Part shown: positions 1 through 64,000 of the stretch, piece after piece | How the letters are laid out: each line of letters begins with the position of its first letter | Position numbering within the stretch: the first letter of the stretch is position 1 | Source: Macrostomum lignano | Taxonomy: Eukaryota | DNA: 64,000 nucleotides | Direction of reading: 5' to 3' | Assembly (NCBI GenBank): GCA_002269645.1 | Contig: NIVC01002632.1 | Location: 1 to 64,000, forward strand | Made by a program: the position numbers and the translations under genes | Notes under the pieces: model-generated | The model's input: the letters and a program-made list of their open reading frames with translations, nothing else | Database searches by the model: none | Told to the model about the DNA's origin: nothing

Positions 1-1220
1 TTCAAAGGGACATCAAAGCTGATTCAGAGGGACGCCAAAGCTTATTGAAAGGGACGTCAAAGCTGATTGAAAGGGACGTCAAAGCTGATTGAAAGGGAAG
101 TCAAAGCTGATTGAAAGGGACGTCAAAGCTGATTCAGAGGGACGCCAAAGCTTATTGAAAGGGACGTCAAAGCTGATTCAGAGGGACGCCAAAGCTTATT
201 GAAAGGGACGTCAAAGCTGATTGAAAGGGACGTCAAAGCTGATTCAGAGGGACGCCAAAGCTTATTGAAAGGGACGTCAAAGCTTATTGAAAGGGACGTC
301 AAAGCTGATTCAGAGGGACGCAAAAGCTGATTGAAAGGGACGTCAAAGCTGATTGAAAGGGACGTCAAAGCTGATTCAGAGGGACGCCAAAGCTTATTGA
401 AAGGGACGTCAAAGCTTATTGAACGGGACGTCAAAGCTGATTCAGAGGGACGCCAAAGCTGATTGAAAGGGACGTCAAAGCTGATTGAAAGGGACGTCAA
501 AGCTGATTGAAAGGGACATCAAAGCTGATTGAAAGGGACGTCAAAGCTGATTGAAAGGGACATTAAAGCTGATTCAGAGGGACATCAAAGCTAATTGAAA
601 GGGACATCAAAGCTGATTCAGAGGGACGTCAAAGCTGATTGAAAGGGACGTCAAAGCTGATTGAAAGGGACGTCAAAGCTGATTCAGAGGGACGCCAAAG
701 CTTATTGAAAGGGACGTCAAAGCTTATTGAAAGGGACGTCAAAGCTGATTCAGAGGGACGCCAAAGCTGATTGAAAGGGACGTCAAAGCTTATTGAAAGG
801 GACGTCAAAGCTGATTCAGAGGGACGCCAAAGCTTATTGAAAGGGACGTCAAAGCTGATTCAGAGGGACGTCAAAGCTGATTGAAAGGGACGTCAAAGCT
901 GATTGAAAGGGACGTCAAAGCTGATTGAAAGGGACGTCAAAGCTGATTGAAAGGGACGTCAAAGCTGATTGAAAGGGACGTCAAAGCTGATTGAAAGGGA
1001 CATCAAAGCTGATTGAAAGGAACATCAAAGCTGATTGAAAGGGACATCAAAGCTGATTGAAAGGGACGTCAAAGCTGATTGAAAGGGACATTAAAGCTGA
1101 TTCAGAGGGACATCAAAGCTAATTGAAAGGGACATCAAAGCTGATTCAGAGGGACATTAAAGCTGATTCAAAGGGACATCAAAGCTGATTCAGAGGGACG
1201 CCAAAGCTTATTGAAAGAGA
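1..1220. repeat. 22-bp minisatellite array (GGGACGTCAAAGCTGATTGAAA and variants), truncated by the window start
   Basis: Continuous 22-bp periodicity with linked variants (..TTCAGA followed by GGGACGCC..CTTATT). ORF 123-500 is its translation. Confidence 0.95.
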
Positions 1221-1807
1221 CACCAGACTCCTGCAAAGACAAGGCCCAGAGACATTGCACTGCACGCCCCTTCAATCAGCCAGAACCTGGCCCAGCCACC
1301 CCATAGCGAAACTACTGAACAGGAATATTTGTTGGATTTATTCTTTTGAAAGATAAGAAAAAAAACTGTGTGACACGAGTGCTTGAGACAGACGATAATG
1401 CGACTTGTAACTTGTAAAAATTGTCAGTCTTGCTACTATCCTTGCTGTTGGGAAAGTCTCTGGCTTACCCTTACTAAGTACAGCCATCCAACTGAAAAGT
1501 TCTCTGACTCGCTTGACTTGCGTGCAGGGAGCCGATCACAGCACAAATAAGCTGACTGTTCTCTCCAGTAAGCCTATCCGAATCCTTTCTATAGAGGAAG
1601 AAAGTTTGGATGCAGGAAGCTGAAGCACTCGCTACTCGCGATTTCAACTTCGAGTGCGGTCATTCTCTCGTGCCGCGGCGAAAACAGGAACTCACTATAA
1701 CTTTAACTGTGCTGGCTTCAGCAGAATATGCTGTTTATTAAATAAAATAGTTATGAAGATATCGACGCATATAGTCCAAGAGTTTTTGTCAGAAATCCCC
1801 ACGTGTT

Positions 1808-2055
1808 TGCCTGATGTGTACCAACCTAATGTGTACCAGCCTAATGTGTACCAACCTAATGTGCACCAACCTAATGTGTACCAGCCTAATGTGTACCAGC
1901 CTAATGTGTACCAGCCTAATGTGTACCAGCCTAATGTGTACCAGCCTAATGTGTACCAACCTAATGTGCACCAACCTAATGTGTACCAGCCTAATGTGCA
2001 CCAACCTAATGTGTACCAACCTAATGTGTACCAACCTAATGTGTACCAACCTAAT
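1808..2055. repeat. 15-bp minisatellite (CCTAATGTGTACCAG/A)
   Basis: About 16 tandem units; translates as (PNVYQ)n and (LVHIR)n in the ORF track. Confidence 0.95.
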
Positions 2056-2277
2056 AGTAGAAAAGTTAATGCCGCGATATAATGCTAGGCAGGCATGAAG
2101 AATAACTTAAGGGCCGCTTGCACTTAGCAGGGCCGACTTATATTTGGCTATGACTAATTGCGTAATAAATATATTATTGAAGTGGGTGGTTGGCTGTACG
2201 TACTTGTACGGGGCAGTGATAGCGCCGGACTAAGTGAGCGAGGGAGAGAGAGAGGGAGGCAGATGTACACTGCCCAC

Positions 2278-3335
2278 ACTAATGTGTACCAGTTGATGTG
2301 CATGAGCCTGATTTGTATGAGCCTGATGTGTATGAGCCTGATTTGTATGAGCCTGATGTGTATGAGCCTGATGTGTATGAGCCTGATGTGTATGAGCCTG
2401 ATGTGTATGAGCCTGATTTGTATGAGCCTGATGTGCATGAGCCTGATTTGTATCAGCATGATGTGCATGAGCCTGATGTGTATGACCTGATGTGTATGAG
2501 CCTGATGTGTATGACCTGATGTGTATGAGCCTGATTTGTATGAGCCTGATGTGTATGAGCCTGATGTGTATGAGCCTGATGTGTATGACCTGATTTGTAT
2601 GAGCCTGATTTGTATGAGCCTGATGTGTATGACCTGATGTGTATGAGCCTGATTTGTATGAGCCTGATGTGTATCAGCATGATGTCTATGACCTGATGTG
2701 TATGAGCCTGATTTGTATGAGCCTGATGTGTATGACCTGATGTGTATGAGCCTGATTTGTATGAGCCTGATGTGTATGAGCCTGATTTGTATGAGCCTGA
2801 TGTGTATCAGCATGATGTCTATGACCTGATGTGTATGACCTGATTTGTATGAGCCTGATGTGTATGAGCCTGATGTGTATGAGCCTGATGTGTATGACCT
2901 GATTTGTATGAGCCTGATTTGTATGAGCCTGATGTGTATGACCTGATGTGTATGAGCCTGATTTGTATGAGCCTGATGTGTATCAGCATGATGTCTATGA
3001 CCTGATGTGTATGAGCCTGATTTGTATGAGCCTGATGTGTATGACCTGATGTGTATGAGCCTGATTTGTATGAGCCTGATGTGTATGAGCCTGATTTGTA
3101 TGAGCCTGATGTGTATCAGCATGATGTCTATGACCTGATGTCTATGACCTGATGTGTATGACCTGATGTGTATGAGCCTGATTTGTATGAGCCTGATGTG
3201 TATCAGCATGATGTCTATGACCTGATGTGTATGAGCCTGATGTGTATGAGCCTGATGTGTATGAGCCTGATGTGTATGAGCCTGATGTGTATGAGCCTGA
3301 TGTGTATGAGCCTGATGTGTATGAGCCTGATGTGT
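2278..3335. repeat. 15/14-bp minisatellite (GCCTGATGTGTATGA, with a 14-bp variant lacking the G)
   Basis: Continuous tandem units; unit related to the 1808-2055 array. Confidence 0.95.
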
Positions 3336-4003
3336 TCCGGCCTGATTGTTGCTATAACTATCGTGATTGAAACAAAAAAGCAAAAAATAAGTTCATAGTT
3401 TTAAAATTAGTGCTCAAAAAATCAGTCGAGGTGCGGAGCTGAATGATATTATACTTTTATATTAGTTTGGTCCTATCCAGCCAGTGCAGACTTGGCATTC
3501 TAACTGCATTCCAAAATCGCCCCAAACCGAGATGGCCAAATTAGGACGATGTGTTTAGTTTTCATCTTATCTGGCCCATAGGTCAGTGTAAATATTACTA
3601 AAGATTATTTACAGATATCGCATTAGACCCATCTACGGTACTACTGTTATCTAGTAGCCTATACGCTCTTTTTTCCATATATAAATTTACTTAATTTGCT
3701 TAATCACACTTTCAGCATGGACAAATAATTGTGATCAAAACAGCAGGCTTTAAGTTTTTTGTCAGCTTTACGATGAAGCTTACCATGTGGCACCTTTTGG
3801 ACATCCGAATTGTAAACCAACCAAGTATTCGTTTCATTCGGCAACTGCACTCGCAGGTTTGCCAAGAAAAAGTTAGAAAAAAAGTTTTTTTGAAGAGTGA
3901 CTTCGGCATAGGTTTGCTTTTGTATAGCGCTAAAATAAGGCTCCGGCATGGATAAAATGATTGGAGTAGCTGAAAATCTCGCTAGAACTTTGCATGATTA
4001 GTT

Positions 4004-4310
4004 GGGGGTGTAGCTTATGGTTGGGGCGTCGGACTCACGACTTGAAGGTCCGGAGGTTCGATTCCTGACCCACCCGGAACAATTTGTGTCCTTGAGAAAG
4101 ACACTTAACTCTGCATTGCTTCAGTTCACCCAGCTGTAAAATGGGTGCCAGCATTAGCTGGGGTAATTGAGGCTGTGTGTGGCGACCCCCCAGTCCTTGG
4201 ACAGAACAGCCGTACGCAGCCTTCCGATGCGCCGCGCAATAGCTGCGGCTGAGCTGTCGGTTGCACATCTGGCCCAATTGAGGCAGGTGTAATCAATTAT
4301 TATTAATATT
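4004..4310 (+). mobile_element. tRNA-headed CORE-type SINE with 10-bp target-site duplication
   Basis: A-box-like TAGCTTATGG and B-box GGTTCGATTCC. Central GTGTCCTTGAGAAAGACACTTAAC..GCTTCAGTT..CTGTAAAATGGG resembles the MIR CORE consensus. AT-rich tail. TSD ATGATTAGTT at 3994-4003 and 4311-4320. Empty site in the paralogous copy near 10860. Confidence 0.85.
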
Positions 4311-4958
4311 ATGATTAGTTCAAATTGCTTAATGAACTTGCGAGTGCACATATCGGACAGAACGCATCCATGCTGTATTTCGAATGTCCAGAAGGCGACA
4401 TCGGATACAACAGTCAAAATTTTAAGAGTCATTGATACTCAAATTAAACTAATTAACCAGCACTTGATTCCTAACCATCTGTTGTACAGACGGCTATAAG
4501 CCTAGCTGTTTTTGCATCCGCGTGTAGCTTTAAACTAAAGTAAGACAAGACGCGTCACGTGCGTAAATTAATTGTCGGTGTGCAGGTCGAGCTGTATGAC
4601 CATTCTGTTGAATTGATAACATTGCAGTGTAATTGCCGTAAATAGCATTTGCAAGGTAAGAGAGATCGAGTACGCTTTTAGAAACGAGTGTACAATCATT
4701 CACTGCAGGCTACAGTAGCCGTAACCTCTTTAGTCTATAGCTTTATTGTAATTGCGCATAAACAACTTCAATTCACTGGGGTTGTTGTAGACACTTGTAA
4801 ACACTCCGAATACGGTAGTACCTACTTTTGCTATATAGTCACTAGTGATTGTTTAGGTTGGCGAATGTGCGAGCTGCTGTGTGCTGATATATTCATATAG
4901 ACAATAATTGCAGCAGCCGCGAATTGAAAGTTGCAATTCGAAAGAAACCAGCAAAGTA

Positions 4959-6021
4959 ATGGAGTCTGCTTTTTTAGTTCGCAGCAATTTCACTTCCACC
5001 GAAATTCAAAACGAGCCAATTCCGGACCGCTTTAAGTGCAGCGGCTGCTCAGAGCTGCTCGTCAACTGCTACCAGACTCCGCACGGATGCCGCCTGTGCC
5101 AGCGGTGCTTCAGCACCGAGCTGCTGCAATCCAGCGATCGAGTCTGTCCCTGCATTCATTCGCTAGACAGCTGCAGAGACCGTGCGAGACTTGTTGAGCA
5201 CTTCGTGAGTCAGGCCGACTGCTTCCCCGACATTGCAACACGAAAGGACGTGCTCGAACTTGAAGTCCGATGCTCGAACGAAGAGTCCGGCTGTGAGAAG
5301 CAGCTCACCTTGAGGCAGCTGGACTCTCATCTGACCGACGAGTGCCAGTTCGAGATCGTCACGTGCGACCGCTGCTCGGAGCGAGTCCGTCAGTTCGAGA
5401 TGAACGGCTGCCACACGGATCTGCGGTCTCCTCACTGCTGCTCCGAGTTCCGAGCTCCGTGTCCTCACTGCAGCGACTCGAGCAGCAGGCTGGACCGCTC
5501 GGAGTTCCAGGAGCACCTGATGACGTGTCCGGAGAGACCGAGCGACTGCAAGTACCGACAGAGCATCGGGTGTCAGACGAACATGGCAATGTCGCAGCTG
5601 GATGAGCACTACTGCTCGGGTACCGACGGGCACCTCGAGCTCACGGTGCAGCGCTTCCAACAGGAGCTGCAGCAAAAGGACTCCGAACTAAAAGAAATGA
5701 ATAATTCGGTCGGGCAACTGCAGGAAAAAGTCCTGAAGCTAACCGAACGTTTATTCCTATTTGAAAAGTCTCCTCTACTAAAAACACTGCTCAACCAAGG
5801 GGTAAATAATGCTTTAAATTGTAATGTTTCTCTGCAGTACAACCCATTGATGTGCCGAATTCACTGCCCCTGATCATTCGCAATTTTAGAGACGACTGAG
5901 CAACGGCGATTTAACAGAGCAGCCCGGTGAAGAAGACAATCAGAGCCAGCAGAATACCGCGATCAAAGAATCGATTACTTTCGAACAGATGAGGCGAAGG
6001 ATGTCTGCTTTTGAAGTTTGA
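4959..6021 (+). CDS. TRAF-like protein 1 (variant RING, zf-TRAF repeats, coiled coil, no MATH domain); exons 4959-5801 and 5890-6021
   Basis: CxxC..QTPHGCRLCQRC RING-like motif; FPDIATRKDVLELEVRCSNEESGC is typical of TRAFs. Phase-0 intron GGG|GTAAAT...TTTTAG|AGA (88 bp); short exon 2 ends in TGA. Confidence 0.8.
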
Positions 6022-6581
6022 ACCACAAAAAACGAAATCATATCCAATACAAACGTGTTATATATACAGGAACATTCTTGTTCGTGTACTACTGGTACGG
6101 TTTTGTGCCAACTAAGCAAAAGAAATATTTTTTCTACATAAAACGTCGTGCTGCGAGATGCGTGTACTTCAAATTCCAATGCTATTTAAAAGGAGGACCA
6201 AAAAATTCAACTCCCTGTTAAACAGCTCACTAACAGATCATTGCTGTTGTTTTATGGCATAAGTATCACTTATCTTCTAGCCTTACTTTTAGTAGCCATG
6301 AGCAACGAAGCCATTAAATTGACAGATATAAAGTGGGCAAAAAGGGTTTTTATTATCCAATTGACTGCCACTCGTTCGTTCAATTTTTTGCGCATCGATG
6401 CGCCACGTGAAGCACTTGTGGGTGTTTCCTGGGACACGAATAATCTAAAAACATTTTTTTCAGTTTTGTTCAGGAAAATCCATTAACTCCGCGATATCGG
6501 GGCATCACACGAGACTTCACTATTCCCACGTAGCGATTTTTATAGCAGTTGAACTCGAGTATCACTAATGACAAGCACACG

Positions 6582-7355
6582 TCATTCAAACGGCGAGACG
6601 CACTCGCACAGGGCATTCGTTGGGAAAGACAGCGTTTCTGGTGCGTCTACCAGCCAGCTGTGCCCGAGTAGCGGAGAATGTACTTCTCGGCATTTCCACC
6701 GTCATTTGGTTCAGCTGCAGCCCACAGGCTGGGATCGAACTCCAGACCACAGTCCAGCCACCGCCACCCTCCGCCTGGCTCGGGACTTCCCTCTTCCTGG
6801 TGGCCACCGAGCCAGATGTTCAGGCCGCTGAACTGGGAGCTGATGAAGCGCAGCTCCTCAGCGTCCAGCACGTCGGCCATGATGACGAGGTCGGTCTGGT
6901 TGGCGCAGACCTGCCGGCCCCTCTGCCAGCCGGCCGTGCCGTTCACCAGCCGGTAGCGAACCCCGCACCGCTGGGAATCGAACTCAGGCGGGCAGAGTTT
7001 TCCAGGCGGCAGGCCCGGTCGCTGCTTCACGAAGACCAGACCGAAGGCCGAGCAGCTGGCGCTGCAGTCCCGCACGCCTTTGCTGCACCTGTCGAACACG
7101 AACAGCTGGCAGGGGCCGCGGGCCAAGCTGAAGGCCTGGCAGCGGGGCCTGCTGGCGCAGAGCAGCGAGCACAGGACTCCGATGCTGCCGCGCTGCTGCC
7201 CAGGGGCGTCTCCGTGAACTCGCTGCGATGCACAGGCTGGCGTTCACGGCTGTGAATGCCTGCTGCGATGAGCACCGGCTGCTGCCAGCTGTCACCGAGA
7301 TCAGTAGGCACTGCAGCTCGAGCAGGATTGCCAGGAATTTGTTGAGGATCTTCAT
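6582..7355 (-). pseudogene. Signal peptide + PAN/apple-like + C-type lectin gene, copy 1, with three apparent 1-bp frameshifts
   Basis: MKILNKFLAILLELQCLL leader; CSLLCASRPRCQAF PAN-like motif; CTLD motifs WLGG, WRWLD, EPND, then WLVD..ALCE in the next frame. The indels could be assembly errors. Confidence 0.65.
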
Positions 7356-9298
7356 TTCGAGACTTTAAAATTTTGCTAATCTTGCATTTGAAATCGTAGC
7401 ACAAAACTCAATAACGAATTTCTAATATTTAGGAGCAGATCATCGCTTTTTATGCACTCACCAATCCCAGAGTTTGTTATAATCGATCTAGCAAAGCTCG
7501 TCCAATGAGATTGAGGCTGCATTTTTACATGTAGAGAACATGGGGGTGTAGACCAGTGGTCTGGCGAGGCGCTCTGATGTGCCAGCGGTCCAGGCTCGAT
7601 TCCAAGTACAGACACATTAATTTTGAGGCTAAATAGGAATCTTGGCTTGGCTCTGCTCGTGCAATTACGCTCGTAATTCCCAGCTTAAGGGCCAACCCCC
7701 AAGGCACAGTGAAGTGTACATGCCTAACGATAAATTAAGTTAGGGCCGCTGTACACTCCTGTGTGAGTGAGTGCCTGTGCGTATGACTGCGTACGTATTC
7801 GCGCCCTTGTGTGCTGCACACAAGCTGACACCAAGTTGTTGTAGGCGTCAAGTCCCAAAACGGCGTTATCAATGATCGAGAGGTTCCCGGCTTTCTTCAT
7901 TTCCAGGGGACTCCCCCCCATAGCTTTTCACTTGGCACAGGGCAAGTTGCCCCTTTACTTCACTCTGCAACACGTGTAAAGCAGTTAAACACCAATTGTT
8001 TCACTGCAGAAAGAACGCCTTTTTCTCTGCAACAAAACGAGTTTTTCTTTGCAATTACTGTTCTATCGACAAACACTCCTTTTAGAAGAATGATTAAGAT
8101 AAGACTACAGATTCAGAACTGATTAAGAAAAGGTTAAAACCCGTGAAAGAATTTTCTCCTTGCGCTCCTCTGTATAAATACTAATTTAAGTTGGCTACCT
8201 ATTGGATCGCGCCTATGGTCCAATAAAGTCTAGCATAGTTAACAAAAATCAATCGCATTAAAACAAATCATACAGTATAACAAATTTATTTTAAACACTA
8301 AATTGTAGAATATTACTATTATTAAAAAATTGTTACAATACTATTGAAATGACTACCACACAAACTGGCTCGTACTGCAAACGATAAAAAAGATATACAC
8401 TGAAACAGTAAAAAATAATGATGTTATCCCTACACCTCGGGCCTATATAATACGGTAGGGTGTACAGGGTACGGGTGCACCTTGCTTGTCGGTTGTCAGG
8501 ATGTTCCTATGCGGATCATACCTGCATCAGGACGCCAGGTAGCCTAAACTACAGTAAGTAGGCGTCAGGACACACGAAGCCTTAGTTGCCCCCTTTTGGC
8601 AACCAAAAGAAGGAAGACAGAGGAACGCATCCAACTTTCCTAGCTCCTTTCAATACGTCTCTTTGAATTGGATCTTTTCCATAGGAAAATGTCCTTACGG
8701 CGAGAGCAAACCAATCACAGGACAGCACCGAAAGCCAAACTAGGTATAGAGAGGCGAGTGACGACGCCCAGACTACCTTAAATGGCTAGCGCACGCGGGG
8801 GGGGGAGAGGCTGCAAACCCCCGAGCCCACCAACCCCCACAACCCTCCCGACAGGCCCTGCCCCACGCCAGCCAATCACACCGCGGCGGGGGGTGAGGAA
8901 AAACTGAGCCAGCTGCCCGGCCCAGCCAATCCACACCAGGCCTTCACATAACAACTTAAGCAGATATCACTGACAGAATGCTACCAAATTAACATGCTAC
9001 CAAATTAACATGCAAGTACCAAACTTATGGTCCAAAGCAGCACCGCGGTCACCCAACCTACTGACGTACGACGCAGAGTCGGCTAGGACCAGACAGCTCG
9101 AGTGATTCTCTAATGCCTCTGGCACGCGTGCCAGTTGAGGTGCGACGGGCGTACGACGCGTCCAACCAGTAAAACCTTCCAAAAACGGACGACAACAACT
9201 GGGACTTACACTCGTACGTAGCCACAAAAAACGGCTGAGCCAATCAACTAGAGCGACAACAAAAACAAAAAATACGTCAGATAGTCAAGCGTGGGACA

Positions 9299-10070
9299 AT
9301 GTCACAGGGCGCGTTTCAGGGCCTGGGCGCGAACGTAGGCCGCACCGCCGGCATCAGCCAACAGGCAGTCGACGAAACGCCAAGTGCGGGCCTGCCCCCG
9401 CCGGTAAGGTTCCTGCAGCGTGAGCAAAAGCACTTCCTGCACCGGCTGTGGGCAGTACGACTCGGCTCGGATAGAATGGCTTTGCCAGCTGGAGTCGTCG
9501 ATGGCGCAACATTTCGCTGGGACGGGACAGGCTGGTGCGGCGATAGAGTGCCGCAATGGTGACTCGCTCGTAGCCGATCTTGAAGCGGCGCGCAGCAGTC
9601 CAGCGTGCGCCGCATCGACCTGCTGTTCGAGTGAATCAGACAGGGCCCAGGTCTCGGCGTTGTACAACAGTACGGTTTCGATCACCGCCTGGAACAACGC
9701 CGCCCTCTGGCGGTCAGGTAGGGCCTTGGACTTCCTCGAAAAGGAAGGCAGCCCAGGCAAGTCCACAGCAAAGTCGCAGGTCCTCACGAACGTCAGGTAC
9801 CAGACCGCCGAGATAGACGAACTGCTGACATCGCGGAAGCCTCGTCACCTGCGCGTCTGCGCCTCGGCAGAAAATTGCAGCCTCAATGTCGTCCGGCACG
9901 CAGAGCACAACGGTCTTCTGCGTGTTGACCACCAGGCCGACGCCGCAACGCTTACCAGCCGGTCCAGCTGGCGCTGGGCGCCCTCGACGGTCGAGGAAAG
10001 GAGGGCGAGATCGTCGGCGTAGCCAAGCACGCTGAGCCGCGCAAGCGACAGTAACGGCGCAAGCGATCTC
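9299..10070 (-). mobile_element. 5'-truncated RTE-type non-LTR retrotransposon fragment (RT C-terminal half), copy 1, frameshifted
   Basis: LGYADDLALL, VNTQKT, FVYLG and LLYNAETW(A/T)L motifs split across frames. Confidence 0.8.
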
Positions 10071-10483
10071 CCTTTAGAGTGAGATAAACGAATGAGAAAA
10101 GAGTCAATCGCGACTCAACCTAGCCTAGGGTTTGGGGGGGGGATCGACATTGCGGTACAATTAAGCAGGGGTGGCTAGGCGGAGAACTAAACTAGGCGGC
10201 GCATTCACCCCACAATTACCGGAGGTTGTCGTGCGATTCACAACCATTAGAGCCAACTCCAATGCTCGAGAGTGTATATGCCTGACCGATAAACAGTTAG
10301 GGCCTCTGTACACCCTGAGACGCTGATAGACTAGCTCGAACAACACGCTGACGGCCGTCGAACGCTGGCCAGATCGACAACGTAGGAGACATGCCACTGC
10401 TTTGTCCCCCCTACCCCACCTTGTTGACCTGTTATGGAAATCAATCATTTCACTTCAGGGCGACAAAACATAGCATCTGCACC

Positions 10484-10640
10484 ATTAAATTGAGTGCATG
10501 CGGCGCTAAAATGAGTGCCTGTGGCACTAAAATGTGTTCCTGCTGCGCTAAATTGAGTGCATGCGGCGCTAAAATGAGTGCCTGCGGCGCTAAAATGAGT
10601 GCCTGCGGCGCCAAAATGAGTGCCTGCGGCGCTAAAATGA
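10484..10640. repeat. 21-bp minisatellite (TGCGGCGCTAAAATGAGTGCC), about 7 units, in the spacer between the duplicate copies
   Basis: Direct tandem periodicity; ORFs 10391-10678 and 10450-10812 are its translation. Confidence 0.9.
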
Positions 10641-11472
10641 TCGCTGACAACACCGGTTCGGAAATAATGTACATGTAGGAATTTAGTAATGTATATGTAG
10701 ATGTAGAACTCTCGGCTTCGTCTCCCCTACCATAAAATCCATGGCGACGCTCCTGTAACTTGTAAGAAAAACGCTGTGCGTAAGAGCGTAAGATACAATG
10801 AGGTTTTGCCATATATAAAAAATGATTTCAGTAGCTGAAATATTCGCCGGAACTTTGCAAGATTAGTTTTAGTGTATCCTGTGGTTATAGTAGCTCAATT
10901 AACTTGCGAGTTCACATCGGACCAAACGCATGCATGCTGCATTTCAAATGTCCAGATGGTGAGACCTCGGATCCAACAGTCAACATAGGGTTAATGATAC
11001 TCAAATTAAACCATAATTAACCAATACTTGTTTACTAAAAACTGTGCAAACGACTACATAAACTTGTTGTTCAACTAAAAATAAGATAAGACGCATCACG
11101 TGCATAAATTTCAGTGTGCAGGTCGCGCTGTGGGACAGTTCTGTTGAATTGACAACATTGCAGGGTACTTGCCATAAATAGAATTGAGAAGAGAAATAGA
11201 AGAGAAACGAGTGTACGAGCTACAACCCTTCACTGCAGACTACAGTAGCCCTAACCTCTTTAGGTTATCTATAGCTTAAATGTACTTGCACGCACACAAC
11301 CGAATTCATTTACCTGGGGTTGTTGCAGCCAGTTGTAAACACTCCAAACACGGTAGTACCTACTTTTGTTATGTTATAACCAGTGACTGTTTTGGATGAG
11401 AAATTCGCGAGCTTGCTGTGTAGAAGCCGCAAATTTTACGTCGCAAGTTGAATGACACCATAGCAAGCTAAA

Positions 11473-12562
11473 ATGGAGCAAGCTTTAGTGCGAAGCGATT
11501 TATCTTCTATCAAAATTCGAAACAAGCCGATACCGAACCATTTAATGTGCAGCGGCTGCTCAGAGCTGCTCATAAATTCCTACCAGACTCCGCACGGATG
11601 CCGCCTGTGCCAGCGGTGCTTCAGCACCGAGCTGCTGCAATCCAGCGATCGAGTCTGTCCCTGCATTCATTCGCTGGACAGCTGCAGAGACCGTGCGAGA
11701 CTTGTTGAGCACTTTGTGAGTCAGGCTGTCTGCTTCCCCGACACTGCAACACGTAAGGACGTGCTCGAACTTGAAGTCCGATGCCCGAACGAAGAGTCCG
11801 GCTGTGAGAAGCAGCTCACCTTGAAGCAGCTGGACTCTCATCTGACCAACGAGTGCCAGTTCGAGATCGTCACGTGCGACCGCTGCTCGGAGCGAGTCCG
11901 TCAGTTCGAGCTGAACGGCTGCCACACGGATCTGCGGTCTCCTCACTGCTGCTCCGAGTTCCGAGCTCCGTGTCCTCACTGCAGCGACTCGAGCAGCAGG
12001 CTGTACCGCTCGGAGTTCGAGGAGCACCTGATGACCTGTCCGGAGAGACCGAGCGACTGCAAGTACCGACAGAGCATCGGGTGTCAGACGAACGTGGCAA
12101 TGTCGCAGCTCGATGAGCACTACTGCTCGGGTACCGATGGCCACCTGGAGCTCACGGTGCAGCGCTTCCAACAGGAGCTGCAGCGAAAGGACTCCGAACT
12201 AAAAGAAATCAATAATTTGTTGATGAAGCTCAAGACCAGAGATAAACAGAGGGCCATTGAAGTCGGACAACTGAAGGAAAAAGTCCTGAAGCTAACCGAA
12301 CGTTTATCCACCTTTGAAAAGTCTCCTCTACTAAAAACACTGCTCAATCAAGGGGTAAATAAGGCTTTAAATTGTAATGTTTCTCAGCATTAAAACCCAT
12401 CGATGTGCCGAATTCACTGCCCCTGTTTATCCGCAATTTCAGAGACGACTGAGCAACGGCGATTTAACAGAGCAGCCCGTTGAAGAAGACAATCAGAGCC
12501 AGCAGGATGCCGCCGTCAAGGAATTGAACAGGATGGGTCGAAGGAGATCTGTTGTTTTTTGA
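11473..12562 (+). CDS. TRAF-like protein 2 (paralog of 4959-6021; no MATH domain); exons 11473-12354 and 12443-12562
   Basis: Same RING/zf-TRAF motifs; same phase-0 intron GGG|GTAAAT...TTTCAG|AGA; exon 2 RRLSNGDLTEQP..RRRSVVF-stop. Confidence 0.8.
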
Positions 12563-13144
12563 ATTTGAAAAACGAATCATAAATCTATATACAACCGTGT
12601 TAGTGTACTACTGGTACGGTTTTGTGCCAACTTAACGCAGAAAATAACATATTTTTCTAACCTACTCGTAGAGTGCTGTGAGATAGCTCGTACTTCTAAT
12701 TCCATTACTAAAATATTTAAAACGAGGACCGAAGAAATCCAACTCCCTAATGATAAACAATTTGATTGATATTTGCTAAGAGATTTTCTGCTGTTTCATA
12801 GCAAAAGTATCCCAATTATCTTACTAGCCTTACTTTTAGTAGCCACGAGCAACAAAGCAATGTATGGTTTTTTATCAAATTGACAGATATAAAGTGGGCA
12901 AAAAGGGCTTTTATATTATCCAATTGACTGCCACTCGTTCGTTCAATTTTTTGCGCATCGATGCGCCACGTGAAGCACTTGTGGGTGTTTCCTGGGACAC
13001 GAATAATCTGAAAACATTTTTTTCAGTTTTGTTCAGGAAAATCCATTAACTCCGCGATATCGGGGCATCACACGAGACTTCACTATTCCCACGTAGCGAT
13101 TTTTATAGCAGTTGAACTCGAGTATCACTAATGACAAGCACACG

Positions 13145-13919
13145 TCATTCAAACGGCGAGACGCACTCGCACAGGGCATTCGTTGGGAAAGACAGCGTTT
13201 CTGGTGCGTCTACCAGCCAGCTGTGCCCGAGTAGCGGAGAATGTACTTCTCGGCATTTCCACCGTCATTTGGTTCAGCTGCAGCCCACAGGCTGGGATCG
13301 AACTCCAGACCACAGTCCAGCCACCGCCACCCTCCGCCTGGCTCGGGACTTCCCTCTTCCTGGTGGCCGCCGAGCCAGATGTTCAGGCCGCTGAACTGGG
13401 AGCTGATGAAGCGCAGCTCCTCAGCGTCCAGCACGTCGGCCATGATGACGAGGCCGGTCTGGTTGGCGCAGACCTGCCGGCCCCTCTGCCAGCCGGCCGT
13501 GCCGTTCACCAGCCGGTAGCGAACCCCGCACCGCTGGGAATCGAACTCAGGCGGGCAGAGTTTTCCAGGCGGCAGGCCCGGCCGCTGCTTCACGAAGACC
13601 GACCGAAGGCCGAGCAGCTGGCGCTGCAGTCCCGCACGCCTTTGCTGCACCTGTCGAACACGAACAGCTGGCAGGGGCCGCGGGCCAAGCTGAAGGCCTG
13701 GCAGCGGGGCCTGCTGGCGCAGAGCAGCGAGCACAGGACCTCCGATGCTGCCGCGCTGCTGCCCAGGGGCGTCTCCGTGAACTCGCTGCCGATGCACAGG
13801 CTGGCGTTCACGGCTGTGAATGCCTGCTGCGATGAGCACCGGCTGCTGCCAGCTGTCACCGAGATCAGTAGGCACTGCAGCTCGAGCAGGATTGCCGGGA
13901 ATTTGTTGAGGATCTTCAT
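13145..13919 (-). pseudogene. Signal peptide + PAN-like + C-type lectin gene, copy 2, with two apparent 1-bp frameshifts
   Basis: Near-identical to 6582-7355. N-terminal PAN part is in frame; frameshifts at AFG/LVFVK and before WLVD. Confidence 0.65.
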
Positions 13920-15867
13920 TTCGAGACTTTAAAATTTTGCTAATCTTGCATTTGAAATCGTAGCACAAAACTCAATAACGAATTTCTAATATTTGGGAGC
14001 AGATCATCGCTTTTTATGCACTCACCAATCCCAGAGTTTGTTATAATTGATCTAGCAAAGCTCGTCCAATGAGATTGAGGCTGCATTTTTACATGTAGAG
14101 AACATGGGGGTGTAGACCAGTGGTCTGGCGAGGCGCTCTGATGTGCCAGCGGTCCAGGCTCGATTCCAAGTAGAGACACATTAATTTTGAGGCTAAATTG
14201 GAATCTCGGCTTGGCTCTGCTCGTGCAATTACGCTCGTAATTCCCAGCTTAAGGGCCAACCCCCAAGGCACAGTGAAGTGTACATGCCTAACGATAAATA
14301 AAGTTAGGGCCGCTGTACACTCCTGTGTGAGTGTGCCTGTGCGTATGACTGCGTACGTATTCGCGCCCTTGTGTGCTGCACACAAGCTGACACCAAGCTG
14401 TTGTAGGCGTCAAGTCCCAAAACGGCGTTATCAATGATCGAGAGGTTCCCGGCTTTCTTCATTTCCAGGGGACTCCCCCCATAGCTTTTCACTTGGCACA
14501 GGGCAAGTTGCCCCTTTACTTCACTCTGCAACACGTGTAAAGCAGTTAAACACCAATTGTTTCACAGACAGAACGCCTTTTTCTCTGCAACAAAACGAGT
14601 TTTTCTTTGCAATTACTGTTCTATCGACAAACACTCCTTTTAGAAGAATGATTAGGATTAGACTACAGATTCAGAACTGATTAACCGAAAAGGTTAAAAC
14701 CCGTGAAAGAATTTTCTCCTTGGGCGCCTTTTATTAATACTAATTTAAGTTGGCTCCCTATTAGATCGCGCCTATAGTTCAATAAAGTCTAGCATAGTTA
14801 ACAAAAATCAATCGCATTAAAACAAATCATACAGTATAACAAATTTATTTTAAACACTAAATTGTAGAATATTACTATTATTAAAAAATTGTTACAATAC
14901 TATTGAAATGACTACCACACAAACTGGCTCGTACTGCAAACGATAAAAAAGATATACACTGAAACAGTAAAAAATAATGATGTTATCCCTACACCTCGGG
15001 CCTATATAATACGGTAGGGTGTACAGGGTACGGGTGCACCTTGCTTGTCGGTTGTCAGGATGTTCCTATGCGGATCATACCTGCATCAGGACGCCAGGTA
15101 GCCTAAACTACAGTAAGTAGGCGTCAGGACACACGGAGCCTTAGTTGCCCCCTTTTGTAACCAAAAGAAGGAAGACAGAGGAACGCATCCAACTTTCTTA
15201 GATTTTTTCAACACGTCTCTTTGGATTGGATCTTTTCCATAGGAAAACGTCCTTACGGCGAGAGAAAACCAATCACAGGACAGCACCGAAAGCCAAACTA
15301 GGTATAGAGAGGCGAGTGACGACGCCCAGACTACCTAAATGGCTGGCGCACGCGGGGGGGAGAGACTGCAAACCCCCGAGCCCTCCAACCCCCACAACCC
15401 CTCCCGACAGGCCCTACCCCACGCCAGCCAATCACACCGCGGCGGGGGGTGAGGAAAAACTGAGCCAGCTGCCCGGCCCAGCCAATCCACACCAGGCCTT
15501 CACATAACAACTTAAGCAGATATCACTGACAGAATGCTACCAAATTAACATGCAACCAAATAAACATGCAAGTACCAAACTTATGGTGCAGAGCAGCTCA
15601 GCGATCATCCCAACCTACTGACGTACGACGCAGAGTCGGCTAGGAAGACTGCTCGAGTGATTCTCTAATGCCTCTGGCACGCGTGCCAGTTGAGGTGCGA
15701 CGGGCGTACGACGCGTCCAACCAGTCAAACCTTCCAAAAACGGACGACAACAACTGGGACTTACACTCGTACGTAGCCCCAAAAAAACGGCTGAGCCAAT
15801 CAACTAGAGCGACAACAACAACAAAAAATACGTCAGCCAGCAAACGTGGGACAATGTCACAGGGCGC

Positions 15868-16640
15868 GTTTCAGGGCCTGGGCGCGAACGTAGGCCGCAC
15901 CGCCGGCATCAGCCAGCAGGCAGTCGACGAAACGCCGAGTGCGGGCCTGCCCCCGCCGGTAGGGTTCCTGCAGCGTGAGCAAAAGCACTTTCTGCACCGG
16001 CTGTGGGCAGTACGACTCGTCTCAGATGATATGGCCTTGCCAGCTGGAGTCGCCGATGGCGCAACATTTCGCTGGGACGGGACAGGCCGGTGTGGCGATA
16101 GAGTGCCGCATTGGTGACTCGCTCGTAGCCGATCTTGAAGGCGGCGCACAGCAGGCCAGCGTGCGCCGCATCGACCTGCTGTTCGAGTGAATCAGTCAGG
16201 GTCCAGGTCTCGGCGTTGTACAACAGTACGGTTTCGATCACCGCCTGGAACAACGCCGCCCTCTGGCGGTCAGGCAGGGCCTCGGACTGCTGGACAGCCC
16301 TCACGGAACGGAAGGCAGCACAGGCAAATCCATAGCAAAGTCGCAGGTCCTCACGAACGTCAGGCACCAGACCGCCGAGATAGACGAACTGCTGACATCG
16401 CGGAAGCCTCGTCACCTGCGCGTCTGCGCCTCGGCAGAAAATTTCAGCCTCATGTCGTCCGGTACGCAGAGCACAACGGTCTTCTGCGTGTTGACCACCA
16501 GGCCGACGCTCGCCGCAACGCTTACCAGCCGGTCCAGCTGGCGCTGGGCGCCCTCGACGGTGGAGGAAAGGAGGGCGAGATCGTCGGCGTAGCCAAGCAC
16601 GCTGAGCCGCGCAAGCGACAGTAACGGCGCAAGCGATCTC
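15868..16640 (-). mobile_element. 5'-truncated RTE-type LINE fragment, copy 2
   Basis: SVLGYADDLALL, FVYLGG, LLYNAETWTLT and RRLQLA motifs; frameshifts present. Confidence 0.8.
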
Positions 16641-17077
16641 CCTTTAGAGTGAGATAAACGAATGAGAAAGGTCAATCGCGACTCAACCTAGCCTAGGGTT
16701 TGGGGTGGGATCGACATTGCAGTACAATTAAGCAGGGGTGGCTAGGCGGAGACCTAAACTAGGTGGCGCATTCACCACACTTACCGGAGGTTGTCGTGCG
16801 ATTCACAACCATTAGGGCCAACTCCAAGGCGCAGAGAGTGTACATGCCTGACCGATAAACAGTTAGGGCCTCTGTACACCCTGAGGCGCTGACAGACTAG
16901 CTCGAACAAGACGTTGACGGCCGTCGCACGCTGGCCAGATCGACAACGTAAACGTCGGCGACGAGTGAGTCACCAACGCGTCACTGTATCCCTGCGCCGG
17001 TGTGTCCCGTCCACATCATCCGCGCCGAGTCACACAGATTATTATGTACAAAACTTAAATCTCGTTTTTTTTTTTTT

Positions 17078-18242
17078 TTAGTTTCCGCCAGGCACAGCCA
17101 ATTCCGCGTTGGTCTCTTCCGTCAAACTCTCCGACGCGGTTCTCTTGCGGCTGGGCAGCCAATTGGTCGAAAATGGGCTCGATTGCACCCGTCGATGACA
17201 ACCTTTCGACGGTAAAGCTGCAACCGATGCTGGAGTCGAAGATTCGCGTCCGAGTTCCGAGACGTTGTTGGCAGAGACGCGATTGGTAATTGTCTCCAGA
17301 GACCTTCGCAACTCAGGCTTGGTTGCTGAGACCGAAGCTTCGGATTTGGCCTGCAATAAAGGAGCGCTGCTACATGCATATCAACTCAAAGTGGCTAATT
17401 CAGTTTTAGATCTTAATCACAATGACAGTGTTTACTATACGAACCTGTTTGGCTTCGATGAGCTTGATCCTAGCTTTTAGATCACCATTTTCCTTCTCCA
17501 AGCGTGTTATTTTTGCAGCATCACTGCACTTGGACGCCTGCAATTCTTTGACTATGTTGCTCATCATAAGCAAGTGCTCATTAGTGTTTTGGCTGTAATG
17601 CTCAGTCAGCTGCCTCTGCTTTGACCTCGCTCGACAGCCAAACTCGGCGAACGGACATTTCACAGGAATCTCAGAGCAAGTCTTTGCATGCTCAATAAAG
17701 TCCACACGGTTTAGCATGTCACTGCCGTAGCCGAAGAAGCCGCAGTAGCCGCAGTGGCAGCGGAAGTGTACACAGCAGTCGGCAGACTCCAGATTGCAGT
17801 GAACAAGGTGCAGCTTGTACACAATGATTTCCCTGAGACAAAATTGGCACGCGACGGTCTCGTACTCGCATTTCTGCTTCAAGTGCTCCTCTAGCATCTT
17901 CCACTGCATCTGCTCAGAGCATCCGAGGTCAGCATTCGGACAGAAGACCCACAACTCGGACAGCTCCCGTCGGGTGGCCAAGTCCGGCAGGCATCGGTCA
18001 CGGCAAACCCAACGCTGTCGTTCGCCATCGACATTGCTGTCGTTGTCCTGGTCTGTTGTTCCCGGACAGGGCCCGCAGTGTGTCGGATGCAAGCTGTTTA
18101 CGCACACCTGGCACAGTCTGAATCCTTGCGGCGTCTGGAAGCAGTTGACCAACAGTCCTTTGCAGGCTTTGCAGACAAAATAATTGGGGACTGCTGATTG
18201 AGACACAGGCTTGGCACGCAGGGCTCTTTCTGATAGCTCCAT
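17078..18242 (-). CDS. TRAF-like protein 3 (degenerate RING, zf-TRAF, coiled coil, Ser/Thr-rich tail, no MATH); exons 18242-17445 and 17350-17078
   Basis: PDLATRRELSELWVFCPNADLGC and CPFAEFGC..EH TRAF motifs; phase-0 intron CAG|GTTCGT...TTGCAG|GCC (94 bp). Confidence 0.8.
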
Positions 18243-19765
18243 TGATCTGGATTTAGCTGTACGAGTATAAAGAATTGTAAGAAAAACGTAGGCGCTTTAT
18301 TTCATTTAAAAAATATTGGCGCTTTGGTCATAGTACACGGATGAAGGAATGTGAGTTTAGTTTAACAAATTCTGAAGGTATTTCCAAGGCAATTCCGTGG
18401 GTTAGCAGAATACACTGGCCAGTGTACAATAGCATAGTGTACGCACAGTAGTAGAGGTTAAACTACCCCCTGCCCAGAAGTACGTATTCGAAGCATGGAA
18501 TACGGTGCGAGAACATTCAACTTGTCGCTTTACCCTCGATTAATAGTAAGCTAAGCTGCATGACCGACTTTGCGGGCGAAATCTAGAGTAAACAGTACGC
18601 GCACCTATCTGGCTTGTCAGGACTAATGCAAAATAAACGGCAAATCCGCGGAAAAGCCGCGGAAATTTCGCGGTAGAAAAACCTTTCGGTTGAAGGCTAT
18701 GAGTGGAAGCATAGCATAGTTTTAGGTCTTTCCTAATAATACTTAGGAAAATTAGGCTTCGTAAAATTTCTAGTCAGCACGATATGATAAAAGAGATGCA
18801 AATTTAGTCTGAAGATGGGAGAGAGCGGCAGTTTCGCTGTCGGATCGTAAAAATAGACCGACTTGCAATTGAGTGTAGAATTTTCTAAAATAATAGTTTA
18901 TTTTGTCATGAAAAGATCGGTATAAAGTGGCTCTAAAATTAGTTAGAAAAGCGCGAATCATAACTTAGGCATCTAGTAATCAAATATGTAGAACTTTTGC
19001 TAAGTAAAATCTGGAAATAGGATATCTTACGATAACAAGAGGAAACATGATTCGATTGTTGAAAAAACATTCGGACGGAGTGCACTCGTCCTTTGTCCCT
19101 TAAATATAAAATCTTGGTTGCTAGAATAACACTAGAGATAGAAGACAAACTTTGATGCGCTAGAAAACGATGAAAATGGAAAAAATCTTTGTGCTCTGGG
19201 TCGATATATTTACGAGTTCTGACTGTAAGTGTACAATACTCGTTCATGAACAATTAAATGAAAAAATCTATAATCCACACAAACGAAAGATAAACACTCG
19301 TACAAAAGTTGGGCGGTCGAAATTTGGCAATGTACGTACATATTCGAACAAATATGCTATATGTTAAACTGATCGTATAACTATTGCAGACCCCAGATGT
19401 AAAAGAACAAAAAACAGTGGCAGCTCCAAAACAAGGCTTGATTTTAATATTCAAAAAAATTCTTATTTGCTGAAAAGCGCGTCGGGTGTCATGAAACTCA
19501 TTAAAAAGTTCTTAACAAAGAAATATGCTAGCAGAACTTCACTTTGTAACGTTTTTACTTCCACCAGCAAACTTCGACAAGAAAGCTTCAGAGTAAATTT
19601 CACAGTCACTTAAAAGTCAGTCGATTTAAGCTGGCAATATAAACGGACAAGACCAGTCGATATTTCAATGCGAGACGGCCGTTAAAATGTTTTGCATAGG
19701 CGTGATCGACTGATCCGTTTTGATGACCAACTTTGTTATATTTTCCTCAGTGATGTATGCCTGAT

Positions 19766-20830
19766 TTATTTCATTACTGCTCTGTACGTTACTGTGGCTG
19801 TGGCATACGTTACTGTGGCATAGTGAGAAGCTTTGGCAGACTCCAGGCTTTGGGACGTACCGGTAGGTGAAAAGAAGGACTGTCTCAAGCGCTTGATTTT
19901 AGGGATCAAATAAAGAGCGGTTGAAGAAGGACGAGCTACAGGCTCTAGATTAGCACCGGAAGTACTGCTAAATGGCCAAATTGAACATACGGCAATGCTG
20001 CATCCCAGAAAGAGTATGGCCAATGCGACCAATAGAAACAGTGCTAGATACCATATGGTAGTTTTCTGGGCTTGGCTTTTACATTTAAGCTTCTGATTCT
20101 CCTTCTCCAAGCGATCCATTCTCCAGCGCTGGGCGCTGATGCAACAGCCAATCATAAGCAAGTGTTCGTTGTTACATTGGCTGAAATGCTCAGTCAGCTG
20201 CCTCTGCTTTGGCTTCACTTGACAGCCAAACTCGGCGAACGGACATTTCACAGGGATCTCAGAGCAAGTCTTTGCATGCTTAATAAAGTCCACACGGTTT
20301 AGCATGTCACTGCCGTAGCCGAAGAAGCCGCAGTAGCCGCAGTGGCAGCGAAAGTGCACACAGCAGTCGGCAGACTCCAGATTGCAGTGAACAAGGTGCA
20401 GCTTGTACACAATGATTTCCCTGAGACAAAATTGGCACGTGACGGTCTCGTACTCGCATTTCTGCTTCAAGTGCTCCTCTAGCATCTTCCACTGCATCTG
20501 CTCAGAGCATCCGAGGTCAGCATTCGGACAGAAGACCCACAACTCGGACAGCTCCCGTCGGGTGGCCAAGTCCGGCAAGCATCGGTCACGACAAACCCAA
20601 CGCTGACGTTCGCCATCGACATTACTGTCGTTGTCCTGGTCTGTTGTTCCCGGACAGGGCCCGCAGTGTGTCGGATGCAAGCTGTTTACGCACACCTGGC
20701 ACAGTCTGAATCCTTGCGGCGTCTGGAAGCAGTTGACCAACAGTCCTTTGCAGGCTTTGCAGACAAAATAATTGGGGACTGCTGATGGAGACACAGGCTT
20801 GGCACACAGGGCTCTGTCTGATAGCTCCAT
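19766..20830 (-). CDS. TRAF-like protein 4 with predicted C-proximal transmembrane helix, no MATH domain
   Basis: N-terminal ~225 aa nearly identical to the 18242 gene, followed by IWYLALFLLVALAILFLGCSIAVCSIWPF in one uninterrupted 354-aa frame. Splicing of the extreme 3' end is uncertain. Confidence 0.75.
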   Translation of the reverse strand: MELSDRALCAKPVSPSAVPNYFVCKACKGLLVNCFQTPQGFRLCQVCVNSLHPTHCGPCPGTTDQDNDSNVDGERQRWVCRDRCLPDLATRRELSELWVFCPNADLGCSEQMQWKMLEEHLKQKCEYETVTCQFCLREIIVYKLHLVHCNLESADCCVHFRCHCGYCGFFGYGSDMLNRVDFIKHAKTCSEIPVKCPFAEFGCQVKPKQRQLTEHFSQCNNEHLLMIGCCISAQRWRMDRLEKENQKLKCKSQAQKTTIWYLALFLLVALAILFLGCSIAVCSIWPFSSTSGANLEPVARPSSTALYLIPKIKRLRQSFFSPTGTSQSLESAKASHYATVTYATATVTYRAVMK

Positions 20831-21237
20831 TGATCTGGAGTAGGTGGGAAGGTAAGCAGCTAAAGATTTAAGCTGGAATTATATTAACGGAAGCGTTAAA
20901 ATGTGTCTATCGAATCTATGCTTAGTCTATATGTTCCGATCAAAAACACTCAATCCCTGTGTGCAGAGGTACTCTTTACAACAGAACAACTTTATGAAAG
21001 TACGCATACTTTCAGCTTACAAAACTCACTTTTCCCAAGAATTAAAATAATTAAGTTTTCAAAGTTTGATAGCAAATAGCAAACATATCATTTTTGTATT
21101 TAATAAAATGCTGGACAATGCAGTGTCTATTTAATTTACTAATTAAACAAGTAGTTCAGTATACTCGTAGAGCATGTAATTTTGCCGCGTAAAGTAAATG
21201 CACAAATTTTGACAGCTACGGTTTCTTATCCTCAGCC

Positions 21238-25480
<4,243 letters not shown>

Positions 25481-26179
25481 TTTTCAAATTTATTTAGCGC
25501 TACATGCAGTAGAGTGATTCGGATTAAAATGCATTTCAACAGTATAACGTTATACTAATTTAAAACATTTTGGCAACCTTACGCTACTAAAAGTAGGGTA
25601 ATTTGGGTGTTGACATATAAATAAAATGTAACAGTAAAAAATCCTGTTAAATTTCAACATTTGGTAATTTAACGCTACTGAAAGTAGTGTATTGCGCTTA
25701 GCGCAAACCTGGCACCGTAAACAAACAATAACTACTATACTAACTTCTATACTATTATTTCTTTAAAGTTTAAATAAAATCAAGTCTTCAACACAATTCT
25801 CAACAGTCAAACGCAATTGCCCGCGCCAACTTTACTTGCATCAATATATAGATAAATGTATCAGATTTATATATCAATTATGGCACAAGAACAATGAAAA
25901 CAATTAAAATTTTACTAATGATTCTCAAAATGTCAATCTGCGAGACCAGACCTCAATAACACGAGAGATAAGAATCAGTTAGAATAAAATTCCTATGTAA
26001 TTTTTCATTTAAAATGTTACATTGAACGATTAGAGGAACATGGAATTAGATAAACTTATAACTACGAGCGACACATATAATAAGACCCTAGTAGAAGTAC
26101 ATATGAACTCGAGCCAACGCAATAGGATTAAGGATACTCAAGGTAAATCCAACACAGGCAGACATACTATCCCTCAGAC

Positions 26180-26766
26180 TGACCTTCAGGTGCGCTATTT
26201 GCTTAATCATCCTGACCTTCAGGTGCCGCTATTTGCCCTATCATCCTGACCTTCAGGTGCCGCTATTTGCCCTATCATCCTGACCTTCAGGTGCCGCTAT
26301 TTGCCCTATCATCCTGACCTTCAGGTGCCGCTATTTGCCCTATCATCCTGACCTTCAGGTGCCGCTATTTGCCCTATCATCCTGACCTTCAGGTGCCGCT
26401 ATTTGCCCTATCATCCTGACCTTCAGGTGCCGCTATTTGCCCTATCATCCTGACCTTCAGGTGCCGCTATTTGCCCTATCATCCTGACCTTCAGGTGCCG
26501 CTATTTGCCCTATCATCCTGACCTTCAGGTGCCGCTATTTGCCCTATCATCCTGACCTTCTGGTGCCGCTATTTGCCCTATCATCCTGACCTTCAGGTGC
26601 CGCTATTTGCCCTATCATCCTGACCTTCAGGTGCCGCTATTTGCCCTATCATCCTGACCTTCAGGTGCCGCTATTTGCCCTATCATCCTGACCTTCAGGT
26701 GCCGCTATTTGCCCTATCATCCTGACCTTCAGGTGCCGCTACTTGTCCTATCATCCTGACCTTCAG
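26180..26766. repeat. Homogeneous 34-bp minisatellite (CCTGACCTTCAGGTGCCGCTATTTGCCCTATCAT), about 17 units
   Basis: Nearly identical abutting units with no spacers. Confidence 0.95.
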
Positions 26767-26826
26767 ACACCTCTCCAATTGCTACATTCACCAGCTCACA
26801 GCTTCAGTAAACCGACACCGCCTTCA

Positions 26827-29633
26827 TCACCGAACAATTTTAGCCCGGTTCATCCGCCTCTCCTGCTTCTTCTGTTTTTTAGCATCCGCTTCGGTCTCCT
26901 CGGGTGCCGGAGCAAAGAACCATGGGCCAAGGATGTTCACCCAGAGCAGGTAGAACAGGCGGATGGGGACAGCGATGAGCAGGCAGAAGCAGTAAGTGTG
27001 CAGTTGGGCCAGGACCAAGGTGCCCGCAGTCCACAGAAGAACATCCTGCCGGCGATAGGTTGCAGATATAGGATAGTATTATATCTTTTATTATTTATTA
27101 TTTAGTTTTAAATTATATATCTCCGCTTCAAAAAAAGATCTTACCCAATCCTGTCTATGATTTCACTTTTTCGATTAAGAGAACTCATCCATTCTACTAG
27201 AGATCTCACTCATTCTACTAGAGATCTCACCCATTCTACTAGAGAGTTCACCTATTCTACTAGAGAGTTCACTCATTCTACTAGAGAGTTCACCCATTCT
27301 ACTAGAGATCTCACCCATTCTACTAGAGATCTCACCCATTCTACTAGAGATCTCACCCATTCTACTAGAGATCTCACCCATTCTACTAGAGATCTCACCC
27401 ATTCTACTAGAGATCTCACCCATTCTACTAGAGATCTCACTCATTCTACCTGAGATCTCACCCATTCTACTAGAGATCTCACCCATTCTAATAGAGATCT
27501 CCCCCGTTCTACAAAGAGATCTCACCCATTCTATTAGAGATCTCACCCATTCTACTAGAGATCTCACCCATTCTACAAAGAGATCTCACTCATTCTACTA
27601 GAGATCTCACCCATTCTACTAGAGAGTTCACCTATTCTATTAGAGATCTCACCCATTATACTTGAGATCTCACCCATTCTACTAGAGATCTCACCCATTC
27701 TAATAGAGATCTCACCCGTTCTATTAAAGATCTCACCCATTCTACAAAGAGATCTCACCCATTCTATTAGAGATCTCACTCATTCTACTAGAGATCTCAC
27801 CCATTCTACAAAGAGATCGCACCCATTCTACAAAGAGATCTTATTCATTCTACTTGAGATCTCACCCATTCTATTAGAGATCTCACCCATTCTACAAAGA
27901 GATCTCACCCATTCTATTAGAGATCTCACTCATTCTACTAGAGATCTCACCCATTCTACAAAGAGATCGCACCCATTCTACAAAGAGATCTTATTCATTC
28001 TACTTGAGATCTCACCCCTTCTATTAGAGATCTCACCCATTCTACAAAGAGATCTCACCAATTCTACGAAGAGATCTCACCCATTCTACTAGAGATCTCA
28101 CTCATTCTACTTGAGATCTCACCCATTCTACTAGACATCTCACCCATTCTATTAGAGATCTCACCCATTCTACAAAAGAGATCGCACCCATTCTACAAAG
28201 AGATCTTATTCATTCTACTTGAGATCTCACACATTCTATTAGAGATCTCACCCATTCTACAAAGAGATCTCACCAATTCTACGAAGAGATCTCACCCATT
28301 CTACTAGAGAGTTCACCTATTCTACTAGAGAGTTCACTCATTCTACTAGAGAGTTCACCCATTCTACTAGAGATCTCACCCATTCTACTGGAGATCTTAC
28401 CCATTCTACTAGAGATCTCACCCATTCTACTAGAGATATCACCCATTCTACAAAGAGATCTCACTCATTCTACTAGAGATCTCACTCATTCTACTAGAGA
28501 TCTCACCCATTCTACAAAGAGATCTCACTCATTCTACTAGAGATCTCACTCATTCTACTAGAGATCTCACCCATTCTACTAGAGAGTTCACCTATTCTAT
28601 TAGAGATCTCACCCATTCTAATAGAGATCTCACCCGTTCTATTAAAGATCTCACCCATTCTACAAAGAGATCTCACCCATTCTATTAGAGATCTCACCCA
28701 TTCTACTAGAGATCTCACCCATTCTACAAAGAGATCTCACTCATTCTACTAGAGATCTCACTCATTCTACTAGAGATCTCACCCATTCTACTAGAGAGTT
28801 CACCTATTCTATTAGAGATCTCACCCATTCTACTTGAGATCTCACCCATTCTACTAGAGATCTCACCCATTCTACTTGAGATCTCACCCATTCTACTAGA
28901 CATCTCACCCATTCTATTAGAGATCTCACCCATTCTACAAAGAGATCGCACCCATTCTACAAAGAGATCTTATTCATTCTACTTGAGATCTCACACATTC
29001 TATTAGAGATCTCACCCATTCTACAAAGAGATCTCACCAATTCTACGATGAGATCTCACCCATTCTACTAGAGAGTTCACCTATTCTACTAGAGAGTTCA
29101 CTCATTCTACTAGAGAGTTCACCCATTCTACTAGAGATCTCACCCATTCTACAAAGAGATCTCACCCATTCTACTAGAGAACTCAACCATTCTACTGGAG
29201 ATCTCACCCATTCTACTAGAGAACTCAACCATTCTACTGGAGATCTCACCCATTCTACTGGAGATCTTACCCATTCTACTAGAGATCTCAGCCATTCTAC
29301 TAGAAAATAACAAATTACCTTAAAGTGCTCAGCCATGCCGTGCTCCATATTTAAATCCTGACCGGCATCAACCAGCTGCCCAGTAGGGGAATAAGTGGCC
29401 GCTGACATGCTAGACATCACTTTGTACATTCCGCCTAGTAGAGCTTCGCACACGATAATAAGCGCCAAATGCCAATTAGATATTGAAGACCAAAATAACA
29501 GAGTGCAAGGCAAAGCGAACGCATTGACGCCGAGGATAATGCGTTGATAGAGCTGCAAAGTTGACGCGTTCTCTTCCGTGATTTGTTTCTGGCCTCGGGT
29601 GGCCGTTTTGCCCGGCTTGGTTGTTGCTTTCAT
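26827..29633 (-). CDS. TMEM208: Transmembrane protein 208 (SND2 family); exons 29633-29319 and 27045-26827 (~177 aa)
   Basis: TRGQKQITEEN, GQLVDAGQDLNMEHGMAEHFK|DVLL, LLWVNILGPWF and basic tail KKQERR; phase-0 intron AAG|GTAATT...GGCAG|GAT. Confidence 0.92.
27185..29303. repeat. 21-bp minisatellite (AGAGATCTCACCCATTCTACT), about 100 units, filling the TMEM208 intron
   Basis: Continuous periodicity with recurrent variant blocks. Confidence 0.95.
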
Positions 29634-30139
29634 GCCCGCCGCTGCGGGGGAAGACACGCGGTTTAAAATTTTTTTCTTATAAATTCCATTTCTTCTACTT
29701 ATCAGTAGACAAGTAAAACATTTTATTAACTTTTTTTGTATTTTCGATTCAAAAAGCCAAGCATAAGAATATTTTTTCGCAGGATAGACAAATTAAACAG
29801 ATAATAAGTCTTTATTATTTACTATAATATTTAATTTTTATATTCTACACAGATTATTTTACAAGGCATCAGAATAATTGTGAAAACCAAGGCGTACATA
29901 CAGATTAAAACTATACAATTACAAAACTGTATCAAGTGTTTCTCAGAGTATTCATATTGCATGTTCAATAACTATTGTATGCTACAGGTCATCAAAACGC
30001 ATATAGGATCTATTCAAGTATAAGGGGCAGACATACACAGACTGAAATACAGAGCTGTAATATCAAAAATACTGAACTCTATTTATCTCTTTCCAAATGA
30101 GTACAGAATATAACGCAATGAGCTTGGCTATGCTCAACG

Positions 30140-32040
30140 GGACACTGATAAACACCCCAGCTTTATCTAATAAGACACTGATAAACACCCCAGCTTTATC
30201 CAATAAGACACTGATAAACACCCAAGCTTTACCCAATTAGACACTGAAAACACCCCAGCTTTATCTAATAAGACACTGATAAACACCCCAGCTTTATCTA
30301 ATAAGACACTGATAAACACCCAGCTTTATCTAATAAGACACTGATAAACACCCCAGCTTTATCCAATAAGACACTGATAAACACCCCAGCTTTATCTAAT
30401 AAGACACTGATAAACACCCCAGCTTTATCCAATAAGACACTGATAAACACCCAAGCTTTACCCAATTAGACACTGAAAACACCCCAGCTTTATCTAATAA
30501 GACACTGATAAACACCCCAGCTTTATCTAATAAGACACTGATAAACACCCCAGCTTTATCCAATAAGACACTGATAAACACCCCAGCTTTATCTAATAAG
30601 ACACTGATAAACACCCCAGCTTTATCTAATAAGACACTGATAAACACCCCAGCTTTATCTAATAAGACACTGATAAACACCCCAGCTTTATCTAATAAGA
30701 CACTGATAAACACCCCAGCTTTATCTAATAAGACACTGATAAACACCCCAGCTTTATCCAATAAGACACTGATAAACACCCCAGCTTTATCTAATAAGAC
30801 ACTGATAAACACCCCAGCTTTATCTAATAAGACACTGATAAACACCCCAGCTTTATCTAAAGACACTGATAAACACCCCAGCTTTATCCAACAAGACACT
30901 GATAAACACCCCAGCTTTATCCAATTAGACACTGATAAACACCCCAGCTTTATCCAATAAGACACTGATAAACACCCCAGCTTTATCCAATAAGACACTG
31001 ATAAACACCCAAGCTTTACCCAATTAGACACTGAAAACACCCCAGCTTTATCTAATAAGACACTGATAAACACCCCAGCTTTATCTAATAAGACACTGAT
31101 AAACACCCCAGCTTTATCTAATAAGACACTGATAAACACCCCAGCTTTATCCAATAAGACACTGATAAACATCCCAGCTTTATCTAATAAGACACTGATA
31201 AACACCCCAGCTTTATCTAATAAGACACTGATAAACACCCCAGCTTTATCTAATAAGACACTGATAAACACCCCAGCTTTATCCAATAAGACACTGATAA
31301 ACACCCCAGCTTTATCTAATAAGACACTGATAAACACCCCAGCTTTATCTAATAAGACACTGATAAACACCCCAGCTTTATCCAAAAAGACACTGATAAA
31401 CACCCCAGCTTTATCCAACAAGACACTGATAAACACCCCAGCTTTATCCAATTAGACACTGATAAACACCCCAGCTTTATCCAATAAGACACTGATAAAC
31501 ACCCCAGCTTTATCCAATAAGACACTGATAAACACCCCAGCTTTATCTAATAAGACACTGATAAACACCCCAGCTTTATCCAATAAGACACTGATAAACA
31601 CCCCAGCTTTATCTAATAAGACACTGATAAACACCCCAGCTTTATCTAATAAGACACTGATAAACACCCCAGCTTTATCCAAAAAGACACTGATAAACAC
31701 CCCAGCTTTATCCAACAAGACACTGATAAACACCCCAGCTTTATCCAATTAGACACTGATAAACACCCCAGCTTTATCCAATAAGACACTGATAAACACC
31801 CCAGCTTTATCCAATAAGACACTGATAAACACCCCAGCTTTATCTAATAAGACACTGATAAACACCCCAGCTTTATCCAATAAGACACTGATAAACACCC
31901 CAGCTTTATCTAATAAGACACTGATAAACACCCCAACTTTATTTAATAAGACACTAATAAACACCCAGATTTATTCAATAAGACGCTATAAACACCCAGA
32001 TTTATCTAATAAGACTGATAAACATCCAGCTTTATCCAAC
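30140..32040. repeat. 33-bp minisatellite (AAGACACTGATAAACACCCCAGCTTTATCTAAT), about 57 units
   Basis: Continuous periodicity; the (LLDKAGVFISV)n ORFs are its translation. Confidence 0.95.
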
Positions 32041-32098
32041 GAGAAGGTTTCAAAGGACACAATGAACTCTAAATCTACTAGCAAAAACTATTAATTAA

Positions 32099-35000
32099 CT
32101 AGAAAGCGACGCCCCAAGCTCCCTCAGCTGCCCGTTGAAATTCGCCATCCTCATCAGCATCATCGCAGCTGTCCTCATCGCTGGGCCTGGCCAGCGGCAG
32201 TTCGTCAGCTTCAGCCAGCTGTCTGCACACGGCCGGATCCGTGGCGAACAGACTGATTCCAGACTTGTACGCGGCCGGCAGGCACACGTGATGCGCCCAT
32301 TTCGGTCGGAAGCCATCGAATCCTTTGTGCTTGAATTCGCGCAGAGTGCAGATTACCTGTTTTAGTGTTTTTTGGGATTTAGCCATTTTATAGTGTATAG
32401 ATGCGTTACACCCTACTGACAAGAAAAAGACGCGCATTTATTTGCCGAAGCATAACGAGATACCATCCTTAAATTTTGAACTTTGTCGCCTGTGAACTTC
32501 GTGTCTGTCTGTGAACTTCGTGTCTGCCTGTGAAGTCTGTCTGCCTGTGAACTCTGTGTCTACCTGTGAAGTCTGTGTCTGCCTGTGAAGTCTGTGTCTG
32601 CCTGTGAACTCTGTGTCTGCCTGTGAACTCTGTGTCTGTCTGTGAACTTCGTGTCTGCCTGTGAACTTCGTTTCTGCCTGTGAACTTCGTGTCTGCCTGT
32701 GAACTCTGTGTCTGCCTGTGAACTCTGTGTCTGCCTGTGAACTCTGTGTCTGCCTGTGAACTCTGTGTCTGCCTGTGAACTCTGTGTCTGCCTGTGAACT
32801 CTGTGTCTGCCTGTGAACTCTGTGTCTGCCTGTGAACTTCGTGTCTGCCCGTGAACTGTCTGCCTGTGAACTCTGTGTCTGCCTGTGAACTCTGTGTCTG
32901 CCTGTGAACTCTGTGTCTGCCTGTGAACTCTGTGTCTGCCTGTGAGCTCTGTGTATAGCATAATACACGTGAAAAAGCTAAGCATTCAGCTCCAACTCTC
33001 ACCTGCCCCAGCACATTCATGCTGGTCCATCTGGGATCAGGCTGATTAGCCAAAGGCGTTAAATCGTCGTTATTAGTCCAGACTTTGCAGACGTCAGCTT
33101 TGCGCACTAACAGTACGGATTCGCTGCAGAGCTGGGCGCTTAGACTGGGCCAGGTGAGCAGGCTGTGAGGATTCGTGAGATGCACACCTATGGGATGCAA
33201 GGGTTTAAGTTTAAATAAATAGACAATAAATTTATTATTAATTATATGAAAAGAATTCTTTTGACGCGGATAAGGGACTACCAAAACACTGAGGGGTGGA
33301 AAAGTGTTATTCGAATAATGCATTTGCTCAGAAGCTGGGATCAGGATATGGGATTAAGATAGAATGTGGGGATCAGATCGAGATATTTTAAATCAGGATG
33401 TTGCAAACGGGATGTTAGGATTAGGATGCTGGGATTACGACAGTTGGGATCAGGATTTTGGAATCAGGATGGTTGGATCAGGACGTTAGGATTAGGACAG
33501 GTGGGATTAGGATAGTTGTGATAAGGATATTTGGGATCAGGATATTTGGGATCAGGATTTTGGAATCAGGATCATAGTTGGGATCAGGACAGTTGGGATC
33601 AGGACAGTTAGGATCAGGATAGTTGGGATCAGGACAGTTGGGATCAGGAAAGTTGGGATCAGGATCATAGTTGGGATCAGGACAGTTGGGATCAGGACAG
33701 TTAGTATCAGGATAGTTGGGATCAGGACAGTTGGGATCAGGACAGTTGGGATCAGGACAGTCGGGATCAGGACAGTCGGGATTAGGACAGTTGGGATCAG
33801 GACAGTTAGGATCAGGACAGTTGGGATTAGGACAGTTGGGATCAGGACAGTTGGGATCAGGATAGTTGGGATCAGGACAGTTGGGATCAGGACAGTTGGG
33901 ATCAGGATTTTGGAATCAGGATCATAGTTGGGATTAGGACAGTTGGGATCAGGATAGTTGGGATCAGGATAGTTGGGATCAGGATAGTTGGGATCAGGAT
34001 AGTTGGGATCAGGATAGTTGGGATCAGGATAGTTGGGATCAGGATAGTTGGGATCAGGACAGTTGGGATTAGGACAGTTGGGATCAGGACAGTTGGGATC
34101 AGGATAGTTGGGATCAGGACAGTTGGGATCAGGATTTTGGAATCAGGATCATAGTTGGGATTAGGACAGTTGGGATCAGGATAGTTGGGATCAGGATAGT
34201 TGGGATCAGGATAGTTGGGATCAGGATAGTTGGGATCAGGATAGTTGGGATCAGGACGCGTGTTTTAGAGCCGCCATATCACCTTCGTGAGTGACGCCGT
34301 ACACCATCTGGTGATGCCAGGCGTCCGCGACAACGCGAGAACCGTTGCCTCCACCAGCGCCAGCAGCTGCAGTGGCGGCGGCGCCGTCGGCAGACGGAGA
34401 GGCGACACCGGTAGAGACGGCAGCGCCGCCAATCACCTGAGGATTGAGCGTCACTATGGCAACGGCGCCCCGACGCATCCAGTCGGATAGCCAGCGATGC
34501 AAACCGTTTCTGCCTGGCAGGTTGGTTATATCAGGTTAGAGTGTGGGATTGGGATCATATGAGAACGTAGTTTGAGGATTCAGAATGTGGGAAAATTTAA
34601 TTAGATAGAATGAACAGAGTATGGGATTAGGGTGTGGGATCATAAATTGCAGTGTGAGCTCAGAGTGTGGGATCAGAGTGTGAGCTCAGAGTGTGGGATC
34701 AGAGTGTGAGCTCAGAGTGTGGGATCAGAGTGTGAGCTCAGAGTGTGGGATCAGAGTGTGAGCTCAGAGTGTGGGATCAGAGTGTGAGCTCAGAGTGTGG
34801 GATCAGAGTGTGAGCTTAGAGTGTGGGATCAGAGTGTGAGCTCAGAGTGTGGGATCAGAGTGTGAGCTTAGAGTGTGGGATCAGAGTGTGAGCTCAGAGT
34901 GTGGGATCAGAGTGTGAGCTCAGAGTGTGGGATCAGAGTGTGGGATCAGAGTGTGGGATCAGAGTGTGAGCTCAGAGTGTGGGATCAGAGTGTGGGATCA

Positions 35001-38000
35001 GAGCGTGAGCTCAGAGTGTAGGATCAGAGTGTTGGATCAGAGTGTGGTATCAGAGTGTGGGATCAGAGTGTGGGATCAGAGCGTGAGCTCAGAGTGTGGG
35101 ATCAGAGTGTGAGCTTAGAGTGTGGGATCAGAGTGTGAGCTCAGAGTGTGGGATCAGAGCGTGAGCTCAGAGTGTAGGATCAGAGTGTTGGATCAGAGTG
35201 TGGTATCAGAGTGTGGGATCAGAGTGTGAGCTCAGAGTGTGGTATCAGAGTGTGGGATCAGAGTGTGGGATCAGAGTGTGGGATCAGAGTGTGGGATCAG
35301 AGCGTGAGCTCAGAGTGTGGGATCAGAGTGTGAGCTCAGAGTGTGGGATCAGAGTGTGAGCTCAGAGTGTGGGATCAGAGTGTGGGATCAGAGTGTGGGA
35401 TCAGAGTGTGAGCTCAGAGTGTGGGATCAGAGTGTGGGATCAGAGCGTGAGCTCAGAGTGTAGGATCAGAGTGTTGGATCAGAGTGTGGTATCAGAGTGT
35501 GGGATCAGAGTGTGGGATCAGAGCGTGAGTTCAGAGTGTGGGATCAAAGTGTGGGATGAGAGTGTGAGATAAGAGTGTTGGATTAATGTGAGATCAGAGT
35601 GTGGGAGATCAGAGTGTGAGAATCATAGTGTGAGATCAGAGTGTTGGATCAGTGTGGGATTAATGTGAGATCAGAGTGTGAGGTCAGAGTGTGAGATCAG
35701 AGTGTGAGATCAGTGTGTTGGATCAGTGTGGGATTAATGTGAGATCAGAGTGTGAGGTCAGAGTGTGAGATCAGAGTGTGAGATCAGAGTGTTGGATCAG
35801 TGTGGGATTAATGTGAGATCAGAGTGTGGTATCAGAGTGTGGTATCAGAGTGTGAGATCAGAGTGTGAGATCAGAGTGTGAGATCAGAGTGTTGGATCAG
35901 TGTGGGATTAATGTGAGATCAGAGTGTGAGAATCATAGTGTGGGAATCATAGTGTGAGATCAGAGTGTGAGATCAGAGTGTGAGATCAGAGTGTGAGATC
36001 AGAGTGTTGGATCAGTGTGGGATTAATGTGAGATCAGAGTGTGGGAATCCTAGTGTGGGATCCTACTAACCTGGCAGCTTCCTCCTTGGATGGCAGGCAA
36101 AGAACCTTGCCCGCACTCGGCCGTTAGTGAACCGCTGCACTCCGTCAATCAACTCCTGGGCTGTGGTGCCAGCCCGCGCCCTGGACAGCAAGTAGGCGGT
36201 CAGGCCGGCATTGTGTACTCGAAGCGAAGCCGGCACAGCGGCAGACAGCTCCACTGGATCGACATCAATGCCCAGCGCTTTCATTGCGCAGATAAGTGCA
36301 GCCGGACCGCACGAACTCGGACCCAGTTTACCAACGCCGCTGGCTCCTCCGCTTCCTAGCAACTGTAGCTCGACGTGCTGCGCTTCGGTTGGACTCCACA
36401 GCCAGTACTGCGATCGGCTGGTATCGGCCGCCTCTTTTCTTCTGCTGCTGAAGCGTTGCTGCTGCTGCTGTTGCTCATGCTGTCTCGGCTGCTTTGGCGC
36501 CGTTGCGGCGCTTAAATTATTAATACCAGCTGCGACAGTAGCGGCGGCGCCAGTGTCATTGGCTGCGCTTGGCGCCGTGGTGCTACTGCCGCCGCCGCTG
36601 CTGAGGTCATTCAAATAGTCGAGTCCCTGCCAGATGTTGGCGGTTGGGGCGGCGGTGGCGGGGAAGTCGGAAGACGTGGTGGCGGTGGCAGATGCCGCGT
36701 TTGCTGCGGCTGCAGAGGCGGCTGCTGCTGCTACGGCTGCGGCGTTGGCGGCGGCGGCAGCTGATAATGCCATGGCCATTGTTAGCGGTTCGGCTGAGTA
36801 CCGGTCGTAGCCCAGGGCTGCTGCTGGAATAATTATTAGTCTTTGTAACGAATCTCCCCATGAGAGTCTGAGACTTGCCCCAATGTCAAGATCTTCCCCC
36901 TGAGAGTCTGAGACTTGCCCCAATGTCAAGAATCTTCCCCCCTGAGAGTCTGAGACTTGCCCCAGCCCCAATGTCAAGAATTTTCCCCCTGAGGGTCTGA
37001 GATTTGCACCAATGTCAAGAATCTCCCTCTGAGAGTCTGAGACTTGCCCCAATGTCAAGATCTTCCCCCTGAGAGTCTGAGACTTGCCCCAATGTCAAGA
37101 TCTTCCCCCTGATGAGACTTCTGAGCACCTGTCAAGAATCTCCCCAATGTCAAGAATCTTCCCCCTGAGTGTCTGAGTCTGAGAATTTTCCCCCTGAGGG
37201 TCTGAGATTTGCACCAATGTCAAGAATCTCCCTCTGAGAGTCTGAGACTTGCTCCAATGCCAAGAATCTCCCCTGAGAGTTTGAGACTTGTCCCAACGTC
37301 AAGAATCTTCCCCCTGAGAGTCTGAGACTTGTCCCAACGTCAAGAATCCCCCACTGAGAGTCTGAGACTTGTCCCAACGCCAAAAATCCTTCACTAAGAG
37401 TCTGACTTGCCTCAATATTCACAATATCAAGAATCTCCCCCTGAGAGTCTGAGACTTGCTCCAATGCCAAGAATCTCCCCTGAGAGTTTGAGACTTGTCC
37501 CAACGTCAAGAATCCCCCCACTGAGAGTCTGAGACTTGTCCCAACGTCAAGAATCCCCCAACTGAGAGTCTGAGACTTGTACCAACGTCAAGAATCCCCC
37601 AACTGAGAGTCTGAGACTTGTCCCAACGTCAAGAATCCCCCCACTGAGAGTTTGAGACTTGTCCCAACGTCAAGAATCCCCCCACGGAGAGTCTGAGACT
37701 TGTCCCAACGTCAAGAATCCCCCAACTGAGAGTCTGAGACTTGTACCAACGTCAGGAACCCCTTCCCCACTAAGATTCTGACTTGCCCTAATATTCACAA
37801 TATCAAGAATCTAGCCCATGAGAATCTGAGACTTGCCCCAATGTCAAGAACCAATGCCAGCCCACTAAAACAGCGGCAGACTCACCATCTCCCAGACCGC
37901 CAACATTGTCATTCTCATCCGATGTATCCACGTGCTCGTCAATCTCAGCATCTGCAGACCCTAACGCAGCGGCATCATGGCCCGTCACATTGTTACCGTG

Positions 38001-38486
38001 CCTGCTGACTAACTCAACAACACCCGCCCCACCAGCGGCACCAGCATTATTATCCTCATTATCTTCATCTTCGGCTCCATTAACATCGATATCGATAAAA
38101 TCTCCCATAGCTTCGGTGACAGGTCCCTGCTGATTGGCTAACAAGGCTCCTGCTGCTGCTGCACCCGCAGCCGCTGCGGGACCCCCCATGGCGTTGTTGG
38201 CTCTGGCAGCGACGGCATTCCTCACGGGACCCGCAGCGCCGCCTACAGCCGCCGGCTCCCTGCCATGCTCTTGACCATCTAGCAGCTCCTGGCGCGGATC
38301 GGCACGACGCCAAACTAGAACGGCCTCCTCATCTAGACTGTTGTTATCATCGTCTGACAGGTTGGCGGCATCATTGTCCTGATCGTTGCCATGGGCAACA
38401 GCCATCACTGCTCGCTGGGGGGACTGCTGTCTATCAGTAGCATTGAACTGTTGTTGCAAGAAATTCATATGTTGAGCATTGGGCAT
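32099..38486 (-). CDS. Uncharacterised protein with low-complexity N-terminus and papain-like (peptidase C39/BIVM-like) C-terminal domain; exons 38486-37886, 36823-36071, 34513-34283, 33187-33003, 32356-32099 (~675 aa)
   Basis: Five exons join in frame with GT..AG ends (phases 1,1,1,0). Motifs GPSSCGPAAL, DAWHHQMVYG, HLTNP. The start codon is uncertain. Confidence 0.75.
32482..32945. repeat. 19-bp minisatellite (GCCTGTGAACTCTGTGTCT) in intron 4 of the papain-like gene
   Basis: Tandem periodicity. Confidence 0.93.
33400..34255. repeat. 15-bp minisatellite (GGGATCAGGA[C/T]AGTT) in intron 3
   Basis: Tandem periodicity; degenerate at the left end. Confidence 0.93.
34655..36060. repeat. 13-bp minisatellite (CAGAGTGTGGGAT / CAGAGTGTGAGCT / CAGAGTGTGAGAT) in intron 2
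   Basis: Alternating 13-bp variants with positional gradient of variant types. Confidence 0.93.
36855..37845. repeat. ~40-bp minisatellite (TGAGAGTCTGAGACTTGTCCCAACGTCAAGAATCCCCCAC) in intron 1
   Basis: Tandem 38-41-bp periodicity. Confidence 0.92.
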
Positions 38487-39061
38487 CAACAGAGGTTTTA
38501 TAATAGTTTCCTAGTTTAATGTTAATTATAATCCATTAGAGCTACTATATACAGTATATGCAACCTCACATAGCTGTGCAACTTAGTTTTTCACAAAAAA
38601 TTTAACATACCACAATTTTAATTCACCCTTTGAATGTGACTCTTATTAACATATAATTACATTTAGCCTTTAGCTTCAGACTTTGATTTTGCAAAAATTG
38701 AACTAAACTTTTTTATCATGGCTAGTTGTAATTTGCTCTATATTTCATGTTGTTATTTAAATTAAAATACAAATTGCAAAATCGTGGAGCATTTAAGTGA
38801 AAAAGTTTGTTGCCTAGTTCAACCACCTTTTGAAGTGTTTTATTTGAGTCTAAATAAGTCATAAGCAATAAAAACATGAGCATGAATGTGTAAAAGAGTA
38901 ACTATAGTTTATATTTACTAGTATTACCAAGTATCTAGTTTGTAACAAAATGGATAACAGCTGTTTGTAACTTTTGGTATCAATCTTATAAATTCATTGA
39001 AAGTTCCATCAAAAGTATAATTGCCATTAATTACTTGTTTTATGTCTTAGTAGTTGTAGAT

Positions 39062-39431
39062 CAGGGGTCAGCAATATTTTCAGAGCAAGGGCAAAATAGT
39101 CAAATTTTCAAAGGCTTAGAGGCCAATAATATAGAACTAAAAAACCATTAAAATTCCCTCACTGCAAAAAAACTGTCTTTTTCTTTTTTTCTCACTCTAA
39201 TCCTAATAACCACCCCTTTGGAAACATTTAGACATACAGCCAATCTACTTTCTCCCACAGAAGGCCACCATAGGATAGGGATTATAAAGGCAAAAGCAAG
39301 AGAAAATTAAGTGAAAGCTCAGGGGGGTGGATGCAATTCTAGATCATCAAGGGCCTTGGGGGCTAGATTAGAAGGCTTTGTTTGGGGAGGGGGGCAGATC
39401 TGGCCCTAGGGCTAGAGGTTGCTGACCCTTG
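39062..39431. mobile_element. Non-autonomous hAT (Charlie-like) MITE, 370 bp
   Basis: TIRs CAGGGGTCAGCAA / TTGCTGACCCTTG; 8-bp TSD TTGTAGAT / TTGTAAAT (one mismatch). Confidence 0.7.
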
Positions 39432-40198
39432 TTGTAAATAATGATTCAAAAAATAAATAAAAGTATAGTGAATTAATTGCAAACTTAATAATACAATTAT
39501 GTGGCCTACAAATACAAGCTTATAAGCCCTATTGGAAGAAGATAACAAATTGCAGATAGCCATCTGTCATATTTTCAATATTTTCTAGTGTTACTAAAAT
39601 TACTTTGAATATAGTTTTAGAATTTTTAATTTATTTTCTAGGTTTTCGCATAGATCATTTATCTATTTTTTGCCATGTTTTATTGTTTTTTTAATTGTAA
39701 ATTATTATGTCATGCTGCACTTTTTTCATTCTTTTGACTTGTGTATTGCATATTTGGGCTACTTGCCTTATTTATTCACTTGCCTTAATTTGGGCTAACT
39801 GACTTAAGATATTTATTAAACTAAAAAAGCTTTTTTAAATAGAAGAATCTTTTCAGTGAATAAATAGGTATAGGTGTTTCTTGTTTTCTATTTTGGTTTA
39901 CATTTTTACCATATGCCAGTGCAATGGCATACAAATTTACTATGGCATAAGTATTTTGATATACTGGATATATACTGCCAAGCATATTTTAGGTCCACTG
40001 TATATATGCTAGAATTTTCTTTCTTCTAGAATGCTAGAATGGTAGAAGATTTGAAAGTGGGATAATAGGCTATATTCATTTTACAAAGCCTTTCTAGTTA
40101 GCTCTCAAGTCCTATAAAACTTCACAATAATAATCCCACCCTTTAAATATTTATATCACTTCTTAGCATTCTTTCTTTCTCTTTTCTTTATTACATTG

Positions 40199-40204
<6 letters not shown>

Positions 40205-40278
<74 letters not shown>
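40205..40278. repeat. (CT)n microsatellite
   Basis: Perfect dinucleotide run. Confidence 0.97.
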
Positions 40279-40282
<4 letters not shown>

Positions 40283-42559
40283 CTCTTACTTTTTTCTTAG
40301 TCTTATCTCTTTTTTCCTTTTATCTCCTATACCTGGCTTTACCTAGAGAATACAAAATCTCAAATTTTGCCAATCCTGGGATCTCAATAAAAGGTTTCTA
40401 ATCTTTGTTGGTACAATTTTGGCTTACAAAGCTATCTAACCTGATTTTAAATGGCATTTAATAATAAAGTAGAAAAGAATAAAAGATTTTGCAAACAAGA
40501 AACTGACAATAAGCTCTGAATTGGAGTGTGATATACAGGCTGATATCTTAGACATGCTTTTTTATATGCCAATATTAGCTCAGGAAAATCACACTTAATT
40601 GTATTATAACCTAGGGAATGATAGCTTAGAGCTATGGCCCAAGGTACTGATAACAGGGTAGAAGTGGATCAGACTTAGACTTCACCTTCCCAGGGGCATC
40701 TATCCTAGATAGAAAATTGGTAGCTTAGGTTGTGGTCTAGTAACAAGGTCCTACTGTTCTAATCCCAACTATGGCCAAGGAGTTTTGAAGGTATCTATAA
40801 GCACTAGAAGTGAAAAAGAAAACAATGGTCTCTTCTCTTCTCAACTAGTTCTATCTAGCCAGACCAGCTTTACACTGAAGGACAGATGGCAAAGCTGAGG
40901 TTTGAAGGCCAAGCCAGCAGCCTACAAATGTGTGACACAGTAGATTTGCAGCAATGCTTTGGCAGTGATATGGTTGCCTAATAACTGGATAGAGAAAATT
41001 GCTTTGAGCAATAACCCTGCCCTGCTCAAACTATGCATTGCTTTTCATTTTATCAATTAAACCAGTTTGCTTGCTTGACCATAATATACATTGTCTTAAA
41101 TAATTTGCGAGACAGAGATTTAGAGATGTGAGCCTCACACTCATAATAGGACCCTTAGAAGCTAGTGTATTAAAGTTTTTCTGACTTGTGAGTAGATAGC
41201 AGGAATAAAAACTGTTATAGCATTGATTTCCTAAAGTACATAATCTCTCTAACACATTTTCTAACACCCTGTCTACTACCCATTCCAACTTCTGTCATCA
41301 TCTTTATATTGCATGCTAGGCATCTAAAGGGTCTCTTGACAATGCTAAAAATGAGGTCTTTTGCATAGAGCCTAACCAGGATAGGAAAAATCTGATTGGG
41401 CAGAATCAGGCTGGATTGAATTCATAAAAGTTGGGACTTGGGATTGGCTGGGATTGGGATCAATATTTACCATTGGTATCCAGGCTTATTTAGGTATATG
41501 ATGGCTAATTAAGGGTCCATTTACTATTATAATATATAGGCACATGTAATTATTAGTAGTCAAGTGATATTACTATACTAGCCTAACTTGTAGTTTAGTA
41601 TAAGTTAATACTACTAGATCATAGAGCCTAGACAAACTCAGGTTTTGGTCAAGTCAAGTATTTGACTGAACTTTGGGAGTTCATGCTGAGTATTCAAGTC
41701 AAGTTTTGTTGAGCAGTCGAGTAGAAAAAAATTCAGTAGTTAATGAATTTCAAACCTCCACCTATTTGACTATTGTTATATTTTTGCACTTAACTTTATA
41801 ATTTTCATTTTGTTAGTATTTCCAATAATTAAAGATCATCAAATAGCACTTTTAGCAAAAAATTGGGCTTTTCAATTACTTTTGGTTTGAGTAAGTTGAT
41901 TGAATCATTTAAGTTAAGATATTCTAGGAAATCAAAATAACCTTGAAGACTTGAACTAAATAAATGAATCAATTTGGCATATGTAATATGTAGTGATCCA
42001 CTAGTTTGGTGTTAGGTGTTGCACTATTGTCAGCAGCTTCCTTTGCCCTTGCCTTCGCCCTGGGTTGCTGTCTGCCGCTAGGTAGCCTCCCTCCCCTTTT
42101 GCTGCCTGTTCTCTGGCATCCCTTCTCTTCTCTACACTCTTTCTTGCTTGTAGCCACCAGCTTCTCTGTTGTGACCTGCTCTGTGGTTTGTTCCTATCCT
42201 GAGGTCACACTGGTAGTCTGTTCCCTTGTCATATGAGCAAGTCACATGACAAGTCTTGTTTTCTCAAAGTCCTAAAGTGCAGTAAATATGTTTATTGCAC
42301 TTGTTGGCCCATGTTTACAGGAGGAATCACATGCTTCGGGGCCCTTGCCTTCTCTAAGGTAACATGTGGCTCATGTTTCTAAAAATAGATACTGAGTCAT
42401 GTGGCCCTATGTACTTTACCCGCGCAGACCTTGCCTTCTCTAAGGAGAAGGGTGACATCAGTTCTAAAAATAGAACTGAGTCACAAGGTCCAGCTCACAC
42501 TGGCACAACAGGGATTTCTTGCCTATAAATATGTGCTCCTCTCCCTTGGTTCAGTCAAG

Positions 42560-42822
42560 GGGCCTTTTCATATTACCAATTCTAGAACCAGAATCGGTTT
42601 GGAGTTCCAAGAAAAACAGCAGTATATATTAAACTCTATTAATATTTGACTGCCTTAACAGCCTCACTTTGCACAATTTTTGACTTTCTTCTTGGCGATT
42701 GTCATTCAATAATAAAAACTTTATAGCACATATCTTCCTCTAGTTATGTAGAAAAAAAGGTATACTTTACAAATTGGTTCTGGTTCTAGAACCAGACCAG
42801 AACAAGCAATATGAAAAGGCCC
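42560..42822. mobile_element. Possible MITE with 15-bp TIRs (GGGCCTTTTCATATT / AATATGAAAAGGCCC), PIF/Harbinger-like ends
   Basis: Perfect 15-bp inverted repeat and subterminal TTCTAGAACCAGA motifs; no convincing TSD. Confidence 0.4.
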
Positions 42823-45008
42823 AAAGATTCATATTCTTTTTTGTATTCTTTTTTGTCTTTTTAGTCTTTCTTCTTGTTGTTTTTCTTTAGTCTAGTTTTT
42901 AGACTTTGTTCAGTTGCCCATTTAAGCTATCTGTAATTGGCCTGACTAAACTTAGATGCTCAAACCTAAGGGAGGCTAGAACTGCCCTCCTAGCCACCCC
43001 CTGAGCCTGACCTGATCTGCTGACCAGGACGCCTTGTTCATTAATCTGCAAATCTGCACGCTATGCTGAGTTTGTTGACTTGTTTATTTTGTTCCAATAA
43101 GAGGCTCACCTCACCAAAGACCAAGACCTAAAGGAACTGGTGGCAGCATTACCTATACTACTAAGAGCCAAGAAGGCTTCCAACAGAAGAGGCTCAAGAC
43201 TTAAGGTGAACTTAGATGCCTAAACCAGGAAGCTAATGACGTCTACTTCATTGGTGGCAATGGTAGGATTCAGACTTACTAGAAAGACTTACCCCAAGAT
43301 AACCCTAAGTACTTCATATACTTGCCTTATTTAGTCCTTTCAAAATTGCTTCTAAATGATTTTTAGGGTATACTTAAAATACAAAAAACTTTTTATAAAT
43401 TATAATCCTCCCCAACTTTTCCCAACTCTTAACTTACTCCCGACATGATCAGAAATCTGAAAAAACAACTGGGTCCCGACCAAGTCAGGATTGGGATCAG
43501 AATCCTAGACAGCTCTACTTTTGCATAAGGGGCTTCTAATCTGTGCAAGGTCAAGACCCCTTGATTTTAGCTAGGTTTGAAATGAAGGAGAGTTTCAATA
43601 AACAATCATTTGACTCCTATTTGGCTAGCACCATTGCTACAATTGGAAACAATGAGAGATTGGCTTCTATTGCTTTAGTAGGCTTTCTGCATATATAGAT
43701 TTTAGGATAATAATTATATTATTCTGCATGTAACTTAATTAGACAGCTGCATATATATTTTTACATTTAAAATCTCTTTACAATCTGCCAATAGCTTCAG
43801 CTTTGTATCACTGCAATCCTAGCCTTTTTACTAAAGCCTATAGGCCCTTAAATATATAAGGGTTGTTTGGAAAGTCTGCGACCAAACATGCATATCTTTT
43901 TTTGAGTCACTACTTTGTCTTGAAACTTTATAACATAGACAAATATCATACCCTGAATATTTTAAATCAATAGTGGTCTTGTTTGAGCCAGGAATTTCCT
44001 TTTTGCAGTGTTTTTAGTCACACACAAATTCTATCACTATGCTGAATAATGAAGAAGCAAAGCAAAGTGTCATTTGGTTTTTGTGGAAACAAGGAAAGCA
44101 ACAGGCAGAAATTCTTTGCGAGTTGCAAGCAACGTATGGTGAATATGCACCATCAAAAACAATGGTCAACAAGTGGGTGCAACGTTTTGAAGACGGCTGG
44201 GAGACAGTCGATGACCTTCCATGGAGTGGCCGGCAGTGTTGCTACAGGCATTTGAAAAAAAATAGACGCAGCCGATAAAAAAAACGCAGGCAGTACTAAA
44301 AACTATAATGAAGCTCAGAACTACTCTATTGTACATTCATGCCTCTGCCCTGCCTACGTGGGTGTGCTCTGTGTTTTTGCATATGTACACGGCACCGTGT
44401 AAAGCAACAATTTTCTTAACAAATCCGAAGCCTGCTGTCCTTAATTTTTAGATGCGAACTGCTAGTACATTACATGTTAGATGCCAGTCAGTAGCTAATA
44501 CAAGTATTAAGAAGCTGTTCTCGAGTTGCACAACTGCAGGCTGTACCCTTGTCTGTTGAGCAAATAATGATGAACGACATCAAGGAGTTGAGGAACAAAT
44601 TTACATTGCACTATTAGTAGAATACAGAGAAATGATCTAGGCCCTGAAACATCCTAGCACTGTGCCCTGGACATACAACTATACTGTATAAATGCACACA
44701 AGTGACTAGCAGCCCTAGGATGATTAACAACAAGATACATTAGCAACGAAACATGTTCTTATATCTAATGCATAATAGAAAATCACGACGATGCTGAGCA
44801 ATACGATAGTAAAAAGGCTGAGAGTACATCAGTACATTTTATTCCAAAATCAACACGGCTACCAGCCAACCAGCAGATGTCATAAATGGTCTCATGCAAA
44901 AATTTATGTATTTCCTCTTTAATCAGCAGCGGCCAGCGAGTGCACAAAAATTGGCCGATGGATATTGGCTAACAGACAAACTAGGATATGCAACTTATCC
45001 TGCACTTA

Positions 45009-45369
45009 TTGGGTTGTCCAGAAAGTTCTGTCCGATTTTTTCACATGGTCTAACTTCCTTATACTAAAACTTACTTATCTATTATCCATTGTTGTTCATA
45101 TTTGCCTATTAGCAATACATGATACTCACCTTTCTACCACCACCTGCATCTAACTGAAAGTTGCTTCTTTCCAGCAAAGAATGGCACATGATAATGAGCA
45201 CCTTTTGCACTGCTTGCTCTATCTATCTATTCCGCGCCATTGACCGGCATCTGCAAGGCAAGAGCTTCAACAACGAACTGGCCCTCATCTCGGAGATCGG
45301 CAACTTTTTCGACTCGACGAACATTTGTATAAAAAAATGGACAGAACTTTCTAGACATTGGACAACCTA
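45009..45369 (+). mobile_element. Internally deleted mariner-like element nested inside the hAT
   Basis: TA-flanked inverted ends GGTTGTCCA..GAAAGTTCTGTCC; remnant YLFRAIDRHLQGKSF resembles a mariner C-terminus. Confidence 0.7.
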
Positions 45370-45936
45370 TACATATAAGAGCGACAGTGAGTACGTATAC
45401 GTGCAATATGTGTATCTCGATCGATGGCCGATGCAAACATACATGGAAACAGCACGACAACAACAATGCAACAACTTGAAGAATAAATGTAAAAATTCAT
45501 GTCATCTGTTACTCTTTCAGTTCTCACTGTCTCTACCCTCTCAGTCACTCAAAGAGCAAGATTGCGAGCATAGCTGTTCGTAATAAAATGCATGTAAAAT
45601 AAAACTGATGCCTAGATCATGCCTGGATGCATCTTTGTTGCAAACCCTGTATCCCCATATGCAGTGTTTGGCAAAGTTCATTTTTGGAAAAGTTCAATTC
45701 ATTTTTACAATGATATTGAAAGAATAGCAGAATGAGATCATTTTTAACTGTTTGGCAGTAGAATGAGGTAAATAAATGGTTGTTACTCGAGCATGACTGA
45801 CCAAGTAGGAAATGCCCTTGCATAAAGTTCAAAAGTTTGTTGTACGAAAGTTCCTTTTTCGTGAACTTGCCCAACACTGCCTATCTATTTATGTCTATGT
45901 AAGCCCAAAAATCATTGTTACCAAAAGTTACCGGCG

Positions 45937-48327
45937 TCACTTTTTGAAATAACTGGCGATGGTAGACTTGGTTGCCTTCTCCTCCAACTTTCTCTTTTTC
46001 TCTTTGAGGCCCTCAGTCTCCTTCTCCAGTGTCTTGCGCTCAATCGCTAGGGCAGCTACCTGTCGCTGATATTCGTCAAGCATTGCGGCAGCTCTGTCCG
46101 CTTGCGCATCTACCTCCAGTCTCCTCTTCCGTATGCTCTCCTCCTTTGCCTGCAACTGTGCAGAGTGTGTTGCCTTCTTAATTTCCTGTGCAATTTCTAC
46201 TGCCAATTCTCTCTCCTTTGCCAACTTCTTCTGCTTCTCCTCATTCTCCTCCCGCTGCCGCTCCAGGTGCTGCTTCCAGCTGTGCCGAGCATGAAAGCCT
46301 GCGTTGATGTACGCGTCATTGAAGTGAAACATTTCACAAGTCAAACCGGTCGACTTCAGGAAACCTCGGGTAAGCAGACAGCCATCTATGGTGCGGATGT
46401 CCAGATTGCTTCTTTTCTTTGAAAAAAGGTCTGTAAGATCGGCAAACACACGCTCCACTGCCGCATTGCCATGCGGGATGGAAAGAGCGGCAAGCACCAA
46501 TTTGCGCAGTGCAGGGTATTCGTACACACTACCTTCCTCCGCAGTACCAACACCACTCAGTGTAGCATTTACGACTGGAAGCCAGAAATCAAGTACCTCA
46601 ACGTCCTGCAGCTTATCACAGTCTTTCGAACACAGTGCCAATGAAAGTCGCCGAAAGTCAGTGTCAATGGTCGAAATGTCTTGCTCCGAGAAATGCATTT
46701 CTTTAGCCAATCCAACCGGGTACGAGCTGTCAACCAACGAAACCTTCGATGGGTCAAGAAATTGTGCGCACCTCAAAGCAGCATTTGCCAGTGGGAGATG
46801 GGATTGGAGGTATTGTGTCAGCTCGTTGTAGAACTGTCTCGCGCGCACGATACAGACCTTCTTGACATCAGCACTCTCACGAGTCGAAAGAAAGTTGCGC
46901 GCCTTCTCGCCAATGAAGACTTGATTGTCTGGTAAGCATGCTTCAAATGGGAACTTCATTCTAGATAAATGCTTGGCATTAGAAGCCACGTGCTCCTTTG
47001 TTAAGAAGCAGGCCAGTAGTTCCTTGAACAACATACGGAGCTCAATGTACATCAAATGGATCTTGACGTTGTTACCTTGGAATGCTTTCTCAAACTTGTC
47101 CAACATTGGCAGCACAGCCTGGAGGAAAAGAAGATCGAATTCAACTTCATCATCAGCTAGGAGTGACTGGATAGACTGGACCGATTCTTTTTTCAAATCA
47201 TTGGGATTTTCCAGGCGCAGCCTCTTTAGAAAAAACTCACGGAGTCCTTCCAACTGCTCAACAAGCCTGTTAACCACCGGCAAAAGCTGTATCCACCTAG
47301 TTTCAACACGTCGCAAAAACCTGTGCGACTGCAATTCAAGCATGTCTTGCACATGCTCGTACCTAGTCCAGCGAGATGTGTACAGAAAGTACGAGTGAAC
47401 AAGATCAGCCAGGTTTTCGGCTTTTTTCCCGAGCTTGTCACATGCAGCCCGCGCGGCATTCGAAACATGGTGGAGTGAGCACGTGGCCATTTTGAGTAGA
47501 TGGGGTGCATGTTTGTCCATGAGGGTGTGGAACCCACCATGCCGCCCTGTCATCACCGATGGGCCATCAGACATAACACAGACGCACGATTTGAACCGAA
47601 GGCCTAATTCGTTGCAGGTGTTCGCGACGGCAGCTTCCAGAGTTGCGGCTCGCCCATCAGGAATGCTCACAGTCTTGAGAGGCAGTATGAGAAGTTTCTT
47701 CTTCGTGATGGAAATGAATGACACTACAATACTTAAAAACTTCTGCGAGCCCATCGCCTGGTTAGATTCGTCTATGGCTAGGCTAAAATAGCCGCTTCCA
47801 GAGTTAATGTCTTGTATAATTTCATTCCGAATGGTTGGAGCGATTGCCTCTGTTACCAAGTAGGTGGTCTTCTGCCGCTGGCATTTGAATTTTTGGGCAA
47901 TTTGGCTGTCCGGAAACATGGTCTTGTATATTCCGTGGTCAGCAGAGGCGAATGACCGATGGTGCTCCACAATATTCAGAGCGTGCCTCAGCTCGGCCTT
48001 CATGACTTTGGCATCTAAAGTGCTTGGCTTTTCAGTTGTGGTATCGCCATTTGTGCCATCAGCACTAGGATTGGAGGTTGACGACCTCTGGGGCTTGAAA
48101 TAAAAATTGATGGACGTCGCCGAGCTTTCCTTTTGGAGCTTGAGCATATAGCGATCAGAATGCTTCTTGCTCTTCGCATGATTTTCTACCGCTCCAAAGC
48201 CAGCTGAGCCGATTTGGAAATCTTTGGCACAAATTGAGCAGTAGGCCCGACAAGCGTCTTTTGGGTCAGGCTGGAGCCAGAGGCTGCACTGCTGGTTATG
48301 GGCCGTTCGGTTGCACCAGGAGTCCAA
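45937..48327 (-). CDS. hAT transposase (BED-like zinc finger, DDE core, dimerisation region, C-terminal coiled coil); 5' start uncertain (the track uses a TTG)
   Basis: YCSIC..HAKSKKH, SLAIDES, MSDG, CSLHH, VETRW and SIPHGNAAVERVF motifs in a 796-codon frame with no stops. Confidence 0.88.
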   Translation of the reverse strand: MDSWCNRTAHNQQCSLWLQPDPKDACRAYCSICAKDFQIGSAGFGAVENHAKSKKHSDRYMLKLQKESSATSINFYFKPQRSSTSNPSADGTNGDTTTEKPSTLDAKVMKAELRHALNIVEHHRSFASADHGIYKTMFPDSQIAQKFKCQRQKTTYLVTEAIAPTIRNEIIQDINSGSGYFSLAIDESNQAMGSQKFLSIVVSFISITKKKLLILPLKTVSIPDGRAATLEAAVANTCNELGLRFKSCVCVMSDGPSVMTGRHGGFHTLMDKHAPHLLKMATCSLHHVSNAARAACDKLGKKAENLADLVHSYFLYTSRWTRYEHVQDMLELQSHRFLRRVETRWIQLLPVVNRLVEQLEGLREFFLKRLRLENPNDLKKESVQSIQSLLADDEVEFDLLFLQAVLPMLDKFEKAFQGNNVKIHLMYIELRMLFKELLACFLTKEHVASNAKHLSRMKFPFEACLPDNQVFIGEKARNFLSTRESADVKKVCIVRARQFYNELTQYLQSHLPLANAALRCAQFLDPSKVSLVDSSYPVGLAKEMHFSEQDISTIDTDFRRLSLALCSKDCDKLQDVEVLDFWLPVVNATLSGVGTAEEGSVYEYPALRKLVLAALSIPHGNAAVERVFADLTDLFSKKRSNLDIRTIDGCLLTRGFLKSTGLTCEMFHFNDAYINAGFHARHSWKQHLERQREENEEKQKKLAKERELAVEIAQEIKKATHSAQLQAKEESIRKRRLEVDAQADRAAAMLDEYQRQVAALAIERKTLEKETEGLKEKKRKLEEKATKSTIASYFKK

Positions 48328-51300
48328 ACTTTGTGGCTCGAACTTTCGATAGCGACATGAATGATGAAGGGCAGTTGAAGCTCGCTGAAATGGACATATT
48401 ACAATTGTTGCGTTACCAAATTAATTTAATTGAGCTTATGAAGTTGGCTGCTAAAATGGTCTTCGAGGTTGTGAATATTCGAGCCTATGAAGTTTCGGAT
48501 TTATGAAAGGATGTGCTTTTCGAGGTTGTGAAATTTCGAGCTTGTGAAGCGACCCCAAATGCAGGAAGTAGTTTTCTTTGTATTTTTCAAACAATGGATT
48601 TTAAGATAAACAAAGCTGATGCAACAAACATAAAACGTGGGATTTTAGATAATACAACAGCAAAAAGGACCACTTAAGTCACCAACAAAACAGCTAGCAA
48701 GTAAAAACGCAGAATGAAAAAAAACGCAGAAAAAAATGCACAAACGCAGATTTTTCAAAGAAAAAACGCAGCTGCGTTAAAAACGCAGCCTGTAGCAACA
48801 CTGGTGGCCGGCCTGCCACCATGGTTAACAGGTCAAACATCGAGCTTGTGTGTTGTGCTCTGGATGTTGACCGCCGAGCTACAGTGCGAGAGTTGTCAAC
48901 CATTACTGGCATCTCATCAATGGCCATTCATTCAATCCTGACAGTTGAGCTTGGTATGTCATGCATTATTGCTTGTTGGGTCCCAAAACTTCTGATTGAC
49001 CAGCAGCAGCGAGAGCAGGTCCAGGTGTGTTGGCAGCTCCTCCAGTCATATTGCAGTGATCCCAACTTTTTGGACCGGATTGTGACTGGGGATGAATCCT
49101 GGTTTCATTATAGTGAGCCAGAGTCCAAGATGCAGAGCAGTGTATGGAAGGCCAGCCATAAGCCCACACCTGTCAAGGCCCTGACTGCACCTTCAGCTGG
49201 CAAGCAAATGGCCACCATCTTCTGGGACAATGAGGGTATTCTGCTCATCGAATGGCTACCTTGTGGTGCCACAATAAACAGTGAGTACTACATCCAAGTC
49301 CTGCAGAAGTTGCGTGAAGCCATCAAGGCCTAGCAGCGTGGCAAGCTAAGCCGTCGCATCCTGATTCAGCACGACAATGCCAGGCCACATACCAGCCAGG
49401 CAACAATGGCTGCCATTTCGGACCTGGGCTTCGAGGTGCTGCCACACCTGCCTTACTTGCTGGACCTTGCACCTAGTGACTTCTGGCTGTTTGGAAAGAT
49501 GAAAAAACCTTCCGAGGTTGCTAGTACAGCTCTCTACAGACCCTGGCATTGGCCATCAGCCAGTGGGTCAGGGGGTCACTTGCCAATTTCTATGCTGCTG
49601 GCATCGAGAAATTGCCTGAGAGGTGGCACAAGTGCATAAGCCTCAAGGGTGCCTACGTTGAGAAGCAAGAAGAGTAGCACTACATTTGTTCAATCTGTTA
49701 AACTGTTAGACACATTTGATTGCGGACTTTCTGAACAACCTTTGTATGTTAAAAAGATTAATAAATCAAAATAGGCTAACTAAGTTTATAATTTTTATTT
49801 GTCAAGTGGCTTAGCGTATTTTAGCTATTGATTTTATTACTTGAATAAATGATTGAATTATTGCAAACTAGGATCAGGATCCAGATAATCAAGGGATTTT
49901 TAATCTAGGATAAGTGGGATCCTAGCATTTAGAATCATAGGATTTAGGCATTTATTGAAAGATCCTAGGATTATACTCCTAGCCCCACACTCAGGAAGGT
50001 GTATATTATAGCAGAAAATTCTGGCGCACATCAACAAAAATGTGCGCAAAGTAGAAGTTTTTAGCACACAGTAGCGCATAGCAAAAGTAGATAAAAAATT
50101 TAGCTTATAATGAGTCACCTAATTTGCATATGCAATACATGAAATATGCTTTTAGATTGTTTTTTAAGCATATTAATTAAAAATTTGTTTCTTGGTAAGT
50201 GAAACAAATAATCAAAATTCAAAATAGGATTTTACTCTAAAGTTTAAGCTAATTCTATGTGAGCTAAAATAAAGCACAAAGTTTTGAGTTAAAAAAAGCC
50301 TATGGAAACTTTGGAAAGTACAAAAATTTATCTGTTTTTTTATTTAATTGTTTTAATCGGACTTTTACCAAGTTTTTTTGTTATTGCACATTAGTGCTCT
50401 AGCTAGGCCCTATGTATTTGTCAATAAACAAATGAAGGCCTCGGCGCACAAGTTCATATTTTAGCTTTGCGCACAGCACACACTCCAAAAATACACTGAG
50501 ATATATTCTCGCACACACGTGACACCTTCCTGACTGTGGTCCCAGCCTAGCCTTACCTCTCCTTTTCCTCTTTTATTTTTTCTTTCTTTCTTATTCTTCA
50601 TTTTTTCTTAATTTGGTCTATATAGCTATCTATCTATACTTATACTTTATAGTCATACTTGATTTTCTATCCTATCCTATAGGCCCTACCTATAACATAA
50701 GTATAACCTATGCCTTGTTTGTTGTGCTAACCTTCATAGCCATAGCCCCCTAAAAGTAAAAGATAAATAGGCCTAGGCCTAGCTACTATAAAACTTATAG
50801 AGCTAGTGGCATAAAATATATAGGCCGGCGCACCATATAGTCAGATAGGCCTAACTAACAAAATGAATCTTTAACCACCATAGGGTGGGGCCTACATTAC
50901 ATACTAATGACATGCACAAGAAAGATTAAGTTTGTGTACAACATAAAGAAGAAATCATGTCATGTGAGAATGGATAATAGGCCCTGCATGGCCTAAAGCT
51001 TAGCCTACTAAGCCACTAAGGAAACAAAAAACAGCAACAACGAGGTTGCCAACTACTATTGGCATTGGCGATTGGCTACACTAGGCCTACACTACACTAC
51101 TTTCACTTTCACTTTCACTTCAGTCAGACTCAGGTCAAGGACGAGTATTATAAAATAATATTCTGATAGTAGTAAACCCTATTCCTGGCAATTTTTCAAT
51201 TGTCAATGTAGTAACGTGTGTCTTTATACGTTGACGTACGTACAACAACAAATATGACCCGCCAGCCAGCGCTGCTGCGGATTACTGATCAACTTAACTT

Positions 51301-54300
51301 TGATCATGTCCATGTTGTCAAATTCAAATCAGGACGCAGGTTTTCTGCGAAGTTTTTGTAGTTTAAAACAAAATATTTTAGAGGGTGTAAACTACTGTGC
51401 GTACAGCTAAGTTTCTAGTTTCTATACCTTAACTAGAACGCACAGATGGCAGTTGGGCGCCATAGGCACTCATTTGGCTTCCTATAGCAAAATTATATGA
51501 TTTCCATAACGTTTCACAAGGTGCGGGACAAGCATTGGCATGTCTCCCCATAGCTTTTACTGTAGGGGACATGTCCCCTGTCCCCCAGTGGCGACGCCCG
51601 TACATGAACATGTAAATTTATACTTAAATTTAATTTATGCCCATGCTCTGAAGCAAATTTCATGATGCAGATCATGTAGGAGTGAGTTTGTCGGTAAGGG
51701 AGGCTATTCATATGCGATTCAAACCCACGGACAAACTTTCATTAAGCACAGAGTGCACATATGTACTGACGATTATAAAGCCAGGGCCTCTTGCACACTG
51801 TTTATATACATTTATGAGAGCAAGCACGTTGTACATACCCCGTAGCAATCCGACGTCCAAACGTTGGAATGTTTGACAGTAGTATCTGTTGCCCTTGTAC
51901 ATGTACATGACATTGTACGAGCATATATAGTGCTCAGGAGTCATCGAGGAATGGGCAGAATATATGTATTTCGCTTCAGCTGTTGTTCTGGGACGATTTC
52001 GCTGAAGGCGTAGCAACGGGGTACTACATGTCGACCCTCCTGCACACGTAAGTATTATTGATGGGTTTCGACCTTTCGGCCCCCTTGTGGGGAAGCCTTC
52101 GGGCCTCAGGTCTCAGAAATAAATCAATTAGAGTCCTGGCCCCCCACTCCTGTCAGATGGTCAGCCCCATGGTAGCTTGGTCGTGTGGCGAGCAGCCTAG
52201 GTCCTATAGCTAAGAGAGGGACAGCGAGAGACAAGCAGGGAGAATTTTGAAGGTAGAAATTAGTTAATCCGCAGATTAGCTAACTTGCTGCCACCAGCCC
52301 GTGCGTCCTGGCTCACCACACCGGGACTCTCAAAATTGGGCTTCCGACTAGAAGGAAGGGGCTTTGCACTTACCTGCCAACTAGTGTCTTTTTGCTGTCA
52401 ATCTCGAAGTCATAGCCGATGATAAGGGACACTGCTGGGACTAGATCGCATTGGCCATGCAGGTACAGATTGGGACTTGTGCAGGGGATTCTTGCAGTGG
52501 CGAGACTATGGGGTAGCTACATGACTATAACATTGCTAAATACGAAGAATTGTACTTTTGGCCTTCAACGCGCCAACCAGCCTCTCCTAGCGCTGATGAT
52601 AGGCTAACTCGAACATCAGAGACCGCATGATTCATCACCCGAGCCGCTTGGCTAACCTAGAGTGCACAGAGTACATCTCTGGAGCCGTTTCTGCACTATT
52701 GGCAAATTCGCTAACTGATTTGATAGATTGATCGACTGAGAACTGCCTTGCCATTGGTCCACTGTGACCGGCGCCTACTAGCTTAGCTACTCATCTGAGC
52801 CATCGGCGAACAAAGAAAAAAACCGATAAAAATAACTGGTAGATTTAACCTTCTCCTTAAATCACTTCACACTTCAGATTGAATTGGAGCTTCAGACTAC
52901 TAGCAGTATTATTGAATGACTTCTGCCTCGATTACAGCACTACTGAACAAAACGAGCAAAAGTGTGCGCCTAATTCAGCTACTGCAACAGGGGACAGATA
53001 AGGAATCACCCAATCAAGCAAGTCTAGGCAGCCTCTCACCCAACCAATCAGAAACTCAACAGCCGGAGACCAGGTAATCCACAGTGACCGAATCGGCTTA
53101 GTGCTTCGCAGCTGTAGGCCCGGGATGATGCTGATGTCACAATCTTCGCTGATAGCTAGCAGGTGATGCTCTTCACTTTGATGTTCACTACTGATGACCG
53201 GGGGGATTCGTCCTTGATGATGATGGGGGGAAGTCGCAATCCATGGATCAAGAAACGACGGTCAATTCCTGGTCGGTGGAGTAGGAACCATGCCAGAGTC
53301 GGAACAGGTTGAGGTCCGAGCGGGCCAAAAACACCGGTTTAAATAGCCGCCAACTGGACCGCAGTTTGTTATAATGGAACACGTCGATTCTGATTGGCTG
53401 AGCCGTTTTGTTAAAATGAGCGCCGAATTTTCTGATTGGCTAAGCTTGTTGCTACCCAGAATCACGTGACCGGGAGATCCTATCAGTTCCCACAGGGTCG
53501 TAAAAAGATGACAGGTGCGGCCATAAATCACTCAAAATCGCAACAAAATGATTTATGACTTTTCGCGTAGAATTGACAGAAATTAATGAAAAAATATACA
53601 TTAGAAAGCTCTTATTAAATAGAAAGTGAAGATAATGAAGAGAAATTGCTAATCGCTAATCCCAAGGTACTTTTAGGGGTAAAACGCATAGCTGTCAAAG
53701 CTGTCACACGCTTGAGTGAACACGAACAATAGGCTCTGACCTCATAAATCTTGATGGCCTGTCAAAATGATGAGAAAAAAGCTACCGCCCGCATCCTCTC
53801 AGACCATCTGGCGCCAGCCTCAACACTGAGTGAGGCGCAGGTGGCTGTCAGACCAGCTTCGAAAGCGATGATTTATGACCCAAAAAGCTGCGCCTATGTT
53901 ATTATGACTACTAGTATGACCAAACATAATATCTAGTATAGATTCTATGACAATTCGCAGAAAAAGGATAAAAATGCCCATTGCCCACTGTTAGTAGGCT
54001 AGTAAGTTTAGAGCCCATGTGCTAGCGCGGGATTTGGAAAAAAATGCGTCCTCATCATTATCATTAGTAATTTAGTTGCATCAGCTGACACACTAATAGC
54101 TGCGTTGAAAGCCATGCCATTTTGCACTCCTTGTAAAAATTAATGTAACAGCCGTAGCCAAATAAAATTGCAGCGAAAATTCAGGACTTATATATATAAA
54201 GCACGAGCGTATACTTGATCGACTTTGGCTGCGGATGCAGCTGAGGGGCGTCGCCTCTCATTTCGTTATCCCGTAACGACAACACGATATATAGCTGTGG

Positions 54301-54613
54301 TGCTGGGGTCGTTGCACAGGGAGATCCGACGACTCTGCTTTTTGTTTCATTTACAGAGGCTCTTTTAATTTTAACAACAAGCGTATAAAAGGACACCAAT
54401 ACACAGCAATCTGAAGTCAGGGACCTGGCCGACGTTCCCGAAGTCTGCCAACGTCGATGAAAATTATGTGCCTTTATATTACAACGTCTGAAAACGAAGT
54501 CATAGCTTCGGCTTACACGTAGGTGTAATGTAAATGTACATGTCTCTTTATCGACGTCCATTTTTTTATTTTTAGATGCAGGACATGTACGATTGTGTGC
54601 CCAATTTGTGTAC

Positions 54614-54815
54614 GCTTTCCAAAAGCAAGGACGAGGTGGAGGTCGCCAACTGTCTGCGCGACGCTGCCAACTGCTACATTAAGGTCGACGAAAGATGCGC
54701 CATCATGGCTATGGAAGCCGCAGCGATCATCGAGTCGGAGCAGGGCAAGTTCCAATAATATTCGGCCGAGCTGCACAAGAAAATTGCTGAGCTTGCGTTG
54801 TCTCTATCGCAAAAG
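54614..54815 (+). pseudogene. Fragment duplicate of the alpha-SNAP-like gene (KSKDEVE..IAELALS) with in-frame TAA
   Basis: Near-identical to ~57375-57570; TTC CAA TAA TAT where the gene has TTC CAA TAT. Confidence 0.85.
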
Positions 54816-55491
54816 CTGTCAGAGCTGTCAAACGCTTGAGAAAACACGAACAATAGACCCTGACCTCATAAATCTGATGGAATGTCCAAAATGATGAGAA
54901 AAAACTAACCGCACGCGTTCTCTCAGACCATCTGGCGCCAGCTTCAACACTGAGTGATTGATTTGGATTGGATTGTTGGATTGATTGCAAAAGAATTCAT
55001 TGATTGTAATCAACACGCCAGAACACGCCAGAAATTCGCTGAACTTGCTTGGATGGAATGTGTGACCGCTTAGTTTTGTATTTATTGCATACACAAAAGC
55101 GTAATGGAGTGCTCCAAGGGCACACGTACAGTATAGTTATTTAGTGACTTCTTTATCTTAAAATTATACAAACAAAAAACCTATCTGTCAAAGAATCATG
55201 GTTGAGTAGCGTCAAATAATGTTCCGTAATATGTGAGAGAATTGTTATAAGGTTCAAAAGGGTAGAAACCTAAAGATATTCTTAGTTAAAGTAAAATTGA
55301 AATGAAAAATTTAGAATTTGGAATAAAATCCGCCAGATATTACGGTAGCTACATAACCGCGATAAAAGACTGAAAGTATCTAATAATTTAGTAAATATAC
55401 GAGTAATTCGTGCATATTAATTATAAGAAACGGAAAAATCTATGTCAATGTTAATAGATAATAATTGTTTTTAAGTCAGTCGAATTTATCC

Positions 55492-56427
55492 TTAATTTTT
55501 TATGCCTGCAGCCGCAATTTGCGCCTTTAGTCGCGCGATTTCGTCGTCCTTTTCGTTAAGTTCAGATTTCTGCTGGTCAATTGTATTCTGCCGTTCTACT
55601 AGCTGCACGTCCTGCAAATTAATTTTGTTTTTCATCTGCGTCCAGTGTGCATACATTTGCATTACATGTTTGATGACATCGATCATCTCTTTGGTCAGTT
55701 TGATTGGACCTCCTTCGACGCGGTCCTTGATCCTGTCTATGGAACCCACTACCTGGTTCAGATCCTGATGGGCTTTCTTAAACCGCCCAGCCAGGGTTTT
55801 CAGTCGATGAGCCTCTTGGTACCTCGCATCATTTGCAGCCACATCGGCTTGAAAATCCGAGCTTAACGTGATCAGGCCAAAGGTACAGATCCTTTTAGCC
55901 CACAAGCCAGCGCTATTCCACTTGGCCTGCGACTCCAACTCTGACGCCTCACGCTTCAACCGCTCCTCTTCTCGTTTAGCCTCGTTCGACGCCATCTCCG
56001 CAAGGTCACGAGCTTCGCCGATGCTTTCCAAGAAGTTGTTCAATTCTTTTTCGAATTCTTCACACAGTTGAAGAAGTTTATTAAAGTTTGTCTCCATCAT
56101 GTCGATTTCCTCACTGGTAATTGTCTTGTTTTCTGCCATCTCTTTAAAAGCTTTGACGCACGTGGCATGCTTTTCGCCCATTGTTACGGCAAACTTACAC
56201 AAGTTATCGGCGCAATTGATGCTCTTGCCCAGGGCTCTCAAAAGCTGTCGCAGATAGGGGCCTTGAAATTCAATTTTCTCGGACTCTTTTCTAGTACTCT
56301 CAAGGCTCTCTTTTACTCCAGCCATTTCTGATGCTAGTTTGTTGATGGTAGCGCTGGCATTCAATGTCTTTCCTATGCTTTCTAGGTCATCACCCAGCTT
56401 TTCGTCGTCGTTTCTAGATGTCGCCAT
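55492..56427 (-). CDS. Unknown all-alpha coiled-coil protein (~311 aa) with a central hydrophobic segment
   Basis: Uninterrupted frame in AT-rich surroundings, heptad-rich; TTTTCAG acceptor 5 nt upstream of the ATG at 56427. Confidence 0.75.
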   Translation of the reverse strand: MATSRNDDEKLGDDLESIGKTLNASATINKLASEMAGVKESLESTRKESEKIEFQGPYLRQLLRALGKSINCADNLCKFAVTMGEKHATCVKAFKEMAENKTITSEEIDMMETNFNKLLQLCEEFEKELNNFLESIGEARDLAEMASNEAKREEERLKREASELESQAKWNSAGLWAKRICTFGLITLSSDFQADVAANDARYQEAHRLKTLAGRFKKAHQDLNQVVGSIDRIKDRVEGGPIKLTKEMIDVIKHVMQMYAHWTQMKNKINLQDVQLVERQNTIDQQKSELNEKDDEIARLKAQIAAAGIKN

Positions 56428-57261
56428 GTCCACTGAAAAGTAAAATTAGTAAAAAGTAAAAAAGGTACGATTAGGACGGTAATAGTCTCAAAGTGTTTTT
56501 GCTGAACTATTTCTTCCAATATTTAATACTGAATTTTTTCTCCACTTCTAACCTGTAAATAAATAATGCAAATACTGTAGCTATTTACCTTATTCGAACG
56601 AAAGTCACAACAAAATTAATTAACTTATTTAATGTGGTCTCTGAAGCAATGAGCTCTCTTACGATAATGCATTTATATGTATAGTTCTACTTTATTGATG
56701 ATGTATACAAAAGCACGTACGTTGACTAACCTTTTCCAATATCGACTATTGTCGATGACAATTTAGTATATAGTATCTTCTGTCTGGCAAATATCACGCC
56801 AAAAACTGAAGAAGCACAGGGCAAACTGCAATTTAAGCTAAATGCCGAGTTCAGTGGCTAATGTATAAATGCAGAATTAAATGGTGTACGTCGTAGCTAC
56901 ATTGCGAATTTAATGCAAAAAAGGAACGTCGATAACAAATGCTCAATCGATTTGCAAGCAGCACTCGAACTTCTCCTTCTCGAACAAATTATTGTGCACA
57001 TGGGAAACTACGCATTTTATCTTTTTTCTTGCTGCGCAAATCGAGTGTATTACGCTCATATTGCTGTGAAAATTTATAGACGCATTTAAGTCTACACAGA
57101 CGCTTCTGCCTGTGAGAGGGATTTTAACTCTGAATTTCAGTTTATTCGTCGCAGCATAAGGTGAGCAATACGTATAAGATTGAAGTCAGCCACTTGATGT
57201 AAATTATGGTTATTTTTTAACCCGCACCAATTTTTATTGACTGTCTTACTCGTTTTCAGCC

Positions 57262-58125
57262 ATGGCAAGCTGGTTCTCAAAAAGTCCCGAGAAGTTGGTG
57301 CAATCAGCGAACAAGCTGAAGCAGCAGCAACAATGGCTCCAAGCCGGCGACGAGTTTTGTGAAGCAGCGGTGCTTTATAAAAGCAAGGACGAGGTGGAGG
57401 TCGCCAACTGTCTGCGCGACGCTGCCAACTGCTACATTAAGGTCGACGAAAGATACGCCATCATGGCTATGGAAGCCGCAGCCATCATCGAGTCGGAGCA
57501 GGGCAAGTTCCAATATTCGGCCGAGCTGCACAAGAATATTGCTGAGCTTGCGTTGTCTCTGGATCGCAAGAAGCCTCGCATCGACAACTGGCTGAGCATC
57601 GGAGGAGCTCTGGATATGAAGAGTAAGAGTCGGTTTGGACAGTTTGGTCAGTCCTCTAGATCAATGTCTGCCACCAGACTGGCTGTCCAACACTTGGAAA
57701 AGGCTGCCACCTACTTCAACAGCGAAGGAGGTCCGGCCAACGAGGCCGACTGTTTCGCCCAGATGGCCGAACTGTTGGCCGACTCTGGTGACCTGGTAGA
57801 AGCGGCCGAGATCTACGACAAGCTTGTTGAGCTGGCTTGGAAGCACGAGTTTCTCGCCCTCGGTGCCAAGACCTACGCGTTTCGCGCCTGCCTGTGCCGA
57901 CTTGCGGCCGGCCTCGAGCTCCGCATGGACGAGATGGAGAAGCGGTGCCCTTCGCTGACCGGCTCCGATGAGTGCACTCTGGTAAAGAGTCTGGACGAGG
58001 CCTGCGACTCTGCCACTGTCGATGCGGCGATCCGACAGTTCGGCAGACTCAACCAGGCGGACGAGTGGACCAAGAGGAGGCTGGATGCAGTGCGTGGAAA
58101 ACGAGCCGGACCCAGACTAGCTTAG
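57262..58125 (+). CDS. Divergent alpha-SNAP (NSF attachment protein) paralog, single coding exon, 287 aa
   Basis: Aligns by eye to alpha-SNAP: AGDEFCEAA, ANCLRDAANCYIK, AELHKNIAE, AKTYAFRACLC, SDECTLVKSL, DEWT. 5' UTR intron 57161-57259. Confidence 0.85.
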   Translation: MASWFSKSPEKLVQSANKLKQQQQWLQAGDEFCEAAVLYKSKDEVEVANCLRDAANCYIKVDERYAIMAMEAAAIIESEQGKFQYSAELHKNIAELALSLDRKKPRIDNWLSIGGALDMKSKSRFGQFGQSSRSMSATRLAVQHLEKAATYFNSEGGPANEADCFAQMAELLADSGDLVEAAEIYDKLVELAWKHEFLALGAKTYAFRACLCRLAAGLELRMDEMEKRCPSLTGSDECTLVKSLDEACDSATVDAAIRQFGRLNQADEWTKRRLDAVRGKRAGPRLA

Positions 58126-59619
58126 GACTGAATGAGCCGAGAATGCTCGAAGTTACTAATGAAACCCTTGACCATGTGCTTCTTCACTTTAACTAATTCT
58201 ACTCTGTTTAATCGTATACCTATTCGGACAGAATTGCCTCCAATCCCAGCACAATAAAACCTTGCAGTTTACTACTAGGCGCAACATCTTGCAATTCCGG
58301 CGATGGAATGACTTACAAAATTTGCTTTAAAATCAGATTATGATTTAGATTCAGTATCAGATTCAAATACTTTTCACTGCCTGAGTTTCAAGCCTAAACT
58401 TTGAATTGAATGCAATTGAATGAATTGAACTTATCGTGACGGCAGTCATTGCTCTCCAGTCTGCAGAGTTTCCACTTATTGCATAAAATTACTTATGCAA
58501 TACGCGTACAACAAAGAAAGTTTCGAGTGTACCGAGACAAAGTCAATTAGCTCGTAACATATAATTGCTTAGTTCCCGTTCTTGTAGTACACAGAGAACA
58601 GAAAGCACATATTTTTTCATATTTATTGAATCAGCACTAAGCAAAATTAGAAGCTCCCCTTCCTACAACCATACCATATCAAACAAGTACAGCAACGCTG
58701 ACGCACTCTGACGACACTTGGTTGTTTTTCGGAGCTGCTTGGTTCTCGGGACAGCTGTTCGGACAGCGACTACTCAATGTTAAAAGCTATGTTCGAAAAA
58801 TTTAACTATACAAGCATTATATTTGTAGAAATACGTCGCATAGAGGCGTTAAATAAGCTACCGTAGCAAATATTTAGGCGATAATGAAGGCTGAAAATAC
58901 GTATCAATTAGACACAAAGATCATTAGTAGACACTACTACAAATCATTAGACGTTACTACAGGTCCGTGGACAACAAGTACAGTTTATTAGACATTTTTA
59001 CAATACTTATGCAGTAAAGTCGGTTCAGACTACAGATACTGAATTCAGTAGATAGGCCACTCAGGCATATATACTTAGTAAAACAACTTTCTACTTTCAG
59101 TTCAGTAGCAAAGAAGAATACATAAGCTATTTTATAAAAATAAAGGCAGCTGAAGTGATTTTGATAAGTTTAGAAGCCCAAGCTTGCAGACGTAAACAAC
59201 TTGCTAATTGGTTTAGCAATAATGTACATTAGCCAGTCCAATGAAATGTACATGGCAGCTTTAGGCTGGAATTCCGAGAAGGGCAATAAAAATTGGGACG
59301 GGGGTAGTGTGGAAAGGCGATTGGGTTATTTAAGCTGGGGTTAAGAGCCAAGAAAAGCGCCTTGGCTTTATCAATACATTAAAAATGCTTTTTTAACTTA
59401 CATGTACTACTGAACTGAAAGTACTTTACACGCAAATGTTCTTAGTGGCCCATCCAGTTATTCTAGTGTCGCTGGTTCAGACCCATTTTAGTATTGACTA
59501 GCAATCTTCGCCCCCCGTTGGGGGACATCTGTATAGAATCTCTGCTCTCTACAAGTAACAAAAAGATAGCCAAATCAAGCATTCACAAAGAAAACAGACA
59601 AAATACTTAAATGAAGTGC

Positions 59620-60135
59620 AATGCAAAAAGAAATCATCCCAAGACAGCAAGCATCCCCCAGATAGCAAGCATCCCCCAGATTGCAAGCATCCCCGGATAG
59701 CAAGCATCCCCCAGATAGCAAGCATCCCCCAGATAGCAAGCATCCCCCAGATAGCAAGCATCCCCCAGATAGCAAGCATCCCCCCAGATAGCAAGCATCC
59801 CCCAGATAGCAAGCATCCCCCAGATAGCAAGCATCCCCCAGATAGCAAGCATCCCCCAGATAGATAGCATCCCCCAGATAGATAGCATCCCCCAGATAGA
59901 TAGCATCCCCCAGATAGATAGCATCCCCCAGATAGCAAGCATCCCCCAGATAGCAAGCATCCCCCAAATAGCAAGCATCCTCCCAGATAGCAAGCATCCC
60001 GCAGATAGATAGCATCCCCCAAATAGCAAGCATCCCCCAGATAGCAAGCATCCCCAAATAGCAAGCATCCCCCAGATAGCAAGCATCCCCCAGATAGATA
60101 GCTATATATAGATATAGATAGATAGATAGATATAG
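59620..60135. repeat. ~18-bp minisatellite (AGATAGCAAGCATCCCCC) grading into GATA-like microsatellite
   Basis: Tandem periodicity with variable C-run length. Confidence 0.93.
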
Positions 60136-62124
60136 AGCCCGCGCAGCTGCTGGTGGAAATATACTCACACGACACGGGCCTTAGTATAAGGATGGTAATC
60201 GAATGTCATTTAGGAACTATCGTAGGAACTATTAGGAATAAGACTTAGGTTTTAGGTTAGGGAATTAGAGAATTGCACTGTTATCAGAGCGTGCTGGAGT
60301 GTAGCAGTTGTGGACAGTTGCACTCTTACAAAAAGCCACAAGCGCTCGAGTACGGCAGTGCAAAGGGCGAGTGCAGGCCACCCTAAAAGTCTGCTTCCAC
60401 TTTAAAGGGGTTGTTTACTCGTATGTGGGGTGGGGTTCAACTACATTTTTAAACAGAGACATTTCAGAAGTCGCACGAGAGAGGGAGACCGTGAAAATCG
60501 GCCGGAATTGCGACGTGGGAAGACGTGGGAAGTGACAACGCAGACAGTTTCACAGGGACTTCATCGGGAAAATTAACTATAAATAAGCGAGGGGTTAAAT
60601 GTCTAATCTTTACTCTTTCTCTCTACGAGCTACTAACTTCTTGCTTAAACAACTAGTTTTCAAATCGTGCCGATTGCTTCTGCAGACACCTGTGAACGAA
60701 GGGTAAGACTGAGCTCTGCCATGACTACTGATTTATTAATATTAGCATATTGGTCTCAGACCAAGTAGATAGGCATAAGATATATACACGAGCGTATAAT
60801 AGATTAATAAGAGCATTGGAGTAGCTTGTTATACCGTAGCGTCTCAGACTTATATTCTCCCTGCTTGTAGCTCGCTTATTCGCTTACTTACTTATTTATA
60901 CAAACGTCAAAAACACAGTTATTAAATATAATTATATGGTTAATCGGAAAATACCATCTAAGCGTATTCTACCTCGTTTGAGTTTTTATTATACACATAT
61001 GTAAGTCTAGTTAGCGGCCGGCTAGAGCTTTATACTTGCCAAGACTTGAGTAGTATCTGAGATTCATCTAGACAGTTTAAGTTTCAATTTTATTATTTTA
61101 CTGACGTTCGAAGTACAAAATCTAAATGAAATTAATTATCCGTCTATCTACATATATCTGCTCAAACTGTTGAATTGATGAAATAGACAGGTGGGTTAAT
61201 CTAGGCTTAAATTCACCCAAGCTCAAGGGTAGCGCGCTACATCCTTATCTCCTCTATTTTCCCTTTCAAGGCACAAGACTTGCTCACATAGAATGGGTGG
61301 GATTTGTATAGAAAGAAAGCTTTTGTCCTACTAATTCTATAGTCTTAATTTTCGTAATCCTGTATCTTAAGACTTTCATCATTAGTAGCCTAAGGAGCCG
61401 TCATGCGGAATCCATAGATACTTTTTAATTATAGAGTGCGAGAACTGCTTTTCTACAAGTATGAGCAGTCTGTCTCGACTAGAAGTATGCAGCATTCCTA
61501 ATTAGGACAAATTCGGTCGCACGGATAATATAATAGGACACGAGGAAAAGGCGTTCCCTTCTATTCCCTTATATACAACAGGCTAGAGAATAGTACTCGT
61601 AGAAATATATATTTGAAGTAGCGGAAGTATCAATCTCATGCCCAAACAAAAGTTCAAGCTGATTTTTTGGTACCAAGCTGATTTCGTTGCATTCTGGCTT
61701 GTGTCGTGTCTTTGATCATTCGAGGACCACTGTTGTAAAACAGGACATAAAACTCTAAAGATCGTGTAGTTTTTAGAGAGGAATGGAAACCGCATGTTAC
61801 TCTGTTGTATGATTGTCCGTTAAAGTCTCATTTTCATACTTTTTATTTTATAAACTCAATGTTGCAAATACTCACAAGTGGCATTGGCGATTTCATTAGA
61901 AAATTTCACGCACTTTCACGGAGATTTTTTCTATCTCCGCAGTTGTATTTTTCCCAGGAAATTGGCCTCCAAAAATCGTTTGATCTTAGAGTATTGTGTC
62001 CTGTTATTACTAAACTGGTCCTTGGATGCATTTTGCTAGTGTCCTCATTGTATCGCATTTTTACACTCATTGTTTCGCAGTTTGACGATCATTATTTACA
62101 TTTTTAATGCAGAACAATATACTA

Positions 62125-62658
62125 CTGGTTTTTGCATGCTAAGTGAGACATTTTTTAAAGCTAAGTGAGAACCATATTGAAAACAAAGGCTGGGCTATGG
62201 CAAATCAACTGCGTCTAACAAGCAACGAGGATAGAGAGCACCTGGTCAATGCCGTCGAAGATGGTTACTCAATTTCGACTGCGTCCAAAATCCTTAATCT
62301 GAACAAGAAGACGGCCTATCGATATGGAGTCGCTACGCAGCTACTGGTGAATTCCATGCGTTGCAACGCGGTGGCCGCAAGCCGGGGTCAACAAAAATGG
62401 ATGCTGAAATGCGGAACGCCGTTGAGCAGATAGTTGAGCAAAATATATAGTTTCTGACAGTACATCATTTTGTAATTTCGTAAAACCACCCCTTGTTTTC
62501 AATATGGTTCGCACTTAGCTTGAAAAAAATGTCTCACTTTACTTGCAAGGCGCGCCCAAAAAGCTGGGCTGCAGCGAGGGGTGGCCATAGACAATAGTGT
62601 TTTTGCTATTCAGTCTCAGATTGCTTGAAAAATGTCTCACTTAGCATGCAAAAACCAA
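62125..62658 (+). mobile_element. Internally deleted Tc1/mariner-superfamily element retaining an N-terminal HTH fragment
   Basis: TA-flanked ~33-bp TIRs (T)GGTTTTTGCATGCTAAGTGAGACATTTTT; HTH-like DREHLVNAVEDGYSISTASKILNLNKKTAY; extra partial TIR copy near 62515-62545. Confidence 0.7.
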
Positions 62659-63839
62659 TAGCTATTAAAATGAACTAAATAGTAGGCCTAAAGCTTTAAA
62701 AATCGCAGAATAAACAAAATATCGAATATTCTCCATCCTTTTGTCAATACATAAAGTGTGAATGCCCTCTGACTAGTTTTGTTTATAAGTGCAAGCAACT
62801 TGCACAGAATTACAAATGTTTGATGTCTTTGAATAACATCAAATCCAATGGTATAGGGCGTCGACATAATAAGTCATTTTTAAACGAGAGATGCAACTCT
62901 TTATATAATAAAATCAAATAAGTATGCATTATAAAAGAGTAAAATGGCGTATATGTGCTACACCAGTCGATAATCTCTTGCGACGATTATAAAACATGTA
63001 AACAACTTATATTTCGGCTTATACAGACGATGACGGAAATTGGCCTTCACTGAATTTTCACGAAAGTTGAGTCCTGCGTCCTATGTTACTTTAGTCGTCC
63101 TTGGGGCGACATTGTCCTACAATCAACTGTCTTCAAACTTTCAGTGTTTGTATTCTCAAATAAAGAAACAAATAAATCATATTGTACAGAAATAGCAACA
63201 CGAACGACAATTCGTATTTTGTGGTTCTCAAATTCAAATATTCAAACGAAGCTCTGATTTGATGAAGCAAAATGGAGCCAGACGAAATCAGCGGTTAATT
63301 AGTGCAAACTGTGCGCGGGACAGTACACACGTACTTTTGTGTTCACGCAGATTCGGCTCACGAAATCTCGTTGCATTCGTTAATGAGCTGATGGAATAGC
63401 CTGCTTGCATGTTGGCCTTCTGCCAGCTCGAAATTAAGCTTAGCTATCGCAACCGGAGAAAGAAGAGAGTTGAGAAGTACTGAAGCGTCGTATCCGTATG
63501 TTTGCTCTCTTCTCCGAGAGCCAGTAACAGGATATAGCAGCACTGAAAATCCGGTTGTAAACAGGTACACTAGCAGGCAGGTCGGCAAAAATTAAAATCA
63601 GTTTTTTGTTCCTTTGAAGCTCCGTATAAGTCAGCATTTCAGGTTTATAAGTCTCTCTTCATGTGTGCTTAAGAGGACAATACTTGGTCAGCCGTATATA
63701 CCGTTATAAGTTGCTATTGAGTAAAGATTCTCTTAGAGGCAAATCTCTGCGTAAGGGAATCTGCCAAACTCCGATGAAAATTCACAATAGGAAGCTGGCC
63801 GGCTCAAGGTTTATGTCGCTTATCAGGTCTCTTTCTTTT

Positions 63840-64000
63840 CTTCAATACTCCTCTCTCATCTCCTCTCTCCACTCTCCTCTCTCCTCTCTCCTTTCTCCTT
63901 TCTCTTCTCTCCTTTCTCCTCTCTCCTCTCTCTTCTCTCCTTTCTCCTCTCTCTTCTCTCCTTTCTCCTTTCTCTTCTCTCCTCTCTCCTCTCTCCTCAA
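63840..64000. repeat. CT-rich polypyrimidine low-complexity repeat running off the window end
   Basis: Almost exclusively C/T, CTCCTTTCTCTT-like units. Confidence 0.9.

Follow-up and report, generated by a model that had tools for sequence, protein, structure and literature searches.

The locus analyzed here raises the question of whether TRAF-like genes that lack a MATH domain are genuine genes, how they came to lose it, and what proteins of this kind could do in the cell.

Gene models

The window, i.e., the whole 64-kb (64,000 nt) stretch of Macrostomum lignano contig NIVC01002632.1 that was analyzed, contains four TRAF-like genes, A1 and A2 on the plus strand and B1 and B2 on the minus strand. 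The initial annotation had proposed four MATH-less TRAF-like genes of two subfamilies, two on each strand, and gene models together with TRAF6 matches bore this out, coordinates included. The genes and their exons are as follows:

4959-5801 + 5890-6021, plus strand: A1, two exons, 324 aa
4959-5801, plus strand: A1 exon 1, an ORF coding for a RING-like domain (H-x-C variant), four TRAF-type zinc fingers, and a coiled coil; GT donor at 5802
5890-6021, plus strand: A1 exon 2, 43-aa acidic tail ending in RRRMSAFEV; AG acceptor at 5888-5889, in-frame join
11473-12354 + 12443-12562, plus strand: A2, two exons, 333 aa
11473-12354, plus strand: A2 exon 1, TRAF6 RING-ZnF match at E=3e-9
12443-12562, plus strand: A2 exon 2, 39-aa acidic tail ending in RRRSVVF
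18242-17445 + 17350-17078, minus strand: B1, two exons, 356 aa
17445-18242, minus strand: B1 exon 1, degenerate RING (ligands 3/4 are Q and F), four TRAF-type zinc fingers, and a short helical stretch
17078-17350, minus strand: B1 exon 2, 90-aa Ser/Thr-rich tail; A15 run after the stop codon
19766-20830, minus strand: B2, single exon, 354 aa; B1-like head, short helix, TM segment, and a Ser/Thr-rich tail of ~70 aa

The introns, of 88, 88, and 94 nt, are bounded by GT and AG in every case, and the four ORFs are intact. The spliced A2 translation is exactly identical to deposited protein P0001 (Mlig001616g2, 333 aa). The B1 protein does not differ from P0004, the product of an annotated sister-contig gene (the nucleotide identity of B1 exon 1 to that copy is 100%), while A1 exon 1 is 96.6% identical to another annotated sister-contig gene, P0002. 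On NIVC01002632.1 itself A1 and B1 are unannotated, annotation existing for their sister-contig copies only. A retrocopy origin of B1, considered in view of its A15 run, was ruled out by the presence of the intron. The deposited gene models rest on transcripts, their annotation having drawn on RNA-seq, SL, and poly(A) data (PMC5730564); the gene IDs were not found in the supplements of PMC5730564 and PMC5816591, in which expression data were sought. The four genes are already present in databases as unnamed hypothetical proteins, and literature searches returned no description of them, or of MATH-less TRAFs in Macrostomum. The genes are real, and their novelty is only modest.

Absence of the MATH domain

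The TRAF-C/MATH β-sandwich is the defining domain of the TRAF family (PMC3697994, PMC5702613), and it is absent from all four proteins. No MATH was found in the 64-kb window by tblastn searches that used six MATH domains as queries (best E = 0.43) or in its six-frame translation by an HMM built from 78 MATH domains (best E = 0.05), and none was found in 41 kb of sister contigs either. The same HMM detected the MATH of a paralogue at another locus, L004, at E=4e-44. Thus, the genes are MATH-less, as initially claimed. Since the defining domain is absent, the four proteins should not be named TRAFs; their suggested receptor-independent role follows from the missing TRAF-C.

RING heads, coiled coils, and tails

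Identity is about 83-89% between A1 and A2, 86% between B1 and B2 over the first ~250 residues, and about 33% between the subfamilies. Both subfamilies match structures of TRAF6 RING and ZnF1-3 (A at E=3e-9, B at E=1.9e-6). The presence of TRAF-type zinc fingers (PF02176) is evident from the alignment to TRAF6 ZnF1-3 and from four readable CCHC units; PF02176 is also precomputed on P0001-P0004, in both subfamilies.

In the sequence of the subfamily A RING, all eight ligand positions are filled, with ligands 3/4 reading H-x-C instead of C-x-H. Subfamily B lacks ligands 3 and 4, B1 and B2 alike having Q and F at these positions (QTPQGF). With ligands inverted or missing, the RING might be unfolded altogether. 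The E2-contact positions corresponding to TRAF6 I72/L74 align with G/S in A and with A/K in B, the hydrophobic contacts thus being absent in all four proteins; Ubc13 binding is abolished in a TRAF6 I72D/L74R mutant (PMC5702613). The equivalents of TRAF6 R88, P119-D120, and K/R125, residues of the RING dimer and the ZF1 linker helix, are invariant.

A coiled coil shared by all four proteins, another of the original claims, held for subfamily A and was not supported for subfamily B. Heptad scores of the A proteins were 0.78-0.88 at residues ~219-284, compared to a 95th percentile of 0.62-0.68 in shuffled sequences, and an AlphaFold helix spans residues 221-282 of A2 with pLDDT of 74-83 (the AlphaFold2 model of A2, based on a five-sequence alignment, is poor, with pLDDT of 56 and pTM of 0.27, and was used for the long helix only). 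The A1 coiled coil carries a 14-aa deletion that keeps the heptad register. The B scores, 0.50-0.57, were not above shuffled controls, with about three heptads readable by eye around RLEKEN.

The tails differ as originally described (acidic then RRR; Ser/Thr-rich; TM-containing), judging by composition and hydropathy. The A tails, of 39-43 aa, are acidic and then read RRRxS; the B1 tail of 90 aa is 27% Ser/Thr; in B2, a hydrophobic stretch with a Kyte-Doolittle(19) value of 2.89 at residues 264-282 marks a TM segment (aa 259-286), after which ~70 aa remain. The proposal that the tail is a swapped module fits B1 and B2, where homology breaks sharply near codon 226 and the 3′ part was either exchanged or has diverged, but does not fit the A genes, where exon 2 of A1 is homologous to exon 2 of A2. 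When coiled coils and tails were used in tblastn searches of the window and all comparison loci, each query matched nothing but its own gene and the copy of that gene on a sister contig.

Origin of the MATH-less genes

The closest non-self relatives of the cluster genes are two M. lignano TRAFs with MATH, P0006 (Mlig002242g1 / PAA62526.1, 551 aa) and P0010 (A0A1I8HJH6), which identifies the former as true MATH-less TRAF derivatives. P0006 and P0010 belong to the same clade, share a QTPHGC RING signature, and have heads 35-38% identical to those of A and B. They keep one extra zinc finger, a coiled coil of their own, and MATH, all in one exon, and A and B diverge from them completely past the last finger. 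BLAST alignments of A and B with MATH-bearing paralogues end at that finger, and no coiled-coil similarity to the P0006 TRAF-N was found. Because of this lack of similarity, mixed trimers formed with MATH-bearing paralogues through TRAF-N appear unlikely.

The cluster genes belong to a Macrostomum clade with inverted RING ligands 3/4 that includes MATH-bearing single-exon members: the H-x-C order is found in 14 clade members and C-x-H in 52 other matches. The clade mixes MATH-bearing and MATH-less proteins. P0007 and P0008 nest within a MATH-bearing group with 92-99% bootstrap; the placement of B in the NJ tree has a bootstrap of only 40%. Judging from these sequences, MATH appears to have been lost at least twice within this Macrostomum-specific clade. 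Since the nearest MATH-bearing relatives are single-exon genes (in P0006, MATH lies in the same ORF), MATH must have been lost when the gene's 3′ part was replaced. In both the A and the B lineage, everything past the last zinc finger was replaced. The new A 3′ end codes for an eight-heptad coiled coil and, in a second exon, for an acidic/basic tail; in the new B 3′ end, a short helix leads into a transmembrane anchor in B2 and into a Ser/Thr-rich exon in B1.

Other M. lignano MATH-less genes, PAA78655.1 (P0007), PAA91135.1 (P0009), and PAA91136.1 (P0155), also combine a RING-like domain with zf-TRAF. Genes of this kind likewise occur in small clusters (three genes at locus L006 and two at L007). 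Their tails differ, and a TM anchor of the B2 type is present in none of those read; P0007 is a simple truncation that retains the P0006 coiled coil.

Growth of the cluster

The following repeated features surround or overlap the four genes:

4327-10384: tandem duplication copy 1 (A1, lectin 1, and reverse-transcriptase fragment), from self-blastn
10893-16950: tandem duplication copy 2 (A2, lectin 2, and reverse-transcriptase fragment), from self-blastn
6582-7355, minus strand: lectin copy 1, signal peptide, PAN/apple-like domain, and C-type lectin domain (EPN); 1-nt deletions near 7227, 7178, and 6654
13145-13919, minus strand: lectin copy 2, same gene as copy 1; 1-nt deletions near 13601 and 13217
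9302-10030, minus strand: reverse-transcriptase fragment copy 1 (non-LTR type), ORFs, homologous to copy 2
15909-16675, minus strand: reverse-transcriptase fragment copy 2, YADD motif, weak R2 RT match
17563-18251, minus strand: B1 side of the 689-nt B1/B2 homology block, which covers codons 1-~226 and the 9 nt preceding them
20151-20839, minus strand: B2 side of the 689-nt block

The 6.57-kb tandem duplication in which A1 and A2 sit extends over a lectin gene and part of a retrotransposon as well. In self-blastn, 4327-10384 and 10893-16950 gave a 6199-nt alignment whose identity is a mosaic ranging from 76 to 99.5%. B1 and B2 are 96.5% identical over the 689-nt block, outside of which flanks and tails do not align. 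The cluster probably grew by the 6.57-kb duplication, with the lectin and the retrotransposon fragment carried along, plus a duplication of B; patchy gene conversion is the most likely reason why the zinc-finger heads have stayed similar despite divergence at the 3′ ends.

The lectin domain is a CTLD, with matches to the CD23 and langerin CTLDs at E=4.8e-6 and an EPN motif, and an M. lignano paralogue, P0158, carries the name of a C-type lectin domain protein. Compared with an unbroken 258-aa copy on a sister contig (L002, 11661-12522), the lectin frames in the window are broken by three 1-nt deletions in copy 1 and two in copy 2, which may be assembly errors or real mutations; short introns that could rescue the frames were ruled out by the uninterrupted single-exon copy on L002. 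Both window copies are unannotated. Thus, of the secreted lectin genes reported as interleaved with the cluster, the CTLD was confirmed, but both frames are broken and the lectins flank the A genes only, being part of the 6.57-kb duplication. The reverse transcriptase is a fragment with broken frames, a YADD motif, and a weak R2 match (E=0.0024).

Selection

The dN/dS ratio was 0.48 for A1/A2, falling to 0.27 in the zinc-finger core (below neutrality, P<0.01), 0.27 for A1 versus its sister-contig copy (P<0.01), and 0.30-0.39 for B1/B2 (P<0.01). The only relaxed part was the A coiled coil plus tail, at 0.78 (not different from 1). Values of 0.27-0.48, all significantly below neutrality, rule out positive selection and indicate constraint, contrary to the rapid diversification initially envisaged. 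The idea of an innate-immune locus fared no better: the neighbours are ANAPC2, a TMEM208-like gene, transposon remnants, and an alpha-SNAP-like gene, and the lectins are unannotated and frame-broken. Between sister contigs, B1 and B2 show no differences (100% identity), against about 97% identity elsewhere. A2 copies on sister contigs L002 and L003 have one 1-nt deletion each, which may reflect decay or assembly indel errors. The locus is thus a lineage-specific cluster of four intact, constrained M. lignano genes descended from full-length TRAFs.

Possible function and alternative explanations

The best overall explanation, to which we assign a probability of roughly 0.6 on the strength of sequence comparisons, is that the four genes are TRAF descendants that arose as described above and that their products would be E2-blind partners acting by RING dimerisation rather than by docking on receptors. 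Without TRAF-C, they would not be expected to dock on receptor tails. With I72/L74 replaced, and two RING ligands missing in B, they are probably not autonomous E3 ligases, and the invariant RING-dimer and ZF1 linker-helix residues would then make them most likely E2-blind partners; RING heterodimers are known to let an E2-blind TRAF contribute ZF1 (PMC5702613). The A and B heads may dimerise through RING-ZF1 with E2-competent TRAFs, tuning ubiquitin-chain building, A as a soluble oligomer and B2 from the membrane.

The same features could be read as those of dominant-negative decoys, an idea already raised in the initial annotation, which would assemble together with P0006 or other MATH-bearing paralogues and thereby block signalling close to the receptor. 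Membership in one clade with P0006 and P0010 and conserved dimer-interface residues agree with this, as do the loss of RING ligands 3/4 in B and of E2-contact residues in all four proteins, which is typical of inactive partners. However, coiled coils unlike the P0006 TRAF-N, with alignments ending at the last finger, argue against mixed trimers, and the MATH-bearing paralogues have the same E2-blind RING, so there would be no ligase activity in them to block. Present evidence does not separate inhibition from activation, and we regard a decoy role as unlikely.

Less likely still, the genes could be decaying duplicates or fragments, young truncated copies devoid of function whose similarity stems from recent duplication and gene conversion. 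The 1-nt deletions in A2 copies on L002 and L003, the missing annotation of A1 and B1 on this contig, the relaxed A coiled coil plus tail, and the frame-broken lectin duplicated alongside would all be expected in this case. Yet none of the four ORFs is disrupted and the introns are of the GT-AG type, three independent comparisons gave dN/dS significantly lower than 1, each gene type has transcript-based models, the 14-aa deletion in A1 spares the heptad register, and B1 and B2 are unchanged between otherwise divergent sister contigs. That the genes are full-length TRAFs after all, receiving MATH from exons beyond the window or by trans-splicing, is hardly credible. Trans-splicing and long transcriptional units do occur in M. 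lignano, but SL trans-splicing contributes a 5′ leader only, annotated transcripts stop at the stop codons described above, the ancestral gene type carries MATH within its one exon and ORF, and the 64 kb and 41 kb searched are free of MATH.

E2-blind partnership could be part of a wider pattern, namely, repeated conversion in Macrostomum of full-length TRAFs into receptor-blind and E2-blind head-only modules that pair with E2-competent TRAFs by way of a conserved RING-ZF1 face and are targeted to different compartments by tails free to evolve (A a soluble oligomer, B1 phospho-regulated, B2 membrane-anchored). This generalization is speculative, and we consider it rather improbable. If true, it would constitute an endogenous modular tuning system for K63-type ubiquitin signalling and match, in nature, the RING-heterodimer mechanism of TRAFs, so far demonstrated in vitro only.

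In any case, M. lignano has several clusters of constrained MATH-less TRAF descendants, backed by a validated negative MATH search, and the locus reveals a route of origin: tandem duplication, 3′-end replacement, and, probably, conversion-limited homogenisation of heads. TRAF expansions are known in planarians (PMC6109357); because they were counted by MATH domains, head-only derivatives would have been missed. With transgenesis and RNAi, M. lignano could be a tractable in vivo system for asking whether E2-blind TRAF heads regulate ubiquitin signalling by way of RING heterodimers.

Comparison with known systems

The best match among solved structures, for both A and B, is the RING plus zinc fingers 1-3 of TRAF6 (PDB 3HCS, 5VO0, 8HZ2). 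The order of RING, linker helix (PD..A.[KR][KR][ED]), and CCHC TRAF-type fingers is common to both, and the R88 equivalent is invariant. Unlike TRAF6, A and B have no TRAF-C/MATH and four fingers rather than five; ligands 3/4 of their RING are in inverted order in A and missing from B, and I72/L74 are changed to G/S or A/K.

TRAF7 (RING, zf-TRAF, coiled coil, and WD40) resembles A and B in having a TRAF-type N-terminal half without TRAF-C, the reason why its membership in the family is disputed (PMC3697994). TRAF7 has seven WD40 repeats, whereas A and B end 39-90 residues after the helix in low-complexity or TM tails, which leaves no room for WD40.

The TRAF2 RING (PDB 3KNV), also among the PDB matches of A and B, apparently does not bind E2 (PMC5702613). 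In contrast to A and B, TRAF2 contains a complete TRAF domain, and its RING ligands are in the canonical C-x-H order. The first knuckle of its RING is C-S-A-C, and the counterpart in A and B is C-S-G-C. Finally, TRIM13 and TRIM59 are built of RING, B-box, coiled coil, and TM, and B2, with a cytosolic RING-type head, a helix, and a C-terminal membrane anchor, is alike in overall layout; the zinc fingers of these TRIM proteins are of the B-box family and those of B2 are zf-TRAF.

Gene models and transcription

The ORF list of the window, the first 64,000 nt of Macrostomum lignano contig NIVC01002632.1 (assembly GCA_002269645.1), contained four long ORFs, each with a Cys/His-rich head, and it matched the positions given in the initial annotation for four TRAF-like genes. 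The gene models, A1 and A2 (subfamily A) and B1 and B2 (subfamily B), were as follows.

4959-5801 + 5890-6021, plus strand: A1, spliced model from sequence, 324 aa
11473-12354 + 12443-12562, plus strand: A2, spliced model from sequence, 333 aa
18242-17445 + 17350-17078, minus strand: B1, spliced model from sequence, 356 aa
20830-19766, minus strand: B2, one exon, 354 aa

All three introns of A1, A2, and B1 (88, 88, and 94 nt) have GT-AG ends. The deposited proteins P0001 (Mlig001616g2) and P0003 are identical to the A2 model and to B2, respectively, and P0004 (Mlig031668g5), annotated on a sister contig, is identical to the B1 model. The sister-contig gene for deposited protein P0002 is 96.6% identical to A1 at the DNA level; neither A1 nor B1 is annotated on contig NIVC01002632.1. 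Since the M. lignano annotation draws on RNA-seq assemblies as well as on evidence from spliced leaders and poly(A) (PMC5730564), the deposited models imply that each gene type is transcribed. Two older gene calls, P0005 (806 aa) and P0157 (2531 aa), fuse an A2-type gene, antisense lectin read-through, and neighbouring sequence; they are artefacts and inflate the apparent domain architectures. A genomic A15 run directly follows the B1 stop codon (17063-17077); its reading as a retrocopy mark was ruled out, because B1 has an intron.

Duplication structure and lectin genes

The segment 4327-10384 is repeated in tandem at 10893-16950. Identity between the A1 and A2 units is mosaic. It is ~81% in the upstream part and across the first ~48 codons of A, rises to 96-98% in the finger core, and falls to 76-92% in the stretch of coiled coil, tail, and 3' UTR; the lectin part of the duplication is 99.5% identical, and a reverse-transcriptase fragment 93-99%. 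B1 and B2 have in common only a 689-nt block (96.5% identity), which extends from 9 nt before the ATG to approximately codon 226, and beyond it the sole alignable island is 18 nt long (RLEKEN). These alignments suggest that the heads have undergone patchy gene conversion, or partial duplication. At the junction of the two 6.57-kb units (10391-10812) lies a unique stretch of ~500 nt that includes a short tandem repeat, whose ORFs read MSACGAK repeats. A collinear copy of the locus, ~97% identical, is found on sister contigs NIVC01000668.1 (L002) and NIVC01003055.1 (L003), in keeping with the redundancy for which this assembly is known; B1 and B2 are 100% identical between the sister contigs.

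The duplication also carries two lectin genes, both encoding a signal peptide, a PAN/apple-like Cys pattern, and a C-type lectin domain in which EPN is present.

7355-6582, minus strand: lectin copy 1
13919-13145, minus strand: lectin copy 2

Their top PDB matches were the CD23 and langerin lectin domains (E=4.8e-6), and M. lignano paralogues are 41-48% identical. An uninterrupted 258-aa ORF was present in one of five aligned copies (L002, 11661-12522), and none of the five coincides with an annotated gene. The reading frame is broken by the loss of single bases, most of them within short G runs, in copy 1 (at 7227, 7178, and 6654) and copy 2 (at 13601 and 13217), and 1-nt deletions of the same kind occur in the A2 copies of both L002 and L003 (window-equivalent positions 11784 and 12129). 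Either consensus errors of PacBio sequencing or genuine pseudogenisation could account for these deletions.

Absence of the MATH domain

When six MATH domains, of which the closest relatives supplied three, were compared with the 64 kb by tblastn, only noise was obtained (best E 0.43). The 78 MATH domains present among 157 collected relatives were used to build a MATH HMM. Its best E on the window, translated in six frames, was 0.05, while it scored 4e-44 on the positive control, the locus of the MATH-bearing M. lignano paralogue P0006. The initial observation that the window has no MATH-coding exon thus held. The sister contigs likewise gave no match to the HMM, and neither did two further M. 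lignano zf-TRAF clusters, L006 (three genes) and L007 (two genes). The MATH-less proteins of these clusters are 367-380 aa long (L006, NIVC01000672.1) and 408 and 279 aa long (L007, NIVC01000094.1), and MATH-coding sequence was absent within 17-29 kb of their genes.

RING, zinc fingers, and tails

Among solved structures, TRAF6 RING with zinc fingers 1-3 matched A2 at E=3e-9 and B2 at E=1.9e-6, with TRAF2 and TRAF5 lower in both lists. Together with precomputed PF02176 on both subfamilies, these matches bear out the zf-TRAF assignment made initially. Four CCHC TRAF-type fingers are readable in each of the four proteins, compared to five in P0006. In the subfamily A RING (11548-11622 in A2), all eight ligand positions are filled, and ligands 3/4 are H-x-C instead of C-x-H (QTPHGC in place of QTPCGH, as also in relatives P0006-P0013); in subfamily B they are Q and F. 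The H-x-C order was found in 14 of 66 RING-bearing matches, the other 52 having C-x-H, and these 14 are all the RING-bearing members of the Macrostomum clade, MATH-bearing ones included. Mutation of TRAF6 I72 and L74 abolishes Ubc13 binding (PMC5702613); the aligned residues are G/S in subfamily A and A/K in subfamily B. Equivalents of TRAF6 R88, P119-D120, and the ZF1 linker-helix basic residue are invariant in all four proteins.

A coiled coil had been proposed for all four genes. It was upheld for A, where a crude heptad score exceeded shuffled controls (residues ~219-284) and AlphaFold placed a confident long helix in the same region, but not for B, where the score did not exceed the controls. 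The A1 coiled coil is 14 residues, i.e., exactly two heptads, shorter than that of A2 (5700-5712 versus 12211-12265), so the heptad register is kept. Tail types of A, B1, and B2 agree with those originally described, and each tail is unique to its own gene. A strongly hydrophobic segment (Kyte-Doolittle 2.89) was found in B2, and none in A1, A2, or B1.

Relatives and selection

A profile search over 1.8 billion representatives yielded 2240 matches, nine of them with E < 1e-30. Eight of the nine are from M. lignano; the remaining one, P0008, was assembled by Logan from a public sequencing run. Among these closest matches are TRAFs with a MATH domain (P0006/P0153, 551 aa, and P0010, 520 aa) and proteins that lack it (P0007, P0009, and P0155). 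The P0006 coding region is one uninterrupted exon, and therefore MATH and fingers shared an ORF in the ancestral gene type. Identity is ~33% between A and B, and 35-38% between these and P0006; BLAST alignments end directly after the last finger. In a neighbour-joining tree (227 columns, 200 bootstraps), P0007/P0008 fell within the MATH-bearing group (92-99% bootstrap) and A grouped with P0009/P0155 (71%), while B was placed with only 40%. By this topology, the Macrostomum clade has lost MATH at least twice.

Omega values by the Nei-Gojobori method

A1/A2, whole gene: 0.48
A1/A2, finger core: 0.27
A1/A2, coiled coil and tail: 0.78
A1 versus sister-contig copy, exon 1: 0.27
B1/B2, common block: 0.30-0.39

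The non-synonymous deficit was significant for the A1/A2 whole gene, the A1/A2 finger core, and B1/B2 (P=0.006-0.008), and not significant for the A coiled coil and tail (P=0.28). The proposal of a rapidly diversifying locus is not supported by these values; the genes are constrained and do not form a positively selected arms-race locus.

Genomic neighbourhood

ANAPC2, B2, and B1 follow one another on the same strand, the spacers between them being 408 and 1524 nt long, and TMEM208, ANAPC2, B2, and B1 lie in one orientation on the sister contig. The sequences preceding the ATG, CTCCAG/ATCAATG in B2 (20831-20840) and ATCCAG/ATCAATG in B1 (18243-18252), match or nearly match the M. lignano spliced-leader acceptor motif [T/C]TNCAG, and the 5'-partial deposited CDS of P0004 begins 3 nt upstream of the ATG. 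This suggests that B1 and B2 are trans-spliced, and their position downstream of ANAPC2 makes a common transcriptional unit possible.

The rest of the window contains satellites and the following ORFs.

45937-48327, minus strand: hAT-like ORF, 796 aa, hAT-type dimerisation region at the C terminus (E=4.7e-5 to Hermes transposase)
48821-49333, plus strand: putative mariner-type transposase fragment by appearance, a shorter ORF adjoining the hAT-like ORF
57262-58125, plus strand: alpha-soluble NSF attachment protein-like ORF, single exon, 287 aa, E=1.7e-22

No immune-related gene was seen there, and the label of innate-immune locus was not borne out. Large satellite arrays (4-1221, 2294-3335, and 26179-37850; period 13-41 nt, up to 110 copies), some in or near ANAPC2 and the TMEM208-like gene, are responsible for extreme swings of the GC skew from 26 to 36 kb.

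Discussion

The A/B proteins have lost TRAF-C and the E2-contact residues, and B also two RING ligands; the dimer and linker-helix face is conserved, A has a coiled coil, and B2 a TM segment. This combination suggests that the proteins would be unable to dock on receptors or to recruit E2 by the TRAF6 route, and that they most likely work by dimerising through RING-ZF1 with TRAFs that are E2-competent; the tails would set localisation or regulation. A decoy role would be a variant of this dimerisation idea. Decay of the genes is unlikely, and so are hidden MATH exons, given the searches of the window. For the preferred reading, partnering with E2-competent TRAFs, the model is TRAF5-TRAF6, whose RING-ZF1 dimerisation was shown in vitro (PMC5702613).

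Database entries for the proteins already exist under the names "hypothetical" or "TRAF-type domain-containing", and a literature search found no paper describing them. The TRAF family is defined by TRAF-N plus TRAF-C (PMC3697994). Under this definition the A/B proteins do not count as TRAFs but as TRAF-derived RING-like/zf-TRAF proteins, with a status comparable to that of TRAF7.

Follow-up and report, generated by a model that had tools for sequence, protein, structure and literature searches.

TRAF adaptors are normally soluble proteins that reach membranes only via receptors. A gene in the genome of the free-living flatworm Macrostomum lignano raises the question of whether a TRAF-like protein may carry a membrane anchor of its own. 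This gene, hereafter named B (19766–20830, minus strand), is a single-exon coding sequence in which a TRAF-like head is followed by a predicted transmembrane segment and a tail. The open reading frame (ORF) proposed in a first-pass annotation was recovered at exactly these positions and specifies 354 aa; the corresponding GenBank model (P0001) starts at codon 3 of the ORF. The DNA analysed (the window) is 64 000 nt long and corresponds to bases 1–64000 of contig NIVC01002632.1 of assembly Mlig_3_7. B is best regarded as a genuine, transcribed gene, specific to this lineage and belonging to a tandem cluster of TRAF-like genes that lack MATH. Its product is tentatively read as a single-pass membrane-tethered scaffold with a cytosolic N-terminus, a recent novelty of this lineage, an interpretation to which we give somewhat less than an even chance of being correct.

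Genomic context of gene B

The order of the genes at the locus is TMEM208, ANAPC2, B and A, all on the minus strand, A being a close paralog of B. The stop codon of ANAPC2 and the ATG of B are 407 nt apart on the same strand, a gap that falls inside the 1 kb distance used to define operons in M. lignano. The motif CTCCAG (20835–20840, minus strand), located directly 5′ of the sequence ATCAATG, fits the acceptor motif for SL trans-splicing in this species, [T/C]TNCAG, and is the point at which DNA identity with paralog A begins. At the other end of the gene, a polyadenylation-signal hexamer, AATAAA (19765–19770, minus strand), overlaps the TAA stop codon of B (19766–19768). The number ‘g5’ in the locus tag was considered as an indication of operon membership and dropped as firm evidence, since g-numbers with the same prefix may occupy different contigs. 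A search for Mlig031668 in the literature and its supplements gave no matches, and an exact full-length copy of the 354-aa ORF was not on record in run assemblies.

The head of B resembles that of TRAF6 but its RING is degenerate

The head contains a degenerate RING-like module (aa 24–62; 20645–20761, minus strand) followed by an array of TRAF-type zinc fingers (aa 98–223; 20162–20539, minus strand). That the head is of the TRAF zinc-finger type, as the first-pass annotation had proposed, was confirmed by domain, profile and structure searches. B scored 30.7 bits against the Pfam zf-TRAF model (cut-off 27), while a match to Sina_ZnF fell under the cut-off of that model. A profile built from the four paralogs present in the window (A, B, C and D) matched the TRAF6 RING-ZnF structure in the PDB with E=3.8e-11. 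The AlphaFold2 model of B, computed from a 43-sequence alignment, had a mean pLDDT of 80.8, with values mostly above 90 in the head and of 60–72 at aa 61–80. The structure prediction that had been suggested as a check thus returned a TRAF6-like head, a single continuous helix over aa 220–280 and a disordered tail. The top Foldseek matches of this model were the N-terminal domains of TRAF6, TRAF5 and TRAF2, with PDB entry 3hcs at E=1.7e-9 and target TM-scores of 0.65–0.77 for TRAF6 structures. An exhaustive profile search recovered 2187 relatives. In the 43-sequence alignment, made up of 39 relatives and the four paralogs in the window, MATH was present in 24 sequences and RING (zf-C3HC4) in 23, indicating the family to be genuinely TRAF.

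The RING expected in the head is not an intact one of the form C-x2-C...C-x-H-x2-C-x2-C...C-x2-C/D. The positions of zinc ligands C3 and H4 are occupied by Q39 and F41; this ligand pair, PCGH in TRAF6 and PHGC in further relatives from M. lignano, has become PQGF in both A and B. Pfam RING models matched neither B nor A. Because these ligands have been lost, E3 ligase activity is predicted to be unlikely for B.

In fold and module order B resembles the N-terminal region of TRAF6, which comprises the RING and zinc fingers 1–3 (PDB 3hcs and 5vo0). It differs from TRAF6 in the change from PCGH to PQGF, in lacking MATH/TRAF-C, in having a coiled coil of only about 35 residues, and in its added C-terminal transmembrane segment. 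The closest MATH-bearing relative is the M. lignano protein PAA62526.1 (P0005, BOX15_Mlig002242g1), whose head is 38% identical to that of B (E=2e-53). It is organised as a RING-like module, zf-TRAF, coiled coil and MATH, and has the LHPT..CPGTT motif in common with B. Unlike B, which ends with the transmembrane part, it has kept the ligand pair as PHGC and has one extra zinc finger in addition to MATH.

The hydrophobic helix of B had been described as standing in place of a MATH domain. Pfam detected no MATH in A, B, C or D, and a tblastn search of the whole 64 kb with four MATH domains gave nothing below E=0.3. Since A, C and D lack MATH as well, what the hydrophobic segment replaced would be the short soluble tail of an already MATH-less subfamily, not MATH itself; judging from these comparisons, the loss of MATH appears to have preceded the gain of the transmembrane segment.

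B and its neighbour A share a head and diverge abruptly after it

Paralog A (P0002, BOX15_Mlig031668g5; 17078–18242, minus strand) lies 1.5 kb from B on the same strand and specifies a soluble protein of 356 aa. It consists of exon 1 (17445–18242), an intron of 94 nt (17351–17444) and exon 2 (17078–17350); the first-pass annotation had predicted that this neighbour splices to a soluble tail, and GenBank model P0002 agrees. The part of A encoded behind the intron is a hydrophilic stretch of 90 aa. Paralog C (P0003, 333 aa; 11473–12562, plus strand) has a similar layout, with exon 1 at 11473–12354, an 88-nt intron and exon 2 at 12443–12562, while paralog D, represented by the ORF of its first exon (4959–5873, plus strand), is about 32% identical to B. 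Neither C nor D contains a transmembrane segment or MATH.

Aligned with BLASTP, B and the ORF of A (17406–18242) showed 86% identity across 258 aa (E=2e-172). Over the first 226 aa, 214 residues are identical (95%), in keeping with the earlier observation that some 225 aa are nearly the same as in the gene starting at 18242. The DNA of the two genes is 96.5% identical over 689 nt, a stretch that runs from the AG acceptor immediately before the ATG to the codons for ...HLLM. The flanks upstream of the CAG acceptor do not align and, past HLLM, the sole clear homology is an 18-nt patch coding for RLEKEN, identical at 17 of its 18 nt. The two genes are thus alike in their heads, which have the same degenerate RING, and in the lack of MATH, but not in their 3′ parts: A has its intron and hydrophilic second exon, while B has no annotated intron, a transmembrane segment and an unrelated tail.

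In the core of the head (aa 16–183), A and B differ by six synonymous changes and one non-synonymous change (pN/pS = 0.04), which argues that neither gene is freely decaying. The 5′ 690 bp of B may have been kept similar to A through gene conversion, purifying selection, or both.

A strong transmembrane candidate follows the coiled coil

The zinc fingers of B are followed by a helical linker or short coiled coil (aa 224–258; 20057–20161, minus strand), which includes the RLEKEN patch, the last part of B that can be aligned to A, and a basic flank, KLKCKSQAQK. The helix is predicted from aa 220 and runs for about 35 residues before the transmembrane segment; in canonical TRAFs it is the coiled coil (TRAF-N) that drives trimerisation. 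Next comes the hydrophobic segment, the 29-aa sequence IWYLALFLLVALAILFLGCSIAVCSIWPF (aa 259–287; 19970–20056, minus strand), predicted to be a transmembrane helix, and then a Ser/Thr-rich tail of 67 aa (19769–19969, minus strand). This succession of coil, basic flank, hydrophobic stretch and Ser/Thr-rich tail is the one outlined in the first-pass annotation. The best 19-residue Kyte–Doolittle mean of the segment is 2.89, and its Hessa free-energy sum (aa 262–282) is –4.1 kcal/mol; the paralogs in the window reach a Kyte–Doolittle 19-residue mean of at most 1.16. As a null set, 230 stretches of 40 or more codons without a stop were taken from the non-genic parts of the window; values of at least 2.0 were found in 7.8% of them, and of at least 2.89 in 0.4%. 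As far as its sequence allows it to be judged, IWYLALFLLVALAILFLGCSIAVCSIWPF is therefore a strong transmembrane candidate, which probably spans a membrane.

Four Lys residues lie upstream of the segment; the 15 residues on its N-terminal side carry a net charge of +3, and the 15 on its C-terminal side a net charge of 0. This charge bias lends support to the proposal that the head faces the cytosol. The N-terminus of B is hydrophilic, with no N-terminal signal peptide. The 67 residues after the segment exceed the distance of about 30 residues from the C-terminus that is typical of tail anchors. Given the positive-inside rule, the lack of a signal peptide, and a tail too long for a tail anchor, the helix would most likely insert as a signal-anchor, with the zinc-finger head on the cytosolic side and the short tail in the lumen or outside the cell. 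From N- to C-terminus, the protein would then consist of a degenerate RING and four zinc fingers of the TRAF type, joined by a short helical stalk to the hydrophobic helix at aa 259–287, with the 67-aa tail at the end. The tail is predicted to be disordered (pLDDT <50), is 30% Ser/Thr, lacks both Cys and any Pfam domain, and includes an internal ATVTY/ATATVTY repeat as well as the peptides PSSTALYLIPK and QSFFSPTGTSQSLESAK.

The new 3′ end is an open frame in a transcript-based gene model

Past the recognisable homology with A, the frame of B runs for 108 codons with no stop codon, compared with three to nine stops in each of the other five frames. A frame of this length is expected by chance with p=0.003 when assessed from shuffles (0.35% of them) and p=0.008 when assessed from start points in local non-coding DNA (0.8% of them). 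The GenBank annotation of Mlig_3_7 is based on RNA-Seq transcripts, assembled with StringTie and TACO (isoform-frac 0.75) and assigned coding sequences with TransDecoder, and the gene boundaries were drawn from SL and poly(A) reads (PMC5730564). The region of B occurs on a second contig, NIVC01003055.1, which is identical to the window at 16.9–21.7 kb; as the identity extends even to the intergenic DNA, this copy carries no information on selection. On both contigs the only deposited coding sequence for B is unspliced, while the introns of A (94 nt) and C (88 nt) are modelled. That an annotation able to splice A and C leaves B unspliced favours read-through, and agrees with the earlier reading that the ORF of B continues through the hydrophobic stretch.

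The codon usage of the head and linker of B gives a clear frame signal. That of the tail shows no frame preference, as in non-coding DNA, although exon 2 of A, when held out, was equally silent, so that the test is powerless for this part of the gene. Searches for an ortholog, or for a second protein with the tail of B, found none among 5.8 billion clusters or 1.84 billion representatives. A search with the tail alone found nothing either, but also missed P0001 itself, which makes its sensitivity doubtful. An origin of the tail and the downstream DNA in a repeat or transposon was considered and discarded, the only match within the window being the sequence to itself.

These features could also be explained if B were a neutral young duplicate, transcribed within or behind the ANAPC2 unit, with a C-terminus of translated non-coding DNA and a protein that is scarce, unstable or bound to become a pseudogene product. 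B is indeed confined to one species, its tail has no homolog and a codon usage indistinguishable from that of non-coding DNA, past RLEKEN its 3′ part bears no relation to A, and its RING is already degenerate. In addition, T-rich non-genic sequence readily encodes transmembrane-like peptides (PMC7005711), and the M. lignano genome is massively duplicated, the species being a hidden polyploid (PMC5730564, PMC10468722). Several observations speak against neutrality, namely the improbability of the 108-codon open frame (p about 0.003–0.008), a transmembrane quality reached by only 0.4% of the non-genic stretches, the six synonymous changes against one non-synonymous in the head, and the poly(A) signal placed exactly at the stop codon. 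A neutral origin is considered unlikely, although it is an explanation to be taken seriously.

A candidate intron coincides with the hydrophobic segment

The hydrophobic segment lies where paralogs of B have an intron. B contains a candidate in-frame GT..AG intron (19965–20051, minus strand) of 87 nt, or of 84 nt with the AG that ends at 19968 as acceptor, close to the 94 nt and 88 nt of the introns of A and C. It is stop-free, and its removal would delete the transmembrane segment, yielding a product of 325 or 326 aa that would be soluble. The donor, TG/GTATCT, has its GT at 20051–20050, and the acceptors, TTTAG/CAG/, end at 19968 or 19965, within the sequence TTTAGCAG, which contains the CAG favoured by the species. 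The candidate intron starts 44 nt past the RLEKEN patch, while the donor of A lies at 42 nt. The T content is 37% in the DNA coding for the transmembrane segment and 34% in the intron of A, compared with 20–27% in exons.

Other properties of this region do not resemble those of an active intron. The donor GTATCT lacks the A at +4 and the G at +5 and, measured against the species motif GT[G/A]AG, is weaker than the donors of A and C, a weakness that would fit poor splicing. The alignment of the transmembrane-coding DNA to the intron of A was no better than that of shuffled sequences (global p=0.83, local p=0.43). The tail of B and exon 2 of A showed no significant similarity, the stretch preceding the donor being borderline (p=0.058). 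The first-pass annotation had considered that transcripts might splice out the hydrophobic segment from a weak donor to a downstream exon. Such a donor does exist, and pairs in frame with the acceptors at 19968 and 19965, but no exon resembling exon 2 of A follows. A MATH exon downstream of B was likewise looked for, and none exists.

It could therefore be argued that the segment is simply the short intron of the family, fully or partly spliced out, so that the main product is soluble, the membrane form being a minor isoform or an artefact of annotation. Both A and C have a single short intron past the coiled coil and a small hydrophilic exon behind it, which speaks for this, as do the GT..AG boundaries, length, T content, favoured CAG acceptor and position of the candidate in B. 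The probability that such an intron would be by chance both a multiple of three and stop-free was estimated from composition to be about 0.09, and the hydrophobic C-termini of other predicted TRAF-like proteins (P0135, P0046) look like intron read-through. Against it stand the transcript-based annotation, which gives only the unspliced form of B yet detects the introns of A and C, the poor donor, the absence of significant likeness to the intron of A (p=0.43–0.83) and a hydrophobicity that is extreme for translated non-coding DNA. Splicing of the segment is, on balance, judged to be a little less probable still than a neutral origin of the C-terminus.

A related possibility, on which we are slightly more sceptical again, is that the transmembrane helix arose from this intron. 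After the tandem duplication the donor would have weakened and the in-frame, T-rich intron would have become coding, with retention or splicing acting as a switch between membrane and soluble forms. If true, this would be a compact natural case of localisation control and of the birth of a transmembrane domain.

Membrane-tethered scaffolding as the preferred interpretation

Under the preferred interpretation, that of a membrane-tethered scaffold, the head of B would bind the same partners as A, as expected from heads that are 95% identical, and one of these partners would probably be A itself. B could then hold its partners at the membrane as a tether, a scaffold or a sequestering decoy. Its 3′ end would be new, derived from T-rich sequence at the position that in the paralogs is taken up by an intron of about 90 nt and a small 3′ exon. 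The first-pass annotation had also mentioned a receptor–adaptor fusion, in which the C-terminal tail would be an extracellular sensing domain able to signal without a separate receptor; a cytosolic head and an external tail, as in the predicted topology, would allow this, but a disordered tail of 67 aa (pLDDT <50) with no Cys, no Pfam domain and no similar sequence in the databases searched (the tail-only search being of doubtful sensitivity) offers no ectodomain, and makes a receptor very improbable.

Comparable arrangements occur in other proteins. Among the 148 other proteins listed in the 150 best matches, a search for relatives combining zf-TRAF with a transmembrane segment, also suggested in the first-pass annotation, identified a single one with a credible C-terminal transmembrane segment. 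This protein (P0137; 595 aa), from metagenome contigs of an uncultured eukaryote, resembles B in having zf-TRAF and a C-terminal transmembrane segment of comparable hydrophobicity (19-residue Kyte–Doolittle mean 2.87). It is a distant relative (E about 2.5e-12) that differs in having an intact RING, MATH, and a segment placed at the very C-terminal end, like that of a tail-anchored protein. Its layout indicates that TRAF-plus-anchor architectures do occur. TRIM13, TRIM59 and ZFPL1 also have a cytosolic N-terminal RING or zinc-finger region and a coiled coil followed by a C-terminal anchor (PMC4021871). ZFPL1 has a variant RING and a scaffold role (PMC4021871). The likeness is one of layout only, since these are non-homologous families without TRAF-type zinc fingers, and B has no B-box.

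The new C-terminus of B fits the tendency of T-rich non-genic sequence to encode transmembrane segments. As in the de novo transmembrane segments derived from thymine-rich non-genic DNA (Vakirlis et al. 2020, PMC7005711), the corresponding DNA of B is T-rich (37% T), with no homolog and no codon signal. In those cases the segment belongs to a free-standing ORF, while in B it has been added to an ancient, conserved domain within a tandem duplicate.

A TRAF-type zinc-finger head with a membrane anchor of its own is rare among the listed relatives. Since B is known from a single species and no constraint can be demonstrated on its new part, the finding carries modest weight. TRAF-family genes are expanded in free-living flatworms (PMC6109357), and M. 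lignano is amenable to transgenesis (PMC5730564), so that the localisation and function of B are directly testable. Should the membrane-tethered form prove real, B would offer a tractable case of an adaptor re-localised, in a recent tandem duplicate, by the gain of a transmembrane segment from non-coding or intronic sequence.

Start codons of the TRAF-like genes B and A

In the deposited model of gene B (19766-20830, minus strand), which joins a TRAF-like head to a hydrophobic segment, the CDS begins at codon 3, directly past ATGGAG| (window 20824-20840). The deposited CDS of A, its neighbouring soluble paralog (17078-18242, minus strand), begins 3 nt 5′ of A's ATG, directly past CAG| (window 18236-18251). 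The spliced leader of M. lignano has the 3′ end ...TTGCATG (PMC8629364). Since the B CDS starts past ATGGAG| and the leader ends in this way, the B mRNA may, judging from CDS coordinates only, be trans-spliced at the second AG, with an in-frame start codon supplied by the leader (MLSDRAL...).

The TRAF-like cluster and its RING-like module

The window contains four MATH-less TRAF-like genes: A, B and the plus-strand paralogs C (11473-12562) and D (4959-5873), which are 32-34% identical to A and B. C and D lie in a segmental duplication of several kilobases (window ~14984-8425 versus ~10384-5709), whose copies are about 94-95% identical. A and B carry the motif LHPTHCGPC, with an extra His-Cys adjoining the conserved RING Cys59 (B aa 52-59, window 20654-20677), whereas their relatives read LHPTERRLC at this place. 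The extra His-Cys might compensate for the lost RING zinc ligands C3 and H4, or might be a coincidence. One M. lignano protein, P0009 (UniRef100_A0A1I8HJH6; 520 aa), has zf-TRAF and MATH domains and bears the UniRef name ‘TNFR-Cys domain-containing protein’, possibly a pattern false positive on its Cys-rich fingers.

Annotation and 3′ end of paralog A

Paralog A is missing from the gene list of NIVC01002632.1, probably because of multi-mapping or of filtering during annotation; its GenBank protein, P0002, is placed on NIVC01003055.1, in DNA identical to that of A. An A15 run lies directly 3′ of the A stop codon (window 17060-17080), followed by the reverse-transcriptase-like ORFs of a LINE fragment (window 15900-16700). 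The two contigs differ exactly at this stop codon and A-run, by one substitution and one indel.

Other ORFs and satellite arrays

The window also holds a 796-aa ORF weakly matching a hAT dimerisation domain (45937-48327), a mariner-type transposase fragment (48821-49333) and an alpha-SNAP gene (57262-58125). Long satellite arrays are located inside the TMEM208 and ANAPC2 gene spans (21 bp x100, 27178-29304; 22-bp arrays, 22553-23420; (TCTG)54, 21686-21903) and just beyond them (33 bp x58, 30141-32036). The TMEM208 span measures 1.1 kb versus 2.8 kb on the two contigs, which suggests an array-length polymorphism between haplotypes or homeologs.
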